From: a virus
Taxonomy: Duplodnaviria > Caudoviricetes
Length of the DNA stretch: 52,409 nt
Strand: one strand, 5' to 3'
Virus record (IMG/VR): IMGVR_UViG_3300021093_000107
Coordinates: 1 to 52,409 of that record
The notes beneath the pieces were generated by a model. The model was not told the DNA's origin. It saw only the letters and a list, made by a program, of their open reading frames with translations, and ran no database searches. Below, one piece after another: positions 1-52,409 of this stretch; positions within the stretch are counted from its first letter, which is position 1, and the number at the start of each line of letters is the position of its first letter. Position numbers and translations under genes: made by a program.

Positions 1-815
1 GCTTAGCAGACGCAGTTACAGTTAAAAATACATCAGGTACAGGCATTGCAGTTCCAGCAGGTAAAACCATGTTTGTGTTTAATAACGGTACTAACGTAGT
101 TGATGCTGTTAGTTTTGTTACCGGTACAGCTACTTCAGGCGCTAATTCAGATATTACATCGTTATCAGGTTTAACTACTCCTCTTTCAGTACCACAAGGT
201 GGTACAGGCGCTGCTACACTAACAGCTAATAATGTTATTTTAGGAAATGGAACCTCTGCGGTATCATTTGTAGCCCCAAGTACAACAGGTAATTTATTAA
301 CATCTAACGGTACAACTTGGACATCTGCGGCAGCGCCAACATCGTTTGTAGCAGGTATGATTATAATGTGGTCAGGTACTATTGCTACTATTCCTAGTGG
401 TTGGTATTTATGTAACGGTTCTAACGGAACGCCTGACTTACGAGATAAATTTATTATTGGTGCAAATGCTGATAGTGGTGGTGCTGCTAAAACAAATATT
501 ACAGGAACACCTACACAAACAGGCGGTACTAAAGACGCTATAGTCGTATCGCATACTCATACTGCAACATCTACTGTTACAGACCCACAACACAACCATA
601 CACCACAAACTTTAGGTTCAGCTCAAGCTGGTTCTGATAATGGTGGAGCTCCTGTCGATGCAAGTACAGGTTATGGCACAGGTAGAACATCATCTGTAAC
701 AAGTAGCAGCTCAACAGGTATCACAGTAGCTACATCTATCTCTACCGCAGGTTCTAGTGGTACTGACCAAAACTTACCACCTTACTATGCACTAGCATTT
801 ATTATGAAAAGTTAG
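1..815 (+). CDS. Tail fibre protein with tail-collar domain (5' partial)
   Basis: Frame is open from position 3; GGTGA fibre motif; collar motif GMIIMWSG..IPSGWYLCNG..TPDLRDKF; C-terminal NLPPYYALAFIMK. Confidence 0.85.
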   Translation, partial: LADAVTVKNTSGTGIAVPAGKTMFVFNNGTNVVDAVSFVTGTATSGANSDITSLSGLTTPLSVPQGGTGAATLTANNVILGNGTSAVSFVAPSTTGNLLTSNGTTWTSAAAPTSFVAGMIIMWSGTIATIPSGWYLCNGSNGTPDLRDKFIIGANADSGGAAKTNITGTPTQTGGTKDAIVVSHTHTATSTVTDPQHNHTPQTLGSAQAGSDNGGAPVDASTGYGTGRTSSVTSSSSTGITVATSISTAGSSGTDQNLPPYYALAFIMKS

Positions 816-816
816 T

Positions 817-885
817 ATGAAAGTTTTTATTGGCGTTTTAATTGTACTTTGCCTTTTATGGTGGGTACATTATTTAGGAGTTTAA
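817..885 (+). CDS. 22-aa single-TM peptide MKVFIGVLIVLCLLWWVHYLGV
   Basis: Read by hand; exactly fills the gap between the fibre stop (815) and the holin start (887); hydrophobic. Confidence 0.45.
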   Translation: MKVFIGVLIVLCLLWWVHYLGV

Positions 886-886
886 T

Positions 887-1369
887 ATGTTAACTTTATT
901 TTCTACACTTATATCTTTTCTCTCAGGTGGGTTGCCACGTGTACTTGATTTCTTTCAAGATAGATCAGATAAAAAACAAGAACTTGCTTTAGCACAATTG
1001 CAAATAGAACGTGAGTTACAACTTAAAAAAGCAGGGTTAGAAGTACAAGAACGTATTGAAGAAATTGAACTACGCGGCATAGAGACAGAAGCTGCAGTAC
1101 AAGAACGATCTGCATTATATAACCACGATATTGAAATAGGACGTGGCGCATCACGTTGGGTAATAAACTTAAGAGCAAGTGTTAGACCGGTGATTACTTA
1201 TGGCATGTTTATATTGTTTGCCTTCGTAGAGATATTTGGTTTTTATTATGCAACGCATTCTAATGTTGATTTTATGGTAGCGTTAGAAACATTGTGGAAC
1301 AGAGACACACAAATTATTTGGGCTTCCATCGTTTCGTTTTGGTTTGGTACACAAGCTTTTAAGAAATGA
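887..1369 (+). CDS. Holin (GTA 3TM holin-like)
   Basis: N-terminal hydrophobic helix, coiled coil, W..LRASVRPVITY and terminal FWFG motifs; overlaps the lysozyme start. Confidence 0.75.
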   Translation: MLTLFSTLISFLSGGLPRVLDFFQDRSDKKQELALAQLQIERELQLKKAGLEVQERIEEIELRGIETEAAVQERSALYNHDIEIGRGASRWVINLRASVRPVITYGMFILFAFVEIFGFYYATHSNVDFMVALETLWNRDTQIIWASIVSFWFGTQAFKK

Positions 1370-1809
1370 AACTAAGTGTTAAAGGACTTAACCTTATTAA
1401 GCATTTTGAAGGCGTTCGTTATAGGCCCTATCGTTGTAGTGCTGGGCTTTGGACTGTTGGCGTGGGTCATCTTATTGGGGATGGTAAATCTTTGCCTAAG
1501 GCTTGGAATAGAGTTTTTACGGAGCAAGAAATAAATGCGTTCTTTATACGGGATATCTTTCGATTTGAACGAGGAGTGGGAGTGTATATTAAGGTGCCTC
1601 TTAGACAATCTGAGTTTGACGCTTTGTGTTCTTTTAGCTTTAACCTTGGTTTGGGGACATTACAGCGATCAACCCTCCGTCAAAAAATTAATCGAGGTGA
1701 TAAAAAAGACGCTGCTAAAGAAATACTAAGATACTGTAGAGCTGGCGGTAAAATTATTAAAGGGCTTCAAAGGCGACGCGAAGCTGAATATCAAATGTTT
1801 TTAGGGTAA
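1366..1809 (+). CDS. Endolysin, GH24 phage lysozyme
   Basis: IKHFEG..PY.C.AG.WTVGVGH catalytic region; FDAL.SF.FNLG; GL.RRR.AE. Confidence 0.93.
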   Translation: MKLSVKGLNLIKHFEGVRYRPYRCSAGLWTVGVGHLIGDGKSLPKAWNRVFTEQEINAFFIRDIFRFERGVGVYIKVPLRQSEFDALCSFSFNLGLGTLQRSTLRQKINRGDKKDAAKEILRYCRAGGKIIKGLQRRREAEYQMFLG

Positions 1810-1811
1810 TC

Positions 1812-4082
1812 ATGCCATTAAGTAAATTAATATTTAAACCAGGAGCAAATCGAGATCAAAGTAATTATGCCTCTGAAGGTAGTTGGTTTGACATGGATAA
1901 GGTTCGCTTTCGTTCAGGCTTTCCTGAAAAAATAGGTGGATGGAGACCTCAAAACTTTACAGCTTACATTGGCTCTGCACGCAGTGTTTTTACATGGGGT
2001 ACTACTGATGGTAGCGAACTTGTAGGTGTAGGTACTAATGAAAAAATTTATGTATCTGCAGGCACTAATATATATGACATTACTCCTTTAAGAACTACTC
2101 TTACTACCCCTGCTACAGATAACTGCATCAACACAACCAATACTTCTACTACTGTTACTATTAATGTATCAGGACACGGTTTAACAACAGGTGACTATGT
2201 TACCATAAGTGGTGTTGTAGCACCTACCACAACATATACAGTTACTGTAAGTTATGGTGTATTTTATATTAATGGTGCACCTCAACCAGTTTTATATTTA
2301 GATGAAGGTAGTACCTATATATTTGATCAATCTGATGGATCTAACCTAGGTCATCCGTTAAAATTTAGTTCTACTACACCGTCAATTACACTTTATGAAG
2401 TAGGAGTTACTTATAACGGAACACCAGGGAATGCAGGGGCATATACACAAATTGTAGTCGCGTCAGGTGCACCGACTTTGTATTATATATGTACAGTTCA
2501 TGGTGCAGGAATGGGTAATACTGTTTATACAACAGGTGTATCAAATATAGGCGGTGTCCCAATTACAGAAATTAATGCAGAACATGAAGTTACTGTAACA
2601 ACTGCTAGTCAATTTACCATTACAGCCACAACCGCTGCTACAAGCACTACAACAAATCAAGGCGGCACTGCCATTAGTATTGCATGTCAAATTACAACGG
2701 GGAACGCAATAGTAACCGCGGGTTATGGCTGGGGCACAGGCACTTGGGCGCGTGGTACATGGGGTTCTAGCTCAACAGTACCTATATTACTGCCTCCAAG
2801 ACTTATATTTCAAGATAAATTTAATAATGATTTAGTGTTTAATATTAGAGAATCTTTTATTTATTATTGGGAGTATGTGACTGCATTTAACACACGAGCA
2901 GTATTATTAAGTGCTCTATCAGGTGCAGTTGCAGTTCCTCAACAAGTTACTAAAATATTATTTTCACCACAAGGATTTTTATTAGCTTTAGGTTGTACAA
3001 GCTATAATGCTGCAGGAGCATCACCTAATTACTTAGGCACGTTTGATCCTATGCTTGTGCGATGGTCTAATGTTGATGCTGATATAGGCCCTGAGCCAGA
3101 AAACTGGCAACCTACTTTAACTAATACCGCAGGATTTTTACGGCTACAAGCAGGGTCGGCTATTGTTACAGGTATATCTACAAAACAAGAAGTACTAGTG
3201 TGGACAGAAACAACACTTACATCACTACAATTTTTAGGTACATCAGAAGTGTTTGGTCAACAACTCATAGCTAACGCTATTACTATTATGGCGCCTAATG
3301 TGGTTGTTCCCGCTAATAACGTAATTTACTGGATGGGTAATGATAAGTTCTATATATACTCAGGTCGTGTAGACACCTTACCTTGTACCCTACGTCAGTA
3401 CGTGTTTGATGATATTAATAGAGATCAAGCAGATTTATTCTTTGCGGGGTCTAACGCAGAATTTAATGAAGTTATTTGGTTTTATTGCTCATCTAGCTCT
3501 AGTGAGATTGATCGTTATGTTATTTATAATTACTCAGAAAATATTTGGTATTTTGGTACCATACAAAGAACAGCATGGATTGATGCAGGGCTTATTAAGT
3601 ATCCGCTAGGTTTAAATAATGGATATATTTATTATCACGAATTAGGACATGATGATGGTCAACCGTTAGGTGCACCGCCTGTAGCTATTAATTCTTACAT
3701 ACAGTCTGCTGACATTGACATTGAAGATGGTGATAAATACATGCTTATGCGTCGTGTCATTCCAGATGTTAATTTTACAACTTCTGATTTAAATAACTAT
3801 GTAACGGGTGCATCACTCACACCAGAAGCAACGATAACCGTAGGGGTACGTAATTTTCCAGGTGCTACATCGTCAACTACTAATGTGGCAGGTGAATCAA
3901 CAGCAGAGACTGTGACTGTAACAGGCACCACCACGGCTACAATTAATCAATATACTAATCAAGTATTTGTAAGAGCACGTGGTAGGCAAATGAATTTTAA
4001 AATTAGTTCTACTGGTATAGGGGTTCAATGGCAACTAGGTATGCCTCGTGTGGATGCAAGGCCTGATGGATTAAGAAACTAA
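1812..4082 (+). CDS. Tail/nozzle (stabilisation-type) virion protein with inserted domains
   Basis: 756 aa; VRWS, YWMG.DKFY, EVIWFY and YVIYNY beta-repeat motifs of podoviral tail hub proteins; lies before the ejection genes. Confidence 0.65.
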   Translation: MPLSKLIFKPGANRDQSNYASEGSWFDMDKVRFRSGFPEKIGGWRPQNFTAYIGSARSVFTWGTTDGSELVGVGTNEKIYVSAGTNIYDITPLRTTLTTPATDNCINTTNTSTTVTINVSGHGLTTGDYVTISGVVAPTTTYTVTVSYGVFYINGAPQPVLYLDEGSTYIFDQSDGSNLGHPLKFSSTTPSITLYEVGVTYNGTPGNAGAYTQIVVASGAPTLYYICTVHGAGMGNTVYTTGVSNIGGVPITEINAEHEVTVTTASQFTITATTAATSTTTNQGGTAISIACQITTGNAIVTAGYGWGTGTWARGTWGSSSTVPILLPPRLIFQDKFNNDLVFNIRESFIYYWEYVTAFNTRAVLLSALSGAVAVPQQVTKILFSPQGFLLALGCTSYNAAGASPNYLGTFDPMLVRWSNVDADIGPEPENWQPTLTNTAGFLRLQAGSAIVTGISTKQEVLVWTETTLTSLQFLGTSEVFGQQLIANAITIMAPNVVVPANNVIYWMGNDKFYIYSGRVDTLPCTLRQYVFDDINRDQADLFFAGSNAEFNEVIWFYCSSSSSEIDRYVIYNYSENIWYFGTIQRTAWIDAGLIKYPLGLNNGYIYYHELGHDDGQPLGAPPVAINSYIQSADIDIEDGDKYMLMRRVIPDVNFTTSDLNNYVTGASLTPEATITVGVRNFPGATSSTTNVAGESTAETVTVTGTTTATINQYTNQVFVRARGRQMNFKISSTGIGVQWQLGMPRVDARPDGLRN

Positions 4083-4083
4083 C

Positions 4084-4383
4084 ATGGCTTTAAAATTATT
4101 TTCAACGCCATCACTACCGTTAGCGCCGAATGCTTATGATCCTGAGTATTTTAATCAAGTAATACGAGCTCTTAACGTATATTTTGGGCAACAAAATTCT
4201 ACAACGCCTATTGTAATAGATAGTATAACATTGTTAGCACTACCTACCAGTGCATTAAGTCAAAGAGTAGGTACCGTATATAACGATAGTGGCGTTTTAA
4301 AGATTGTTTTAGAGAATACCATTAGTGGTGTAGCAGGTGCAGTTAACTTAGTGGGTATAGCCCCCACAATTACAGTAGCATAA
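4084..4383 (+). CDS. Small virion protein
   Basis: LPLAP..YD..YF motif; tightly packed in the late operon. Confidence 0.55.
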   Translation: MALKLFSTPSLPLAPNAYDPEYFNQVIRALNVYFGQQNSTTPIVIDSITLLALPTSALSQRVGTVYNDSGVLKIVLENTISGVAGAVNLVGIAPTITVA

Positions 4384-4430
4384 AGGCTTAGAAACATGAT
4401 ATTATTAGACAAAATTAAGGACTCATCTCT

Positions 4431-5849
4431 ATGAACTACCCAGCAAAAGAATCCGCACAAGGTTTAGCATCTTTAGGTCGCTACGGCGATACAATGCTAG
4501 TCCATATGAACCCTAAAGAAGTAGCAGGACTTCAAAGTTTAGCTATGGCTCAAGGTAGCTCATTAACTATTAACCCTGATACTGGTATGCCTGAGGCATT
4601 CTTAGGTGGTTTATTTAATTTTGCTGCCCCAATAATAGCTGGATATTTTAAGTTTGATCCTTGGCTTGTGGCGGGTATTATGGGAGGTAAATCTCTTATT
4701 GAAGGCGACGATCCTATCGAAACGGCTATGTCAGCATTTGGTGGTTATAGCGGTGCTAAATTAGGTAGGGGACTACTAGATTTTTCTACACCTTTAAAAG
4801 TGCCTACTGCTGAAGCGAATACATTTGCAGGTACGACTGAAGGTGTAGGTAATATTGATCCATCAAACCTTATGAATGTAGGCCCTAAAGTAGCAGATAC
4901 AACTCCATACAATAAGATAGATAAGATAGCTTCCATAGGATACACAGGTCCAACAGCACCTAACTATAAAGTTCCATCAACTTCAGCAGGTATACAAGGC
5001 GGTATTAAGGTAGATGAGGCTCTTCCTGTAAGCGTTCGAAATATTGGAGCATCAGAGTTTAAAAAACCACAACAAATATCTATTCCTGATGCAACAGAAC
5101 CTGTCACACTTACAGGCAGTTTATCAAAAGCGTTAGAAGACCCTGTAGGTTTTGCAAGACATGTAGGTGAAGGTGATGCTTTAATGGGAGGTGCTAAGAT
5201 TGGTATGTATGCAGCTTCTCCACTTATAGAAGGTATGTTACAACCACCAGAATTTTCAATGGGTAGAAGTGATGATGAGAAATATGTTCCTGGAAGAAGC
5301 TTACAATTAAGCAACGATACAGGTTTAAGACTATTACCTAATTTAAATTTACCTAAAACCGCTAAAGCAGGTGGCATTATTAATTCTTATGCTACTGGTG
5401 GTACAATTCAATCAGGTGGTATTAGAGACTTATATGGTACACCAGATAATCAACCTACCATATCTCCAGGATTAGGAGGATTTGGTTTGGGTCGTCTTAA
5501 TAATCTTGCAGGTGAACAAGCTATGACTCAAGCACAAACATTAGGTTATGCTATGGGTGGTTTAACTGCATTAAAAAGCGGTGGACAATCAGGTGGTTAC
5601 TTAAATGGTGCCGGTGATGGTATGTCAGACTCAATTCCTGCTACAATAGAAGGTAAGCAACCAGCACGTTTGGCAGACGGTGAATTCGTAATACCAGCTG
5701 ATGTTGTTAGTCATTTAGGTAATGGCTCTTCTAAAGCTGGATCAAAAAGATTATATGCGATGCTAGATAAAGTAAGACGTGCACGTACTGGTACTAAAAA
5801 ACAAGGTAAACAAATTAAAGCAGAGAAGTACTTACCAAAAGTAGCATGA
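4431..5849 (+). CDS. Putative internal virion/ejection protein
   Basis: GRYGDTMLVHMNP.EV..INP.TG.PEAF N-terminal module; C-terminal GDGMSDSIPA..ARLADGEFVIPADVVS module; Gly/Ala rich. Confidence 0.65.
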   Translation: MNYPAKESAQGLASLGRYGDTMLVHMNPKEVAGLQSLAMAQGSSLTINPDTGMPEAFLGGLFNFAAPIIAGYFKFDPWLVAGIMGGKSLIEGDDPIETAMSAFGGYSGAKLGRGLLDFSTPLKVPTAEANTFAGTTEGVGNIDPSNLMNVGPKVADTTPYNKIDKIASIGYTGPTAPNYKVPSTSAGIQGGIKVDEALPVSVRNIGASEFKKPQQISIPDATEPVTLTGSLSKALEDPVGFARHVGEGDALMGGAKIGMYAASPLIEGMLQPPEFSMGRSDDEKYVPGRSLQLSNDTGLRLLPNLNLPKTAKAGGIINSYATGGTIQSGGIRDLYGTPDNQPTISPGLGGFGLGRLNNLAGEQAMTQAQTLGYAMGGLTALKSGGQSGGYLNGAGDGMSDSIPATIEGKQPARLADGEFVIPADVVSHLGNGSSKAGSKRLYAMLDKVRRARTGTKKQGKQIKAEKYLPKVA

Positions 5850-6259
5850 ACACCGTACAAATCGTAGCACCCAACAATGTATATCACGTTTGGGATGATA
5901 TAAGTAGTTATCTAGAAGCATCTATAAATGTAAGTGGTGGTGATTTTACTTTAGAGCAATTAAAGTTATTACTAGTAAGAGGTGAACAAACTTTATTAGT
6001 GTCTGTTAATGATAACAAAAAAATAAACGGAGCTATGACAGTTGAGTTTATAAATAATCCTAATGCAAGAACTATGTTTATTACAGCATTAGGTGGATTA
6101 GGCATAGTAAATGAAGAAACGTTTAGCCAAGTAGAAACATGGGCTAAAATGCAAGGTGCAACAAAAGCTAGTGCTTGGGCGCAAGAGACGCAGGCTAGAC
6201 TCTATAAAATAAAAACAAACTTTAATACTGTAAGAATGGTTGTGGAGAAAGATTTATGA
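5846..6259 (+). CDS. Hypothetical virion-module protein, possibly GNAT-like
   Basis: 137 aa, overlaps both neighbours; position typical of the acetyltransferase-fold gene before ejection proteins. Confidence 0.45.
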   Translation: MNTVQIVAPNNVYHVWDDISSYLEASINVSGGDFTLEQLKLLLVRGEQTLLVSVNDNKKINGAMTVEFINNPNARTMFITALGGLGIVNEETFSQVETWAKMQGATKASAWAQETQARLYKIKTNFNTVRMVVEKDL

Positions 6260-7374
6260 AATTATTTAATTTGTTTACTTGGGTAACTGACCTAGTAGAA
6301 GCATTTACATTTTATGGTGGCTCTAGAGGTGGTGGAGGCGGGGGACCAAGCAATACTACACAAACTTCTTACTCTACAAATTTACCTGAATATGCTAAGC
6401 CATACTATGAAGAACTTTTAAAACAAACTGGTCAACAAGTATATAAGACTGATGCATCAGGCGCAGTTACAGGCGTTAAAGAGTTTGTACCCTATACAGG
6501 TGAACGTATAGCAGAATTTACTCCAGAACAAAGAGCAGTCCAAGCACAAACCGCAGGACTTACACAACCAGGTCAATTTGCGGGCGCAACAACAGGCTTA
6601 GGTACCGGTACAACTATGGGTCTTGGTGCAGGTGTAGCAGGACTTGGTCAAGCTTTTGGATATACGCCTATGGCTATATCCGGTGGTACGTTTGATGCTC
6701 CAGCCGCATCTTATTACATGTCACCTTATCAAACAGGTGTTACAGATATTGCAGTACGTGAAGCCGAAAAACAAAGAGATTTAGCAAGAGCAGGAAGAAT
6801 GACTGGGGCTATCGGTCGTGGTACATTTGGTGGTGCTCGTCAAACATTAGCTGATATAGAAGCAGAAAGATTAGCAGCTCAAAACATAGCAGACATTAGA
6901 GCACGTGGCCAACAAGAAGCATTTATGAATGCGCAACAACAGTTTGAACGTGATCAAGCACGTCGTATGCAAGCGGCTCAATTAGGTCAACAAGCACAAC
7001 AATATCAAGCAGGTATTGGTAAAGACATCGGTCTTGCAGGATTGACTGCAGGCTTACAAGGTTCACAAGCATTAGGGGCTCTTGGTGCTCAACAACAAGC
7101 AAGTGATATTGAAAGACTTAAAGCGCAGGCAGCGTCAGCAGGCGAGTCACAAGCATTACAACAAGAAAGACTTAACCAAGCATATCAACAGTTCCAAGAA
7201 CGACAAAACTTCCAAAAAGCACAACTTGATTATCTCAGTAATATTTTACGTGGTAACGTGGGTGCACTAGGTTCAACTCAAGTTGCATACGCTCCAGCAC
7301 CAAGTCTAGCTTCTCAAATTGGAGGTCTTGGCTTAGCAGGACTAGGTTTATATAATGTATTAGGTAAAGGTTAA
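6256..7374 (+). CDS. Putative DNA ejection protein
   Basis: GGGGG then TTQT..LPEYAKPY, YMSPY, GTFGGAR; Q/A/G-rich helices; hydrophobic Gly-rich C-terminus. Confidence 0.65.
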   Translation: MKLFNLFTWVTDLVEAFTFYGGSRGGGGGGPSNTTQTSYSTNLPEYAKPYYEELLKQTGQQVYKTDASGAVTGVKEFVPYTGERIAEFTPEQRAVQAQTAGLTQPGQFAGATTGLGTGTTMGLGAGVAGLGQAFGYTPMAISGGTFDAPAASYYMSPYQTGVTDIAVREAEKQRDLARAGRMTGAIGRGTFGGARQTLADIEAERLAAQNIADIRARGQQEAFMNAQQQFERDQARRMQAAQLGQQAQQYQAGIGKDIGLAGLTAGLQGSQALGALGAQQQASDIERLKAQAASAGESQALQQERLNQAYQQFQERQNFQKAQLDYLSNILRGNVGALGSTQVAYAPAPSLASQIGGLGLAGLGLYNVLGKG

Positions 7375-7376
7375 TT

Positions 7377-8990
7377 ATGAATATCGTTAAACTTCAAAAT
7401 ATGTTACGCGGTGCGCCTGATGAAGCACTTATTAATTATGTTCAAAATCCACAAGGTCAAGTACCTAGTTATTTAGTATTAAGTGAATTACAAAGACGTA
7501 AAGATACACGTGCTAAATACCAAGCTGAAAAAGCTCCAGAAACAAGTGTTGCAGAAGACGTAATACAAGAAGCTCAACCAGGCGGCCTTGCGATGTTAGC
7601 TAAAAACCCTGTCCTCTCTCCAGGTGCTCCTATGTCGCAAGGTGTCGCCGACTTACCTGTACCTGATGATATGTACCAAGATCAAAACTTTGCAGGTGGT
7701 GGTATTGTTGCGTTTGAAGATGGTGGCCCAGTAGCTACATCACGATTTAGTGATTTTTTCTCAGGACTTAGATCTACTAATTTAGCTAAACAAGCTATTA
7801 ATAGACAGATTAATGCGTTGATTTCTGAAAAGGCTAGATTAAAATATGACTATCTAACACCTCTCACACCAGAACAAAAAACTGCACAAGAACAAACTAT
7901 ACCTCAAATTGATAAAATGATTGCAGACTTAGAGGCACAGAAAAAAACTATAGGTAGTTCGCCGACGGTAGAAAAACCAAGACTAGCTCCTCCAGGTCTT
8001 GCTTCATTAGATACTGGATCAAGTGCTAGGTTTACTAATGAAGATATTGCTAATATGGAGCCTTATAGAAAGGCCGCAATGCCTCGCATGGATACCATGC
8101 CTACTAAACCTACTGAAGATATAACTAAACCTATGCCAGGACCTGCAGTAACTCCTAAAGATGCGGGCATCAGTAGCTTATTAGAAGACACAGAAGGCTT
8201 AGCTGAGAAGAGAGCGGAACGATATAGAAAGATGGTAGGCGAAGATCCTGAACGTGCTAACCTAGAAAAACTTGTTAAGAAATATGAGACAGGTGCTGGT
8301 GAACAAGAACGTATGGCACCATGGATGGCATTAGCTAGAGCTGGCTTTACTATGGCTGGTGGTAAATCACCATTTGCAATTCAGAACTTATCTGAAGGGG
8401 CTGTTGCAGGACTTACTGACTACGTAATAGCTAAAGATAGACTTGACAAACTTACTGAAAGACAAATTGATATTAAAACTAAAATGCAACAAGCTAAACG
8501 CGCTGAAGATATTGCAGCGGCTACATACGGGCTTAATAGTGAAGCTGCGGTTGAAGCACGTAATGCTCAAGTTAAACTTAAAGATATGGAAGAGAAGAAT
8601 GCATTCGCTCGTACGAAGTATTCAGCTGACGTATCAACTAAGAATGCTATGATTGCAGCGGCTAGGAAATCTGACTTTGAAACCTTTTTAAGTCTTGCTG
8701 AAAAAGATGAGGATAATTACAAAACTGTCAAAGATAAAGACGGCACCGTACGTAAAGTATTTGATGTAAGTAAAGTTACACAAGCGTATAAATCATTTAG
8801 TGGTTCAAGTGGACTAGATGATGATAAATTAGCAATTATTTGGGATAATAGTAAATATGATAAAGATTTTATTAAAAAATATCCTACTCCCGCAGATTAT
8901 ATATTAGACCAAAGAGCTAAACTTTCTGGTAGTGCAGCTCCGTCTGCTTCCGCTTCTTCCTCACAGTGGGGCCCTTTAAAAGTTAAATAA
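7377..8990 (+). CDS. Putative DNA ejection protein
   Basis: 537 aa, helical; lies between ejection-type genes. Confidence 0.55.
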   Translation: MNIVKLQNMLRGAPDEALINYVQNPQGQVPSYLVLSELQRRKDTRAKYQAEKAPETSVAEDVIQEAQPGGLAMLAKNPVLSPGAPMSQGVADLPVPDDMYQDQNFAGGGIVAFEDGGPVATSRFSDFFSGLRSTNLAKQAINRQINALISEKARLKYDYLTPLTPEQKTAQEQTIPQIDKMIADLEAQKKTIGSSPTVEKPRLAPPGLASLDTGSSARFTNEDIANMEPYRKAAMPRMDTMPTKPTEDITKPMPGPAVTPKDAGISSLLEDTEGLAEKRAERYRKMVGEDPERANLEKLVKKYETGAGEQERMAPWMALARAGFTMAGGKSPFAIQNLSEGAVAGLTDYVIAKDRLDKLTERQIDIKTKMQQAKRAEDIAAATYGLNSEAAVEARNAQVKLKDMEEKNAFARTKYSADVSTKNAMIAAARKSDFETFLSLAEKDEDNYKTVKDKDGTVRKVFDVSKVTQAYKSFSGSSGLDDDKLAIIWDNSKYDKDFIKKYPTPADYILDQRAKLSGSAAPSASASSSQWGPLKVK

Positions 8991-11900
8991 TGCCCACGTA
9001 TTCAATTACAGGACCTGACGGTAAAGAGTATTCTATTGATGGGCCCGAGGGAGCATCTCGTGAGCAAGTTATTGCTGCTATCGAAAATCAGCTAGCCTTA
9101 AAAAATAAACCTATCGAGACCGCTGGTCCTATTGAAGCTTTAGTAGGTAGTACTAAGCGTATGGGTGCTAATATTATTACAGGTGCTCAATTACCATTTG
9201 GCACGAAAGAAGCGGCACTAGAAGGCATATCAAGACAAAAAGATATTACCGAAAGACCAGCAGGTAGTTTAGAAGCTGTAAAACAAGCGTATGAACAAAA
9301 AGGTTTCTTTCCAGCCGCCAAAGAAGTTGTTACTCAAATCCCAGGAGTTATTACTGAACAAGTGCCTCTTGTAGGTTCTATGTATGCTGGTGCTAAAGCA
9401 GGTGCTATGCTTCCAGTTCCTCCACAATTTAAACCATTTACTGCGCTTGCAGGGTCAGTCTTACTACCATTATTATCCTATGCAGGATCAAGTGCTGAAC
9501 GTAAAGCTGAAGAACAAATTGCTAGAGGTGAACCTGTTGATATAAATGCGACAGGTGCTTTTGCTTCAGGTGCGGGTCAAGCAGCATTAGATAGATTAGC
9601 ACTAGGCTTCAGTGGACTAGCACGAGTATTTGGTATTTCATCTAAAGAATTAGCCACAGAAGCAGGTGCAAAATTAGCAAAAGAATCATTGGGTAAAGCA
9701 ATAGCTAAAGGCACATTAAAAACAGAACTAGCTGAGATACCTACTGAAATTGCACAACAAGCTATTGAAAGATTTTATGCAGGGTTACCTCTTACAGGTG
9801 AAGATGCATTAAAAGAATACGGCGATATAGCATATCAAACATCTCTCATGGGTCCTCTTGGTGGTGTTGGCCGTGTATACGAACGCGGTGAACAACGTGA
9901 CATCATCAAAGGTCTAGAACAACGTCAACAACGTGAAGGTATTAAAACAAAACAAGCAGATATTAAAGCTGCACTCAATGAACCTTCTGGTCAATTTGTT
10001 ATCGACCCTATCACACAACAAGAAAAAGAATTAACTATAGGTGAGCTACAAAAAAGAGAACGCTCAGAATTATTTCCTGAAGAATTTGTTACAGATAAAA
10101 CACTCACGGATTTAGGTATTAAAGCAAGTACTCCTCTTGTTAAAAAAGGTGGACTCCGTGATTTAGATTTAAATAAACCCGAAGAAGCAAAGCAATTTAT
10201 TGACGGGCTAACTTTATTTAAAGAGCAAAAAGGCGTTGAACCCGAAGTAAAAAATAAGATTGAAGCAAAGATTAAAGAAGTTGAAGATAATTTAAAAGCT
10301 CTAGAAACTAAACAGAAAGAGGCTCAAGATGAAAGACTTAAGTCCACAACAGATAGAGAAAATATTCAAGTATCTGGAGAACCCATGGCAGGACGAGCCG
10401 AAGGAATTTCAGAGCCTGTCGGAGTTAGAGGTGTTGAGCCTACAGCTAATATTAGACCAACTGAAATGGGAGAGGCGAGACGCAGTGCTCCACTAGCACC
10501 TGAATCTACTGAAGTATTAAAAGGTGAAGAAGGTCCGAAGTATGCTAAAGGCGAGGAAGATATTGGGTATCATGCAGGAAATTTAGGATATGGGTTTGAT
10601 ACTACTTTAGGTAGAATGTCTTCAGGCAGAAGTACAGGTCATTTTGGCACAGGAGTTTATTTTACAGGACAACCTATAACTGAAGGAACTCGTATAAATA
10701 GACCTATGCAAAAAATAGATTTTTCTAAATATAACTTAGCTAAACCCAAAACAAGAGAAGATGCGTTTAAATTACATGACGGTTTAAAAGCTATAAATGA
10801 CGCTGTTACTCAGTTAGCCCAAGGTAAAACTGAATGGGAAGGATATTTTGGAGCTAAAGAAAATATAAATAGTTTATATGACAAAGCTGCTTCAAGACTT
10901 AGTGAAAGTCTTGGTTTAGGTCAATACGGAAAAATTAAAGGTCTTATTGAAGAAGAAGTTAAAAAAACTGCGCCCAACGTAGAAAAAGTAATACATACAA
11001 ATGAGTATGTTCCTACCGCTGCTACTGAAGTAATGAAAAAACTTGGTTATGAAGGTGTTGATGTCAGAGGAATTCCAGATTTAGATAATATTACATATGG
11101 GTCTGTCATTTATGAAAAATCATTAGCGTCTAAAGCTAAAGAAGCCCGTGGTGAAATGGCTCTTACAAGAGAAACACCAGAAACAATTGTAGCGGCACTT
11201 AGAGATAGATTTGGTAATAATATCAATAAAGCTATGGAGCGGGGCGATGTTAAGTTAATTGAAAGTAAAGACTTACCTGCTAACATAGCACCTGATGCAG
11301 TAGCATACTTTGATAAGGGTGCAGCACATCTTATTACTGATCGTCTATCTAGGGAAGAAGCGCCTCGTAAATTATTGCATGAAGTAGGTGTTCACTATGG
11401 TCTTGAAGGTATGGCAGGTAAAGACTTATATAGGGATATTTTACGCACCGTCAGCCGACTAAAGGATACAGACAAAGCAGTTCGCGAAGCCACTGAACAC
11501 GTTAATAATAGGTATAAAGAATTAACACCAGGTAGTCGTGAGCATAGCGAAGAAGTCTTAGCTAGACTTGGTGAATCAGCACCTAATCATACGTTATGGC
11601 GTCGTATTGTCTCGGCTATCAAAAACTTCTTATTGAAAAAAGGTTTATGGAATCCTAACCGAATGGATGTTCGTGACATCCAAGACTTAATTAATAGGTC
11701 AACAGCTAAGTCACTCGCAGGAAAAATTAAACCAGCTACAAAAGAAATCCAGTATGCAAAAGCTGAACTACCTATATCTGACCGATTTAAAGACACTAAA
11801 GTATTTAGTCCACCAGGTGAAAACCAAGAGCGCGCATTTAAAGAGTTTGCGACCGGTACCTATGATCAGTTTAAATCAGAAGAAGGTAGAAAAGCCATTA

Positions 11901-14461
11901 CTAATTCTATAGACCGAGCGTTCCTTGAAGGTAGAACAAAGGTAGCTTATGCAGGTGCAGGTGTTCAGTCTAGGTTAATCAAAGATTTTAATGGTAGTGT
12001 CAATGATGCACTAGGTAATGTCCGTGCTGATATTCTGTACGACCAAGCTTTAAACGGTAACATACTCGGTTCTGTGTCAGCTAAAGAAGGCCGTGTTATA
12101 TTTGATGAAAGTGGTGTAGCAAAAGTAGAACCTTCACCATATCACATCAGTGCTATCTTTGATGAACAAGGTAAATTAGCAAAAACTTTAGGCCCGGTTG
12201 ATGCAAAACATGTAGCAAATGCATATCTACAAGCCGTAAGAAATAAAGAAATATTAGAAAACAATGATAAATACGAAGCGCTCATCCAACGCACAGAAAA
12301 TCAAAAGCTTAAAGATCAATACAAAAAAGAAATTAAATATATCTCGGATGAACAACGTGCCGCGATAGAACCGGCATTAAAATATGTAGATGAGTTTCCT
12401 GAAGTTAAAAGAATGGCGGAAATTTATGATAAGGTTAGGTTAGATGAAATTGATATGCTTGAGAAAGCTGAGATCTACTCTAAAGAGTACGCGGATAAAC
12501 TACGTGGTACTAAAGGCTATGTGCCGTTGTTCCGAGTTATGGAAGACTTAGATAATGTAACACCGGGTGCTAAACAATACTTTAAGGGTCTAGCTGATAT
12601 CGGCAAACAACATGCGTTTGAGGGTTCTGATAGACAAACCTTAGATGTATTAGATAATATGTTGACACGTCATATGTGGGCAGTTAACGCAGCGGTTCGT
12701 AATAATGCAAATAAACGCCTTGTAAAACAACTTGCTATCCATGATGAAGCAGGTCAACCCATCTATCACTATCAAATTCCCGCAGGTAAAGAAGATGTGA
12801 TGACACCTATTTTTGTTGATGGTAAACGTAAGTATGTTGAATATACAGATCCTTTATTTGCTACATCAGTATATGGTTTAGAACCATCCTTAGGTCCTAT
12901 TCTAGGCTTGATGAGTAAAGCAAGTAATGCACTCCGTATTGGTGTGACTGCAGCGCCTACATTCCAAGTCTATCAGTTATTTAACGACGCGCCCCGTGCA
13001 GCCATGTTATCCGGTGTGAATAGACCATTCAAACTTATGGGTGAAGTGTTCAAGAGTTTCTATACAACATTAAAAGACCCTAATGATCCTATCATTAAAG
13101 AAATGAATCGTCTTGGTATCAGTGGTGGCTTTGGACATAATGCAAAAGATATTGCAAATAAAATGCGTCGTGATTTAGGTCTTGAAGCTAATACGCTTGG
13201 TAAACGAGCTCTAGACAAAACAGAACAATTTGCAGCGGCATCTGATATGGCGCAACGTCGTGCTGTATTTAAACGTACACTACTTGAAACAGGTGGTGTT
13301 GAGAATGCTGACGGATCTATTACAGGCGGTAATAAAGTATTAGCGATGGACCGTGCTATGAATATTATTCACTGGCAGAAACGTGGTACAAGTAATAAGG
13401 TTAAAGTCTTATCTCAAGTTGTGCCGTTCTTAAATGCATATATTCAAGGTATGGACACATTGATCCGTGCTATGCGTGGTGAAGGTATTAGTGGTCGCGA
13501 GAAAAAAGAAGCCCAGATATTATTCGCACAAACGGCATTGAAGATAGCTGCGTTATCTACTATCTACGCTATGACTGTAGGCGGGGATGAAGAGTATCAG
13601 AAGTTAGATGATAGACAAAAGATTAGATCATTCATTATTCCGGGCACAGGCGTTAAAATTCCAGTAGCATCTGAAATAGCTATGTTGACTAAAGCTATTC
13701 CTGAAATGACATGGCAATATATCAATCGAGAAGGCACCGCTAATCCGATGGACTCAACTAAGCTTATGCAAGCTATCGGCGGTTCGTTTGCTGACGGTTT
13801 ACTTGGTCCTAACTTAATGCCACAAGCTTTACGTGCAGGTGTTGAGGTTGTAACTAATCATGACTTTTTGACTGGCAACCCAATTGTTGGACGCGGTTTA
13901 GAAAATCTTGCAACGTCTGAGCAGTTTACGGAAAACACTTCGGAATTAGCTAAGCTTGTAGGGGGAACAGGTATCATTTCTCCAGTTAATTTAGATCATC
14001 TCATTAAAGGTTATGGCGGTACGATGGCTGCGGGCGTGCTTTACGGAATTGATGCTACAGCTAATATGTTCTTTAATGATAAGCTACCTACTACCCCTTT
14101 ATACAGAGTGCCTATGATTGGTTCATTTATGTATAGCCCAGAAGGTAAAGGCCAACTTAATGACTATTATGATTTAAAAGATAGATCTGATGAAGTGACT
14201 GCAACATTAAATCACTTAAGAAAGTTTGGTACTCCAGAAGAAGCTCAAGAGTATGCGACAGACAAAAAAGAAATCTTAGCTATCCGTGGACAAGTGAATG
14301 CTATATCAAATCAAATGAAGATACTACGTGAACAACGTAAACGCATCATAGCAGGTAACTTAAGTTCTGACGAGAAAAGAAGTCAACTAAATATTATTGA
14401 CGCACGTATTAATAACATGGTACAAAACATAGGTGCACTAAGAGTCAAAGCAGGACTTTAA
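8990..14461 (+). CDS. Large polyvalent internal virion protein (ART-like, zincin-like and LPD38-like regions)
   Basis: 1823 aa; YHAG..FGTGVYFT..GYEGV; LLHEVGVH..EEVLA; C-terminal PFLNAYIQG..N.DF.TG.PI..SP..LDHLI.GY.G. Confidence 0.7.
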   Translation: MPTYSITGPDGKEYSIDGPEGASREQVIAAIENQLALKNKPIETAGPIEALVGSTKRMGANIITGAQLPFGTKEAALEGISRQKDITERPAGSLEAVKQAYEQKGFFPAAKEVVTQIPGVITEQVPLVGSMYAGAKAGAMLPVPPQFKPFTALAGSVLLPLLSYAGSSAERKAEEQIARGEPVDINATGAFASGAGQAALDRLALGFSGLARVFGISSKELATEAGAKLAKESLGKAIAKGTLKTELAEIPTEIAQQAIERFYAGLPLTGEDALKEYGDIAYQTSLMGPLGGVGRVYERGEQRDIIKGLEQRQQREGIKTKQADIKAALNEPSGQFVIDPITQQEKELTIGELQKRERSELFPEEFVTDKTLTDLGIKASTPLVKKGGLRDLDLNKPEEAKQFIDGLTLFKEQKGVEPEVKNKIEAKIKEVEDNLKALETKQKEAQDERLKSTTDRENIQVSGEPMAGRAEGISEPVGVRGVEPTANIRPTEMGEARRSAPLAPESTEVLKGEEGPKYAKGEEDIGYHAGNLGYGFDTTLGRMSSGRSTGHFGTGVYFTGQPITEGTRINRPMQKIDFSKYNLAKPKTREDAFKLHDGLKAINDAVTQLAQGKTEWEGYFGAKENINSLYDKAASRLSESLGLGQYGKIKGLIEEEVKKTAPNVEKVIHTNEYVPTAATEVMKKLGYEGVDVRGIPDLDNITYGSVIYEKSLASKAKEARGEMALTRETPETIVAALRDRFGNNINKAMERGDVKLIESKDLPANIAPDAVAYFDKGAAHLITDRLSREEAPRKLLHEVGVHYGLEGMAGKDLYRDILRTVSRLKDTDKAVREATEHVNNRYKELTPGSREHSEEVLARLGESAPNHTLWRRIVSAIKNFLLKKGLWNPNRMDVRDIQDLINRSTAKSLAGKIKPATKEIQYAKAELPISDRFKDTKVFSPPGENQERAFKEFATGTYDQFKSEEGRKAITNSIDRAFLEGRTKVAYAGAGVQSRLIKDFNGSVNDALGNVRADILYDQALNGNILGSVSAKEGRVIFDESGVAKVEPSPYHISAIFDEQGKLAKTLGPVDAKHVANAYLQAVRNKEILENNDKYEALIQRTENQKLKDQYKKEIKYISDEQRAAIEPALKYVDEFPEVKRMAEIYDKVRLDEIDMLEKAEIYSKEYADKLRGTKGYVPLFRVMEDLDNVTPGAKQYFKGLADIGKQHAFEGSDRQTLDVLDNMLTRHMWAVNAAVRNNANKRLVKQLAIHDEAGQPIYHYQIPAGKEDVMTPIFVDGKRKYVEYTDPLFATSVYGLEPSLGPILGLMSKASNALRIGVTAAPTFQVYQLFNDAPRAAMLSGVNRPFKLMGEVFKSFYTTLKDPNDPIIKEMNRLGISGGFGHNAKDIANKMRRDLGLEANTLGKRALDKTEQFAAASDMAQRRAVFKRTLLETGGVENADGSITGGNKVLAMDRAMNIIHWQKRGTSNKVKVLSQVVPFLNAYIQGMDTLIRAMRGEGISGREKKEAQILFAQTALKIAALSTIYAMTVGGDEEYQKLDDRQKIRSFIIPGTGVKIPVASEIAMLTKAIPEMTWQYINREGTANPMDSTKLMQAIGGSFADGLLGPNLMPQALRAGVEVVTNHDFLTGNPIVGRGLENLATSEQFTENTSELAKLVGGTGIISPVNLDHLIKGYGGTMAAGVLYGIDATANMFFNDKLPTTPLYRVPMIGSFMYSPEGKGQLNDYYDLKDRSDEVTATLNHLRKFGTPEEAQEYATDKKEILAIRGQVNAISNQMKILREQRKRIIAGNLSSDEKRSQLNIIDARINNMVQNIGALRVKAGL

Positions 14462-14664
14462 GCAATACGCCAAGCCCTAACCCCTAGACACCCGTCTTTC
14501 TGTGTCACAAAACATCGTACAACTATTTGAGACCGCTTCGCTCCTTTTTCGATTGCATAGAGCATAATAGATGGTTCAAGTGTAAGTATAAAGAAACTAT
14601 CTCCTATCAACATGCCTTCAAATGGAAATACCCATTCAGGTTCTTTAAACTCTGTCATCTTCAC
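14458..14664 (-). CDS. Small hypothetical, possibly DNA-binding
   Basis: FPFEGMLIGDSFFI..GVRAWR; its stop overlaps the stop of the convergent + strand gene (shared TTAA). Confidence 0.55.
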   Translation of the reverse strand: MKMTEFKEPEWVFPFEGMLIGDSFFILTLEPSIMLYAIEKGAKRSQIVVRCFVTQKDGCLGVRAWRIA

Positions 14665-17485
14665 CTACATGTAGATTGGGCATAGTTAATAAATCAATCT
14701 TATACACACGTGTTGCAGACTTACCAATATCTTTCCACCCAGCACTCATACGTTTAACAGAACTTCTACCTGCATCAACCTTAATACCGAGTGCATTAAT
14801 TTGGAATAAGAACTCTTTAGTACTGATGCCACTTTCTGTTAAGTACTTATCAAATTCTGTCTTAGATATATACATAATATTACTATCGTTCTCGACTCGG
14901 ATAACTAAAGCCATTCTAGGTTCCATAGTAATCTTATTATCTTTAAATGCTAAGATGCCTGATTGGTTTTTATTGATGTAATCAGATAGAATAGACTCAT
15001 AGTTAACACTATTAACCTTGACTACGTTATCTCTGATTGCAATCATTTCACCTACAATACGTGCATAAATTCTACCTAGATCTAACTTAGTAATACCAGC
15101 TTCATTAGAAATTTCTCCTGCAGTCATGGCGGCAGCTACTACGTTTTCATAGAAGCGATATGCAGTATCTTCACCGAAGTCTTTTTTGAAACGTAAGCAC
15201 CAAGCATCAATCATCTTATTAACGCCTTGTTCACCTACTTTGTATACAGCTTTAATAAATAAAGGTCCAGCCCAGCCACAATTAAATCTAAACTGGTCAA
15301 AGATTTCTCGACCAAGGGTTGCTTCATCTTTAAATACTGCAGGCTTTCTTACCATCATCTCAATAAGTCTAGCTACTTCACCATTAGGATCTTTCTTTAA
15401 AGTGGTTAGCTTGTCATATAAAGATTGATTAGATGTAAAGATTGCAATTAAAGACGCCGACATTTCATGTTCACGTTCTGCATTCACAGATGCTTGCATT
15501 CGAATCTTAGACTTACCTTGTGAAATCTTATGGATTAATTGTGATAAAGACTTAGGTAATATATTACCCACCTCATCTAAACCAAATGGGATATTGTGTA
15601 GGCCTAAGTATCTACCTGTCATACCGTTTTCTGTAGCTTCTAATACAGATAAATCTTTTGGATTACCCCATACAGAGAGTGCAGAATATAAAGCACCTGT
15701 CTTAGCCGCACCGGATTCACCTGTTAAACATAGTGTCACTCCCGATGTAGATGTGTAATCCATCAATGCCGAACCCATACCTGCTAACATTGTGAATGCA
15801 TGTAGTTCTAGACTTGGCATATTAAGTTTGTTTGCAGATTCTTGCCAACCTTCTAATGTTCCCATAGGTTGTAAGTGTTTAGCGATGCCTCGGCAAAGGG
15901 GAGATGTAGGTGAAGCTACTTCACTACCATCCCGTAGATACTCGGTACCTCCAATAACAAACGATTGGCGACCGAGGGTCCACCCCATTTGCATACGCAT
16001 GACTTCTGCTGATTGTTTGTTCATGAGGTATTGACCCCATTTAATTATATATTGCATTAATAACCCCACTTCCTTAGTTCCTGGACTAAATAAAACACCA
16101 TTACTCGAAATAACTTCTTTAAACTTTTCCACTGCATACACATGCTTTAACGGCAGTAAGAATTCTATTTCCGGATCATTAGGTGGTACCGTTTTCATAA
16201 GTAGACATTCACCATCGGCCACACTACGGATTCGCTTAATAGGATAAATATCATATAAAGATACCGTTGTTCTTATTGTATCTATCGGCTTATTATCTTT
16301 ATCATATTTAGTTTCAACATAATAAATACCGCCGTTTATCCCATATTCATAGCCTTTTAATTCTGGGGGCAATGTTCTTAATTGCGTTGAAACAGTTCCT
16401 GTGACTGGGTGAATTACTTCTACTACTGGATTATCTGAAGGCTCAACGTTTTGAAACTTTTTAGCTATATTAATAGGTGTTGTAATCGTGCCTTTGAGTG
16501 GGCATTCTTCGCAACCACCAGGATTAACTTCATCAAATGTCTTACAGAAATAAGGGCTTAACTTCTTGCCGCCAGGATGTGCTTTTTTAATAGTAGCTTC
16601 TGGAGAGTACCCAGCGTGCTCGCTTGAAATCCAATGAATAGCTTGCTCATGATCATTACAATTTACAGCGATAGATAGCCCTGCCCGCCAAACAGGTTCA
16701 GTCAATATAGCTGCGTTCTGTACTATAAATTTAATCTGATTACATCCGTTGCCGGCAACTGACATATCAGCAAGTTCTTCAAAATTAGTTTGATAGTTAT
16801 CTAACTTAGCAGCTTTAATCTGATCTTCGGATAGTTGGCCTTTAGGAATTGATGCAAGAATTTCTTCCTGTGTTTGTACATGTTGCCCTAAAAAGTTTTT
16901 AAATTCATCAAACGAATATACTTGAATTTCTTTATCTAAAACTTTAGTAGGGATCGGAGGGTCAGTCTTTTGATTGAATGTGTCAGGGCATCGTAAAATC
17001 CGAGCCAAGTCTGCTGTCACTACTGGGTCTATGTTTAGGCCATGATTCAAACAAAAGTCTTTAAACTTTTCTGCGTAAGGCTTCCATTCATCTGCAGGGA
17101 CATCCTTATCAAATATCCAGTATGCATGTACGCCACCACCTGAATCAATGCGTACGGGCGGAGGTAATTCATTAGCTTCAATAAACTTATCTATAGCATC
17201 GAGTGCTTCGTCTTTGGAGTTATAGCCTTTTCCTTCTCCGACATCAAGGTCAACAAAGAAAGACTTCACAGCTTGGGCTTCATCAGCTTTACGGCTATAA
17301 CCTTTGAATGAACTAAGTGCTACAAATATATTAGTCTTCGTATTTTTCTTAGATTCTACAAAGCTTTCTAAGTCATCAATTGATTCAACAAACTTATGCT
17401 TTGTAATCTTTGCAACAGGGTCAATCGTAGCTACACAATACACGCCTGTTGAGGGCAAAGCTTTCTTATAAAATTCTTTAATCAT
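14645..17485 (-). CDS. Primase-helicase (AEP/RepB-like N-terminus plus DUF927)
   Basis: FFVDLD, DSGGGVHAYW, D.ARILR.P.T.N.K; Cys cluster; Walker A-like GESGAAKT; LDE Walker B. Confidence 0.85.
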   Translation of the reverse strand: MIKEFYKKALPSTGVYCVATIDPVAKITKHKFVESIDDLESFVESKKNTKTNIFVALSSFKGYSRKADEAQAVKSFFVDLDVGEGKGYNSKDEALDAIDKFIEANELPPPVRIDSGGGVHAYWIFDKDVPADEWKPYAEKFKDFCLNHGLNIDPVVTADLARILRCPDTFNQKTDPPIPTKVLDKEIQVYSFDEFKNFLGQHVQTQEEILASIPKGQLSEDQIKAAKLDNYQTNFEELADMSVAGNGCNQIKFIVQNAAILTEPVWRAGLSIAVNCNDHEQAIHWISSEHAGYSPEATIKKAHPGGKKLSPYFCKTFDEVNPGGCEECPLKGTITTPINIAKKFQNVEPSDNPVVEVIHPVTGTVSTQLRTLPPELKGYEYGINGGIYYVETKYDKDNKPIDTIRTTVSLYDIYPIKRIRSVADGECLLMKTVPPNDPEIEFLLPLKHVYAVEKFKEVISSNGVLFSPGTKEVGLLMQYIIKWGQYLMNKQSAEVMRMQMGWTLGRQSFVIGGTEYLRDGSEVASPTSPLCRGIAKHLQPMGTLEGWQESANKLNMPSLELHAFTMLAGMGSALMDYTSTSGVTLCLTGESGAAKTGALYSALSVWGNPKDLSVLEATENGMTGRYLGLHNIPFGLDEVGNILPKSLSQLIHKISQGKSKIRMQASVNAEREHEMSASLIAIFTSNQSLYDKLTTLKKDPNGEVARLIEMMVRKPAVFKDEATLGREIFDQFRFNCGWAGPLFIKAVYKVGEQGVNKMIDAWCLRFKKDFGEDTAYRFYENVVAAAMTAGEISNEAGITKLDLGRIYARIVGEMIAIRDNVVKVNSVNYESILSDYINKNQSGILAFKDNKITMEPRMALVIRVENDSNIMYISKTEFDKYLTESGISTKEFLFQINALGIKVDAGRSSVKRMSAGWKDIGKSATRVYKIDLLTMPNLHVGEDDRV

Positions 17486-17575
17486 TGCAGTTTCCTAAAT
17501 TTTTAGTCAACAGTTCCCCACCACACAAAAGTGTGTTTTTAAAATTACTACTGGAGAAATCCTATTCTACTACGT

Positions 17576-17884
17576 TTATATATCTTTGCCTATTGCATCT
17601 AAATAATTTTTAGCTACCTTCATTGTCGGCGCAGGTAATATACCTCGTTCTAACGCCTTATCAACTTTGCCTATAAATTTAGCAATACGCTCATAATTCT
17701 TCTCTCTAACATACTGGCCTCTGAACCAATTGTGTATCGACATCCTTGACACATCAAAAACTTCAGCAACATACGACGTAGGTAAATTTGCTTTTACACA
17801 AACCTTACCCAGTTGTATACCAATACGCGTGGGATCTGCTTTATGAAGATCCAGTAAAAACCTTTCACTATATGGTCTAGCCAT
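17576..17884 (-). CDS. HTH DNA-binding protein
   Basis: VAEVFDVSRMSIHNWFRG helix-turn-helix. Confidence 0.7.
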   Translation of the reverse strand: MARPYSERFLLDLHKADPTRIGIQLGKVCVKANLPTSYVAEVFDVSRMSIHNWFRGQYVREKNYERIAKFIGKVDKALERGILPAPTMKVAKNYLDAIGKDI

Positions 17885-17893
17885 GATTTCTCC

Positions 17894-18772
17894 TTATGAC
17901 TTCGCAGACCATTTATTAATAATTGAACTTACATCTGCTTTTGGTGCAACAGGTGCTGATGTTGGTTCTGACACTCTTAATGTAGGTTCAACGACGTCTG
18001 CTACGGGTACTACTGCAGGTGGTACTACAGGTGGTGCACTCGGTGTAGTAAGCGTCGGCTGAGCGACTGGTGTTTCCTCTTCTGTTTCTTGGTAAACACG
18101 TAGTGTCACATAGTTTTTAGCTTCGTCTGATTGAGAAATATTGTTAAGCACTTCTAACATATCCATAGGCACAGCACCACTTGGTTCAAATAAAAGCTTC
18201 TGATAGGTTACAGATTTGTCAAACGATATTTTTGTAATCACGTTATTGTTATTAATACCATTTGCTGCTAGGAATCTGATGTATGTTTGGAATGGGCGTT
18301 TGCCGTTAACCTCTTCACCAAAGCAAGACTTAGGAGATAAGATTAGTTGCATGATATCATTCGGTTTACCTGGTTGAACAACTGCTGTTCTCCATGATAA
18401 TTTACATGCTGGTGTTGCACCACGAATACTGTGTGCACATTGATTACATGCAGGTGCTTGTGGTGTCTTTACATCTGCATCAGGTGTTTGTGCATTATTA
18501 GACCAGCATAGTGGTTTAGATTTAGCACCTGGTGTATAAGCACTGCCATAGAATGTACGAGAAGGAGTATGAGCCATCTTAACAAAGATAACTTCTATCT
18601 CTTTATCAGTCGACGCAATCTCATTACCATTCACTACTAAATTAAATTTACCACCTTCAACTGAAAGTCTTCTATTATTAGCACGACCGGCGACGGCTAA
18701 AGTGTCTGCATTAAGACCGCCTGATGCCATCAAAGAATTCTGTTGTAACTGCGTTATTAAATCGATACTCAT
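17894..18772 (-). CDS. Putative ssDNA-binding protein
   Basis: RLSVEGGKF, RTFY...Y, CWS, C..C; Pro-rich linker and short C-terminal tail; in the replication operon. Confidence 0.55.
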   Translation of the reverse strand: MSIDLITQLQQNSLMASGGLNADTLAVAGRANNRRLSVEGGKFNLVVNGNEIASTDKEIEVIFVKMAHTPSRTFYGSAYTPGAKSKPLCWSNNAQTPDADVKTPQAPACNQCAHSIRGATPACKLSWRTAVVQPGKPNDIMQLILSPKSCFGEEVNGKRPFQTYIRFLAANGINNNNVITKISFDKSVTYQKLLFEPSGAVPMDMLEVLNNISQSDEAKNYVTLRVYQETEEETPVAQPTLTTPSAPPVVPPAVVPVADVVEPTLRVSEPTSAPVAPKADVSSIINKWSAKS

Positions 18773-18782
18773 ATACTGCTCC

Positions 18783-19238
18783 TTATTTTGCTGTTGGTTT
18801 TCTTACTGTTGCTCTAAATTCTCTTACTGAACTAATACCAGGTGGCATACCTTCTCCGCCGTGATTAGCCATATACTCTTTAAAATTACCTTGATGTAAC
18901 TTTTGTTGTAGTAATTCTAATGCGTTCTCTTGTATTACAAACTCTTTAAACTCATCCCAATTACCACATGTATAATCTTCTTTAACAGTGCGAGTTACAG
19001 TACCTACATTAGTACGAATACTATCAGCACCGATCTTACTGCACTCGTCAAGTAAAACAACTTCAATCTGTTTTAGCTCTTCTTCTAATTGGCCGTTCTT
19101 GTTTTGATATTCTCTATACAGGTTACTCTTAGCATCCCTAATTGTCAAATAGGTTTTGACTAATTCTTCTAACTTCGGTGCTGATTCATGATCAGCTTCT
19201 ACTGCAACTTCTGATTCTACTTCTATGATTTCACTCAT
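18783..19238 (-). CDS. Conserved phage hypothetical protein
   Basis: YLTIRD..SIRT.VGTV..W..F..F; coiled-coil N-terminal half. Confidence 0.6.
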   Translation of the reverse strand: MSEIIEVESEVAVEADHESAPKLEELVKTYLTIRDAKSNLYREYQNKNGQLEEELKQIEVVLLDECSKIGADSIRTNVGTVTRTVKEDYTCGNWDEFKEFVIQENALELLQQKLHQGNFKEYMANHGGEGMPPGISSVREFRATVRKPTAK

Positions 19239-20800
19239 TTCTCTAACTCCTCTCTATAAAGATCAACTAATTTTGTATGTAAATCTACCTTGCCTTGTAA
19301 CATGTTATACATCTTCTTTTCTACTTCCGAACCTTGTAAGTGTACTACCGTCATCTTATTCTTTTGTCCTACACGATCCATACGAGCGATACATTGTAAG
19401 TATGTTTCAACACTCATCACAGGACTCCAAAAGACTACGGTATTCGCGGCCGTCAATGTCACACCATGAGATGCAGATTGTGGTTGTATTACTAAGACTC
19501 TTGGATTTTCCATCGTCTGAAACTGATTAATAATATTAGCACGTTGTGTTGCTGATACATCACCTTGTATGACTTGGTTATGAATACCTTGCTTTGTTAA
19601 ATACTTAGATACAATTTCTATCGTATGTCTGAATGGTACAAAGATAATAACCTTATGTTCTGTTTCATCTATAGTTTCCATCAATGCATTTAAGCGAGGT
19701 TGGATATCAAACTCTAATACCTCTTTCTTGTCTGTATATACAGCACCGCCTGAAATCTGTAGAAGCTTACTTAAACCTGCGGCTGCATTCACAGCACTAA
19801 TCTGAACACCGGCAGCTTCAATCATCATCTGTTCTTTGAGTTGTTTATAATACTTCTGAACTTGTGGTGATAGTGGTATCTCTCTTGTTTGATACATGAC
19901 ATCAGGTAAGTCTAGACATTCATCTTTAGAAAAGCGGATAGCGGGTTGTAATACTTTAAAGACTTCATGCCTTGCATTATTTTTAGGTAACCATTTAAAT
20001 CTTGTCACTTGATACATAACCTTGTCACGCCAAGCCATACTAAATTTAGGCACGTTCTGCGGACAGACAAGTTTAGCTAGGCCATATGCATCAACGGGGG
20101 ACTGCGAAGCAGGTGTACCTGTCATCATCCATAGTTTTGTTTCAGGTTTGAGAAGTTTAGCCAGCGTCTTCCAGCGCGCGGTTTGTGGACTCTTGTAAGC
20201 ATTTGCTTCATCTACAATAATCAAATCAAAACCACCGTTCATAATAGCGTCTTTAACAATAGCCACACCATCATAATTAATAATGACAAACTTGTAATCG
20301 CCTTCAATAATCTTACGTCTTTTATCAGCACTACCATGTGCGACCGCCACTGAACGATGCATCGCCGTATTTAAAATATCAGCCTGCCATGCAGAATACA
20401 TAATCGACAAAGGACATATCACTAATGCTCGGTTTACTAAGCCCTTCGTCATTAAATAATCGGTGGCCCATATCACAGAAGAAGTTTTACCCGTACCAGC
20501 TTCGTTAAAACAAAAGGCACGATGATTAATGCTTAAAAACTCAGCAGTAACTTTTTGATGATTAAAAGGTTTATATAAGCCCGGATAGGTATATTCTTTT
20601 TGAATAGGTGAGGGTAAATTGTTTCGGAAAGAAACAATCTGGTTAAGCTTGGTCATCTCTGGCACATCCCAATAAACCACCATCTCGGTAAGATTACCGT
20701 TGCGTGATATGACTTCAGACTTTTCTATATTGCTTGTTATATGCGGAGCAATATGTTCCGGCACGGTCAGCTTTACAGCTGTGTTCTCAATAATTTCCAT
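19235..20800 (-). CDS. SNF2-family helicase
   Basis: EAGTGKT, IVDEA, MTGTP, HGVTLTAA, QCIARMDRVGQ. Confidence 0.92.
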   Translation of the reverse strand: MEIIENTAVKLTVPEHIAPHITSNIEKSEVISRNGNLTEMVVYWDVPEMTKLNQIVSFRNNLPSPIQKEYTYPGLYKPFNHQKVTAEFLSINHRAFCFNEAGTGKTSSVIWATDYLMTKGLVNRALVICPLSIMYSAWQADILNTAMHRSVAVAHGSADKRRKIIEGDYKFVIINYDGVAIVKDAIMNGGFDLIIVDEANAYKSPQTARWKTLAKLLKPETKLWMMTGTPASQSPVDAYGLAKLVCPQNVPKFSMAWRDKVMYQVTRFKWLPKNNARHEVFKVLQPAIRFSKDECLDLPDVMYQTREIPLSPQVQKYYKQLKEQMMIEAAGVQISAVNAAAGLSKLLQISGGAVYTDKKEVLEFDIQPRLNALMETIDETEHKVIIFVPFRHTIEIVSKYLTKQGIHNQVIQGDVSATQRANIINQFQTMENPRVLVIQPQSASHGVTLTAANTVVFWSPVMSVETYLQCIARMDRVGQKNKMTVVHLQGSEVEKKMYNMLQGKVDLHTKLVDLYREELEK

Positions 20801-20806
20801 CTAGTT

Positions 20807-20849
20807 ATAATACTACGAGCTTAACTATGTGTCAACTAATATTTTACTA
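20807..20849 (-). promoter_or_regulatory. Sigma70-type promoter with conserved upstream element
   Basis: AGTAAAATATTAG-TTGACA(20835-20830)-N17-TATTAT(20812-20807). Confidence 0.75.
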
Positions 20850-20867
20850 TTTTTTTTGTTTCGCGTT

Positions 20868-21524
20868 TCATGCCCAATTAAATTCACAGGTTTTTACTGG
20901 ACAAAATCTACATAAAGGCGTAGGGTTTGGTGGCCATGAATCGTCAGTATAGGAATTAGTTAGTCTTGTCAATGGGCCTGTAAACTTCTCCCATGATTTA
21001 TCTATGTCTTTACGTTCGTACTCTTCTGTGATAAATACATTGTGCATTACAAATAATAAACCCGCTTTAATTTTATTGACATTTGGAAAATGTGCAAACG
21101 TCATAAGTGCCATCAGTCTTAACTGGTTAGGGTCGGGATACTTATGAGAGCCAGTCTTATAATCCACGATGAAAGCGTAATCATTATCAACAATAAGTAA
21201 ATCAACAATGCCGCGCACCCAACGGTTATCATCAGTGAAATCGCACGGCGTACGGTCTTCATATAAAGCCATTTCATATTCGGGATATTTATCGCCGGGT
21301 ATTTGCTTAAGAGAATCCACTGCAGGTTTAAACCTAAGATAATTAACTGTAAGTTCCGTACCATTTTTAACATAGTCTTCCAAAGCTTTATGTACTTCTG
21401 TTCCATATTTCATTTGCTCCGATGGAATGATTGTATAATTTTGTGCAACCTTAATTTCGTAGTATTGCCTGGGGCAGTTTTGATATTGCTTGAGAGAGGA
21501 GTATGACCAGCTAAACTCAGACAT
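20868..21524 (-). CDS. Cas4-like PD-(D/E)XK exonuclease
   Basis: SYS.L..Y..CP, GTEVH, GIVDL, VDYKTG, QL..MA, C-terminal C..C....C. Confidence 0.88.
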   Translation of the reverse strand: MSEFSWSYSSLKQYQNCPRQYYEIKVAQNYTIIPSEQMKYGTEVHKALEDYVKNGTELTVNYLRFKPAVDSLKQIPGDKYPEYEMALYEDRTPCDFTDDNRWVRGIVDLLIVDNDYAFIVDYKTGSHKYPDPNQLRLMALMTFAHFPNVNKIKAGLLFVMHNVFITEEYERKDIDKSWEKFTGPLTRLTNSYTDDSWPPNPTPLCRFCPVKTCEFNWA

Positions 21525-21699
21525 TATTTATTTTTCTGACGAGTTCAGTCTCAATCTTTGTACGCTTTTTACCTTTTTCAGCTTTAACTAACGCTTCTTC
21601 TAATTGTTTAATAGTAAATGCTTTATACTTGGGTCTATCATTCCTAGTTTTCATAGGATTATTATGACGCTTACTCTTGTGTATTTGTGATTGTGCCAT
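21517..21699 (-). CDS. Small basic hypothetical protein
   Basis: GGAAG RBS-like site; overlaps neighbours. Confidence 0.5.
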   Translation of the reverse strand: MAQSQIHKSKRHNNPMKTRNDRPKYKAFTIKQLEEALVKAEKGKKRTKIETELVRKINNV

Positions 21700-21880
21700 C
21701 TTCTACCTTTTCTACTTCGCCTGTTGATTTATTAAGTTGATATTCATGTAAGTGTGGAGATACATCATCACTTTTCTTTTTCTTACCAAAAATTAAATCA
21801 AAGTTATTTTCAAACATTTCGTTATTAGGTTTAGATATTATCCATGCTTCTGTTATATTATTCTGCGCGGTGTTTTTCAT
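21671..21880 (-). CDS. Hypothetical protein
   Basis: ATGA coupling with the upstream gene; NFDLIFGKK motif. Confidence 0.55.
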   Translation of the reverse strand: MKNTAQNNITEAWIISKPNNEMFENNFDLIFGKKKKSDDVSPHLHEYQLNKSTGEVEKVEDGTITNTQE

Positions 21881-22881
21881 CTTGCCTCCAATAAACTATA
21901 TTTACCTATTGCGTAGGTTTTTATTATTTTACCATTATCTTCGTCGCCTACTTCCATTGGGGCAATCCAAATTTGTTTGCCAGATTTAGGAGTTCTTCTC
22001 CAATGGCCACGTCTCCAATGTAAACGAGGTGAAGCATGAGTACCATGGGGCGTTGATGAGATGATTGCTTTCTTGCCTTCAATGACCGCCATTTTAAATT
22101 CGATCAAAGGTTTTTTGCCTTTGCTAATTCGCTTTCTATTGGCCCTAATTTCTTCAGATGTTGGTACTGACATATAAAAACTATTTTTACTTAGTGTCAT
22201 CATATAAATAGCAGTAATTGCTGAATGAACATAACTAGGCATGTATTTTTCTTTTTCAATTATTAATCTACTATTTGGGTCATAAACTTTATCAGATAAT
22301 TTAAATCTTAATTCATTTCCATCGTGAATAATTTTTGCAGTATCAATATAAATATTATCTTTTTGATTGGGCTTTCCTAATAATACTTTTATCTCTATGC
22401 CGTCTATAACTTCAGATAAAAAATAACAATATAACATGTTAACAGACCCGTTTTGGTTCTCATGAGGTGCAGCTTGTGTTATTCCGGAGTCATTATTAAA
22501 ATCTATATTTACCATTTCCCCTGAAATAACAGTCATCTTGGGAAAAGGTAATCTAATAGCAGCTACTTCTTTAAATGCTTCTGCCATAGTTTTTACATCT
22601 TGAGTGTAATGAGGCTCAAGAATTATTTTAGGATATTCTAATATACATTCCGCTAATTCAGGTCCAGCGTTCTTTTTAGATGATATACATTTATTCGCGC
22701 TACCTAATCTAACAAAATCGCTAAAAGATTTTAATACGGCATCTTTGACTTTAGCTTCTTGCACGGCATCTTTAGTACTAGGGTAAACATCCATCATACC
22801 CATCAATGAAATAGGATTATATCCAGTTAATATATGCTCTTCATCAACAATCGCCATAGCTATCACCATAGTTAGCTTCAC
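21877..22881 (-). CDS. Hypothetical phage protein (true start probably near 22804)
   Basis: C-terminal HASPRLHWRRGHWRR motif; the annotated start overlaps the polymerase. Confidence 0.65.
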   Translation of the reverse strand: MKLTMVIAMAIVDEEHILTGYNPISLMGMMDVYPSTKDAVQEAKVKDAVLKSFSDFVRLGSANKCISSKKNAGPELAECILEYPKIILEPHYTQDVKTMAEAFKEVAAIRLPFPKMTVISGEMVNIDFNNDSGITQAAPHENQNGSVNMLYCYFLSEVIDGIEIKVLLGKPNQKDNIYIDTAKIIHDGNELRFKLSDKVYDPNSRLIIEKEKYMPSYVHSAITAIYMMTLSKNSFYMSVPTSEEIRANRKRISKGKKPLIEFKMAVIEGKKAIISSTPHGTHASPRLHWRRGHWRRTPKSGKQIWIAPMEVGDEDNGKIIKTYAIGKYSLLEAR

Positions 22882-24703
22882 ATGCCACAGGTAGCCCGGT
22901 TGCCCAGGTGGGAGGAGTGGACATAGTGTCCGTGATATAGAGGAGAGAGGTCTCTACATCATTTTCCGGGACAACACAGACTACTGCGTCATGAACGGTT
23001 AAAACAGGTCTATATTTTTTATTAATCTCTAGCATCTGTTGTCCCACAATAATGCGGGCTAGTGCTTGGATTACATTCTCTACGACAGATCCACCCCAAA
23101 TGCTATTAAAACCTTGTCTAGACTTGTAAACAAATTTAGACTTGGATTCTGAAGTATCCCATGTAAGACCTGGATATTGTAGATACAAACCGTTCGGTAA
23201 TTGTATGCCTTTTGGTGTTACAAGTAAAGCTTTAGTCGGGCCTAAGTGATAGGGTTCTTTTCCTTTTGACCAGTTAGCTATATCTTGTAGTGCGTTATCA
23301 CATGCACCCCATAACTGAATCACCTTATCATTAACTTCTCGATACACACCTACAAGTCTTTTACATTCTTGATCATCAAACTCTACACCGGCCGCAAGCT
23401 TTAATGTGCTTTGTAATTTAGCCCAACCTGTGCCGTACCCCAATCCGAGGATGCATGTCTTGCCTACTGCACGTTCTGTCTTATCTTCTTTAGTGATTGT
23501 CTTACCATAAACTTTAGTAGCAAACTCACAATAAACATCACGGCCTTCCTTATACCAATCTAAGACATCGTTCTGTCCTGCTACCCATACTAATACGCGG
23601 GCTTCAATCTGAGATGAGTCACAGTTAATGACTTTATGACCTTGTGGTGCTATGACTGCGTTCTTTAATGCTTTCTTTTTCTTATCCCTAGCCGGTAAAT
23701 TTTGGAAGTTAACCTTATCTGACCCCGCCCATCGTCCTGTGTGTGCGCCATAATACTTTAACGGAATAGGAAGCTTACCTTTGTTACGACCTCCAATACT
23801 TAGAAATCTTTCAATACGAGATTCTTCTATGGTACTTTTAGTACCCAACCTCACGCGACAAAGTTCTTGAATGAATGGATCTTCGTGATCACATAAATCT
23901 AAAAAGCCTTGGTCACCCTTCGCTAATGCAAATGTTTCTTTGCCCGTCGCTGGGCTTATCTTTGTAGGGACTTTAACTCCAAACTCTTGTAGTATCTCAG
24001 CAAACTGTTTATTAGAGGCTAGCTTTCCTCGCACGCACTCTTCTGTATCACACTCAAGTTTTACCATAAGGCCTTGTAATAACTGAGACTTCTCTTGTTG
24101 GACTTCTTCTAACCTAGCTTGTAGGAGGGCATCATCTAATTCAAGTGTAGGCTCGGTGTACATACGCAAGGTCATGTCAATCAGTTTTATTTCTTCTTCG
24201 GGAAAGTTTGGTGCTAGGACTTCAAAAAGTTTATACGTGAGTTCAACGTCGTTCTTGCAATACTCACCATATTGTAATAGGTCTGACTCGGTAAAATGTT
24301 CTAGTCTTTTGCCTTTGGCTTGGACTACTTCGGTGCCTTTAACGCCAAGAGAATACTTCTCAACCAAGAATGCAAGGCTTCCACCCGCATCGACGCCATG
24401 TATAGCACGAGCCATACCAAGAGTGTCAAGATATAAACTAGGAATAATACCATAACGGAAAGACAATATAGCACCGTCAAACTGAGTGTTATGACAGAGG
24501 AGAGCGGAGTTTTTCCAATCGATATTGTGGAGAGCTTCGTTGACTTCGTTGCCTGAGTACCACTTCGTCTCGCCTTCCTCAATTTTAATACCAACGCCAA
24601 TAACTTGGAATCTTTCATCTCGTATATATTCCTCTGTGGTTAGGTTTGATAATGAAAAACCTACGTCGTAGTAGGTCTCAAAATCTAGTGTGACTAATTG
24701 CAT
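22844..24703 (-). CDS. polA: DNA polymerase, family A, with 3'-5' exonuclease
   Basis: LDFETY, HN.QFD, YCKNDV; HTGRW; motif A DSSQIEAR; motif B R.VGK.CILGLGYG; motif C TVHD. Confidence 0.95.
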   Translation of the reverse strand: MQLVTLDFETYYDVGFSLSNLTTEEYIRDERFQVIGVGIKIEEGETKWYSGNEVNEALHNIDWKNSALLCHNTQFDGAILSFRYGIIPSLYLDTLGMARAIHGVDAGGSLAFLVEKYSLGVKGTEVVQAKGKRLEHFTESDLLQYGEYCKNDVELTYKLFEVLAPNFPEEEIKLIDMTLRMYTEPTLELDDALLQARLEEVQQEKSQLLQGLMVKLECDTEECVRGKLASNKQFAEILQEFGVKVPTKISPATGKETFALAKGDQGFLDLCDHEDPFIQELCRVRLGTKSTIEESRIERFLSIGGRNKGKLPIPLKYYGAHTGRWAGSDKVNFQNLPARDKKKKALKNAVIAPQGHKVINCDSSQIEARVLVWVAGQNDVLDWYKEGRDVYCEFATKVYGKTITKEDKTERAVGKTCILGLGYGTGWAKLQSTLKLAAGVEFDDQECKRLVGVYREVNDKVIQLWGACDNALQDIANWSKGKEPYHLGPTKALLVTPKGIQLPNGLYLQYPGLTWDTSESKSKFVYKSRQGFNSIWGGSVVENVIQALARIIVGQQMLEINKKYRPVLTVHDAVVCVVPENDVETSLLYITDTMSTPPTWATGLPVACEANYGDSYGDC

Positions 24704-24808
24704 AGGGTTCCTATGTTTGTTTTAATTGGTGGGCTACTCGCGGTTAATATAAATGCAAAAATACCATCACGAATTTAAACATATAAAAAGTGCTTTCGCC
24801 CATATTCT

Positions 24809-25081
24809 TTATAAGGTTGATAATAATAGCAGGATAACTACTACAACTGCAACCATTATTTTTTCGTTACGTTTTTCTTTCTTGTCTGTGTCATCGCTTT
24901 CATATTGTTCACCAAACGCTTCATAAGATGAACGTGGTGTAGGTTTGTCGAACGCGTCGGGTTGAAAGAATCGCCACCCTTTCTTTGCGTTCTTTGCAAA
25001 TATTTTCATTTGCCATGCTTCAAATTCTCTTATAGCTTGTCTTGCGGTTGGATCAAAGTTATTTAAATTTGCGTTTCGCAC
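24809..25081 (-). CDS. Hypothetical protein with C-terminal TM anchor
   Basis: AGGAG RBS before GTG at 25081; hydrophobic C-terminus. Confidence 0.55.
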   Translation of the reverse strand: MRNANLNNFDPTARQAIREFEAWQMKIFAKNAKKGWRFFQPDAFDKPTPRSSYEAFGEQYESDDTDKKEKRNEKIMVAVVVVILLLLSTL

Positions 25082-25103
25082 AATCTTTCTCCTTTGGTTT
25101 TTG

Positions 25104-25298
25104 TTATTTTGCGTATTTCTCAAATTCATTTCGGCACTCAATTGAACACCAACGTCTGTCATCTTTGATTGGATTCTCACACCATATACATTTCCCTGTT
25201 TGATTAGAAGATTTTTTGATTTTATCATGCGCATTCCTTATCCCGACATCGATAGCGTGTTGCATTAAATCATTAGCTACGTCAGCATCATCATTCAT
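25104..25298 (-). CDS. TraR/DksA-like C4 zinc-finger protein
   Basis: N-terminal MNDDADVA (D3/D6/A8 pattern of TraR); CIWC...CSIEC. Confidence 0.7.
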   Translation of the reverse strand: MNDDADVANDLMQHAIDVGIRNAHDKIKKSSNQTGKCIWCENPIKDDRRWCSIECRNEFEKYAK

Positions 25299-25543
25299 CT
25301 AACAAATTCTTTATCTCTTGATTGTATATAAAAATACTTACGCCACACCCCACCTCTAGGTTGTGCTTTTGGTAAACTAATTAAACCTTGCTTATCTAGT
25401 TCTCTTATACGTTGGTGGTTACCATGACTATTTAATATAACTTGATTTCTCCCTGCATTGGGGCAGTCTTCCATATACTTATTTACGATTACAATAAGTT
25501 CTTCATCTGTATTTGCTTTATGTCTACTCATTAAAACACACAC
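25295..25543 (-). CDS. Hypothetical protein
   Basis: ORF coupled to its neighbours. Confidence 0.5.
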   Translation of the reverse strand: MCVLMSRHKANTDEELIVIVNKYMEDCPNAGRNQVILNSHGNHQRIRELDKQGLISLPKAQPRGGVWRKYFYIQSRDKEFVR

Positions 25544-25713
25544 TCCCCTACTAATTTAAATAAGTCTTCTTTAACTTCCATTGGTTTATCTAGTTTCACT
25601 ACCTTAACATGTGGGTTGTTATCTGTAAACCACTTTGCTTCCTTGACAGACCAACGATGTTTGCGTATAACCTCGCCTTCGTCATCTACTACTGCATAGC
25701 TAAACGGTATCAT
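25531..25713 (-). CDS. Hypothetical protein
   Basis: GAGG RBS; ATGA coupling. Confidence 0.55.
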   Translation of the reverse strand: MIPFSYAVVDDEGEVIRKHRWSVKEAKWFTDNNPHVKVVKLDKPMEVKEDLFKLVGECVF

Positions 25714-25857
25714 CTGTCCACCTCGTTTTAAAATGCCACCACATTTTTCTTAACCTCCTTATCTCTTGGTCAATTCGTTTACGTTTATCTAACCCACGCA
25801 TTTTATGAAAACGTTTTAACAATAGATTCCCATTAATTCTAGAAGGTCTTAACACAA

Positions 25858-26061
25858 TCATATCAATATACTCCAACAGATTTGTAGCTTATTCCAAAAT
25901 GATAGTTTCTTTGAGTTTGCTACTGTGTAATCTGATAGTACCTTATGAATCCCTGCTCGCAATATAATTTCTCTGCTTGCTTGGTTCATATCTAGTGTTA
26001 ATTTGCAATCACCATCTTTGGTATCTTTAATGCTTACTACTTTAATGTATGGCTTTGCCAT
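25858..26061 (-). CDS. Hypothetical protein
   Basis: AAGGAG RBS before ATG at 26061. Confidence 0.55.
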   Translation of the reverse strand: MAKPYIKVVSIKDTKDGDCKLTLDMNQASREIILRAGIHKVLSDYTVANSKKLSFWNKLQICWSILI

Positions 26062-26071
26062 GTTATTCTCC

Positions 26072-26374
26072 TTATTGGTATCTTTTATCACCATCTATAC
26101 TAAAATTAGGGTTAGCTTCTATATTAAATCTTGGGTCTGCATCTATGTTAAATCTTGGGTCTGCGTAAGGATTGAATCGTGGGTCTGCATTTAAATTAAA
26201 TCTTGGGTCTGCATCTATATTAAATCGAGAATCCCCATATATGTTTCCCCCTTCAGAGTTAAGCCACCTACCTTTATCATCTCTAAACATTCTTGGTTCT
26301 GCTTGCACATGCGTTGTGCAGATTGAAATTACTAACCCTACCAATAAACTTTTAATTATTTTTTGCGTTACCAT
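26072..26374 (-). CDS. Secreted protein with 8-aa tandem repeats
   Basis: Signal peptide ending VQA; seven NxxADPRF-like units. Confidence 0.7.
   Translation of the reverse strand: MVTQKIIKSLLVGLVISICTTHVQAEPRMFRDDKGRWLNSEGGNIYGDSRFNIDADPRFNLNADPRFNPYADPRFNIDADPRFNIEANPNFSIDGDKRYQ
26078..26245. repeat. 24-bp coding tandem repeat (about 7 degenerate copies)
   Basis: Units such as TAAATCTTGGGTCTGCATCTATGT at a 24-bp period. Confidence 0.85.
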
Positions 26375-26496
26375 CTTTGGTCTCCGTTTGTTCTACTTTA
26401 GGTTTATCTATACCTAAGTCTTTTTTTATATCATCTTTATATAACCCAATCCACAATGCCAAATATATTGCAAGCCCGATTGTTACGCCGTCCATA

Positions 26497-26688
26497 TTAA
26501 AAACTCCTTTGTTCAAAGCATTCAAGGTGTGACTTCACAAACATATTGGTTCTTACTTCTTCATAGAGTTCACCTTGTATACATTTTAAATTCATCTTGT
26601 ATTTCTTTTGCATGTGGTTATATGCACCTAACCCATACCCTGTCATTATTGATACTACAATAATAATACCCATAATTAATTTATCCAT
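26497..26688 (-). CDS. Small membrane protein
   Basis: N-terminal TM segment; AGGAG RBS; two Cys in the soluble part. Confidence 0.55.
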   Translation of the reverse strand: MDKLIMGIIIVVSIMTGYGLGAYNHMQKKYKMNLKCIQGELYEEVRTNMFVKSHLECFEQRSF

Positions 26689-26906
26689 TACCCTCTCCTT
26701 ATTAAATATGTTTTACTTACTCGACACACTTTATTACCTTTGATTACATTAATCACGTTGCATTTAATCACAGGTTTACTTTGTGATATTAAATACTGTT
26801 CCCCTGCATACTGCACCCCAGTTTGCGTAGCCACACTTGTAGCCACAGATGCACACCCTAAATTAAAGACCGTTGTAAGCATCAATAAGACGTTGCGTAG
26901 ATTCAC
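26688..26906 (-). CDS. Putative lipoprotein
   Basis: Hydrophobic leader ending in LGC lipobox-like motif; start uncertain. Confidence 0.45.
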   Translation of the reverse strand: MNLRNVLLMLTTVFNLGCASVATSVATQTGVQYAGEQYLISQSKPVIKCNVINVIKGNKVCRVSKTYLIRRG

Positions 26907-27123
26907 GATAGCTTTTCACTCCTGTAATTTTTTCTGCTTTTTCTTCACACTTATATAATGGTGTGATCGTTAGGTAATGTTTTTTGGTGGGTAAATCTCT
27001 TATCCACGATAATTCTTTTGGTTTAAACTGCGTGATCGATGACCATACAAGCTTACCATTTATATCAAATTCTTCCGTCACCCATGCGTACGGTTCTTTA
27101 AGGGTTAGTTGCATATTTTTCAT
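26863..27123 (-). CDS. Hypothetical protein
   Basis: EPYAW...TPLY motif common in small phage proteins; GAGG RBS. Confidence 0.55.
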   Translation of the reverse strand: MKNMQLTLKEPYAWVTEEFDINGKLVWSSITQFKPKELSWIRDLPTKKHYLTITPLYKCEEKAEKITGVKSYRESTQRLIDAYNGL

Positions 27124-27484
27124 TGCCTCGTTTATAAAATATTAAGTTCGACCATTTGACTACGGGTTGTAGTCCTGCCCATGATCTAGGCTTTTTAATT
27201 GTTGTGTCATGGAAATGTGTTGCCCCATAACTATAATCTACTTCTAATCTATGTAATACTTTGTATGCTATGTCTTTATATTCCTGTCGAATTACCGACG
27301 GAGGTTTAACTATACCATACCAACTAAATTGTGCGGGACGTTTCATTTGGTAGCATACATTTTTATGTTCAAACTCGGCACGTCGCATCAATACATATCC
27401 TACTGCAATCTGTGCTTCTTTTGGTTCATGCGCCGACTCCATGTAAATGGTTGTGGCTAGGCATAACAATGCTTGTTCTAGCAT
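27098..27484 (-). CDS. SleB-like cell wall hydrolase (Hydrolase_2)
   Basis: CLA..IY.E..EP...QIAVG.V.M.R, QFSW, GATHFH. Confidence 0.88.
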   Translation of the reverse strand: MLEQALLCLATTIYMESAHEPKEAQIAVGYVLMRRAEFEHKNVCYQMKRPAQFSWYGIVKPPSVIRQEYKDIAYKVLHRLEVDYSYGATHFHDTTIKKPRSWAGLQPVVKWSNLIFYKRGNEKYATNP

Positions 27485-27510
27485 ATGACCTCCTTGTTTA
27501 AGGGATTAAA

Positions 27511-27759
27511 TTATTTTTGTTTGGATTTCCTGAGCGTACGCTCTTGTTTATATTTGATCCAATACCAATCGGCTTTATTGATGTCCTCATCGCCATTCTT
27601 GAGGTGTTCTCGCCAAAGATATTTGATGTGATTGCCTAACGTGAAAGCTTCAATTCCCGTTAGATGTTTGGTCATGATTTTAATTACGTCTATGCACTCG
27701 ATGGGTTCTTGAGTGTAATGTGGTGGTTTGTTCACCATATCGATTTGCTTTTTCGTCAT
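27511..27759 (-). CDS. DUF3310 (T7 gp1.7-like) protein
   Basis: D.VN.P.HY...IECID...GN.IKY.WR..KNG.ED..KA.WY. Confidence 0.85.
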   Translation of the reverse strand: MTKKQIDMVNKPPHYTQEPIECIDVIKIMTKHLTGIEAFTLGNHIKYLWREHLKNGDEDINKADWYWIKYKQERTLRKSKQK

Positions 27760-28043
27760 TGAATCTCCTTTACTAGAGCCAATAGTGACTCCATATTACC
27801 TTCATTTATCACGATTGCCAAGCCCTGATTGCGTTGTATCTCGCGTATGTTGTGTTTTTGCAACAACGTAGGTTCGTTCTTTCCGGCCTTACATTCAATA
27901 CCAATGAACCTCCCTTTGTAACAAGCGATGATGTCCGGCACACCACTCCTACCAAATCCCGCAGTTAATGGTGAAAAGTGATATGCACCAAGATCATCTA
28001 ATATCTTTTTAACTTGCTTCTTTACTTTGGCTTCGGGTGTCAT
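27756..28043 (-). CDS. VRR-NUC nuclease / resolvase-like protein
   Basis: MTPEAKVK, G.SGVPDI, FIGIECKAG..PT.LQ. Confidence 0.85.
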   Translation of the reverse strand: MTPEAKVKKQVKKILDDLGAYHFSPLTAGFGRSGVPDIIACYKGRFIGIECKAGKNEPTLLQKHNIREIQRNQGLAIVINEGNMESLLALVKEIQ

Positions 28044-28315
28044 ATGGTGGGTATCACCTTGAGTTTAGATTGGCTTGATGTCCATAAACTACCCGCATCG
28101 TTGCCCTCATTATCACGCATCGGAATAATCCAATGACCATCAGTAAACTCAATAACTAATGCTGACTTGTCCCAACCAATATCATCACGCTCTTGATCAT
28201 TTAAATATCGCACACGACGGATTGTTTTACCTACCAAGAAATTACTTGCAAGATTACCCCAATGCTCGCGTAAGTCTGCGTTATTTTGTTGATATAGTTC
28301 TTTCTGCTCCATCAT
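28040..28315 (-). CDS. Conserved hypothetical protein
   Basis: L.GKTI..VRY...W...I.F.DG...P..D.EGND.G.L. Confidence 0.6.
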   Translation of the reverse strand: MMEQKELYQQNNADLREHWGNLASNFLVGKTIRRVRYLNDQERDDIGWDKSALVIEFTDGHWIIPMRDNEGNDAGSLWTSSQSKLKVIPTI

Positions 28316-30069
28316 TGTTCTCCTTTGTAGAATGATTGTTCTCTTTTTTAAAACGTTTTGATCCGTTGTTTACCGTCCGTGCGTAAGCCACGGCGTCCTG
28401 TAATGCACTATCCTCAAACATCTCTTGTAGTTTGATTGTTTCTTCCCACTGAATGCTTGATACCTCGTCATCTACATACTGCTCGTAGTCTCTCTCCACA
28501 ATCTAGTCTCCTTTTCTTAACCATGTTTTAAATAAAATATATACAATCCACACTACACCTATAAACCTAATTATATCTACCATCAGTCTTCACACACACC
28601 GCCGATACACGCACGGCTAATAATCTCTTGTTCTAAATCGTTGTATGCGTCAGCTTGAACCAAGTGATCTGCGTATTTTTTTTGTCGATCAAATAGACTA
28701 TGTTCAATTTCTAACACTGATGACTTAATTACAAACCCTAAATCGCGAGGTCTATCTGTTAAGACTGCGTTCACAAAGTCCGATGGCTCACGACCATCTT
28801 TAACCGCGTCATCATATTCTTTATCTTCTATGGCTACTTCCATTACTACGCTAAACTTTTTCATATGTCCCCCTAGTGTATTTTGTCTTTGTTCATCACT
28901 CTGTCTATGATCTGATCTAATTGTTGCTTTTGTTTAATGAGTCTTAACGCGGTCAGCTGACACTCTTTCACTTTATCTAACTTCATGTTCCTAGCAATCT
29001 CTAACACTAACTTGTGTGCCTCTTCTGCTTCTTCATCACTTGGTGACACAACCGCTCTGACCATAGCTTCTACTAACACATCTTCTTTGGTTGTAATCAT
29101 CTCAACACCATGACGAGTAGTAAGAAAGTCGATATGCCCCAACTTATAACTTCACTTACAATTAATCTTCTATATCGATCTCTTGGTATCGTAATGTATT
29201 CGCTCATGTATATTTCTCTTTCGTAGTTCTTATATATTGGTTTTATTTTCATCTTGTTTCTCCTGTTATTTTTGTTCTTCAAAGTTTTTTAGTGATTGCA
29301 CATACTGATTGGTGGCATAGTTAATGCCCTTTACAATACCTAGTCGCATAGCGTCATAGAACATCTTTGCATCTTTCTCTGACCTCGTTCTCTTATGCTC
29401 ATCGACATAATGATAATACTCTGCTACTGCTACTTCTATAATGTCTTCTTCAAACTTGCGTTTCTTTTCTTCGTTCTTCTGATGTTGTGTCATGATTACT
29501 CCCTATACTTACTATTCACTTCGTCATACATCTCTTTAATATCTTCGTCATCAAAGTCTTCTTGGTTTATTAACGATGCTCTTGCTTTCAAATACTCACC
29601 AACAAACTCTCTCATCTCGTTAATACTCGGCACTCTCATGTCTATACTCATTTATATATTCTCCTCGTGTATTTTCATTGCTAATTTAACTTCTTTCCAT
29701 GCCTCTTTATATCCTAACAACAATCCATCTTCTGTCTTTACTCTGCCCATTGCTATGATGACATCTTCTATTGAGTCGTTATCACCTGTGGTTTGTTGTT
29801 TTATTTTAGTAGTCATAGCTCTTGTGTTCCTCTTCTCTTTCTTTTCGTAATAAATATTGATCGGTCTCACTCATAGGTGGGTCATATACTATACCCAAAC
29901 CCCTTACCATTTGTCTATCTATTTCATCTAGTTCTTTTTCTCGGTCGTTTAATTCTTTTCCTGTTGCAAAATGTATCTCGCCACAACACCCTCTTACTTG
30001 TTGCCATTCTGCTACTTCGTTATAGCAATACACACAATAGGTCACATCATCTTCAAAGTCATCACTCAT
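28281..30069 (-). CDS. Run of small early hypothetical genes (28281-28499, 28583-28864, 28873-29100, 29097-29252, 29266-29493, 29496-29651, 29652-29816, 29806-30069)
   Basis: Contiguous ORFs with GGAG/GAGG RBS sites and stop-start coupling; no recognisable domains (the last has CxxC..CC). Confidence 0.55.
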
Positions 30070-31265
30070 TTCACCACCCCCATAAAGTTTATGTCTTGTA
30101 TTCTTTTCCCTATCCACTTCATTACAGGGACTGCCATCGAGTTACCTAATGCTTTGTATCGGTGACTATCAGGTGTTTTTTCTTTAATATCTGTGAAGCC
30201 ATCGGGGAATCCTTGCAGTCGTTCGCACTCAGTCGGTGTTAACCTACGAACCCGAAGAGCTTCGTTAACTGCGTGACGATCAATCGTATTAAGTGTGAAG
30301 CTTGTCTCTTCGTTAACTCCGTTACCTTGCGGGCCATTATGGTCAGCCCGTCCAATCATACTACCTTGGATTGAATAACTTTTTACTGCAATCGGCACGT
30401 TGCCACCACCTGTCCCCCATCTACTCGTGACAGTTTGACACACTTCGCCCATCTCTTTGACTCGGCTATCAGCGGGATGTGTTTGATACACAGTGATTAA
30501 ATCTGTTGCATCTTTATAGTCTCGTGCTTTTATTGTGCTTGCGGTTCCGTCTGTGCTGTATTCACCGAATGCAACAAGGCGATTGGTGCTGACTAATGTC
30601 TCACTGCCACCACCTAAATCTCCTCCCGTTGCTCTAAGGGTTCCTGTTCCTTCACGGTAGCCTCCAAAGCTTGAAGCAGTAAAGGCGGAAGAATTTTCCC
30701 TCGTTTCTCTGCTCGGCGGATTATCCCAGCACATGCTGTTGGACTCAAATAATACTTCTGCGGTAGGTCTCCAGTCTCCAAGATGTCCGACAACAAACAC
30801 ACGTCTGCGCCGTTGTGCCACTCCGAAGTACTGAGCGTCAAGCACTCTGTAGCTGAACCCATACCCGAGTTCTGCCACCGCCCCAAGGAAGGAACCAAAG
30901 TCCCGTCCACCGTTGGAACTGAGGACACCTGGGACGTTTTCCCATATAAACCATTGGGGTCTAAACTTTTCAAGTATTCCGCAATAGATGAGGGCAAGGT
31001 TACCGCGTGGGTCTTCGAGACCCTTTCTGAGACCCGCAACTGAGAATGATTGACATGGTGTTCCTCCAACAATAAGTTCAACTGATTCAAGATTCCACTC
31101 CTTATATTTAGTCATGTCACCATAGTTAGTAACATCTGGATAGTGGTGACTCAATACCGCAGACGGAAATTTTTCTATTTCGGAGAAGCCTATTGGTTGC
31201 CAACCTAAATCATGCCATGCAACCGTGGCTGCTTCAATGCCACTACATACTGATAGATACCTCAT
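30066..31265 (-). CDS. dcm: DNA cytosine-5 methyltransferase
   Basis: Motif I variant SVCSGIEA, GGTPCQSFS, WENVPG, Q.RRRVF, RRLTP.ECERLQGFP, RYKALGNS. Confidence 0.95.
   Translation of the reverse strand: MRYLSVCSGIEAATVAWHDLGWQPIGFSEIEKFPSAVLSHHYPDVTNYGDMTKYKEWNLESVELIVGGTPCQSFSVAGLRKGLEDPRGNLALIYCGILEKFRPQWFIWENVPGVLSSNGGRDFGSFLGAVAELGYGFSYRVLDAQYFGVAQRRRRVFVVGHLGDWRPTAEVLFESNSMCWDNPPSRETRENSSAFTASSFGGYREGTGTLRATGGDLGGGSETLVSTNRLVAFGEYSTDGTASTIKARDYKDATDLITVYQTHPADSRVKEMGEVCQTVTSRWGTGGGNVPIAVKSYSIQGSMIGRADHNGPQGNGVNEETSFTLNTIDRHAVNEALRVRRLTPTECERLQGFPDGFTDIKEKTPDSHRYKALGNSMAVPVMKWIGKRIQDINFMGVVK
30614..31090 (-). CDS. Nested alternative-frame ORF resembling the beta polypeptide of EcoHK31I-type methyltransferases
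   Basis: RWQNSGM..ECLTL...LSDILE...KYYLS..AC.GI.RRA..RGK.LP..L..AL; start uncertain. Confidence 0.55.
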   Translation of the reverse strand: MNQLNLLLEEHHVNHSQLRVSERVSKTHAVTLPSSIAEYLKSLDPNGLYGKTSQVSSVPTVDGTLVPSLGRWQNSGMGSATECLTLSTSEWHNGADVCLLSDILETGDLPQKYYLSPTACAGIIRRAEKRGKILPPLLLQALEATVKEQEPLEQREEI

Positions 31266-32997
31266 TTTCTACTCTTCCTCATTAAAAATTCTTCCAATAC
31301 TTCCCAACCTTGTTCAGTGATTCGATCTTGTATCTTATTCTCATAGTCACTCAACCACTCTTCACATTTGGATATAGACCAATTAGGTTTAATTGTTTTT
31401 ACATCTTCTGCCCTCCATTTCACCTCTGCATATCCCTCACCATAAAATTTACTCATCGCTCGTTCTCCTTGTAAGATTCAATTTCAACATCGTCAGATTG
31501 GTTCTTTAAAAACTCAAGGCAACACAATTTGGTTAGTGTGTATGCCTCTTTTTGATCCATTTTCCCCTCATCAAATTGATAATAAATGTCACTTATAGAG
31601 GCGTGTAAGTCCTCCAAAGTGTAGGTTTCTTGATTTTTAGCCATGACTAATTTCCTCCACAACATGTTCAGCACTACATGATTTATTAGGACATTTATCA
31701 ACATAAGCTTTAAAGGCATTAGCATCTTCTTGTGATTTAAACTTAAAAAATACACCCTTGTCACTTGCACTAACATATTCACCATCATGTTGTTTAACAC
31801 TAGCTAGAATATGCTCTATGTCTTTTTCATGTGGCTTTTCATCATACTTAGAACCATCATTGATATGTATTAAAAAGAATTTTTTCATGGTCATTTAATC
31901 CTTTGTATTCTAAAGTTACCACACACAAGGACTTGATCCCTCCAATTTTCATTGGAATCTATGGTCATCCATTCTTTGAGACTTATAGCTAACTCTTGCC
32001 CATGAAAACAATCATAAATAGGCAAGTCCCCATCGAATAGGTTAGTGTCCTCATATTTTCTTTCAAGTGTGCCTAGAGTGTGAATTTCAACAATTTGGTT
32101 ATCATTCCATGTGCAAAGAAAGCATGGAGTGAGCTCTTTGGTTAATTCGATGTGATTGTCAAATCTATTCATGATTACTTTCCTCCTCGTCATTTAATTT
32201 TTTCCCTACATCTTCCATTATCATCTCAAGCGTGTCGTCCTCTAATATACTTCCGGTATATCTTTTTATTTTTTTGCCGTTTTTAAATACATTTATAATA
32301 ATTCCTACTATATTTTCATTACTCATTTTGTTTCCTCCTCAAAAGCAAATGCGTATTGCTCTTTTAATTCTTCGTCTGACATATCTTCATATGCCACCAT
32401 GCCATACCTAAATAGATTAGCAAGGTCACGCATATCAAAATTGTCTGTATCATGCTCTACTAATTTATCAATCATTTCTTCTCTAGTCATCTTAAAATCC
32501 TTTCTGTGCTAATTGTTCGCGTTCATGATAAATACATACATAGTGTTCTTCTTCCATTTCGGTATCGCATTGACCACATTCTTTTACTGCATGAAACTCA
32601 TTCCTCGCCCTCCAAAACGCATTCTTCCTAGCGTCTAAGTTTTCTATGTATCCATCTAACTGCTCTCTAAAACATTTATCACAAAGAATATCAAAGTCTG
32701 CCTCGTTAACCTCGTGCATTGAGCCATAGTCTTCGACCTTGCCACACGCATAACAAACATCTTTCATTTCGTTACTCATCTTCCCCCCTCCTCGTAAGAT
32801 TCAATTTCAACATCGTTATATCCGTCCTCAAGATACTCGTTCTTGATAGCGACTGCGTGTGGATAAGTTAGGTGTGAATGTTTTTCAATGCCTCCTACCC
32901 ATACCGAGTAATTACCTAGTGGCAATATCTTTTGGTCGTCTTTATGTTCGTTGTATATCTCTCGTGTCACGCGTTCTATCTCTCTAAATAAGTTCAT
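31262..32997 (-). CDS. Run of small early hypothetical genes (31262-31456, 31453-31644, 31637-31894, 31891-32172, 32165-32326, 32323-32490, 32492-32779, 32776-32997)
   Basis: Contiguous coupled ORFs with RBS sites; mostly acidic. Confidence 0.55.
31471..32816. repeat. Perfect 23-bp direct repeat (31471-31493 and 32794-32816)
   Basis: GTAAGATTCAATTTCAACATCGT twice, encoding DVEIESY at two gene ends. Confidence 0.9.
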
Positions 32998-33176
32998 GCT
33001 ATTACCTCCATATCTCTCTCATTAAACTCGTTTAATAACTCCTCATCTGACCACTCTTTATATGGCGACCTATTCTTTAACACCTAACTAAAATAAAAAA
33101 AGTCCCCACGTTCTGCGTCTTTAATCATGGCGTCAATGTCGTCCCATACTAATCTCTCTATTAGTTTTTCTCTCAT
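32994..33176 (-). pseudogene. Small acidic gene interrupted by an in-frame TAG (33086-33084)
   Basis: MREKLIERLVWDD..FYFS*VLKNRSPYKEWSDEELLNEF..; both halves resemble the intact ORF 32323-32490. Confidence 0.6.
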
Positions 33177-33209
33177 GCTCACCCTCCCTCTTTGTTTACT
33201 GTGTTATCC

Positions 33210-33252
33210 AATATACCCCCGCGTTTTTACTATGTCAACTATTATTTTACTA
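33210..33252 (-). promoter_or_regulatory. Sigma70-type early promoter
   Basis: AGTAAAATAATAG-TTGACA(33238-33233)-N17-TATATT(33215-33210). Confidence 0.8.
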
Positions 33253-33349
33253 ATTGTTTTATTTATTTTACTTGGTTCTTTGTTTTGTTTTATAGGGGTA
33301 TGATCACGCGCAAGGTTTTTTATCATGTCCTCGCCCTCCCTTATTGATC

Positions 33350-34039
33350 CTATACCACGAATCCACTAGCGTCTTTTCTAGCCCTACCCTTTGCGACTAG
33401 GCCAACGATCACGTTTTTATTCTCTATGAACCTTGCGTCCGTGTCTTCACCTGATATAACTTTGCGCCCTAAAAATTTACTCGGTATGATTTTAAATACT
33501 GTCGCCACCCTCATGTTATTTTCAAGCGCTTGCCTATTAAACTTAATAAATGATTCAACTCCGCTATAGCTAAAAGTTAAGTCGTAATTGCTAGGCAAGT
33601 TTTTGCGGTTCGGATTTTTGGTATAGTCATAAAATTGTAGATCGGGGTATAACTCAAATATAGTTTTGTCCTCGCTTGCTTTTATATTTTCCCAGTCGAT
33701 GTCACTCGTTCCATTCAATCTTATAACCGCCTGTAAACCTTTTCGCTTAGCTTGCGCTTTTAACTTCTCAATGTCTTGGATTAACTCGGTAAAGAATTGC
33801 GCCTTATCCTCGTTAAATAATTTAGCTTTTCTTAACCTTGCTTTTTGCACGTTACTAAATGCGCCCCGCCCCGCCGTGTTTAAACATGCATCGACGCAAC
33901 CCGCAACCTTAGCAAAGGGGCAAAGATTCACCCCGCTTAAATTATATGGCGCTAGGTATAGGATACCCGTTAAAAATCCCGCCCTATTGCTTTTAATTGT
34001 TTTGGTGTCCGTGTTTACGCTTAATAATTTATATGTCAT
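33350..34039 (-). CDS. Gp88-family phage protein
   Basis: LYLAP...CP.A...C...CL..AGRG, IRLNGTSD, FYDYTK, NY.LTFS, GD/E..D.RF, VGL.AKG.A. Confidence 0.75.
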   Translation of the reverse strand: MTYKLLSVNTDTKTIKSNRAGFLTGILYLAPYNLSGVNLCPFAKVAGCVDACLNTAGRGAFSNVQKARLRKAKLFNEDKAQFFTELIQDIEKLKAQAKRKGLQAVIRLNGTSDIDWENIKASEDKTIFELYPDLQFYDYTKNPNRKNLPSNYDLTFSYSGVESFIKFNRQALENNMRVATVFKIIPSKFLGRKVISGEDTDARFIENKNVIVGLVAKGRARKDASGFVV

Positions 34040-34040
34040 T

Positions 34041-34376
34041 TTATCGCCCCTCTATCGTTGATCTAAGCATGCCTAGCACTTGATTACTTATATCTAAATA
34101 TCCCTCAATTTCCCGATCCGATATAAAACCTCGGTCGCCCTCTTCGGCATAGTCGCCCTGTATTACAATCCGATCGCCCGACCACGCGCCTATTAATTCA
34201 TGGTCATCGACGTCGCCACCCCCTCGCCCGTTACTGTTAGCAAGTAAAAGAAAAAGCGCCGTTGATGTCGACATGTCATGCCCTATCTGTTCCACTAACT
34301 TAAGGCCGTTATTAATTCCGTGCGCGTTGATATATTCGCGCTTATCTATGTTATAAACTTTGTGATATTGCCCCAT
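34041..34376 (-). CDS. Conserved hypothetical protein
   Basis: MGQYH..N.DK.EY...GLKL.E...G.W.GDRI...GDY. Confidence 0.65.
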   Translation of the reverse strand: MGQYHKVYNIDKREYINAHGINNGLKLVEQIGHDMSTSTALFLLLANSNGRGGGDVDDHELIGAWSGDRIVIQGDYAEEGDRGFISDREIEGYLDISNQVLGMLRSTIEGR

Positions 34377-34377
34377 G

Positions 34378-34566
34378 TTAAAAATGCCCCCTTTTATTAA
34401 TAAACTTAATTAATTTTAGATAAAACTTTTTAGCCCTCGCGTGCCGTGATTCAAAAAATAAACTATATAAATAGGTTACGCGCTCGTTATTACTTTGCAT
34501 GAATGCTAAATCCTTATAAATTGCGCCGTCCCGTTTCATGTAATGAGTGTAAAAAATGTTATCCAT
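34378..34566 (-). CDS. Hypothetical protein
   Basis: Fills the gap between neighbours; G-run RBS. Confidence 0.5.
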   Translation of the reverse strand: MDNIFYTHYMKRDGAIYKDLAFMQSNNERVTYLYSLFFESRHARAKKFYLKLIKFINKRGHF

Positions 34567-34568
34567 AA

Positions 34569-35408
34569 TTAAACCCCCTCTTTATTAATTAAATAATTGA
34601 CGGCTTTTTGAGCCTTGGCGCTTGCGCTAATTATGAATTTTTTGTCACCTCTTAGCGCTTTAATCCATGAATCAATATAGCTTGCGTGCTGTAATTGAGC
34701 ATTAATTCCGTTATAAGCGCATAACATGCTCGCGCCTAGTTCCGCTACGAGTTCTTCAAAAGCATAACCCTCTGAGCCGAATGAATCATTTTTTAAGCGT
34801 GCTAGGCGTTTTTCTGAGCCTGTATAGTGAATTAATTCATGATAGGCGGTCGCGTAATAATCCGCACTAGTATTAAATGATGTCTTTTCGGGTAAATTTA
34901 TTTGATCGAGCGAGTGTATATAACAGGCCCTAGCGCCCCCGTGAATAATTTTGGCGCGGGTATCTTTTATAAACTTTTCGCATGATTCCATAACCTCAAA
35001 TTCGGTTATCTCTTTTTTAACTTGCGCGGGTAACCCGTCGACCATGTCTCTATTAAATACAATATAACTTTTTAACATTGGAATCTTTTTGGCCTCGCCT
35101 GATTCTTTGTCTTTGATCTCAAGTGGCTTATAAAAGATAATATTTACACCTTTCGAACCCTTGCGGACTTGCGCGCCCGCGCCTTGCGCTTGCTTATATG
35201 TTACCCATTCGCTTGATGAGCCGAATTCACCCGTGCTTTGAATTAGCGATAAATAGAAAAAATTCACGCCGTTGTATATGTTTTTTGTTATTGGATTAAA
35301 TGGTAACCCCTCGTTCGCGTTCCATGGTTTCACCCATGGCGCGACGCCCTTTTCAAGTTCTGATAGGATTTTATTTGTTATGCTTTGCGCTATGTCGTTA
35401 TTAATCAT
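34569..35408 (-). CDS. ardC: ArdC-like anti-restriction protein (ssDNA-binding domain plus zincin-like domain)
   Basis: PWVKPW, YNGVN, W.TYKQA...G.QVRKG.KG, Y.VFN, HELIH.TG...RL.R, YAFEELVAE.GA, HASYI.SW. Confidence 0.92.
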   Translation of the reverse strand: MINNDIAQSITNKILSELEKGVAPWVKPWNANEGLPFNPITKNIYNGVNFFYLSLIQSTGEFGSSSEWVTYKQAQGAGAQVRKGSKGVNIIFYKPLEIKDKESGEAKKIPMLKSYIVFNRDMVDGLPAQVKKEITEFEVMESCEKFIKDTRAKIIHGGARACYIHSLDQINLPEKTSFNTSADYYATAYHELIHYTGSEKRLARLKNDSFGSEGYAFEELVAELGASMLCAYNGINAQLQHASYIDSWIKALRGDKKFIISASAKAQKAVNYLINKEGV

Positions 35409-35441
35409 TTTTTACCCCCCTTTGTTATTGAGTGTTTAATA

Positions 35442-35482
35442 AGGATACATGTTTTTTATTATATGTCAACTTTTATTTACTA
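35442..35482 (-). promoter_or_regulatory. Sigma70-type early promoter for ardC
   Basis: AGTAAATAAAAG-TTGACA(35469-35464)-N16-TATCCT. Confidence 0.65.
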
Positions 35483-35489
35483 ATTAATT

Positions 35490-36420
35490 TTACGGGGGTT
35501 TTATAGCGCGCTTGGTGATCTTTTTGTTATTGCGTTTTTAATGGGTGTTACTTGCGGGCGGGGTTATACTTGAGCATTTTACTAGGTTATTAGGTTTTTA
35601 AAGTGGTAACATTTTTAAGTCTTTGTTTTACTTGGTTTTTTAGATAACGTGGTTTTTACTTGGTTATTGCTAGGCGTGCTAAGTTCTTGATTTTATTGAT
35701 GTTTCCAATGTTGCCACTAATCCGCTTTACTAATAAAACAGAAAAAGGCTGAAAATTGAGAGATTGAGTTTTTATAAGTCTCTGTTTTATATATATTATT
35801 ATAATTATAATTATTATTATTATTGATTAATTTTTAATCATGTTGCCGTGTTACCACTATTTCGAATAGATAGATCGATTTTATTTTTAGGGGATTTACG
35901 TTGCGCAAAAAGGTGTCTTTGTTACCAAGTCGCCCGAGTTTTTACCCCGCGCCCCCCTCTTTTTTCGTGGTAACATGGTAACATTTTAAAAAGCCTAGTA
36001 AAAACGAAGCGTTACATAGTAAAACTTAAAGTAACTTAGTGGCAACATTGGTAACACGCTTGATTTTACTAGGTTTTATTTGGTTACCTAGTAACACCTA
36101 GTAAAACCCCCGCAAATAACCTAGTAAAACCTAGCGCCCCACCCATACCCTACCCCCCAAACCTAGCAGACGGAGTCCCAACTTGGTATTACACTGAATC
36201 GCGCGTGAATACCCCATAAAAATTACAAAGTTTTACCCCACCCCGCTAGTTAAACTCTCACCTTCCTTGTAATACGCAATATCGGAACCCACCCCTATCA
36301 AAAATAAAGGGCTTTGCAAAAAAATTTCTACAAAAAAATCTGAAATATCAAGGACTTAAGGTAAACAGGGTGTAAAGCATAGTTTACATCGCGGAAAAAT
36401 GTGTAATATACTACACAAAA
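35490..36420. other. Non-coding repeat-rich region: candidate replication origin and/or genome terminus/packaging region
   Basis: No ORFs; lies between divergent arms; pure-AT tract near 35785-35825; inverted repeats; CCTAGTAAAA and GGTAAC repeats; IHF consensus matches. Confidence 0.6.
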
Positions 36421-36940
36421 AAAGACTAATTTGTAAGATTAAGTATATGATTTCATTGGACATATGCCAATCAGTATACACCGTTCTACCTATTTAGGTA
36501 GATTTTTTCTTGCCTAAGATCGCACATAATGCACTCCATGAACAAAAGCATTGAAACGAACTAAAAATTAAAATTAACTAGGAGATCATTATGAAAACCA
36601 AAAATCTAATCACAGTATTATCAGCCGGAATATTATTAGCAGCAGTTAACGTTTATGCAGATGAAAATAAAGATACTAAATACAATATCAATCATCAAAA
36701 TCTTTCAAAGCGACCATATAGTCAAGCACCTACTGAATCTAAGAAAGATAATTTTGAGGGTGCAACATTAATCAACGAGCAAGTGGCGGAAGATACAAAG
36801 CATAAGCCCATGCGTCTTCATATGCTTGGTAGACAACCTTATAACGTGAAAAATTCGGACTAACCACAACTTTATACTTTACAAGGCCAGAATTAAATGC
36901 AAAAAAGTAAAAAATGAAAGACTAATTTGTAAGACTAAGT
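36421..36940. repeat. 24-bp direct repeats (36421-36444 and 36917-36940) flanking one gene
   Basis: AAAGACTAATTTGTAAGA(T/C)TAAGT, 23/24 identical. Confidence 0.9.
36591..36863 (+). CDS. Small secreted/periplasmic protein (moron)
   Basis: AGGAG RBS; Sec signal ending VYA; internal repeat LSKRPY / LGRQPY. Confidence 0.75.
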   Translation: MKTKNLITVLSAGILLAAVNVYADENKDTKYNINHQNLSKRPYSQAPTESKKDNFEGATLINEQVAEDTKHKPMRLHMLGRQPYNVKNSD

Positions 36941-36993
36941 TATTGATTCGTAAGGATTTTGTCGGGTTTTTGGGTGGAACAAGGTTTTACAGG

Positions 36994-37341
36994 CTAAATT
37001 GCTTTAGGATCTAGAGAATAAACTTTAGAATAAATAGCTTTGAGCTTAAGAAAAGATTTTTCATGAAGGTGAAACTTAGGATCTTTCTTAACATAGAGAG
37101 CAACGTGAGCCATTTCGTGAAGAAGAGTTGAGAGTATTGTTGTAAAATGACCACAAGCGGCAGAACTTATTTCAATTTGCATCTCAACTTCGTCAAAACA
37201 ACCATAAATACCTGGGTTATTAATAACCTTAAACTTTAATCGGTAGGACTTAGGCATTTTAAATTTGTTAAAAGGTGGCAGTTTGCATGCCATGTCGTAG
37301 AGGTGAGATAAGTTTTCCGAGGTTAACGTGGTAAGCTTCAT
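36994..37341 (-). CDS. SprT-like zinc metalloprotease
   Basis: TLLHEMAH followed by a downstream H...F. Confidence 0.7.
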   Translation of the reverse strand: MKLTTLTSENLSHLYDMACKLPPFNKFKMPKSYRLKFKVINNPGIYGCFDEVEMQIEISSAACGHFTTILSTLLHEMAHVALYVKKDPKFHLHEKSFLKLKAIYSKVYSLDPKAI

Positions 37342-37431
37342 AAAAACCTAGAAAGACCAGGTTAAAACAAGGAGCGCAAAGTCAGGCTGTGTAAAAAGGA
37401 GGGTTATCATAGTAGTATTATACTAAAAAAG

Positions 37432-37460
37432 TTGCGACCAAACCCCAAACTAGTATAAAA
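37432..37460 (+). promoter_or_regulatory. Putative promoter of the packaging/late operon
   Basis: TTGCGA-N17-TAAAAT upstream of 37510. Confidence 0.5.
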
Positions 37461-37509
37461 TAGTCGAATAAGCTGCAAATTCTAATCAAAGGTGTAACAG
37501 CGACACATA

Positions 37510-38151
37510 ATGAACCAAGAAGTACAACAAAATCAAGAAGATACCGTAAACCCGGTTGTGTTGATGCCTCACATAGAGGAAGGCGTACCCATACCTAGCA
37601 ATTCTAAAGAAGCACTACCCCCGTTAAACAATGAAGACCAAGTAAGACTAAGATCAAAAACGTATAAAGAGCTTGCTGATTTAACTGGGCATGACATAGA
37701 CCCGACGCCTGAACAAAGAGAAGCTGCGGAAAAGACTATGAAAGAAATGATTAAGAACCCAGATAAAAAACAAGATTTAAAGAAGTATGCGAACGATCAA
37801 GTGGCATACCTAGGAGGCTTAGTTGATGTATATAACCATGCGATTGTAGATGACCTAGCAGAATTGAAGCAGTACGTGGTAGCTAAATTAGTTTACGCGG
37901 TAGAACATACCCAGAACGTGAAAGAACAAATCGCGGCTCTACGCAGTATAGGCGAGGTAGACGGTGTTGATGCCTTCAAGAAAAAGTCTGAAGTGATACA
38001 CAAACATGAAACCATGGAAGAAGTTGAGAAAGAACTTATCACGATGTTGACGGAGTTAAAACAAAAAGTACTTAATAAAAGAGAAACTGACACTATAGAC
38101 GCAGAACTTATCGACGATGACAGAAACGACAGCACCCAAGATAACGAGTAG
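37510..38151 (+). CDS. Putative terminase small subunit
   Basis: Directly precedes and overlaps terL; helical; AL..IG...GVD.F motif. Confidence 0.55.
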   Translation: MNQEVQQNQEDTVNPVVLMPHIEEGVPIPSNSKEALPPLNNEDQVRLRSKTYKELADLTGHDIDPTPEQREAAEKTMKEMIKNPDKKQDLKKYANDQVAYLGGLVDVYNHAIVDDLAELKQYVVAKLVYAVEHTQNVKEQIAALRSIGEVDGVDAFKKKSEVIHKHETMEEVEKELITMLTELKQKVLNKRETDTIDAELIDDDRNDSTQDNE

Positions 38152-39661
38152 AGAACTCGCTGAGTTAGAAGCGTTATATAGCGTAGCTGATTCTCAGGAT
38201 AAAGTGAAACTACAACGGCTTTTAAAAGCATATAAGAGTAAGATGGTTGAGAAGTCTGGTAAAGAGAACTTTTTAGATTTTATACAACATGTGTACCCAG
38301 GATATATAGTAGGAGAGCATCATAGGAAGCTGGCTCAAATCTTTGAAGACGTTACGAACGGTAAAAAGAAACGCGTTATCGTTAACATTGCGCCACGTCA
38401 TGGGAAATCAGAGCTTATTTCTTACTTGGCACCGGCATGGTTTCTTGGCAAGTATCCACACAAAAAGGTTATTATGGCATCTCATACAGCTGACTTGGCA
38501 GTTACTTTTGGTCGTCGTGTCCGTAACCTTGTGGGGTCTGATGCGTATAAAGATATATTTCCACAGGTAGAACTACAAGCTGATAGTAAGTCAGCGTCAC
38601 GATGGGGAACTAATTTTAATGGAGAATACTTTGCTATTGGTGTTGGTGGTGCCCTCGCTGGTCGCGGGGCTGATCTTTTTATCATTGATGACCCTCACTC
38701 TGAACAAGATGCAAAACTTGGAAGGCCTGATGTATTTCTCCCTGCTTGGGAGTGGTTTCAGTCTGGTCCTCTACAGCGTCTTATGCCTGGGGGTTCCATC
38801 ATTGTAGTGATGACTCGGTGGTCTAAGCTTGATCTGACAGGACAAATTGTGGACCAGATGATTAAGAATGACGAGGTAGATCAGTGGGAGGTTGTGGAGT
38901 TTCCTGCTATTATAGAGAATAAGCAAGGTGAGATGGAGTCACTTTGGCCTCAGTTCTGGTCACTTGAAGAACTCTTATCTAAAAAAGCTGCACTTGATAT
39001 TCGGTATTGGAACTCGCAGTATATGCAAAACCCTGTATCAGAAGAAGGGGCATTGATAAAAAGAGAGTGGTGGAACATATGGGAGAATGAGTGTCCACCT
39101 GATTGTGACTTTAAGATAATGAGCTTAGACGCAGCACAAGAATCTAATAATCGAGCTGACTATAATGCATTAACAACTTGGGGTGTCTTTTTTAACGAAG
39201 AAACCAATAATTATAATATAATACTATTAAATAGTATCAAGAAACGACTAGAGTTTCCAGAGCTCAAAGAACTTTGTATACAAGAATACAAAGAATGGGA
39301 ACCCGATGCGTTTTTAGTAGAAAAGAAATCTAACGGTGCTGCACTCTATCAAGAGTTTAGACGTATGGGTATTCCTGTCGGAGAATTTACACCAGGTAAA
39401 GGCCAAGACAAGATCAGTCGTGTAAATGCAGTTTCAGATTTATTTAGAAGTGGTATTGTCTGGGCACCTGATCATAGATGGGCTCATGAAGTAATTGAAG
39501 AGTGTAATGATTTTCCTAGTGGTGCGAATGATGACTTGGTTGATAGCACGACACTAGCATTGATGCGGTTTAGACAAGGTGGCTTCATTAAGTTACCAAG
39601 TGACGAAGCTGAAGATATACCAGGGTATAGAAGTTCTCGAAACAGATTATACGCAATATAA
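38117..39661 (+). CDS. terL: Terminase large subunit
   Basis: APRHGKS, IIDDPH, VMTRW, YMQNP, SLDAA, VEKK.NG, DDLVDS. Confidence 0.95.
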   Translation: MTETTAPKITSRELAELEALYSVADSQDKVKLQRLLKAYKSKMVEKSGKENFLDFIQHVYPGYIVGEHHRKLAQIFEDVTNGKKKRVIVNIAPRHGKSELISYLAPAWFLGKYPHKKVIMASHTADLAVTFGRRVRNLVGSDAYKDIFPQVELQADSKSASRWGTNFNGEYFAIGVGGALAGRGADLFIIDDPHSEQDAKLGRPDVFLPAWEWFQSGPLQRLMPGGSIIVVMTRWSKLDLTGQIVDQMIKNDEVDQWEVVEFPAIIENKQGEMESLWPQFWSLEELLSKKAALDIRYWNSQYMQNPVSEEGALIKREWWNIWENECPPDCDFKIMSLDAAQESNNRADYNALTTWGVFFNEETNNYNIILLNSIKKRLEFPELKELCIQEYKEWEPDAFLVEKKSNGAALYQEFRRMGIPVGEFTPGKGQDKISRVNAVSDLFRSGIVWAPDHRWAHEVIEECNDFPSGANDDLVDSTTLALMRFRQGGFIKLPSDEAEDIPGYRSSRNRLYAI

Positions 39662-39672
39662 GGAAATAATAA

Positions 39673-39951
39673 ATGAATAAGAGGATACCAAGAAAAAAGG
39701 GACAACCTGCAAATTCAAAAAAACATTCTGATTTATACACAGATGAAAACCCTAAAGGAACTATTCATGGTTTAAAATTTGCTACAGCTAAAGATGCTAA
39801 AGCAAGTGTATCTAAAATTAAAAATAGTGGTCGATCTCACGCACATAAAATACAAGCAGCAATTGCCATGGAACAAAGAGCAAGAGTCATGGGTAAACCA
39901 GAAGCAGCAAAAGCATATAGAAAATTTATTAATATAAATAAAAAGTCATAA
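39673..39951 (+). CDS. Small basic hypothetical protein
   Basis: AAGGA RBS; HSDLYTDENPKGTI...HKIQAAIAMEQRA. Confidence 0.65.
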   Translation: MNKRIPRKKGQPANSKKHSDLYTDENPKGTIHGLKFATAKDAKASVSKIKNSGRSHAHKIQAAIAMEQRARVMGKPEAAKAYRKFININKKS

Positions 39952-39961
39952 AGGATAACAT

Positions 39962-42409
39962 ATGGCAAACAATATAGATAAAAGTTTAAACCAAGCACCT
40001 AAAGGTATTGAAGAGTTAGCAAGTGCACAACCGGATTTAAGTATTGAAATTGAAAATCCTGAAAGTGTGACACTTGATGATGGAAGCATGGAAATTACAA
40101 TTGTACCAGGTAAAGAAACTAATGATGAGTTTAATGCCAACCTTGCAGAAGATATGGATGAAGGTCAGCTTACTGAATTATCAGGTGATTTAGTAGGTGA
40201 ATATGATGCTGATATTAATTCAAGAAAAGATTGGTTAAATACATATGTAGATGGTTTAGAGTTATTAGGTTTAAAAGTAGAAGATAGAACAGAACCATGG
40301 CCCGGTTCATGTAATGTGTATCACCCTCTTATGACAGAAGCGTTAGTTAAGTTTCAAGCTGAAACTATGATGGAAACATTTCCAGCGGCGGGTCCAGTTA
40401 AAACAGTCATTATTGGTAAGCAAACAAAAGAAAAAGAAGACGCTGCCGAACGTGTAAAAGATGACATGAATTATCAGCTCACGGACATGATGCCTGAATA
40501 TAGACCCGAACATGAACGCATGTTGTGGGGTTTAGGTTTATCTGGTAACTCATTTAAAAAAGTTTACTACGACCCTAACATGGAACGCCAAGTATCAATG
40601 TATGTTCCTTCAGAAGATATTGTAGTGCCTTATGGTGCATCTAATTTAGAAACAGCAGAGCGTGTTACTCACGTGATGAGAAAGACTAAAAATGAATTAC
40701 ATAAATTACAAGTAGCAGGTTTTTATCGTGATGTAGATTTAGGGGAACCATATTCAGATATTGATGAAGCTGAAAAACAAATTGCAGAGAAGTTAGGATT
40801 TAATCCTACAGAGGATGACAGATATAAAATCTTAGAAATGCATGTTAATATTAATTTAGACAATGGTGATAGTGAAGATGACATAGCTTTACCTTATGTA
40901 ATAACAATTGAAAAAGGCACAGGTACTATATTAGCAATTCGTCGTAATTGGAACCCAGACGACAAACTAAAACAAAAACGTCAGCACTTTGTTCACTATG
41001 GATATATTCCTGGATTTGGGTTTTATTGTTTTGGATTAATTCACTTAATAGGTGCTTTCGCTAAATCAGGCACAATGATTCTTCGTCAGTTAGTAGATGC
41101 AGGCACTCTTTCTAACTTACCAGGTGGTATGAAGTCACGAGGTTTACGAATTAAAGGTGATGACACTCCAATCGCACCAGGTGAATGGAGAGACGTTGAT
41201 GTACCATCAGGCGCTATCCGAGACAACATTTTACCTCTACCATATAAAGAACCAAGTCAAGTATTACAGGGTTTGATGAATCAAATTATTGAAGAAGGTA
41301 GACGTTTTGCATCAGCTGCTGATATGAAAGTATCAGATATGTCTGCTCAGTCTCCAGTAGGTACTACATTAGCAATATTAGAAAGAACCCTCAAAGTAAT
41401 GAGTGCTGTACAAGCGCGTATTTATTATGCAATGAAACAAGAGTTTAAATTACTTAAAGGCATTATTCGTGATTACACTCCAACAGAGTATTCATACGAA
41501 CCTGAAGTAGGTGATCGACGTGCTAAACAATCTGACTATGATAATGTAGATGTTATACCGGTAAGTGATCCTAATGCTGCAACGATGTCACAAAAAGTTG
41601 TGCAATATCAAGCTGTAATGCAAATGGCTCAAGCAAACCCACAAATCTATGATCAAGTAGAACTTAATAAACAAATGCTTGAAGTGTTAGGTGTTAAAAA
41701 TATAGGTAAGTTAATTCCTAATGCCGATGATCAAAAGCCAAAAGATCCTGTGACAGAAAATATGAATATTATCAACGGTAAACCTGTTAAAGCATTTATT
41801 TATCAAGATCATCAAGCCCATATTCAAGTACATATGACAGCGATGCAAGATCCAAAAATTTTACAACTTGTAGGACAAAATCCACAAGCAGGCTTAATTC
41901 AAGCTGCAGCCATGGCGCATATTAATGAGCACGTAGCGTTTGAATATAGACGTCAACTTGAAGAACAATTAGGTGTTCCACTTCCTAAATTTAATGAAAC
42001 ATTGCCCGAAGATGTAGAGTTTGAATTATCTAAGGTTATGGCTGAAGCGGCTAAAAAACTTGCTACTAAATCAGCAGTTGAAGTACAACAAGAGCAAGCT
42101 CAACAACAAGCTCAAGACCCAATCATTCAAATGCAACAACAAGAGTTAGCATTAAAAGCACAAGACCTACAAATCAAACAACAAAAAACTATGGCTGATA
42201 TTGCAATTGATAAAGGCAAATTAGAATTAGAGAAAGCTAAAATGGAAGTAGAAACAAAATTATCTGGGATGGAGTTTGCTGCTAAAGCAACACTAGATAA
42301 AAATAAATTAGATGTACAAAAAGCTATTGACAGTGTAAAAATTGGTTTAGATGCAACAGTTAAAAAACATGAAATTGAAAATCAAAGGAATCAAAAACTA
42401 CAGGAGTAA
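39962..42409 (+). CDS. Portal protein
   Basis: 815 aa after terL; long Q-rich C-terminal coiled coil as in P22-like portals. Confidence 0.85.
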   Translation: MANNIDKSLNQAPKGIEELASAQPDLSIEIENPESVTLDDGSMEITIVPGKETNDEFNANLAEDMDEGQLTELSGDLVGEYDADINSRKDWLNTYVDGLELLGLKVEDRTEPWPGSCNVYHPLMTEALVKFQAETMMETFPAAGPVKTVIIGKQTKEKEDAAERVKDDMNYQLTDMMPEYRPEHERMLWGLGLSGNSFKKVYYDPNMERQVSMYVPSEDIVVPYGASNLETAERVTHVMRKTKNELHKLQVAGFYRDVDLGEPYSDIDEAEKQIAEKLGFNPTEDDRYKILEMHVNINLDNGDSEDDIALPYVITIEKGTGTILAIRRNWNPDDKLKQKRQHFVHYGYIPGFGFYCFGLIHLIGAFAKSGTMILRQLVDAGTLSNLPGGMKSRGLRIKGDDTPIAPGEWRDVDVPSGAIRDNILPLPYKEPSQVLQGLMNQIIEEGRRFASAADMKVSDMSAQSPVGTTLAILERTLKVMSAVQARIYYAMKQEFKLLKGIIRDYTPTEYSYEPEVGDRRAKQSDYDNVDVIPVSDPNAATMSQKVVQYQAVMQMAQANPQIYDQVELNKQMLEVLGVKNIGKLIPNADDQKPKDPVTENMNIINGKPVKAFIYQDHQAHIQVHMTAMQDPKILQLVGQNPQAGLIQAAAMAHINEHVAFEYRRQLEEQLGVPLPKFNETLPEDVEFELSKVMAEAAKKLATKSAVEVQQEQAQQQAQDPIIQMQQQELALKAQDLQIKQQKTMADIAIDKGKLELEKAKMEVETKLSGMEFAAKATLDKNKLDVQKAIDSVKIGLDATVKKHEIENQRNQKLQE

Positions 42410-42413
42410 TTAA

Positions 42414-42608
42414 ATGGACCAAACGCTAGAGCTATTATTGTCTCGAATAGACGATCAGCGCAAACAAGTAATTTTTAATTTAGGAGACGGAGCAGCAAAA
42501 GATTATGCTTCGTACACTAACATGGTCGGATATATACGAGGTCTATCCGTCGCAGAAAGTATCATTAAAGACCTTGCACAAAGAATGGAGACATTTGAAG
42601 ATGAGTGA
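42414..42608 (+). CDS. Small conserved head-module protein
   Basis: AGGAG RBS; Y...VG.IRGL motif. Confidence 0.65.
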   Translation: MDQTLELLLSRIDDQRKQVIFNLGDGAAKDYASYTNMVGYIRGLSVAESIIKDLAQRMETFEDE

Positions 42609-43044
42609 CATACTCACACGGGATAATACTTTGGTAGATGCACAAGGTCGACCAATTATTATTCCAACAATAGATGAAGTAGAAACGGAAGAAATTCCTA
42701 TTGAAGAAAGAGGATTACAGCTTCCAGAACCAAAAGGATATAAGATTTTATGTGCAATTCCTGAAGCATCGGAAACATATGAAAGTGGTTTAGTTAAAGC
42801 GGGACAAACAAAACACATTGAAGAACATTCAACAGTAGTTTTATTTGTGGTAAAAGTAGGCGATTTAGCTTACAAAGACGAGTCAAGATTTCCGACTGGT
42901 CCATGGTGTAAAGAGGGTGATTTTGTTTTGACACGTGCATACGCAGGTACAAGATTTAAAATCCACGGAAGAGAATTCCGCATTATTAACGACGATACTG
43001 TAGAAGGTGTGGTGCAAGATCCACGCGGCTACACTCGCGCATAG
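42601..43044 (+). CDS. groES: GroES/Cpn10-like co-chaperonin
   Basis: P.GYKIL, V.KVG..AY, WCKEGD.V....YAG......E.RIINDD.V.GVV. Confidence 0.85.
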   Translation: MSDILTRDNTLVDAQGRPIIIPTIDEVETEEIPIEERGLQLPEPKGYKILCAIPEASETYESGLVKAGQTKHIEEHSTVVLFVVKVGDLAYKDESRFPTGPWCKEGDFVLTRAYAGTRFKIHGREFRIINDDTVEGVVQDPRGYTRA

Positions 43045-43053
43045 GAGAAAGTT

Positions 43054-44085
43054 ATGGCTGACGTAAAAGATGGAGATATTGTTTTTGAATATCCAGATGA
43101 TGACGAAATACCAGCGGCTAAACCTGCTGAAGAAAAAGAAGTAGAGGCAAAAGCTGAACCTAAAAATGAAGTTAAGGTAGAAGCCAAGGTTAAAGATGAT
43201 GATATTGACCTTGAAATAGAAGACGATACACCACCACAAGATAAAGGTCGCGAGCCTTTACCAAAAGATGTGGTAGAAGAATTAGAAAAAGATACGCTTG
43301 ATGATTACTCTGAACGAGTTAAACAACGTATGGCGCAGCTTAAAAAAGTTTGGCATGACGAAAGACGCGCTAAAGAAGCAGCTGACAGAGAAAGACAAGA
43401 AGCAATTAGATTTGCTCAGCAAATTGCCGAGGAAAATAAGAAGTTAAAAACAACTTTAAGTTCTGGCGAAGCAACTTACATTGAGACACTTAAAGCAGGA
43501 TTAGAGAATCAGCTTAATTTAGCTAAACGCGATTATCGTGAGGCATATGATTCAGGTAATACTGAACAAATTATTGAAGCTCAACAAAAAATGAATGATG
43601 CTCAAATGCGATTGTCTCAAGCTCAAAGCTATAAGCCTCAATACGAAAAAACTTTACAGGAAGCAGAAAATCCTGTATATATACCACAAAATGAACAACC
43701 TTCATACAAACCAGACGACAAAGCCCTAAAATGGCAAGAGAAAAACGAATGGTTTGGTAAAGATGAAGAAATGACCAGCTTAGCGCTAGGTCTACATGAG
43801 AAATTAGTTAGAAGTGGAATCAGTCCTACATCTGATGAATATTATCGTCGTATAGATAGTACGATGCAAAAACGATTCCCAGAATACTTTGGGGATGCAA
43901 CGCTAGACGAGGAAAAACCCGCCGAGCGCACTAAACCTTCGACTGTAGTTGCTCCGGCAACGCGTAGTACCGCGCCTAAAAAAGTACGATTAACAAAAAC
44001 ACAAGTAGCGTTAGCCAAGAAATTTGGTATAACACCGGAACAATATGCAAGAGAAACTTTAAAATTGGAGAATGCAAATGGATAA
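43054..44085 (+). CDS. Putative scaffolding protein
   Basis: Acidic N-terminus, coiled coil, W...N.WFG, C-terminal LT..Q..LAKK.G.T.EQYA. Confidence 0.7.
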   Translation: MADVKDGDIVFEYPDDDEIPAAKPAEEKEVEAKAEPKNEVKVEAKVKDDDIDLEIEDDTPPQDKGREPLPKDVVEELEKDTLDDYSERVKQRMAQLKKVWHDERRAKEAADRERQEAIRFAQQIAEENKKLKTTLSSGEATYIETLKAGLENQLNLAKRDYREAYDSGNTEQIIEAQQKMNDAQMRLSQAQSYKPQYEKTLQEAENPVYIPQNEQPSYKPDDKALKWQEKNEWFGKDEEMTSLALGLHEKLVRSGISPTSDEYYRRIDSTMQKRFPEYFGDATLDEEKPAERTKPSTVVAPATRSTAPKKVRLTKTQVALAKKFGITPEQYARETLKLENANG

Positions 44086-44527
44086 TAAAAGATTAGATCG
44101 TGATTTAGAAGTACGAGAAGAATTTCAACGCGCAGATAGCTGGAAACCCGCCTCACTATTACCTGAGTTTAAAAAGGTACCTGGTTGGGCATATCGCTGG
44201 ATTCGTACTAGTGTTTTAAACGATGCTGATAATCTAAATGTTTCTTCCAAAATGCGTGAAGGATGGGAACCCGTTAAATTAGCGGACCACCCTGAAATGA
44301 AAATAATGGTTGACCAAAATGCTCGGTTTAAAGACGGAGTTGAAATTGGTGGACTATTATTATGCAAGATACCAGAAGAGTTTGTTGCTCAACGTAAGGC
44401 TCACTATGAAAACATAGCAAAACAACAAGCCGATGCAGTGGACAACAGCTTTATGAAACAAAACGATCCGCGTATGCCTCTTTTTTCAGAAAAGAAAGCT
44501 ACAACGTCGTTTGGTAAAGGTAATTAA
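44078..44527 (+). CDS. Conserved head-module protein
   Basis: W.P.S.LP...G..YRWIR..REGWEPV..IGGLLLCK. Confidence 0.7.
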   Translation: MDNKRLDRDLEVREEFQRADSWKPASLLPEFKKVPGWAYRWIRTSVLNDADNLNVSSKMREGWEPVKLADHPEMKIMVDQNARFKDGVEIGGLLLCKIPEEFVAQRKAHYENIAKQQADAVDNSFMKQNDPRMPLFSEKKATTSFGKGN

Positions 44528-44551
44528 TATAAATATTTAAAGGAGACAATT

Positions 44552-45160
44552 ATGGCTTATCCAACCGTAGACGCTCCGTATGGCTTAAAACCAGTTAATT
44601 TAATTGGCGGTCAAGTTTTTGCGGGGTCAACTCGCTTAATGGAAATTGCAGACGGCTATGCTACAAACATTTTCTATGGCGATTTAGTAAAACGTGTTTC
44701 CGATGGAACAATTGAAAAAGACACAGGTACAACTACAGCTACACCTTGCGGTGTGTTTTTAGGCGTGCAGTTCACAAATGGTTCTACCGGTCAAGTACAA
44801 CAACAACAGTTTTACCCAGCTTCACAATCAATTAAATCAGGCACTCAAATTTTTGCAGTCGTTGCAGATGATCCTGATACATTATTCCAAGTAGTTTCTT
44901 GTTCTTCTACAACAACTGTTGCTGCTATGGGTAAATCTGCGATTGGTAATAACATCGCTTTAATTCAAAATGCTGGATCAACTGTTACTGGTGATTCAAA
45001 AGTAGCAATTGACGAAGGAACACAAGCTACTACTAACACTCTACCTATTCGTATTATTGATGTGGTTAGAGATACTGCAACTGGCACTGATTCATTTGTT
45101 GAGTTTATCGTTAAGATTAATGCAACTATGCATCAGTATAACAACTCAACCGGCGTATAA
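44552..45160 (+). CDS. Putative head decoration/minor capsid protein
   Basis: APYGLKPV, IFYGDLV, DDPD..F; beta-rich; directly before the capsid gene. Confidence 0.6.
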   Translation: MAYPTVDAPYGLKPVNLIGGQVFAGSTRLMEIADGYATNIFYGDLVKRVSDGTIEKDTGTTTATPCGVFLGVQFTNGSTGQVQQQQFYPASQSIKSGTQIFAVVADDPDTLFQVVSCSSTTTVAAMGKSAIGNNIALIQNAGSTVTGDSKVAIDEGTQATTNTLPIRIIDVVRDTATGTDSFVEFIVKINATMHQYNNSTGV

Positions 45161-45172
45161 GGAGAATAACAC

Positions 45173-46084
45173 ATGGCTATTTCACGCGCACAGCTCCTTA
45201 AAGAGCTACTCCCAGGACTTAACGCTTTGTTTGGTCTAGAGTATAAACGTTACGGCGAAGAACACAAAGAAATCTACGAAACAGAGACTTCAGAACGTTC
45301 TTTCGAAGAAGAAACAAAACTATCAGGCTTTTCAGCAGCACCTGTTAAAAACGAAGGCTCAGCCATCGCTTATGACAATGCGCAAGAAGCTTTTACTGCT
45401 CGATATAATCATCAAACTATTGCTCTTGGTTTCTCCCTCACAGAAGAAGCTGTAGAAGATAACTTGTATGACACATTATCAGCACGTTACACAAAAGCTT
45501 TAGCTCGCGCTATGGCTTACACAAAACAAGTTAAGGCTGCCGCAGTTCTTAATAATGGCTTTACTGCCGGCGTAAATGCTGGTGGTGATGGTGTAGCATT
45601 ATTTAGTACAGCTCACCCACTTGTTAGTGGTGGCACAAACAGCAACACTCAATCAACTCCAACTGACTTAAATGAAACTGCACTTGAAAATGCGGTTATT
45701 CAAATTGCAGCTTGGACAGATGAGCGTGGGCTATTAATTGCTGCTCAACCTCGTAAATTAGTTGTTGCTCCAAGTAATCAATTCGTTGCAACTCGTTTGC
45801 TCGAAACTGAATTACGTGTATCAACAGCTGACAACGATATCAACGCAATTAAGAACAATGGATCAATCCCAGAGGGTTATACAATTAACCATTACTTGAC
45901 AGATTCTGATGCATATTTCTTAACAACTGATGTACCTAACGGCATGAAACACTTTGTCCGTACACCGTTATCAACCTCTATGGATGGTGACTTTGATACA
46001 GGCAACGTTCGTTACAAAGCCCGTGAACGTTATTCATTTGGATTCTCAGATCCACTTGGTATGTTTGGTTCACCAGGCGCTTAA
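45173..46084 (+). CDS. Major capsid protein (Mu gpT-like)
   Basis: MAISRAQL.KEL.PGLNALFG.EY, DG..LFST.HP, KARERYSFG.SDP; strong RBS; followed by a terminator. Confidence 0.9.
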   Translation: MAISRAQLLKELLPGLNALFGLEYKRYGEEHKEIYETETSERSFEEETKLSGFSAAPVKNEGSAIAYDNAQEAFTARYNHQTIALGFSLTEEAVEDNLYDTLSARYTKALARAMAYTKQVKAAAVLNNGFTAGVNAGGDGVALFSTAHPLVSGGTNSNTQSTPTDLNETALENAVIQIAAWTDERGLLIAAQPRKLVVAPSNQFVATRLLETELRVSTADNDINAIKNNGSIPEGYTINHYLTDSDAYFLTTDVPNGMKHFVRTPLSTSMDGDFDTGNVRYKARERYSFGFSDPLGMFGSPGA

Positions 46085-46110
46085 TTAGCATTTTGCTACG
46101 TACTACTAAG

Positions 46111-46139
46111 GGGCTTGTTTAAAACGCAAGCCCTTTTTT
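46111..46139 (+). terminator. Rho-independent terminator after the capsid gene
   Basis: GGGCTTG-loop-CAAGCCC followed by TTTTTT. Confidence 0.85.
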
Positions 46140-46230
46140 CATGGTTTTCTTGATGTTTGTTTTCATGCAATTTGAAATAATGCAGTTGTAGAGTAGAAAC
46201 TCTATATAACTTTTTGAAAAGGAAAATACT

Positions 46231-46302
46231 ATGTGGACTAAACCAGCTGCAACAGAAATGAGATTTGGCTTTGAAATAACGATGTACGTAATGAATAAGT
46301 AA
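46231..46302 (+). CDS. pqqA: Pyrroloquinoline quinone precursor peptide PqqA ([23 protein letters not shown])
   Basis: Translated by hand; W.KP and R.GFE.TMY with the E-x3-Y core; AAGGA RBS; absent from the ORF track because of size. Confidence 0.95.
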
Positions 46303-46343
46303 TGGACTGGGTAACAGACTGTTATTAATTTAGCGATAGATTA

Positions 46344-46367
46344 GGGGGTTTACAGCCTCCTTTTTTA
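46344..46367 (+). terminator. Probable terminator after pqqA, overlapping a TTTACA..TATACT promoter-like site
   Basis: GGGGGT-TTACA-GCCTCC followed by a T-run. Confidence 0.55.
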
Positions 46368-46397
46368 TGTTATACTGCTTTGAACTTAGGAGGTGTT

Positions 46398-46820
46398 ATG
46401 CCACTCAAAGACAAAGCAGCACGCAAAACCTACCATAAAAAATACCATGCAAAGTGGTACGAAGAAAATAAAGAAAAACGCCTTAAACAAATATCAGACT
46501 ATGATAAAACGCAGCCTAAAGAGTGGCGAAAAGCCATAAGTAGAAAATGTAATTTAAAACTCAGATATAATTTAACTCCCCAAGAATACGAAACTAAATT
46601 AGCTAGCCAAGATTATAAATGTGCATTATGTGGTAAAGACGCAAACGACAATATAAGACGAGGCAAAGTAGAACCCTTATGTGTAGATCATTGCCACACT
46701 ACTAAAAAATTAAGAGATTTATTATGTTTTCACTGTAATTCTTTTCTAGGACACGCCAAAGATAATCCAAAAGTTTTATCAAAAGCCGCACAATATCTCA
46801 TAGATTACCAACAAAAATAA
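46398..46820 (+). CDS. Endonuclease VII-family (His-Me finger) free-standing nuclease
   Basis: Y.LT..EY....Q...CALC, VDHCH.T...R.LLC..CN..LG...D; AGGAGG RBS before ATG at 46398. Confidence 0.88.
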   Translation: MPLKDKAARKTYHKKYHAKWYEENKEKRLKQISDYDKTQPKEWRKAISRKCNLKLRYNLTPQEYETKLASQDYKCALCGKDANDNIRRGKVEPLCVDHCHTTKKLRDLLCFHCNSFLGHAKDNPKVLSKAAQYLIDYQQK

Positions 46821-46860
46821 TGCTATAATACTTGCAAATAGTGCCAATTCAGGTATTATT

Positions 46861-46940
46861 TGGGAATCCGGGTTACCCGGCTTATCAGACTGTCCCGGCA
46901 GACGCATACAAGACGGATAAGCTTAACTTTGTATGAAGGA
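46861..46940 (+). ncRNA. Structured RNA element, probably of the Mu-gpT-DE type
   Basis: GC-rich island; GCTTATC/GATAAGC, CCGGG/CCCGG and CATACAA/TTGTATG pairings; downstream of a Mu gpT-like gene; family name is from recall only. Confidence 0.55.
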
Positions 46941-46948
46941 AAAATATC

Positions 46949-47284
46949 ATGGCACAAACAACATTCTCAGGCCCAGTCAAATCTGATAACGGTTTTGTTG
47001 GATCAACTGGACTTACTCTCGAAAACGTTTTAGGCGCTTCAGCCGCTCTTAATTTTGCTTCTATTGCAGCAGCAGCTCAAGAAGACTTAACTATTACCGT
47101 AACTGGCGCCGCAGCTAACGACGCTGTTATATTAGGCTTACCCGTTGCACCCACAGCAGGAATTGTATTTAATGCGTTTGTTTCAGCAGCTGACACAGTC
47201 ACTGTTCGCGCTACTAATATTACAGGATCTTCAGTAGACCCAGCATCAGCAACCTATAAAGTAGTTGTAATTAAAGCAAGTTAA
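46949..47284 (+). CDS. Virion protein (head fibre/decoration-like)
   Basis: MAQTTFSGPV.S..GF N-terminus; Ala/Thr/Val-rich beta domain. Confidence 0.65.
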   Translation: MAQTTFSGPVKSDNGFVGSTGLTLENVLGASAALNFASIAAAAQEDLTITVTGAAANDAVILGLPVAPTAGIVFNAFVSAADTVTVRATNITGSSVDPASATYKVVVIKAS

Positions 47285-47315
47285 TTAACCCTTTCTTAAT
47301 CTAAGGAGATTAATT

Positions 47316-47600
47316 ATGATGCAAACTGATATATTATCCACACATTTAAATGCTGATGGAGTAGTAGCTGCGTACCCTGTACGCGTCAAAGGATATCAAA
47401 TTAAACCTGGCGGTACTGCAGGACAAATTGATTTTTATGATAATGCTTCCGCTGCTTCTGGCACTATTAGATTATCACTAGACATTACAACTAACACTGC
47501 AGTTATTTCTACAATTCTTCCAGGTGAAGGTATTCGTTTTAACAATGGTGTTTATGTTGATTTACCTACCGCTGCTGGTATAACAGTATTCTATGGCTAG
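47316..47600 (+). CDS. Small virion protein
   Basis: MQTD...PGEGIRF..GVY.......TVFYG. Confidence 0.65.
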   Translation: MMQTDILSTHLNADGVVAAYPVRVKGYQIKPGGTAGQIDFYDNASAASGTIRLSLDITTNTAVISTILPGEGIRFNNGVYVDLPTAAGITVFYG

Positions 47601-47853
47601 TAAGAAAAAAGGTGTATCCTTAGCAGTCGGACGTGGTGAGAAGCTCCCTGTGTCTAAAGGCGCAGGTCTCACTGCTAAAGGTCGTGCTAAATATAATGCA
47701 GCTACTGGGTCAAACCTCAAAGCTCCTCAACCACAAGGCGGCGCTCGTAAAAGATCGTTTTGTGCTAGGATGTCTGGTATGCCCGGTCCTATGAAAGATG
47801 AAAAAGGTAGACCTACTCGTAAGGCTGCTTCTTTAAAAAGGTGGAAATGCTAA
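47593..47853 (+). CDS. Small basic protein (DUF6321-like)
   Basis: GL.AKGRA.YN...GSNLKAP...R..SFCARM.G......L..W.C. Confidence 0.65.
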   Translation: MASKKKGVSLAVGRGEKLPVSKGAGLTAKGRAKYNAATGSNLKAPQPQGGARKRSFCARMSGMPGPMKDEKGRPTRKAASLKRWKC

Positions 47854-48041
47854 TGATAAAATATTTTTCAAATTTAGATGAACATACTAAACATTTAATA
47901 GATGGGGCTTCGGTGGCAACGGTTATGGGAACATTAATGAGCTGGTTACCAGCAATCGCAGCACTATTCACTATTGTATGGACAGCTATTCGTATTTACG
48001 AAACTAAAACTGTACAAGGATGGTTAAAAAAAGGTAAGTAG
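47853..48041 (+). CDS. Small membrane protein (holin-like)
   Basis: TAATG coupling; WLPAIAALFTIVWTAIRIYET TM segment. Confidence 0.6.
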   Translation: MIKYFSNLDEHTKHLIDGASVATVMGTLMSWLPAIAALFTIVWTAIRIYETKTVQGWLKKGK

Positions 48042-48042
48042 T

Positions 48043-48279
48043 ATGAAAGCTTTCATAGAAAAAATATTTAAATTTAAGAAGCAAAAACAAAAGGAAATAT
48101 TAGATGAAATTATTCATACAGAAGTTATACAAAAAAACAAAGAAATACTTAGCAAACAAATTGAAACAAGTATTAAACAACACGTAGAAAAAGTAAAAGA
48201 AAATTTTAAAAAACCTGGACATTATTTTCCCGACTGTAATTGTTTTAAATGTGTAAGATGGAGAAATCAAAATGCCTAG
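48043..48279 (+). CDS. Hypothetical protein with C-terminal H..C.C..C
   Basis: ORF packed between neighbours. Confidence 0.5.
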   Translation: MKAFIEKIFKFKKQKQKEILDEIIHTEVIQKNKEILSKQIETSIKQHVEKVKENFKKPGHYFPDCNCFKCVRWRNQNA

Positions 48280-48703
48280 TAAATCAAAGAAACAACATAA
48301 CTTAATGGCAGCGGTAGCTAATAATCCTAAGTTTGCTAGAAAAACTGGGATACCACAATCAGTAGGAGAAGAATTTATGAAAGCGGATAAAGGCAAGAAG
48401 TTTGCAGGGGGTGGTTTGTATGCCAATATTGCTGCAAAAAAACGACGTATCGCTGCGGGGTCTGGTGAAAAGATGCGTAGTGTAGGATCTAAAGGAGCTC
48501 CTAAAAAAAGTGATTTTGCTAATGCTGCAAAAACAGCGTCCTATAAAAATGGGGGTAAAACGGATCTTAAACAAGATAAAACTATGGTTAAAAAAGCTGT
48601 AGGCATGCATGAGAAACAACTTCATGGTGGTAAAAAATCAAACTTAGCTGCTCTTAAAAAAGGTGGTATGACTAAAAGTAAAACAAAAGGAAGGATTTGC
48701 TAA
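48272..48703 (+). CDS. Lys-rich modular protein (GG-motif cluster)
   Basis: FAGGG, YKNGG and LKKGG separate distinct modules. Confidence 0.7.
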   Translation: MPSKSKKQHNLMAAVANNPKFARKTGIPQSVGEEFMKADKGKKFAGGGLYANIAAKKRRIAAGSGEKMRSVGSKGAPKKSDFANAAKTASYKNGGKTDLKQDKTMVKKAVGMHEKQLHGGKKSNLAALKKGGMTKSKTKGRIC

Positions 48704-48705
48704 TC

Positions 48706-49116
48706 ATGGATAAAGACGCTGAAAAAAGATATAGAGAATTATCACCTAAAGAAAAGTATGATTCAGCAATAAGAGCTAGAGAAGAACCTTACGATCCTTT
48801 ACAGACAGTTAAAGATTTAATTAAAGAAAAAGAAGATAAACCTGCATCACCTAAACCTGAACCTAAAAAAGAATTAAAAAAAGCATATAAAAAAGGTGGC
48901 CAAGTTGTTAAAACATTAAAAAATGCTGGGTTTTATAACAAAGGTAAAACTAAGTCGGAACGAGAAAAGATTGTTAGTAAAGTAACAACAAAACCCCAAC
49001 GGATAGGAATGGTTGAAAAAATGTTTTCAGCTAAAAAAATGGCTAAAGGTGGATTAGCATCTAAACGTGCAGATGGCTGTGCTATTAAAGGTAAAACAAG
49101 AGGCAAAATTGTTTAA
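48706..49116 (+). CDS. Lys-rich modular protein (GG-motif cluster)
   Basis: YKKGG, MAKGG; C-terminal KRADGCAIKGKTRGKIV. Confidence 0.7.
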   Translation: MDKDAEKRYRELSPKEKYDSAIRAREEPYDPLQTVKDLIKEKEDKPASPKPEPKKELKKAYKKGGQVVKTLKNAGFYNKGKTKSEREKIVSKVTTKPQRIGMVEKMFSAKKMAKGGLASKRADGCAIKGKTRGKIV

Positions 49117-49781
49117 TGTATTTAACAAGTAATATTCCTTATTTTAAATGTTGGATTAGAAAAGAATTTACAAATGGGCATCAAAATTATCATGGAGAAT
49201 ACGTACACGCATTGGCAGTTGCGGTTACAACTATTCCTGATCGATGTCTTAGTTTTCAAGTAATATTTACTGGTTGTGAAGCAGATGACGGCAGTCAACC
49301 AAATGTACATGGTGGAGCAATGTGGGCTAGAATGCCTATTACTGCGTTGGTCGGGGATATACCACTTGAAGAGTGGCCTGACAGAATGCAAACACATTTA
49401 GCGCAACCTTGGGATTGTAGTTCGTACAATCATAGTATTATTAGAATTGACCGAGCACAACCATCTCCATGGTTATGTAAGATTAATAATGAGTTTTACA
49501 CCGGAAGGTATTTGTTTACGGTTGATTATGCTGAAAGCGAAGTTTCAGAAGATCCAGCACAGCATAAACAAAGTCATATACTTATACTAACTGATGCGGG
49601 TAAATGGACAGGCAACATAGTGGCATTACCAAATAATCGAGTGCGAGTTACCAGTCCGGCATATTGGGTTACTGGACAAGGAGCACCTGATTTTAAACCA
49701 AGCCAATGGATTCATTGTGCGGAGCAAGACGATTCGTATATGGACCCAGAGGTTACTTTTAATAATTTATACAAGGAGTAG
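49116..49781 (+). CDS. Globular enzyme-like protein of unknown function
   Basis: 221 aa, rich in W/H/C/D (QPWDCSS, QHKQSH, LPNNRV); unlike its basic neighbours. Confidence 0.75.
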   Translation: MYLTSNIPYFKCWIRKEFTNGHQNYHGEYVHALAVAVTTIPDRCLSFQVIFTGCEADDGSQPNVHGGAMWARMPITALVGDIPLEEWPDRMQTHLAQPWDCSSYNHSIIRIDRAQPSPWLCKINNEFYTGRYLFTVDYAESEVSEDPAQHKQSHILILTDAGKWTGNIVALPNNRVRVTSPAYWVTGQGAPDFKPSQWIHCAEQDDSYMDPEVTFNNLYKE

Positions 49782-49846
49782 TAACATGATGAAAAAAGGA
49801 TATGCAGCAGGTGGTAACATGATGAAAAAAGGTTATGCAGCAGGTG
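49781..49846. repeat. 33-bp tandem duplication
   Basis: GTAACATGATGAAAAAAGG(A/T)TATGCAGCAGGTG twice. Confidence 0.9.
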
Positions 49847-50058
49847 GGATGCCAATGGTTATGAAAGACGGTAAAGAAGTACCTGCTTTTGCGGCCGATG
49901 GTAAAGGTAAAATGAAACACGGCGGTAAAGTTAAAAAAGCTGCACCTAAAAAAATGATGGGTGGGGGCATGATGGCTAAAATGAAATCTGGTGGCGGTGT
50001 ATCTAAACGCGCAGATGGCGTTGCTAAAAAAGGTAAAACAAAAGGAAAGATGATTTAA
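49786..50058 (+). CDS. Lys/Gly/Met-rich protein (GG-motif cluster)
   Basis: AAGGAG RBS; YAAGG twice, MKHGG, MMGGG, MKSGG; C-terminal KRADGVAKKGKTKGKMI. Confidence 0.75.
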   Translation: MMKKGYAAGGNMMKKGYAAGGMPMVMKDGKEVPAFAADGKGKMKHGGKVKKAAPKKMMGGGMMAKMKSGGGVSKRADGVAKKGKTKGKMI

Positions 50059-50414
50059 TGAGAGCCTCCCGTGGTATGGGTGCTATAAACCCTGCTAAGA
50101 TGCCCAAAGGCACCGTTAAAAAACGTCGTGATAACACAGACTTTACCGAATATAAAGAAGGTGGCATTATAAAAAAGAAAAAGGATGTTATGTTAGATAA
50201 ATTACAACGCGCTCCTATTTCTAAAACGCTTGGTAAAAAAGAAGGCGGTAAGGTGAATGCAGCAGGTAACTATACAAAGCCTGGACTACGCAAACGTATT
50301 TTTAACAGTGTAAAAGCTGCAGCAACACACGGTACAGCCGCGGGTCAATGGTCTGCAAGAAAAGCACAACTTGTTGCTAAAAAATATAAAGCTGCAGGTG
50401 GCGGATACAAGTGA
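50058..50414 (+). CDS. Basic protein carrying the N-terminal half of a DUF5872-like domain
   Basis: NYTKP.LR.RI......G...GQWSARKAQ..A..YK..GGGY. Confidence 0.7.
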   Translation: MRASRGMGAINPAKMPKGTVKKRRDNTDFTEYKEGGIIKKKKDVMLDKLQRAPISKTLGKKEGGKVNAAGNYTKPGLRKRIFNSVKAAATHGTAAGQWSARKAQLVAKKYKAAGGGYK

Positions 50415-50758
50415 GTTGGTCAGATAAGTATAAGAAGTCTATTGACTGTAAGAATCCTAAAGGGTTTTCTCAAAAGGCTCATTGTGCTGGACGTAAAAAG
50501 AAAATGGCAAGTGGTGGCTTAGCTAAGTCTCAACAATCCCTAAAATCATGGGGTGAACAAAAGTGGAGAACTAAGTCTGGTAAAAAGTCTAGCGAAACAG
50601 GAGAGCGATACTTACCAGAAAATGCTATTAAAGCATTAAGCCCACAAGAGTATGCGGCTACCACAAAAGCTAAAAGAGCAGGTAAAGCTAAAGGGCAACA
50701 GTTTGTAGCTCAACCTAAATCTATTAAACAAAAAGTAAAACCTTTTAGAAAAATTTAA
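50411..50758 (+). CDS. Basic protein carrying the C-terminal half of a DUF5872-like domain
   Basis: Q.SL..W..Q.W.TK.G......RYLP..A...L...E...T..AKR, after an N-terminal SIDC.NPKGFSQKAHC module. Confidence 0.7.
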   Translation: MSWSDKYKKSIDCKNPKGFSQKAHCAGRKKKMASGGLAKSQQSLKSWGEQKWRTKSGKKSSETGERYLPENAIKALSPQEYAATTKAKRAGKAKGQQFVAQPKSIKQKVKPFRKI

Positions 50759-50760
50759 TT

Positions 50761-51690
50761 ATGGTAAATAGAACCTCAGGAACCACTAGTTTTAACTTAG
50801 ATTTAAATAACCTTGTTGAAGATGCGTTTGAGCGTTGTGGACAAGAGTTACGTACTGGGTATGATCTTCGCACTGCACGACGCTCACTAAATTTAATGAC
50901 AATTGAATGGGCTAATCGTGGTATTAACTTGTGGACTGTAGAACCAGGTCAAATTAGTTTAGAACAAGATCGTTTTATGTATCCATTGCCAGTAGACACA
51001 ATTGATTTGTTAGACATGGTAACACGCACCGGCACAGGACAAAATCAACAAGACATTAATATTAACCGTATATCTGAATCAACTTATATTACTATACCTA
51101 ATAAAAATGCTACAGGTCGTCCTATCCAAGTGTGGATTAATAGACAAAGTGGTCAAGAGAATTCTACTACGATAACCACTGCTGAAGCGTTAGATGCTAC
51201 AGAAACAACCATTACTTTATCTTCTACTGTAGGTTTAGCACAATTTGGTTTTATTAAAGTAGATAATGAAACTATTCAGTATGGTGATATAAGTGGTAAT
51301 GATTTAATAAATTGTGTACGAGGCGTTAACTATACAACTGCAGCTACACATACTACGGCTACTAGCGTTTATGTACAAAACTTACCCACAGTAAACGTGT
51401 GGCCAGCCCCTGATCAAAGTAATTTTTATACTTTTGTATATTACAGACTAAGACGTATTCAAGATGGTGGTAACGGTGTAGCTGTGCAAGATATTCCGTT
51501 TAGATTTATTCCTTGCATGGTTGCAGGATTAGCTGCGTATTTAAGTATGAAGTTACCTAATGTTACACCTGATAGAATTCAAATGTTACGAGCAGATTAT
51601 GAAACAGCGTTTCAATTAGCAGCTGACGAAGATCGTGAAAAAGCACCTTTAAGATTAGTGCCTAGAGATATGTTCTATTATAGGAACTAA
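50761..51690 (+). CDS. Putative head-tail adaptor/tail tubular protein
   Basis: AFERCG...GYDLRTARRSLN....WANRG.NLWT; P.RF.PC.VAGLA.Y; Thr-rich insert. Confidence 0.6.
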   Translation: MVNRTSGTTSFNLDLNNLVEDAFERCGQELRTGYDLRTARRSLNLMTIEWANRGINLWTVEPGQISLEQDRFMYPLPVDTIDLLDMVTRTGTGQNQQDININRISESTYITIPNKNATGRPIQVWINRQSGQENSTTITTAEALDATETTITLSSTVGLAQFGFIKVDNETIQYGDISGNDLINCVRGVNYTTAATHTTATSVYVQNLPTVNVWPAPDQSNFYTFVYYRLRRIQDGGNGVAVQDIPFRFIPCMVAGLAAYLSMKLPNVTPDRIQMLRADYETAFQLAADEDREKAPLRLVPRDMFYYRN

Positions 51691-51692
51691 AA

Positions 51693-52124
51693 ATGCCTAG
51701 TAAATATTCAAGTGGTAAAAATGCGATTGCCCAGTGCGATCGATGTAATTTTAGGTATAAGCTATCTCAGTTAAAACGATTGGTTATTAAGACCAAAAAT
51801 GTTAATATACTGGTGTGCCCAAATTGTTGGGATCCAGATCAGCCTCAGTTGCAACTTGGGATGTATCCTGTGTCAGATCCACAAGCTGTACGAGACCCAA
51901 GATCTGATAGCCCTAGTTATTTACAGTCAGGTTTGAATGGTTTACAACTTACAAAACAAACAGGCACATCTACAAACGATACAGGCGTACCCTTAGGAGG
52001 TAGTCGAGTGTTTCAGTGGGGGTATAATCCTGTAGGCGGAGCTTCATCATTTGATGCAACATTAACACCGAATGATTTAGTAGGAAAAAGTGAACTAGGT
52101 TCAGTAACAGTAACAATAACATAG
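51693..52124 (+). CDS. Virion-module protein with zinc-ribbon motif
   Basis: CDRC...VCPNCWD.D.PQ. Confidence 0.65.
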   Translation: MPSKYSSGKNAIAQCDRCNFRYKLSQLKRLVIKTKNVNILVCPNCWDPDQPQLQLGMYPVSDPQAVRDPRSDSPSYLQSGLNGLQLTKQTGTSTNDTGVPLGGSRVFQWGYNPVGGASSFDATLTPNDLVGKSELGSVTVTIT

Positions 52125-52134
52125 GAGAAATAAA

Positions 52135-52329
52135 ATGGCTTATAAATCAGGTGCTGACGGCGTTGCTAAAAAAGGTAAAACCGAAGGCCATAATTTAGGT
52201 GATACAGGATCAAGCGTAGAAATTAAAAAAGGTCCTATACATGCAGGTTCAAAAGGTGGCAAAACCAATGTTGATATGAAAAGTATGGGCAGAGGTTTAG
52301 CTAAAATTGCAGCACAGAAAAAAGGATAA
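52135..52329 (+). CDS. Small basic protein
   Basis: AGGAG RBS; ADGVAKKGKT.G motif shared with the cluster proteins. Confidence 0.65.
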   Translation: MAYKSGADGVAKKGKTEGHNLGDTGSSVEIKKGPIHAGSKGGKTNVDMKSMGRGLAKIAAQKKG

Positions 52330-52334
52330 TTATC

Positions 52335-52409
52335 ATGGCAGAATATAAACAACCTATCACTGTACCTAATGGTGAGATCTATATTAAAGAAGATCCTAAT
52401 AAACTAACA
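52335..52409 (+). CDS. Hypothetical protein (3' partial)
   Basis: AAGGA RBS; frame is open to the window end. Confidence 0.5.
   Translation, partial: MAEYKQPITVPNGEIYIKEDPNKLT

Follow-up and report, generated by a model that had tools for sequence, protein, structure and literature searches.

The locus analysed here raised the question of whether an open reading frame (ORF) of only 23 codons, placed directly after the capsid gene of a phage, was a working copy of pqqA and, if so, what it might do for the phage. In the PQQ pathway, PqqD binds the peptide PqqA, PqqE cross-links its Glu to Tyr, and PqqB together with PqqC completes PQQ. The window, that is, the whole stretch of DNA under analysis, was an entire virus record of IMG/VR; it was linear, 52,409 bases long and had an estimated completeness of 83%. 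A first-pass annotation of its sequence had read the ORF as a phage-encoded pqqA forming a self-contained transcription unit and had suggested that it supplied the consumable precursor for methanol oxidation by the host. We assigned a probability of about 0.7 to the reading that the ORF was a functional orphan pqqA carried as a small host-derived transcription unit, its function being predicted. The features on which the argument relied were the following.

38117-39661: large terminase gene (PHROG match)
39962-42409: portal gene (PHROG match)
45173-46084: gene for the major head protein (capsid), the upstream neighbour of pqqA (PHROG match)
46108-46139, + strand: intrinsic terminator of the capsid gene (11-bp stem, then a T run), bounding the pqqA unit on its upstream side
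46139-46153, + strand: upstream box TCATGGTTTTCTTGA, 15 bases with 2 mismatches to the palindrome TMATGAWWWTCATKA
46173-46181, + strand: predicted extended -10, TG-A-AATAAT (TG at 46173-46174, AATAAT at 46176-46181), with no -35 hexamer
46187-46206, + strand: leader stem-loop TAGAGT-AGAA-ACTCTA (core at 46189-46204), an 8-bp stem (46187-46194 with 46199-46206) and the loop AGAA
46219-46223, + strand: ribosome-binding site (RBS) AAGGA, 7 nt before the ATG
46231-46302, + strand: pqqA, 23 codons and a stop, encoding a PQQ precursor peptide that contains Glu15 and Tyr19 (from the ORF list and profiles)
46343-46367, + strand: intrinsic terminator of pqqA, an 8-bp stem (46343-46361), a loop of 3 and a T run
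46349-46376, + strand: promoter of the next unit, TTTACA-16-TATACT with a TG (10/12 matches), overlapping the pqqA terminator; downstream border of the unit
46398-46820: endonuclease VII gene (PHROG match)

Identity and genomic setting of the pqqA gene

The profile check that the first-pass annotation had asked for came out in its favour. The peptide scored 42.1 bits against PF08042 (curated cut-off 21.1) and 40.2 bits against the NCBIfam equivalog TIGR02107 (cut-off 20), about twice the cut-off in both cases, and a six-frame profile search of the whole record recovered PqqA at 39.9 bits. The match of the peptide to PqqA was certainly beyond chance. The two residues that become PQQ were present in the expected E-x3-Y spacing (Glu15-Ile-Thr-Met-Tyr19), and the N-terminus of the 23-residue peptide carried the W-x-x-P element as W2-T-K-P5. 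Relatives were sought with a degenerate DNA pattern for EMRFGFE[VI]TMY, which yielded at least 120 contigs each from IMG/VR and from genomes. The same short W-x-x-P layout was found in all 43 viral and 36 genome PqqA variants listed.

According to taxon titles, 91 of the 120 listed genome loci were of Methylophilaceae type, and most of the others were only broadly labelled. The peptide from the window differed from the commonest Methylophilaceae peptide by a K/T difference at position 4 and by V16I. Residue 16 was Val in nearly all relatives, and Ile16 was found in 3 of about 120 listed IMG/VR units and in none of the listed genome units. Moreover, the two commonest peptides were identical between the viral and host sets among the listed loci. 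The assignment to a Methylophilaceae-type PqqA made in the first-pass annotation was thus supported by the profiles and by these shared peptides, and on sequence grounds the ORF is a PqqA of that type.

The surroundings of the gene were those of a phage genome. In addition to the terminase, portal, head protein and endonuclease VII genes, the window had phage-type matches to DNA polymerase, helicase, primase-helicase, a DNA ejection protein, a tail fibre and a DNA methyltransferase, and its G+C content stayed at 37-40% throughout. We found no tRNA genes, no tyrosine integrase and no PQQ-dehydrogenase domains in the window, and no other methylotrophy genes were recognised in it, including by Pfam scans of 30 further ORFs. 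The reported absence of pqqB-E also held, since a tblastn search with PqqB-E was negative in this record of about 83% completeness and neither Radical_SAM nor PqqD gave a match in the window. The pqqB-E genes lay near pqqA in 0 of 120 listed IMG/VR loci versus 27 of 120 listed genome loci. Linkage to pqqBCDE is not required in this bacterial family, because it was missing at the remaining 93 of the 120 listed genome loci and at all three pqqA copies of Ca. Methylopumilus universalis (G001).

Several cultured phages carried the gene as well. A tblastn search with the peptide against 50,697 phage records matched 12 of them, namely Venkman, P19250A, MEP301, MEP401, MEP402, four Melnitz records, MW202481 (a spring-water Caudoviricetes) and two bacterial-looking contigs. 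Nine of these were records of Methylophilales or Methylophilaceae phages; together with the contigs retrieved by pattern from IMG/VR, they answered the proposed check on phage sequences positively. The two bacterial-looking contigs, both named "Acinetobacter phage MD-2021a", contained ppk and pqqBCDE and were excluded from the phage count. We do not claim that every cultured methylophage has pqqA: other methylophage names in the NCBI taxonomy (HIM624-A, phiMB624-A, MEP431-434, Venkman EXVC038S, MG-MTP1 and RSA-MFP1) never surfaced in searches of the phage collection, and they may be absent from it or lack the gene.

The GenBank methylophages and MW202481 resembled the window in that a peptide of 23-24 residues, 73-96% identical, was encoded at an intergenic spot. 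They differed from it in position, since their pqqA was located among recombination or early genes, at the genome end or beside tRNA genes, whereas the gene in the window followed the capsid gene; the GenBank methylophages were different phage types with different neighbours. About 6 of the 10 phage records had no annotation at the pqqA spot. A "hypothetical protein" was listed there in MW202481 and in the four Melnitz records, and in the two records examined (MW202481 and Melnitz EXVC044M) it was on the strand opposite to pqqA. Even in cultured model phages pqqA has gone unannotated, since it is shorter than most gene callers accept. What is missed in this way is a gene that connects phages with methanol oxidation in lakes and oceans.

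The earlier suspicion that the gene alone might not be new was justified, and viral pqqA itself is already known. PqqA was reported in 2020 from the freshwater Lake Baikal population VP_266, which was assigned to Methylophilaceae, and was interpreted there as an auxiliary gene boosting methanol oxidation (Coutinho et al. 2020, Microbiome 8:163, PMC7678222). VP_266 and the window were alike in being uncultured freshwater viruses with a PQQ precursor gene and a Methylophilaceae host, which for the window is the likely one. However, the representative of this one population also encoded methanol dehydrogenase and peptide deformylase, whereas no PQQ-dehydrogenase domain accompanied the gene here. 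The portion of that paper available to us did not mention a promoter, a box, a hairpin or the breadth of the gene among cultured phages, and its supplements may list more. In the accessible text of the Melnitz paper, PQQ was mentioned only as a medium supplement; the published OM43 medium has 1 nM of it. No further published reports of viral pqqA were found in a literature search, which did not extend to supplements.

The transcription unit in the window and in its relatives

The RBS, the -10-like AATAAT, the TAGAGT-AGAA-ACTCTA hairpin and the downstream terminator were all located where the first-pass annotation had put them. At the upstream border, the segment 46100-46145 with the capsid-gene terminator folded at -15.6 kcal/mol (z -3.14, 2/200 shuffles as good); a consensus terminator scan missed this hairpin on account of the 9-nt loop of the core stem. 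At the other end, the fold of 46303-46370 with the pqqA terminator reached -18 kcal/mol (z -2.13), and the two terminator-like sites in 1.5 kb were both overlapping readings of this hairpin.

By the criteria of the promoter scan there was no sigma-70 promoter upstream of pqqA, and the reason for the negative result was the lack of a -35 hexamer. With an assumed start of transcription 7 nt after the -10, the box TCATGGTTTTCTTGA had its centre about 42 nt upstream of that predicted start, at the usual place of a -35. The leader stem-loop began 6 nt past the -10, where the transcript is predicted to have its 5' end. On its own, the hairpin of the window was not above chance (z -1.26, 23/200 dinucleotide shuffles as good), and an Rfam search of 45900-46600 found no more than a match at chance level (E 0.78, 24 bits versus a gathering score of 78). 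Judged from the window alone, the two terminators were solid, and the promoter and the hairpin were only suggestions.

The pattern of a box plus a -10 occurred 8 times in the window versus 4.2 times expected from shuffles, and the extended box had only 3 sites in the window. We rejected the pattern as a general promoter class of this phage, the extended box being found with it only at the pqqA site.

The relatives added to this picture. About 20 viral loci were relatives in which the capsid gene was 65-88% identical in DNA and pqqA came next after it. When these were aligned, the spacer sequence varied, while the box, the -10, the hairpin and the GC hairpin with its T run after the stop kept their places. 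Both the relatives and the host units had TATAAT, CATAAT or CAGAAT at the -10; since the search pattern required A at position 2 and AT at positions 5-6, the free evidence lay in positions 1, 3 and 4. In addition, relatives had a GC-rich hairpin with a T run at the place of the capsid terminator, AGGA or AGGAG at the place of the RBS, and TGnTATAAT-like boxes at the place of the next unit's promoter. In 42 of 116 listed IMG/VR units and 24 of 120 listed genome units, the distance from the start of the motif YT[CA]ATG to the -10 hexamer was exactly 38 nt, as it was in the window and in 2 of 7 GenBank phage units. In blastn, similarity to other phage and host pqqA units set in 12-35 nt ahead of the ATG. 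Most relatives had a GC hairpin and a T run after the pqqA stop, and among the units listed a terminator-like site was found within 120 nt after the stop in 59 of 119 from viruses and in 107 of 119 from hosts. Some of the conservation is shared descent, because many of the loci were related to one another.

The leader hairpin was supported only through these relatives and not by the sequence of the window. No more than 10 of 300 shuffles equalled the leader fold in 14 of 20 relatives. There were 33 unique viral units with a box; 25 of them had a hairpin of -3 kcal/mol or lower, and its start fell 5-8 nt after the -10 in 19. The 32 nt following the -10 folded in these 33 units at a median of -5.5 kcal/mol versus -2.1 kcal/mol for the promoter spacer of the same length (Mann-Whitney p 3e-4). 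The stem sequences differed among the 33 units, and RNAalifold on an ungapped alignment of their leaders returned 0 consensus pairs. Because the stems differed in offset and length, no formal covariation count was possible; the evidence for the hairpin thus consisted of per-sequence folds and was positional.

The orientation of pqqA also had a bearing on its promoter. According to crude ORF maps of 120 listed IMG/VR loci, the gene ran antisense to its two neighbours in 44 cases and in the direction of both in 31, and it was convergent in 20; in the 44 antisense cases a promoter of its own is required. For the window, an extended -10 was aligned in the relatives, yet there was no -35 and the sigma-70 scan was negative. 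With terminators on both sides, elements kept in position among relatives and these antisense loci, the description of pqqA as a self-contained unit, with a predicted promoter, was supported. The upstream neighbours were diverse: out of 108 that were scanned, 25 belonged to an endolysin family, 14 to the head-protein family of the window and 6 to three other head-protein families, the four major-head families together making up 20 of the 108.

Morons are autonomous promoter-gene-terminator inserts of phages. The unit in the window resembled morons and PeSLs as a small accessory gene with its own (here predicted) promoter and terminator inside a conserved module, present in some relatives and absent from others. 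Namely, pqqA had its own terminator, with that of the preceding gene just upstream, and it followed the capsid gene in about 20 relatives but was absent from the 27 kb read, including the capsid region, of a related 55-kb phage-like contig (G201:C13) in a Methylophilaceae-family assembly. PeSLs, as far as the available text describes them, are made up of sigma-70-like promoters of high strength and terminator stem-loops in the hyperplastic regions of T4-type phages (Arbiol et al. 2010, PMC2839356). In contrast to that description, the predicted promoter of the window had no -35, carried a host pqqA-type box, and was followed by a stem-loop after the -10, at the transcript start.

The palindrome of host pqqA promoters

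The phage unit was similar to the orphan pqqA units of the hosts, which encoded a near-identical peptide and were stand-alone units with a box, a -10, a leader hairpin and a terminator, unlinked to pqqBCDE in G001. Thus, the phage appears to carry a whole pqqA unit of the host type. The two kinds of unit differed in the arrangement of the box. Most host units had a perfect or near-perfect palindrome TMATGAWWWTCATKA about 60 nt before the -10, which places it about 20 nt farther upstream, together with a proximal half-site at 38 nt, whereas the phage units had a single degenerate box at 38 nt.

The palindrome was enriched in the host genomes. With at most one mismatch, it occurred 14, 13, 9, 17 and 18 times in five Methylophilaceae genomes versus 0, 9, 0, 1 and 3 times for the backwards control. 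In these five genomes, 12 of 15 perfect copies were 102-139 nt upstream of a pqqA ORF, and 14 of 24 pqqA copies had a palindrome with at most one mismatch within about 170 nt upstream. G001 also had a one-mismatch palindrome about 100 nt upstream of pqqBCDE, where no pqqA was adjacent. Between -160 and -50, a box with at most two mismatches was present in 80 of 118 units from hosts (controls 2/205) and in 50 of 119 from viruses (controls 3/227). The perfect box was found in only 1 of 119 viral units versus 41 of 118 host units, and the degenerate phage box could be a decaying remnant.

The palindrome seems to resemble the consensus Fur box. The non-pqq genes beside its near-matches in G001 encoded a rhodopsin, a cytochrome b561, an M48 peptidase and an RNase T, and these neighbours did not look like an iron regulon. 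No paper on the pqqA promoter or its regulation in Methylophilaceae was found in our literature search, and the box shared by host and phage was the one element for which we found no description in print. It provides a concrete handle on the regulation of PQQ synthesis in this family.

A box centred near -42 is typical of class II activators that replace a -35. Since the promoter lacked a -35 and had a dyad-like box centred near that position, its transcription probably needs the same host factor as the host pqqA promoters. A more far-reaching reading is that the phage captured a complete regulated host unit rather than a bare ORF, wired into the host PQQ regulon through a putative class II-like activator at a TMATGAWWWTCATKA-type operator, with a box that could titrate the factor and a stem-loop as part of the same design. 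We offer this reading tentatively, as a possibility that seemed to us rather doubtful.

It could also be imagined that the phage rewires the PQQ regulon rather than merely feeding it, either because its boxes titrate the host factor or because excess PqqA occupies PqqD or PqqE. The box was indeed common to the host pqqA and pqqBCDE promoters, and its position near -42 in a promoter without a -35 would suit such interference. We nevertheless judged this unlikely, as the phage boxes were degenerate, more than half of the viral units had no box at up to two mismatches, and no binding factor is known for the box. Moreover, the phage peptide was nearly identical to the host substrate, so that ordinary processing was the simpler expectation.

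Selection, host and proposed role

In 110 unique viral versions of pqqA, pS was 0.56 and pN was 0.07, giving a pN/pS of 0.13. Because the search pattern had fixed 11 codons at the protein level, the other 11 codons were analysed apart, and for them pN/pS was 0.27 in the viral set versus 0.29 in the hosts. The mean entropy of the viral versions at codon positions 1, 2 and 3 was 0.24, 0.18 and 0.78. These values indicate that viral pqqA is under purifying selection. As a host-type metabolic gene that is kept by selection in a bona fide phage genome, it is a candidate auxiliary metabolic gene.

The phage copies also bore marks of their own. Arg11 was encoded by AGA in 32 of the 110 unique viral versions, including that of the window, and in none of 114 genome versions, since the hosts used CGT or CGC; this phage-specific codon points to long residence in phages. 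The copy in the window differed from the nearest listed viral copies at 4 of 72 nt and from the nearest listed genome copies at 7 of 72. The GC3 of pqqA was 0.46 in hosts and 0.36 in phages.

These observations bear on the possibility that the unit is passenger DNA, acquired through illegitimate recombination with a host chromosome and without a function for the phage. In its favour, pqqA is a tiny gene in a host-like unit, the upstream box is degenerate in phages, and the related phage-like contig mentioned above did without pqqA at the capsid locus. Furthermore, the window contained a second host-like stretch at 36436-36874, which was 90-92% identical to the chromosomes of three genomes of 1.1-1.3 Mb; a protein atlas search with the 90-residue protein at 36591-36863 returned nothing usable. 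On the other hand, the copy in the window was at least 7 of 72 nt from the nearest listed genome copy and 4 from the nearest listed viral ones, pN/pS was 0.13-0.27 among the viral versions, and the AGA codon was phage-specific. The gene also held its place behind the capsid gene in relatives whose DNA was only 65-88% identical, and it was present in unrelated phage types. We regarded a passenger origin of this kind as quite unlikely.

Another alternative was that the stretch acts as DNA, offering homology for integration into or recombination with host copies (attP-like or as a hotspot), and not as a coding sequence. The putative hosts had 3-7 dispersed pqqA copies, and pqqA was the only DNA common to otherwise unrelated methylophage genomes in the regions queried. 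However, 186 of 201 sampled genomes from the family of G001 matched the window at pqqA with an identity of only 81-91% among the matches listed, the window had no tyrosine integrase, and the variation was concentrated at third codon positions, which indicates constraint at the level of the protein rather than of the DNA. T4-like phages of Melnitz's kind are generally strictly lytic, and Melnitz (Kyanoviridae according to the record taxonomy) has the gene too. A role of the DNA itself was accordingly considered highly improbable.

The host was likely a small-genome freshwater member of the Methylophilaceae. This was suggested by the family-wide matches at pqqA, by the match at 36436-36874, by the PQQ enzymes of candidate hosts (G001 and G027 each had a full-length match to the PQQ-enzyme family) and by lake water: 18 lake-water DNA runs held 47-98% of the sampled words of 43000-48000, and the record may come from one of these runs. 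G001 itself had pqqBCDE without an adjacent pqqA and three orphan pqqA copies. A further host clue, the contig of a relative (L232) filed under a "Gammaproteobacteria bacterium" assembly (G006), was rejected, as that assembly had no other pqqA.

Our model for the unit reads as follows. Its order would be the capsid-gene terminator, the upstream box, the extended -10, the 5' stem-loop, the RBS, the 69-nt ORF and the terminator. The host RNA polymerase would transcribe it during infection, probably with the host factor discussed above, and the 5' hairpin probably stabilises the short pqqA mRNA. The 23-residue peptide would then enter the host pathway, being bound by PqqD and cross-linked between Glu15 and Tyr19 by PqqE, and PqqB and PqqC would finish PQQ. 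Because one peptide is consumed per cofactor, the phage may in this way sustain the precursor supply for the periplasmic PQQ-dependent methanol dehydrogenase as host expression declines. The 3-7 pqqA copies already present in the putative hosts, the rarity of Ile16 and the lack of pqqA in the 27 kb read of G201:C13 count against this reading. The window holds a genuine phage-borne pqqA in the form of a host-type unit, and the physiological role proposed for it is plausible. If the phage copy is expressed, the supply of the PQQ precursor would be a limiting step that methylotroph phages have repeatedly secured, and cultured phage-host pairs exist for this question.

Contigs from RNA libraries covered the bin containing pqqA in all four runs considered (X19-X22), with word depths of 177, 2041, 23 and 1369. 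We rejected this coverage as evidence for a transcript of this phage, since the contigs showed neither starts nor strand and mixed the different copies; the zero depth after 46340 in three of the runs was not taken as evidence either. In X20, the RNA contigs had loose ends exactly at 46230 and 46303 with foreign flanks, and these ends at the borders of the ORF indicated that at least some of the contigs were other pqqA copies.

Endonuclease VII gene downstream of pqqA

Immediately 3' of pqqA, the window carried a gene that matched both PF02945 and the PHROG endonuclease VII family. In relatives of this phage that had pqqA after the capsid gene, including L049, L034, L076 and L232, the alignment to the window skipped everything between the 3' end of pqqA and about 46817, and position 46304 was joined to 46820 in one RNA-library contig. 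Judging from these alignments, the endonuclease VII gene looked like an insertion peculiar to this phage.

Genes and repeats of the window
34569-35408, minus strand: protein with ArdC-N and zincin-metallopeptidase domains, anti-restriction-like
36424-36444 and 36920-36940: 21-nt direct repeats flanking the cassette below, with one base different between the copies
36436-36874: second host-like cassette, with ORF 36591-36863 encoding a 90-residue protein
42505-43044, plus strand: 179-residue protein with a weak GroES/Cpn10 match in its C-terminal half
46380-46820: endonuclease VII gene, probable start ATG 46398

A second host-like cassette

The cassette at 36436-36874 was matched at 90-92% DNA identity by the chromosomes of three 1.1-1.3-Mb genomes from the family of Ca. 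Methylopumilus universalis (G001), and the identity extended over about 155 nt 5' of the ATG. The start of the encoded protein resembled a signal peptide, and no Pfam family was found for this protein. In genome G027, the counterpart gene was flanked on one side by a regulator whose C-terminal end was of the LuxR type, and on the other by a gene for a secreted protein of 467 residues.

Related and apparently misfiled records

A 54,979-base contig of a Methylophilaceae-family assembly (G201:C13) was collinear with the terminase, portal, capsid and tail region of the window at 66-76% identity (G201:C13:37263-48751; loci L281 and L282). It was either a phage genome binned with the assembly or a prophage; pqqA was looked for in 27 kb of this contig and was not found. 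Two records named 'Acinetobacter phage MD-2021a' (CAKLQF020000010.1 and CAKLQH020000055.1) contained ppk, a 5'-nucleotidase gene and the full pqqABCDE operon, and they look like contigs of a bacterial chromosome. In two further phage records, the only annotation over pqqA ran on the opposite strand; it was a hypothetical protein, in each case probably called on the wrong strand.

Sole annotations over pqqA
MW202481, 2067-2195, minus strand: hypothetical protein
Melnitz EXVC044M, 2961-3056, minus strand: hypothetical protein

Transcripts and a candidate operator

Within 46173-46339, the word depth of pqqA-like contigs from lake/freshwater metatranscriptome runs reached 2041 (X20) and 1369 (X22), far above the bins on either side, which hinted that pqqA mRNA is plentiful in situ. 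Since the flanks of the X20 contigs were unlike those of the window, these contigs represented, at least in part, other pqqA copies.

In five Methylophilaceae genomes, copies of pqqA were marked by the palindrome TMATGAWWWTCATKA, as was pqqBCDE in G001; the loci concerned were G001:C1:576378-579577, L251, L252, L264-L272 and L275. The palindrome is a candidate for the operator of a PQQ regulon. Near-matches to it were also present upstream of a rhodopsin gene and of a cytochrome b561 gene in G001.

Follow-up and report, generated by a model that had tools for sequence, protein, structure and literature searches.

A Gly-Gly pentapeptide at the module joints of lysine-rich late mini-proteins and in ejection-type proteins of a tailed phage

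A pentapeptide ending in Gly-Gly recurs throughout a cluster of five Lys-rich late ORFs (A, B, D, E and F) in the window, the whole 52,409-nucleotide stretch analysed (IMG/VR record IMGVR_UViG_3300021093_000107), which looks like a complete marine podophage genome of about 52 kb. The pattern is genuine and is under selection at the protein level. Our preferred reading, to which we assign a probability of about 0.45, is that these ORFs encode DNA-associated mini-proteins of the head or cargo, shuffling and mostly disordered, in which the motif acts as a shared joint or recognition handle.

The cluster is flanked by head genes and an SU10-type adaptor gene; its genes share one strand direction and are tightly packed with these neighbours through start/stop overlaps, with a further protein, C, embedded between B and D. 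The phage also encodes an HK97-type capsid, a scaffold-like ORF and, within the head block, a Cpn10-like protein. A scan for promoters and terminators gave no signal above shuffles within the cluster, the sole feature being a terminator-like hairpin 3' of the capsid gene. The products considered here are:

4431..5849, + strand: ej1, ejection-type protein, 472 aa, with AKAGG, YATGG, YAMGG (5547-5561) and LKSGG
7377..8990, + strand: ej2, ejection-type protein, 537 aa, with the double motif FAGGG-IVA-FEDGG (7689-7727) past a conserved N-domain
39673..39951, + strand: small basic protein encoded between terminase and portal, 92 aa (K+R 0.25), without the motif
47593..47853, + strand: stand-alone basic DUF6321 mini-protein, 86 aa (K+R 0.26), without the strict motif here
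48272..48703, + strand: protein A, 143 aa, M1-joint-M2-joint-M3-joint-tail, the joints being FAGGG (48401-48415, residue 44), YKNGG (48542-48556, residue 91) and LKKGG (48653-48667, residue 128)
48706..49116, + strand: protein B, 136 aa, with a unique acidic/basic N-part, a middle part and a conserved C-terminal tail; joints YKKGG (48886-48900) and MAKGG (49039-49053)
49116..49781, + strand: protein C, 221 aa, acidic, a highly conserved marine-phage protein
49786..50058, + strand: protein D, 90 aa, with five to six motifs
50058..50414, + strand: protein E, 118 aa, a basic N-part bearing YKEGG (50151-50165), a KKEGG joint (50235-50249) and module M5 ending GGGYK
50411..50758, + strand: protein F, 115 aa, a Cys-containing N-module (residues 1-31), a MASGG joint (50504-50518) and module M6
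52135..52329, + strand: protein G, 64 aa, basic, with the tail-type element ADGVAKKGKT at its N-terminus, SKGG and module M13

The ATG at 48706 is most likely the start of B, and D most likely begins at the ATG at 49786, directly after the stop of the 221-aa ORF, rather than at the GTG at 49717.

The motif was counted as [YFMLAK]-[AKME]-x-G-G (reader motif) and in the strict form [YFML][AKME]xGG. All instances listed in the first-pass annotation for A, B, D, E, F, 4431-5849 and 7377-8990 were recovered, and the C-terminus of E carries an additional KAAGG/AAGGG that was absent from that list. The 602 aa of the five basic ORFs hold 16 reader motifs against 4 in the 14,595 aa of 69 other ORFs (2.66 and 0.03 per 100 aa, respectively, with 0.59 for the two ejection-type ORFs), and 13 other basic ORFs (K+R >= 0.18) have none in 1,141 aa. 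The frequency also exceeds composition, a comparison set out with the original proposal: within-protein residue shuffles gave a mean of 2.27 reader motifs (maximum 9, against 16 observed) and 0.72 strict motifs (maximum 4, against 12 observed), neither observed count being reached in any of 5000 shuffles. Across 80 related loci, strict motifs occur at 1.22 per 100 aa in basic ORFs versus 0.05 in others. Three residues before the first Gly, Met is commonest in these loci (203 of 540) and Tyr occurs in 65 of 540, while Lys is commonest at four of the five remaining upstream positions; residues after the Gly-Gly in basic mini-proteins are mostly A/K/M, V/A/M and K. The resulting consensus is K-K-x-[M/Y/F]-[A/K]-x-G-G-[A/K/M]-[V/A/M]-K. 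The motif glycines are encoded by 17 GGT, 7 GGC, 3 GGG and 1 GGA codons; this varied choice points to selection on the peptide and rules out a DNA-level recombination signal at the motif.

The ORFs proved to be modular, as proposed, with bounds that PHROG profiles and stand-alone homologues define independently. In A, modules M1 (residues 1-43), M2 (48-90) and M3 (96-127) are followed by a short basic tail with a terminal Cys. Residues 1-43 correspond to phrog_16759 (profile 1-43 of 58, E 4e-20) and residues 48-90 to phrog_16028 (profile 5-47 of 50, E 2e-16); M1 is 74-77% identical to phiKZ gp165.1, in which it occurs alone. Residues 60-118 of E correspond to phrog_17747 (profile 6-63 of 63, E 2e-24), and this module, M5, stands alone in HTVC035P gp26 and lies behind LKKGG in HMO-2011 gp63. 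Residues 36-114 of F correspond to phrog_14910 (profile 2-80 of 80, E 4e-33), and stand-alone M6 proteins start MALAKSQ, the exact point at which F resumes past MASGG. In A, E and F the PHROG envelopes thus stop at the motif, and stand-alone or differently fused homologues agree, placing the motif at module junctions as had been supposed. Where M2, M5 and M6 are not N-terminal, a motif lies no more than 14 aa upstream in 14 of 14 distinct contexts, compared with a fraction of 0.33-0.42 for random positions (M2 and M5); it precedes M5 in all 10 copies that are not N-terminal. BLAST HSP ends, in contrast, are not clearly enriched near a motif, with fractions of 0.47 on the right (0.51 at random) and 0.50 on the left (0.36 at random), values confounded by the repeat-rich proteins.

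The C-terminal tail of B, ASKRADG-x-A-x-KGKT-x-GK, is preceded by the motif in 12 of 15 non-N-terminal contexts in related loci, behind many different N-terminal parts. It also closes D, which reads MMKKGYAAGG twice, M11 (PAFAADG core), MKHGG, MMGGG, MKSGGG and then the B-type tail; the N-terminal unit of D is a 33-bp tandem DNA duplication (49781-49847, 97% matching). Among the best 120 of 986 metagenome relatives, D-family proteins carry on average 5.7 motifs and 98 stop 2-4 residues past the last Gly-Gly, and no match to D was found in cultured phages by tblastn with the low-complexity filter on. Relatives also include tandem arrays of 12-residue units, every unit terminated by Gly-Gly, with a final two-residue cap (KV).

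Homologous modules recombine at the Gly-Gly sites in related phages, in line with the expectation of the first-pass annotation. A 58-aa protein of the related locus L012 (6662-6835) joins M3 to M13 through FAKGG, its residues 3-26 aligning with M3 of A and its residues 32-54 with residues 39-61 of G, so that in the window the two modules lie in separate proteins. Other relatives have triple fusions (e.g. P0394) of the form M1-FKSGG-M2-MKKGG-DUF6321, and DUF6321 is a gene of its own in the window, where 47593-47853 passes Pfam PF19846 with 81.4 bits against a gathering cut-off of 28.5 (E 7.7e-23). The module at 39673-39951 is found within the basic cluster of relatives (homologues L064 2100-2402 and L070 2755-3045). 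Elsewhere the modules recur as genes of their own, fused in a different order or at the ends of larger phage proteins, and the content and order of the cluster differ widely over the 80 related loci.

The pentapeptide is common to the basic ORFs and the ejection-type proteins. Taken by themselves, ej1 and ej2 show a modest enrichment (P about 0.01-0.02), and the case for them is made by conservation in homologues rather than by enrichment in the window. In ej1, YAMGG and LKSGG lie immediately upstream of a widely conserved C-terminal domain (GDGMSD-x-IPA...); at least one motif is found within 75 aa upstream of this domain in 51 of 51 distinct homologues, and at least two in 44 of 51. The ej2 island is retained in 18 of 18 distinct homologues, its columns being 0.8-0.9 conserved against 0.1-0.5 for the flanks, and the I-V-x-F after the Gly-Gly is conserved as strongly as the Gly-Gly itself.

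Protein C has homologues at no fewer than 600 places in IMG/VR and 1175 metagenome proteins, in none of which a Pfam domain was found; those of cyanomyophages carry the annotation PurM or ferredoxin. Its AF2 model reached a pLDDT of 87.6 with the deeper alignment (32.5 with a shallow one). Foldseek against the PDB gave weak matches only, to Tudor/Agenet/SH3-like barrels (E >= 0.011, TM <= 0.37), BFVD returned only uncharacterised viral proteins, a PDB profile search found nothing significant and ESM Atlas gave no usable match. Structure prediction of C together with D (score 0.00, no controls, partner pLDDT below 50) speaks neither for nor against a contact between them. An ORF with at least three motifs adjoins C in 50 of 65 loci (29 upstream, 21 downstream), all from related phages; the HTVC027P homologue of C comes after the DNA polymerase, distant from the motif-bearing ORFs of that phage, and an obligate link between C and the motif was dropped on these grounds. 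The same separation, together with a fold that is not protease-like, speaks against C as the protease.

The preferred reading treats the cluster as fast-evolving late genes for small Lys/Met/Gly-rich, largely unstructured proteins. These would be bead-like strings of portable mini-modules, each some 10-60 residues long, with the motif both joining and terminating modules and with arrays expanding through tandem duplication and then reshuffling at the motif. We infer that the mini-proteins enter the head as polycations associated with the DNA, or as cargo, and exit together with the DNA, and that the motif may dock to a hypothetical head, scaffold or portal component or serve as a hinge with a hydrophobic contact. 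Residence in the head is suggested by the position of the cluster between head-associated genes and the SU10-type adaptor. Likewise, GAP32_317 and 121Q gp51 begin with M1 (phrog_22033, phrog_25121), both being deposited as virion structural proteins; GAP32 gp317 is unmentioned in the CBB paper. In HTVC027P the motif-bearing basic ORFs lie between post-terminase long ORFs (gp41-gp43, hypothetical) and a GroES-like gene upstream of the capsid gene, and in BUCT555 an M1 protein lies between a post-terminase long ORF and the major capsid gene. Against head residence, stand-alone M5, M6 and DUF6321 genes of HTVC035P and HMO-2011 are found near lysis and metabolic genes, and phiKZ gp165.1 has no structural annotation.

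Those neighbourhoods, with DUF6321 in T7-like cyanophages, are what would be expected if the proteins stayed outside the virion as late host-directed or nucleic-acid-binding factors (acting on nucleoid, RNA or ribosome), with the motif serving that role. The 74-77% identity that M1 of this marine phage shows with its counterparts in phiKZ-like jumbo phages points the same way, such extreme conservation across unrelated phages suggesting a universally conserved target. However, the cluster invariably lies within the head-to-adaptor block in this lineage, the motif is shared with ejection-type proteins and M1 heads the GAP32 and 121Q proteins deposited as virion structural, and we regard a role outside the virion as improbable. 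An origin of the motif as a passive joint, an evolutionary by-product of mini-gene fusion read by no partner, is also unlikely, if somewhat less so. Here, loss of a stop codon would fuse neighbours and keep the Met-Ala/Lys-Lys-Gly leader of the downstream gene, and the low-complexity Lys/Gly/Met units would then grow by slippage. The N-termini of stand-alone modules (MAKPG-, MARRG-, MASKKKG-, MAL-) do align with the joints (FAGGG-, MKKGG-, MASGG-), Met is the most frequent residue three before the first Gly, the recent 33-bp duplication yielded two D units, and the cluster varies widely between loci. Such a scar nevertheless leaves unexplained the Tyr/Phe variants, the strict Gly-Gly doublet, the lack of the motif in the 13 other basic ORFs of the genome and its conservation as an island in ej1 and ej2, families that are not basic, across 33-79% identity.

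The first-pass annotation had likened the motif to adenovirus and ASFV maturation sites, and this part of its proposal was not borne out. Scanning with Pfam or PHROG profiles, which covered 44 of the 76 ORFs (all but 32 small early ones), recognised no clan CE or other protease, nor was a prohead protease, a C39 peptidase-transporter or a deubiquitinase-like gene found among them; the three protease candidates, 44072-44527, 44552-45160 and protein C, had no significant PDB sequence match. The register differs as well: among 544 Gly-Gly runs in 280 distinct basic proteins, 62 fit [MIL]-x-G-G in any register and 324 have a hydrophobic residue three before the first Gly, one position further from the Gly-Gly than in the adenain consensus. 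Heads built on a separate scaffold, in the manner of P22 and T7, mature without a protease, and a scaffold-like ORF is present here. Polyprotein-like precursors cut at the motif by an unrecognised phage or host protease, releasing modules like the stand-alone ones and cationic peptides of 10-26 residues that condense DNA or are injected, are therefore doubtful in our estimate, about as much so as the passive joint. They would account for joints lying precisely where units known as stand-alone genes are fused, for the capped 12-residue arrays and for the D-family ends, which resemble polyubiquitin precursors with their cap residue past the last Gly-Gly. The conserved hydrophobic residue and basic flanks would likewise imply sequence-specific recognition, and adenovirus is known to have its basic core proteins cut at Gly-Gly-X (available part of PMC4246237). 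In ej1, by contrast, a conserved folded domain follows the motif directly, and the ej2 residues past the Gly-Gly are as conserved as the doublet, so that a structural or binding element looks likelier than a scissile linker. Stand-alone M2 and DUF6321 moreover retain a Gly at the position of the last Gly of the joint, part of which therefore belongs to the downstream module. In a fuller version the joints would be processing sites, and the mini-genes and 12-residue arrays would be multi-copy precursors like polyubiquitin, capped by 2-3 residues. The short cationic peptides cut from them by an unrecognised protease would neutralise and condense the packaged genome, and the site would time the release of ejection proteins; we hold this to be a little less likely again. 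If true, abundant marine tailed phages would possess a core-peptide system resembling that of adenovirus mu. The evidence agrees better with the milder alternative in the first-pass annotation, a capsid-loading tag, than with a cleavage site.

Small basic proteins inside phage heads are already known, and we know of no described short motif, shared and conserved, that at the same time joins shuffling mini-modules, closes their C-termini and recurs in ejection proteins. Our search of the literature for internal, Lys-rich or Gly-Gly proteins of phages turned up no account of the motif, nor any paper on DUF6321, and the available part of the phiRIO-1 paper contains nothing relevant. The mini-protein families are very common in marine viral metagenomes yet wholly unannotated: all 986 metagenome relatives of D are unnamed, and DUF6321 has 4269 longer forms among metagenome proteins. 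Should the motif prove to be a loading handle, it would show by what rule proteins are chosen for packing and injection, and it would supply a portable tag for filling phage heads with cargo. Should it prove to be a cleavage site, tailed phages would gain their first case of core-peptide maturation like that of adenovirus.

Several known systems share part of this arrangement. The internal proteins IPI-III of T4 are small and basic, are encoded at a variable locus, are packed and injected with the DNA and share a short address element. That capsid-targeting sequence lies at the N-terminus, from which the prohead protease cuts it off at Leu/Ile-x-Glu, whereas the element described here is internal or C-terminal, repeated and based on Gly-Gly, with no prohead protease found. 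Polyubiquitin and double-glycine leaders are head-to-tail units or leaders ending in Gly-Gly. The present units, unlike those of polyubiquitin, are 10-26 residues long and lack a beta-grasp fold; their hydrophobic residue is at -5, in contrast to the leader consensus, with hydrophobic residues at -4 and -7 before the Gly-Gly, and no C39 peptidase-transporter is among the scanned ORFs. Like the adenovirus core precursors pVII, pre-mu and pVI, which are processed by adenain (AVP), the mini-proteins are small basic proteins of a dsDNA virus with a hydrophobic residue before a Gly-Gly motif. Adenain substrates contain Met-Arg-Gly-Gly or IVGL-G and follow (M/I/L)-X-G-G↓X or (M/I/L)-X-G-X↓G, with a hydrophobic residue at P4 (PMC4246237, in its available part). 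Here that residue is one position further out, no clan CE (C5/C63/Ulp1-like) protease occurs among the scanned ORFs, and the virus, a tailed phage, has a capsid of HK97 type and a scaffold-like gene. The A-G-G-I-V-A-F of the ej2 island resembles the GroES mobile loop, whose GGIVLTG is the GroEL-binding element (available part of PMC3521247), in a phage that has a Cpn10-like protein. Mimicry of this loop by ej2 may be worth pursuing as a lead; the likeness is restricted to ej2, since what follows the Gly-Gly in the basic mini-proteins is mostly not a hydrophobic triplet. Finally, T7 gp6.7 (core) and gp7.3 (nozzle-adaptor scaffold) are small virion proteins active in ejection (PMC11784390, in its available part). 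The podophage genes described here are similarly small and lie directly upstream of the adaptor gene, a functional analogy only, and the two single proteins of T7 contrast with the cluster found here, whose several genes shuffle and have a motif in common.

Matches to the reader motif, [YFMLAK]-[AKME]-x-G-G, numbered 16 in 602 residues across five basic ORFs, A (48272-48703), B (48706-49116), D (49786-50058), E (50058-50414) and F (50411-50758), 6 in 1,009 residues in the two ejection-type ORFs and 4 in 14,595 residues in the 69 remaining ORFs. All instances listed by the first-pass annotation were found in the ORFs quoted. The 13 of the 69 remaining ORFs with K+R ≥ 0.18 contained 0 matches in 1,141 residues, and the motif is therefore not explained by lysine richness alone. 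When residues were shuffled within each protein (n=5000), the mean count was 2.27 and the maximum 9 versus the 16 observed, with 0/5000 shuffles as high as the observed count; likewise, the strict form, [YFML][AKME]xGG, was observed 12 times against a shuffle mean of 0.72, again with 0/5000 as high.

Eighty related loci were retrieved using the 221-aa product of ORF C (49116-49781) as the query, and across these the strict motif occurs at 1.22 per 100 aa in basic ORFs versus 0.05 in other ORFs. The consensus from 540 GG runs is K-K-x-[M/Y]-[A/K]-[K/A]-G-G-[A/K/M]-[V/A/M]-K-K, the third residue before the first G being Met in 203/540 (Met background 6%) and Tyr in 65/540. In more distant relatives, some proteins consist almost wholly of 3-7 copies of a 12-residue unit that closes with GG, followed by a two-residue cap. 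ORF D has 986 relatives among metagenome proteins, none of them named; the best 120 of these average 5.7 motifs per 121 residues and have a common ordered architecture in which the motif fences every module, the last GG lying 2-4 residues from the C-terminal end in 98/120, often with a terminal Cys. The literature search found no description of the GG motif.

A C-terminal Cys is present in many basic mini-proteins, 1-3 residues past the last Gly-Gly or past a basic tail (48701-48703, 47851-47853; proteins P0280-P0331), the endings being RIC in A, WKC in the DUF6321 ORF and KC, KAC or MAC in D-family members. In the cultured pelagiphage HTVC027P, the basic ORFs gp44 and gp47 (locus L088, 28689-28955 and 29545-29883; K+R 0.34-0.35) carry FKKGG, YKVGG and YKKGG.

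The first-pass annotation had described modular ORFs with the motif at module boundaries, and the comparison with stand-alone homologues bears this out. PHROG profiles, which derive largely from stand-alone proteins, have ends that coincide with the motif in A, E and F: in A, residues 1-43 and 48-90 lie on either side of FAGGG, ahead of YKNGG; in E, the profile begins at residue 60, at KKEGG; and in F, it begins at residue 36, MASGG being residues 32-36. The mini-module M1 alone constitutes the 58-residue phiKZ gp165.1 (74-77% identical) and a 52-residue protein in BUCT555, mini-modules M5, M6 and DUF6321 each stand alone in HTVC035P, and in HMO-2011 gp63 LKKGG is followed by a fused M5. In the related loci, non-N-terminal copies of M2, M5 and M6 have a motif at most 14 residues ahead in 14/14 distinct contexts (for M2 and M5, randomly placed positions give 0.33-0.42), as do M11 in 18/19 (random 0.68) and the tail module in 12/15, these contexts being drawn from related phages and not independent events. 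Shuffling of homologous modules at GG sites, which the same annotation had named as a check, is seen in two explicit reshufflings that break at the motif. A 58-aa protein of one related locus (L012) reads M3-FAKGG-M13, the window having M3 in A and M13 in a separate ORF (52135-52329), and many relatives read M1-FKSGG-M2-MKKGG-DUF6321, the window having DUF6321 separate (47593-47853) and A running on into M3. A naive test of BLAST HSP ends against the motif gave no clear enrichment.

ORF D more plausibly starts at ATG 49786, immediately 3' of the C stop codon, and its start holds a perfect-frame 33-bp tandem duplication (49781-49847, 2.0 copies, 97% matching) that yields both MMKKGYAAGG units. 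The Gly codons vary at the motif; the constraint is therefore on the peptide. Furthermore, stand-alone N-termini of the form M-A-[K/R]-x-G or M-A-S-K-K-K-G occupy the joint position of fused forms. The last G of the joint is thus contributed by the module that follows it, and a scar left by fusion may account for some joints.

That the motif is nothing but a passive scar or linker would fit this alignment of N-termini with joints, yet we consider it improbable in view of the ejection-type proteins, in which the pentapeptide is shared as the first-pass annotation had claimed. In the protein encoded at 4431-5849, a motif stands immediately N-terminal to the conserved C-terminal domain in 51/51 distinct homologues, and at least two motifs are present in 44/51. 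In that encoded at 7377-8990, the double motif is kept in 18/18 homologues of 33-65% identity, its columns matching the N-terminal domain in conservation, with flanks at 0.1-0.5. This conservation is the strongest sign that the motif is read by something; its role goes beyond that of a flexible linker.

The window has the character of a full phage genome, with late genes on the + strand and replication genes on the - strand, and its DNA and protein matches come from marine phages (pelagiphages, HMO-2011, roseophages).

69-815, +, tail fibre
1366-1809, +, endolysin
4431-14461, +, ejection-type protein block, taking in a 1823-aa protein with an LPD38 domain
38117-39661, +, terminase
39962-42409, +, portal
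42505-43044, +, Cpn10-like protein
43054-44085, +, scaffold-like coiled-coil ORF
45173-46084, +, HK97-type capsid protein
50761-51690, +, SU10-type adaptor

The Cpn10/GroES-like protein (Pfam E 9e-5, residues 80-169) has a 75-residue N-terminal extension, and its gene sits between the portal and scaffold-like genes, as does gp55 in HTVC027P. A terminator-like hairpin with a T-run (46343-46361) lies just 3' of the capsid gene. An endonuclease VII-like gene (46380-46820) comes next, an insertion that separates the capsid gene from the head-associated genes. The 1823-aa protein (8990-14461), probably the large injected protein, has its LPD38 'polyvalent protein' domain at residues 1533-1692, a lysozyme-like stretch at 766-894 and only three loose motif matches.

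The acidic protein C is conserved among marine phages and very abundant there, with no fewer than 600 IMG/VR places and 1175 metagenome proteins, none of the latter with a Pfam domain; a cyanomyophage gene annotated PurM or ferredoxin is also C. In HTVC027P, the C homologue follows the DNA polymerase, and the motif-bearing basic ORFs lie 3' of the long ORFs that trail terminase, before the GroES-like gene 5' of the capsid gene. Structure prediction gave a confident all-beta model of C (AF2, pLDDT 87.6); its best PDB matches were weak, to Tudor/Agenet/SH3-like barrels, none convincing, its BFVD matches were uncharacterised proteins, and the model lent cleavage no support. S103, T135, D137, K151 and H154 are nearly invariant in a diverse alignment, which hints at a putative active or binding site.

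Cleavage at the Gly-Gly joints would be expected to leave joints at fusions of units that otherwise stand alone and short caps past the last GG, and both are seen; a host or cryptic protease is a possible cutter. However, no protease family appeared among the Pfam or PHROG matches (44/76 ORFs scanned), and neither the unassigned head-block ORFs (44072-44527 and 44552-45160) nor C had a significant PDB sequence match. Adenain, moreover, has a consensus of Met-Arg-Gly-Gly type (PMC4246237), and only 62/544 GG runs fit that register. We regard cleavage as unlikely. The first-pass observation is borne out and extended; of its interpretation, modularity and a shared motif are supported, and adenovirus-like maturation is not supported.

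In this lineage, the basic ORFs lie packed, starts overlapping stops, in the interval from the head-associated genes to the adaptor gene, and M1 is the N-terminal part of GAP32_317 and 121Q gp51, both deposited as virion structural proteins. In HTVC035P and HMO-2011, stand-alone modules have lysis or metabolic genes as neighbours, which counts against a head location and would suit a non-virion role inside the cell, a role which we judge still less probable than cleavage. Our preferred reading, held tentatively at a probability of about 0.45, is a shuffling cluster of mini-proteins that would be disordered, putatively DNA-associated head components or cargo, the Gly-Gly element serving as their common joint or recognition handle.

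A precedent comes from the podophage T7, in which small virion proteins belong to the core and to the junction of nozzle and adaptor (PMC11784390); the mini-protein genes of the window lie 5' of the adaptor. In the protein encoded at 7377-8990, the double motif (residues 105-117, 7689-7727; loci L170-L187) holds the conserved island A-G-G-I-V-A-F. It resembles the GroES mobile loop that binds GroEL, GGIVLTG as given in PMC3521247, whereas the basic mini-proteins are unlike that loop.
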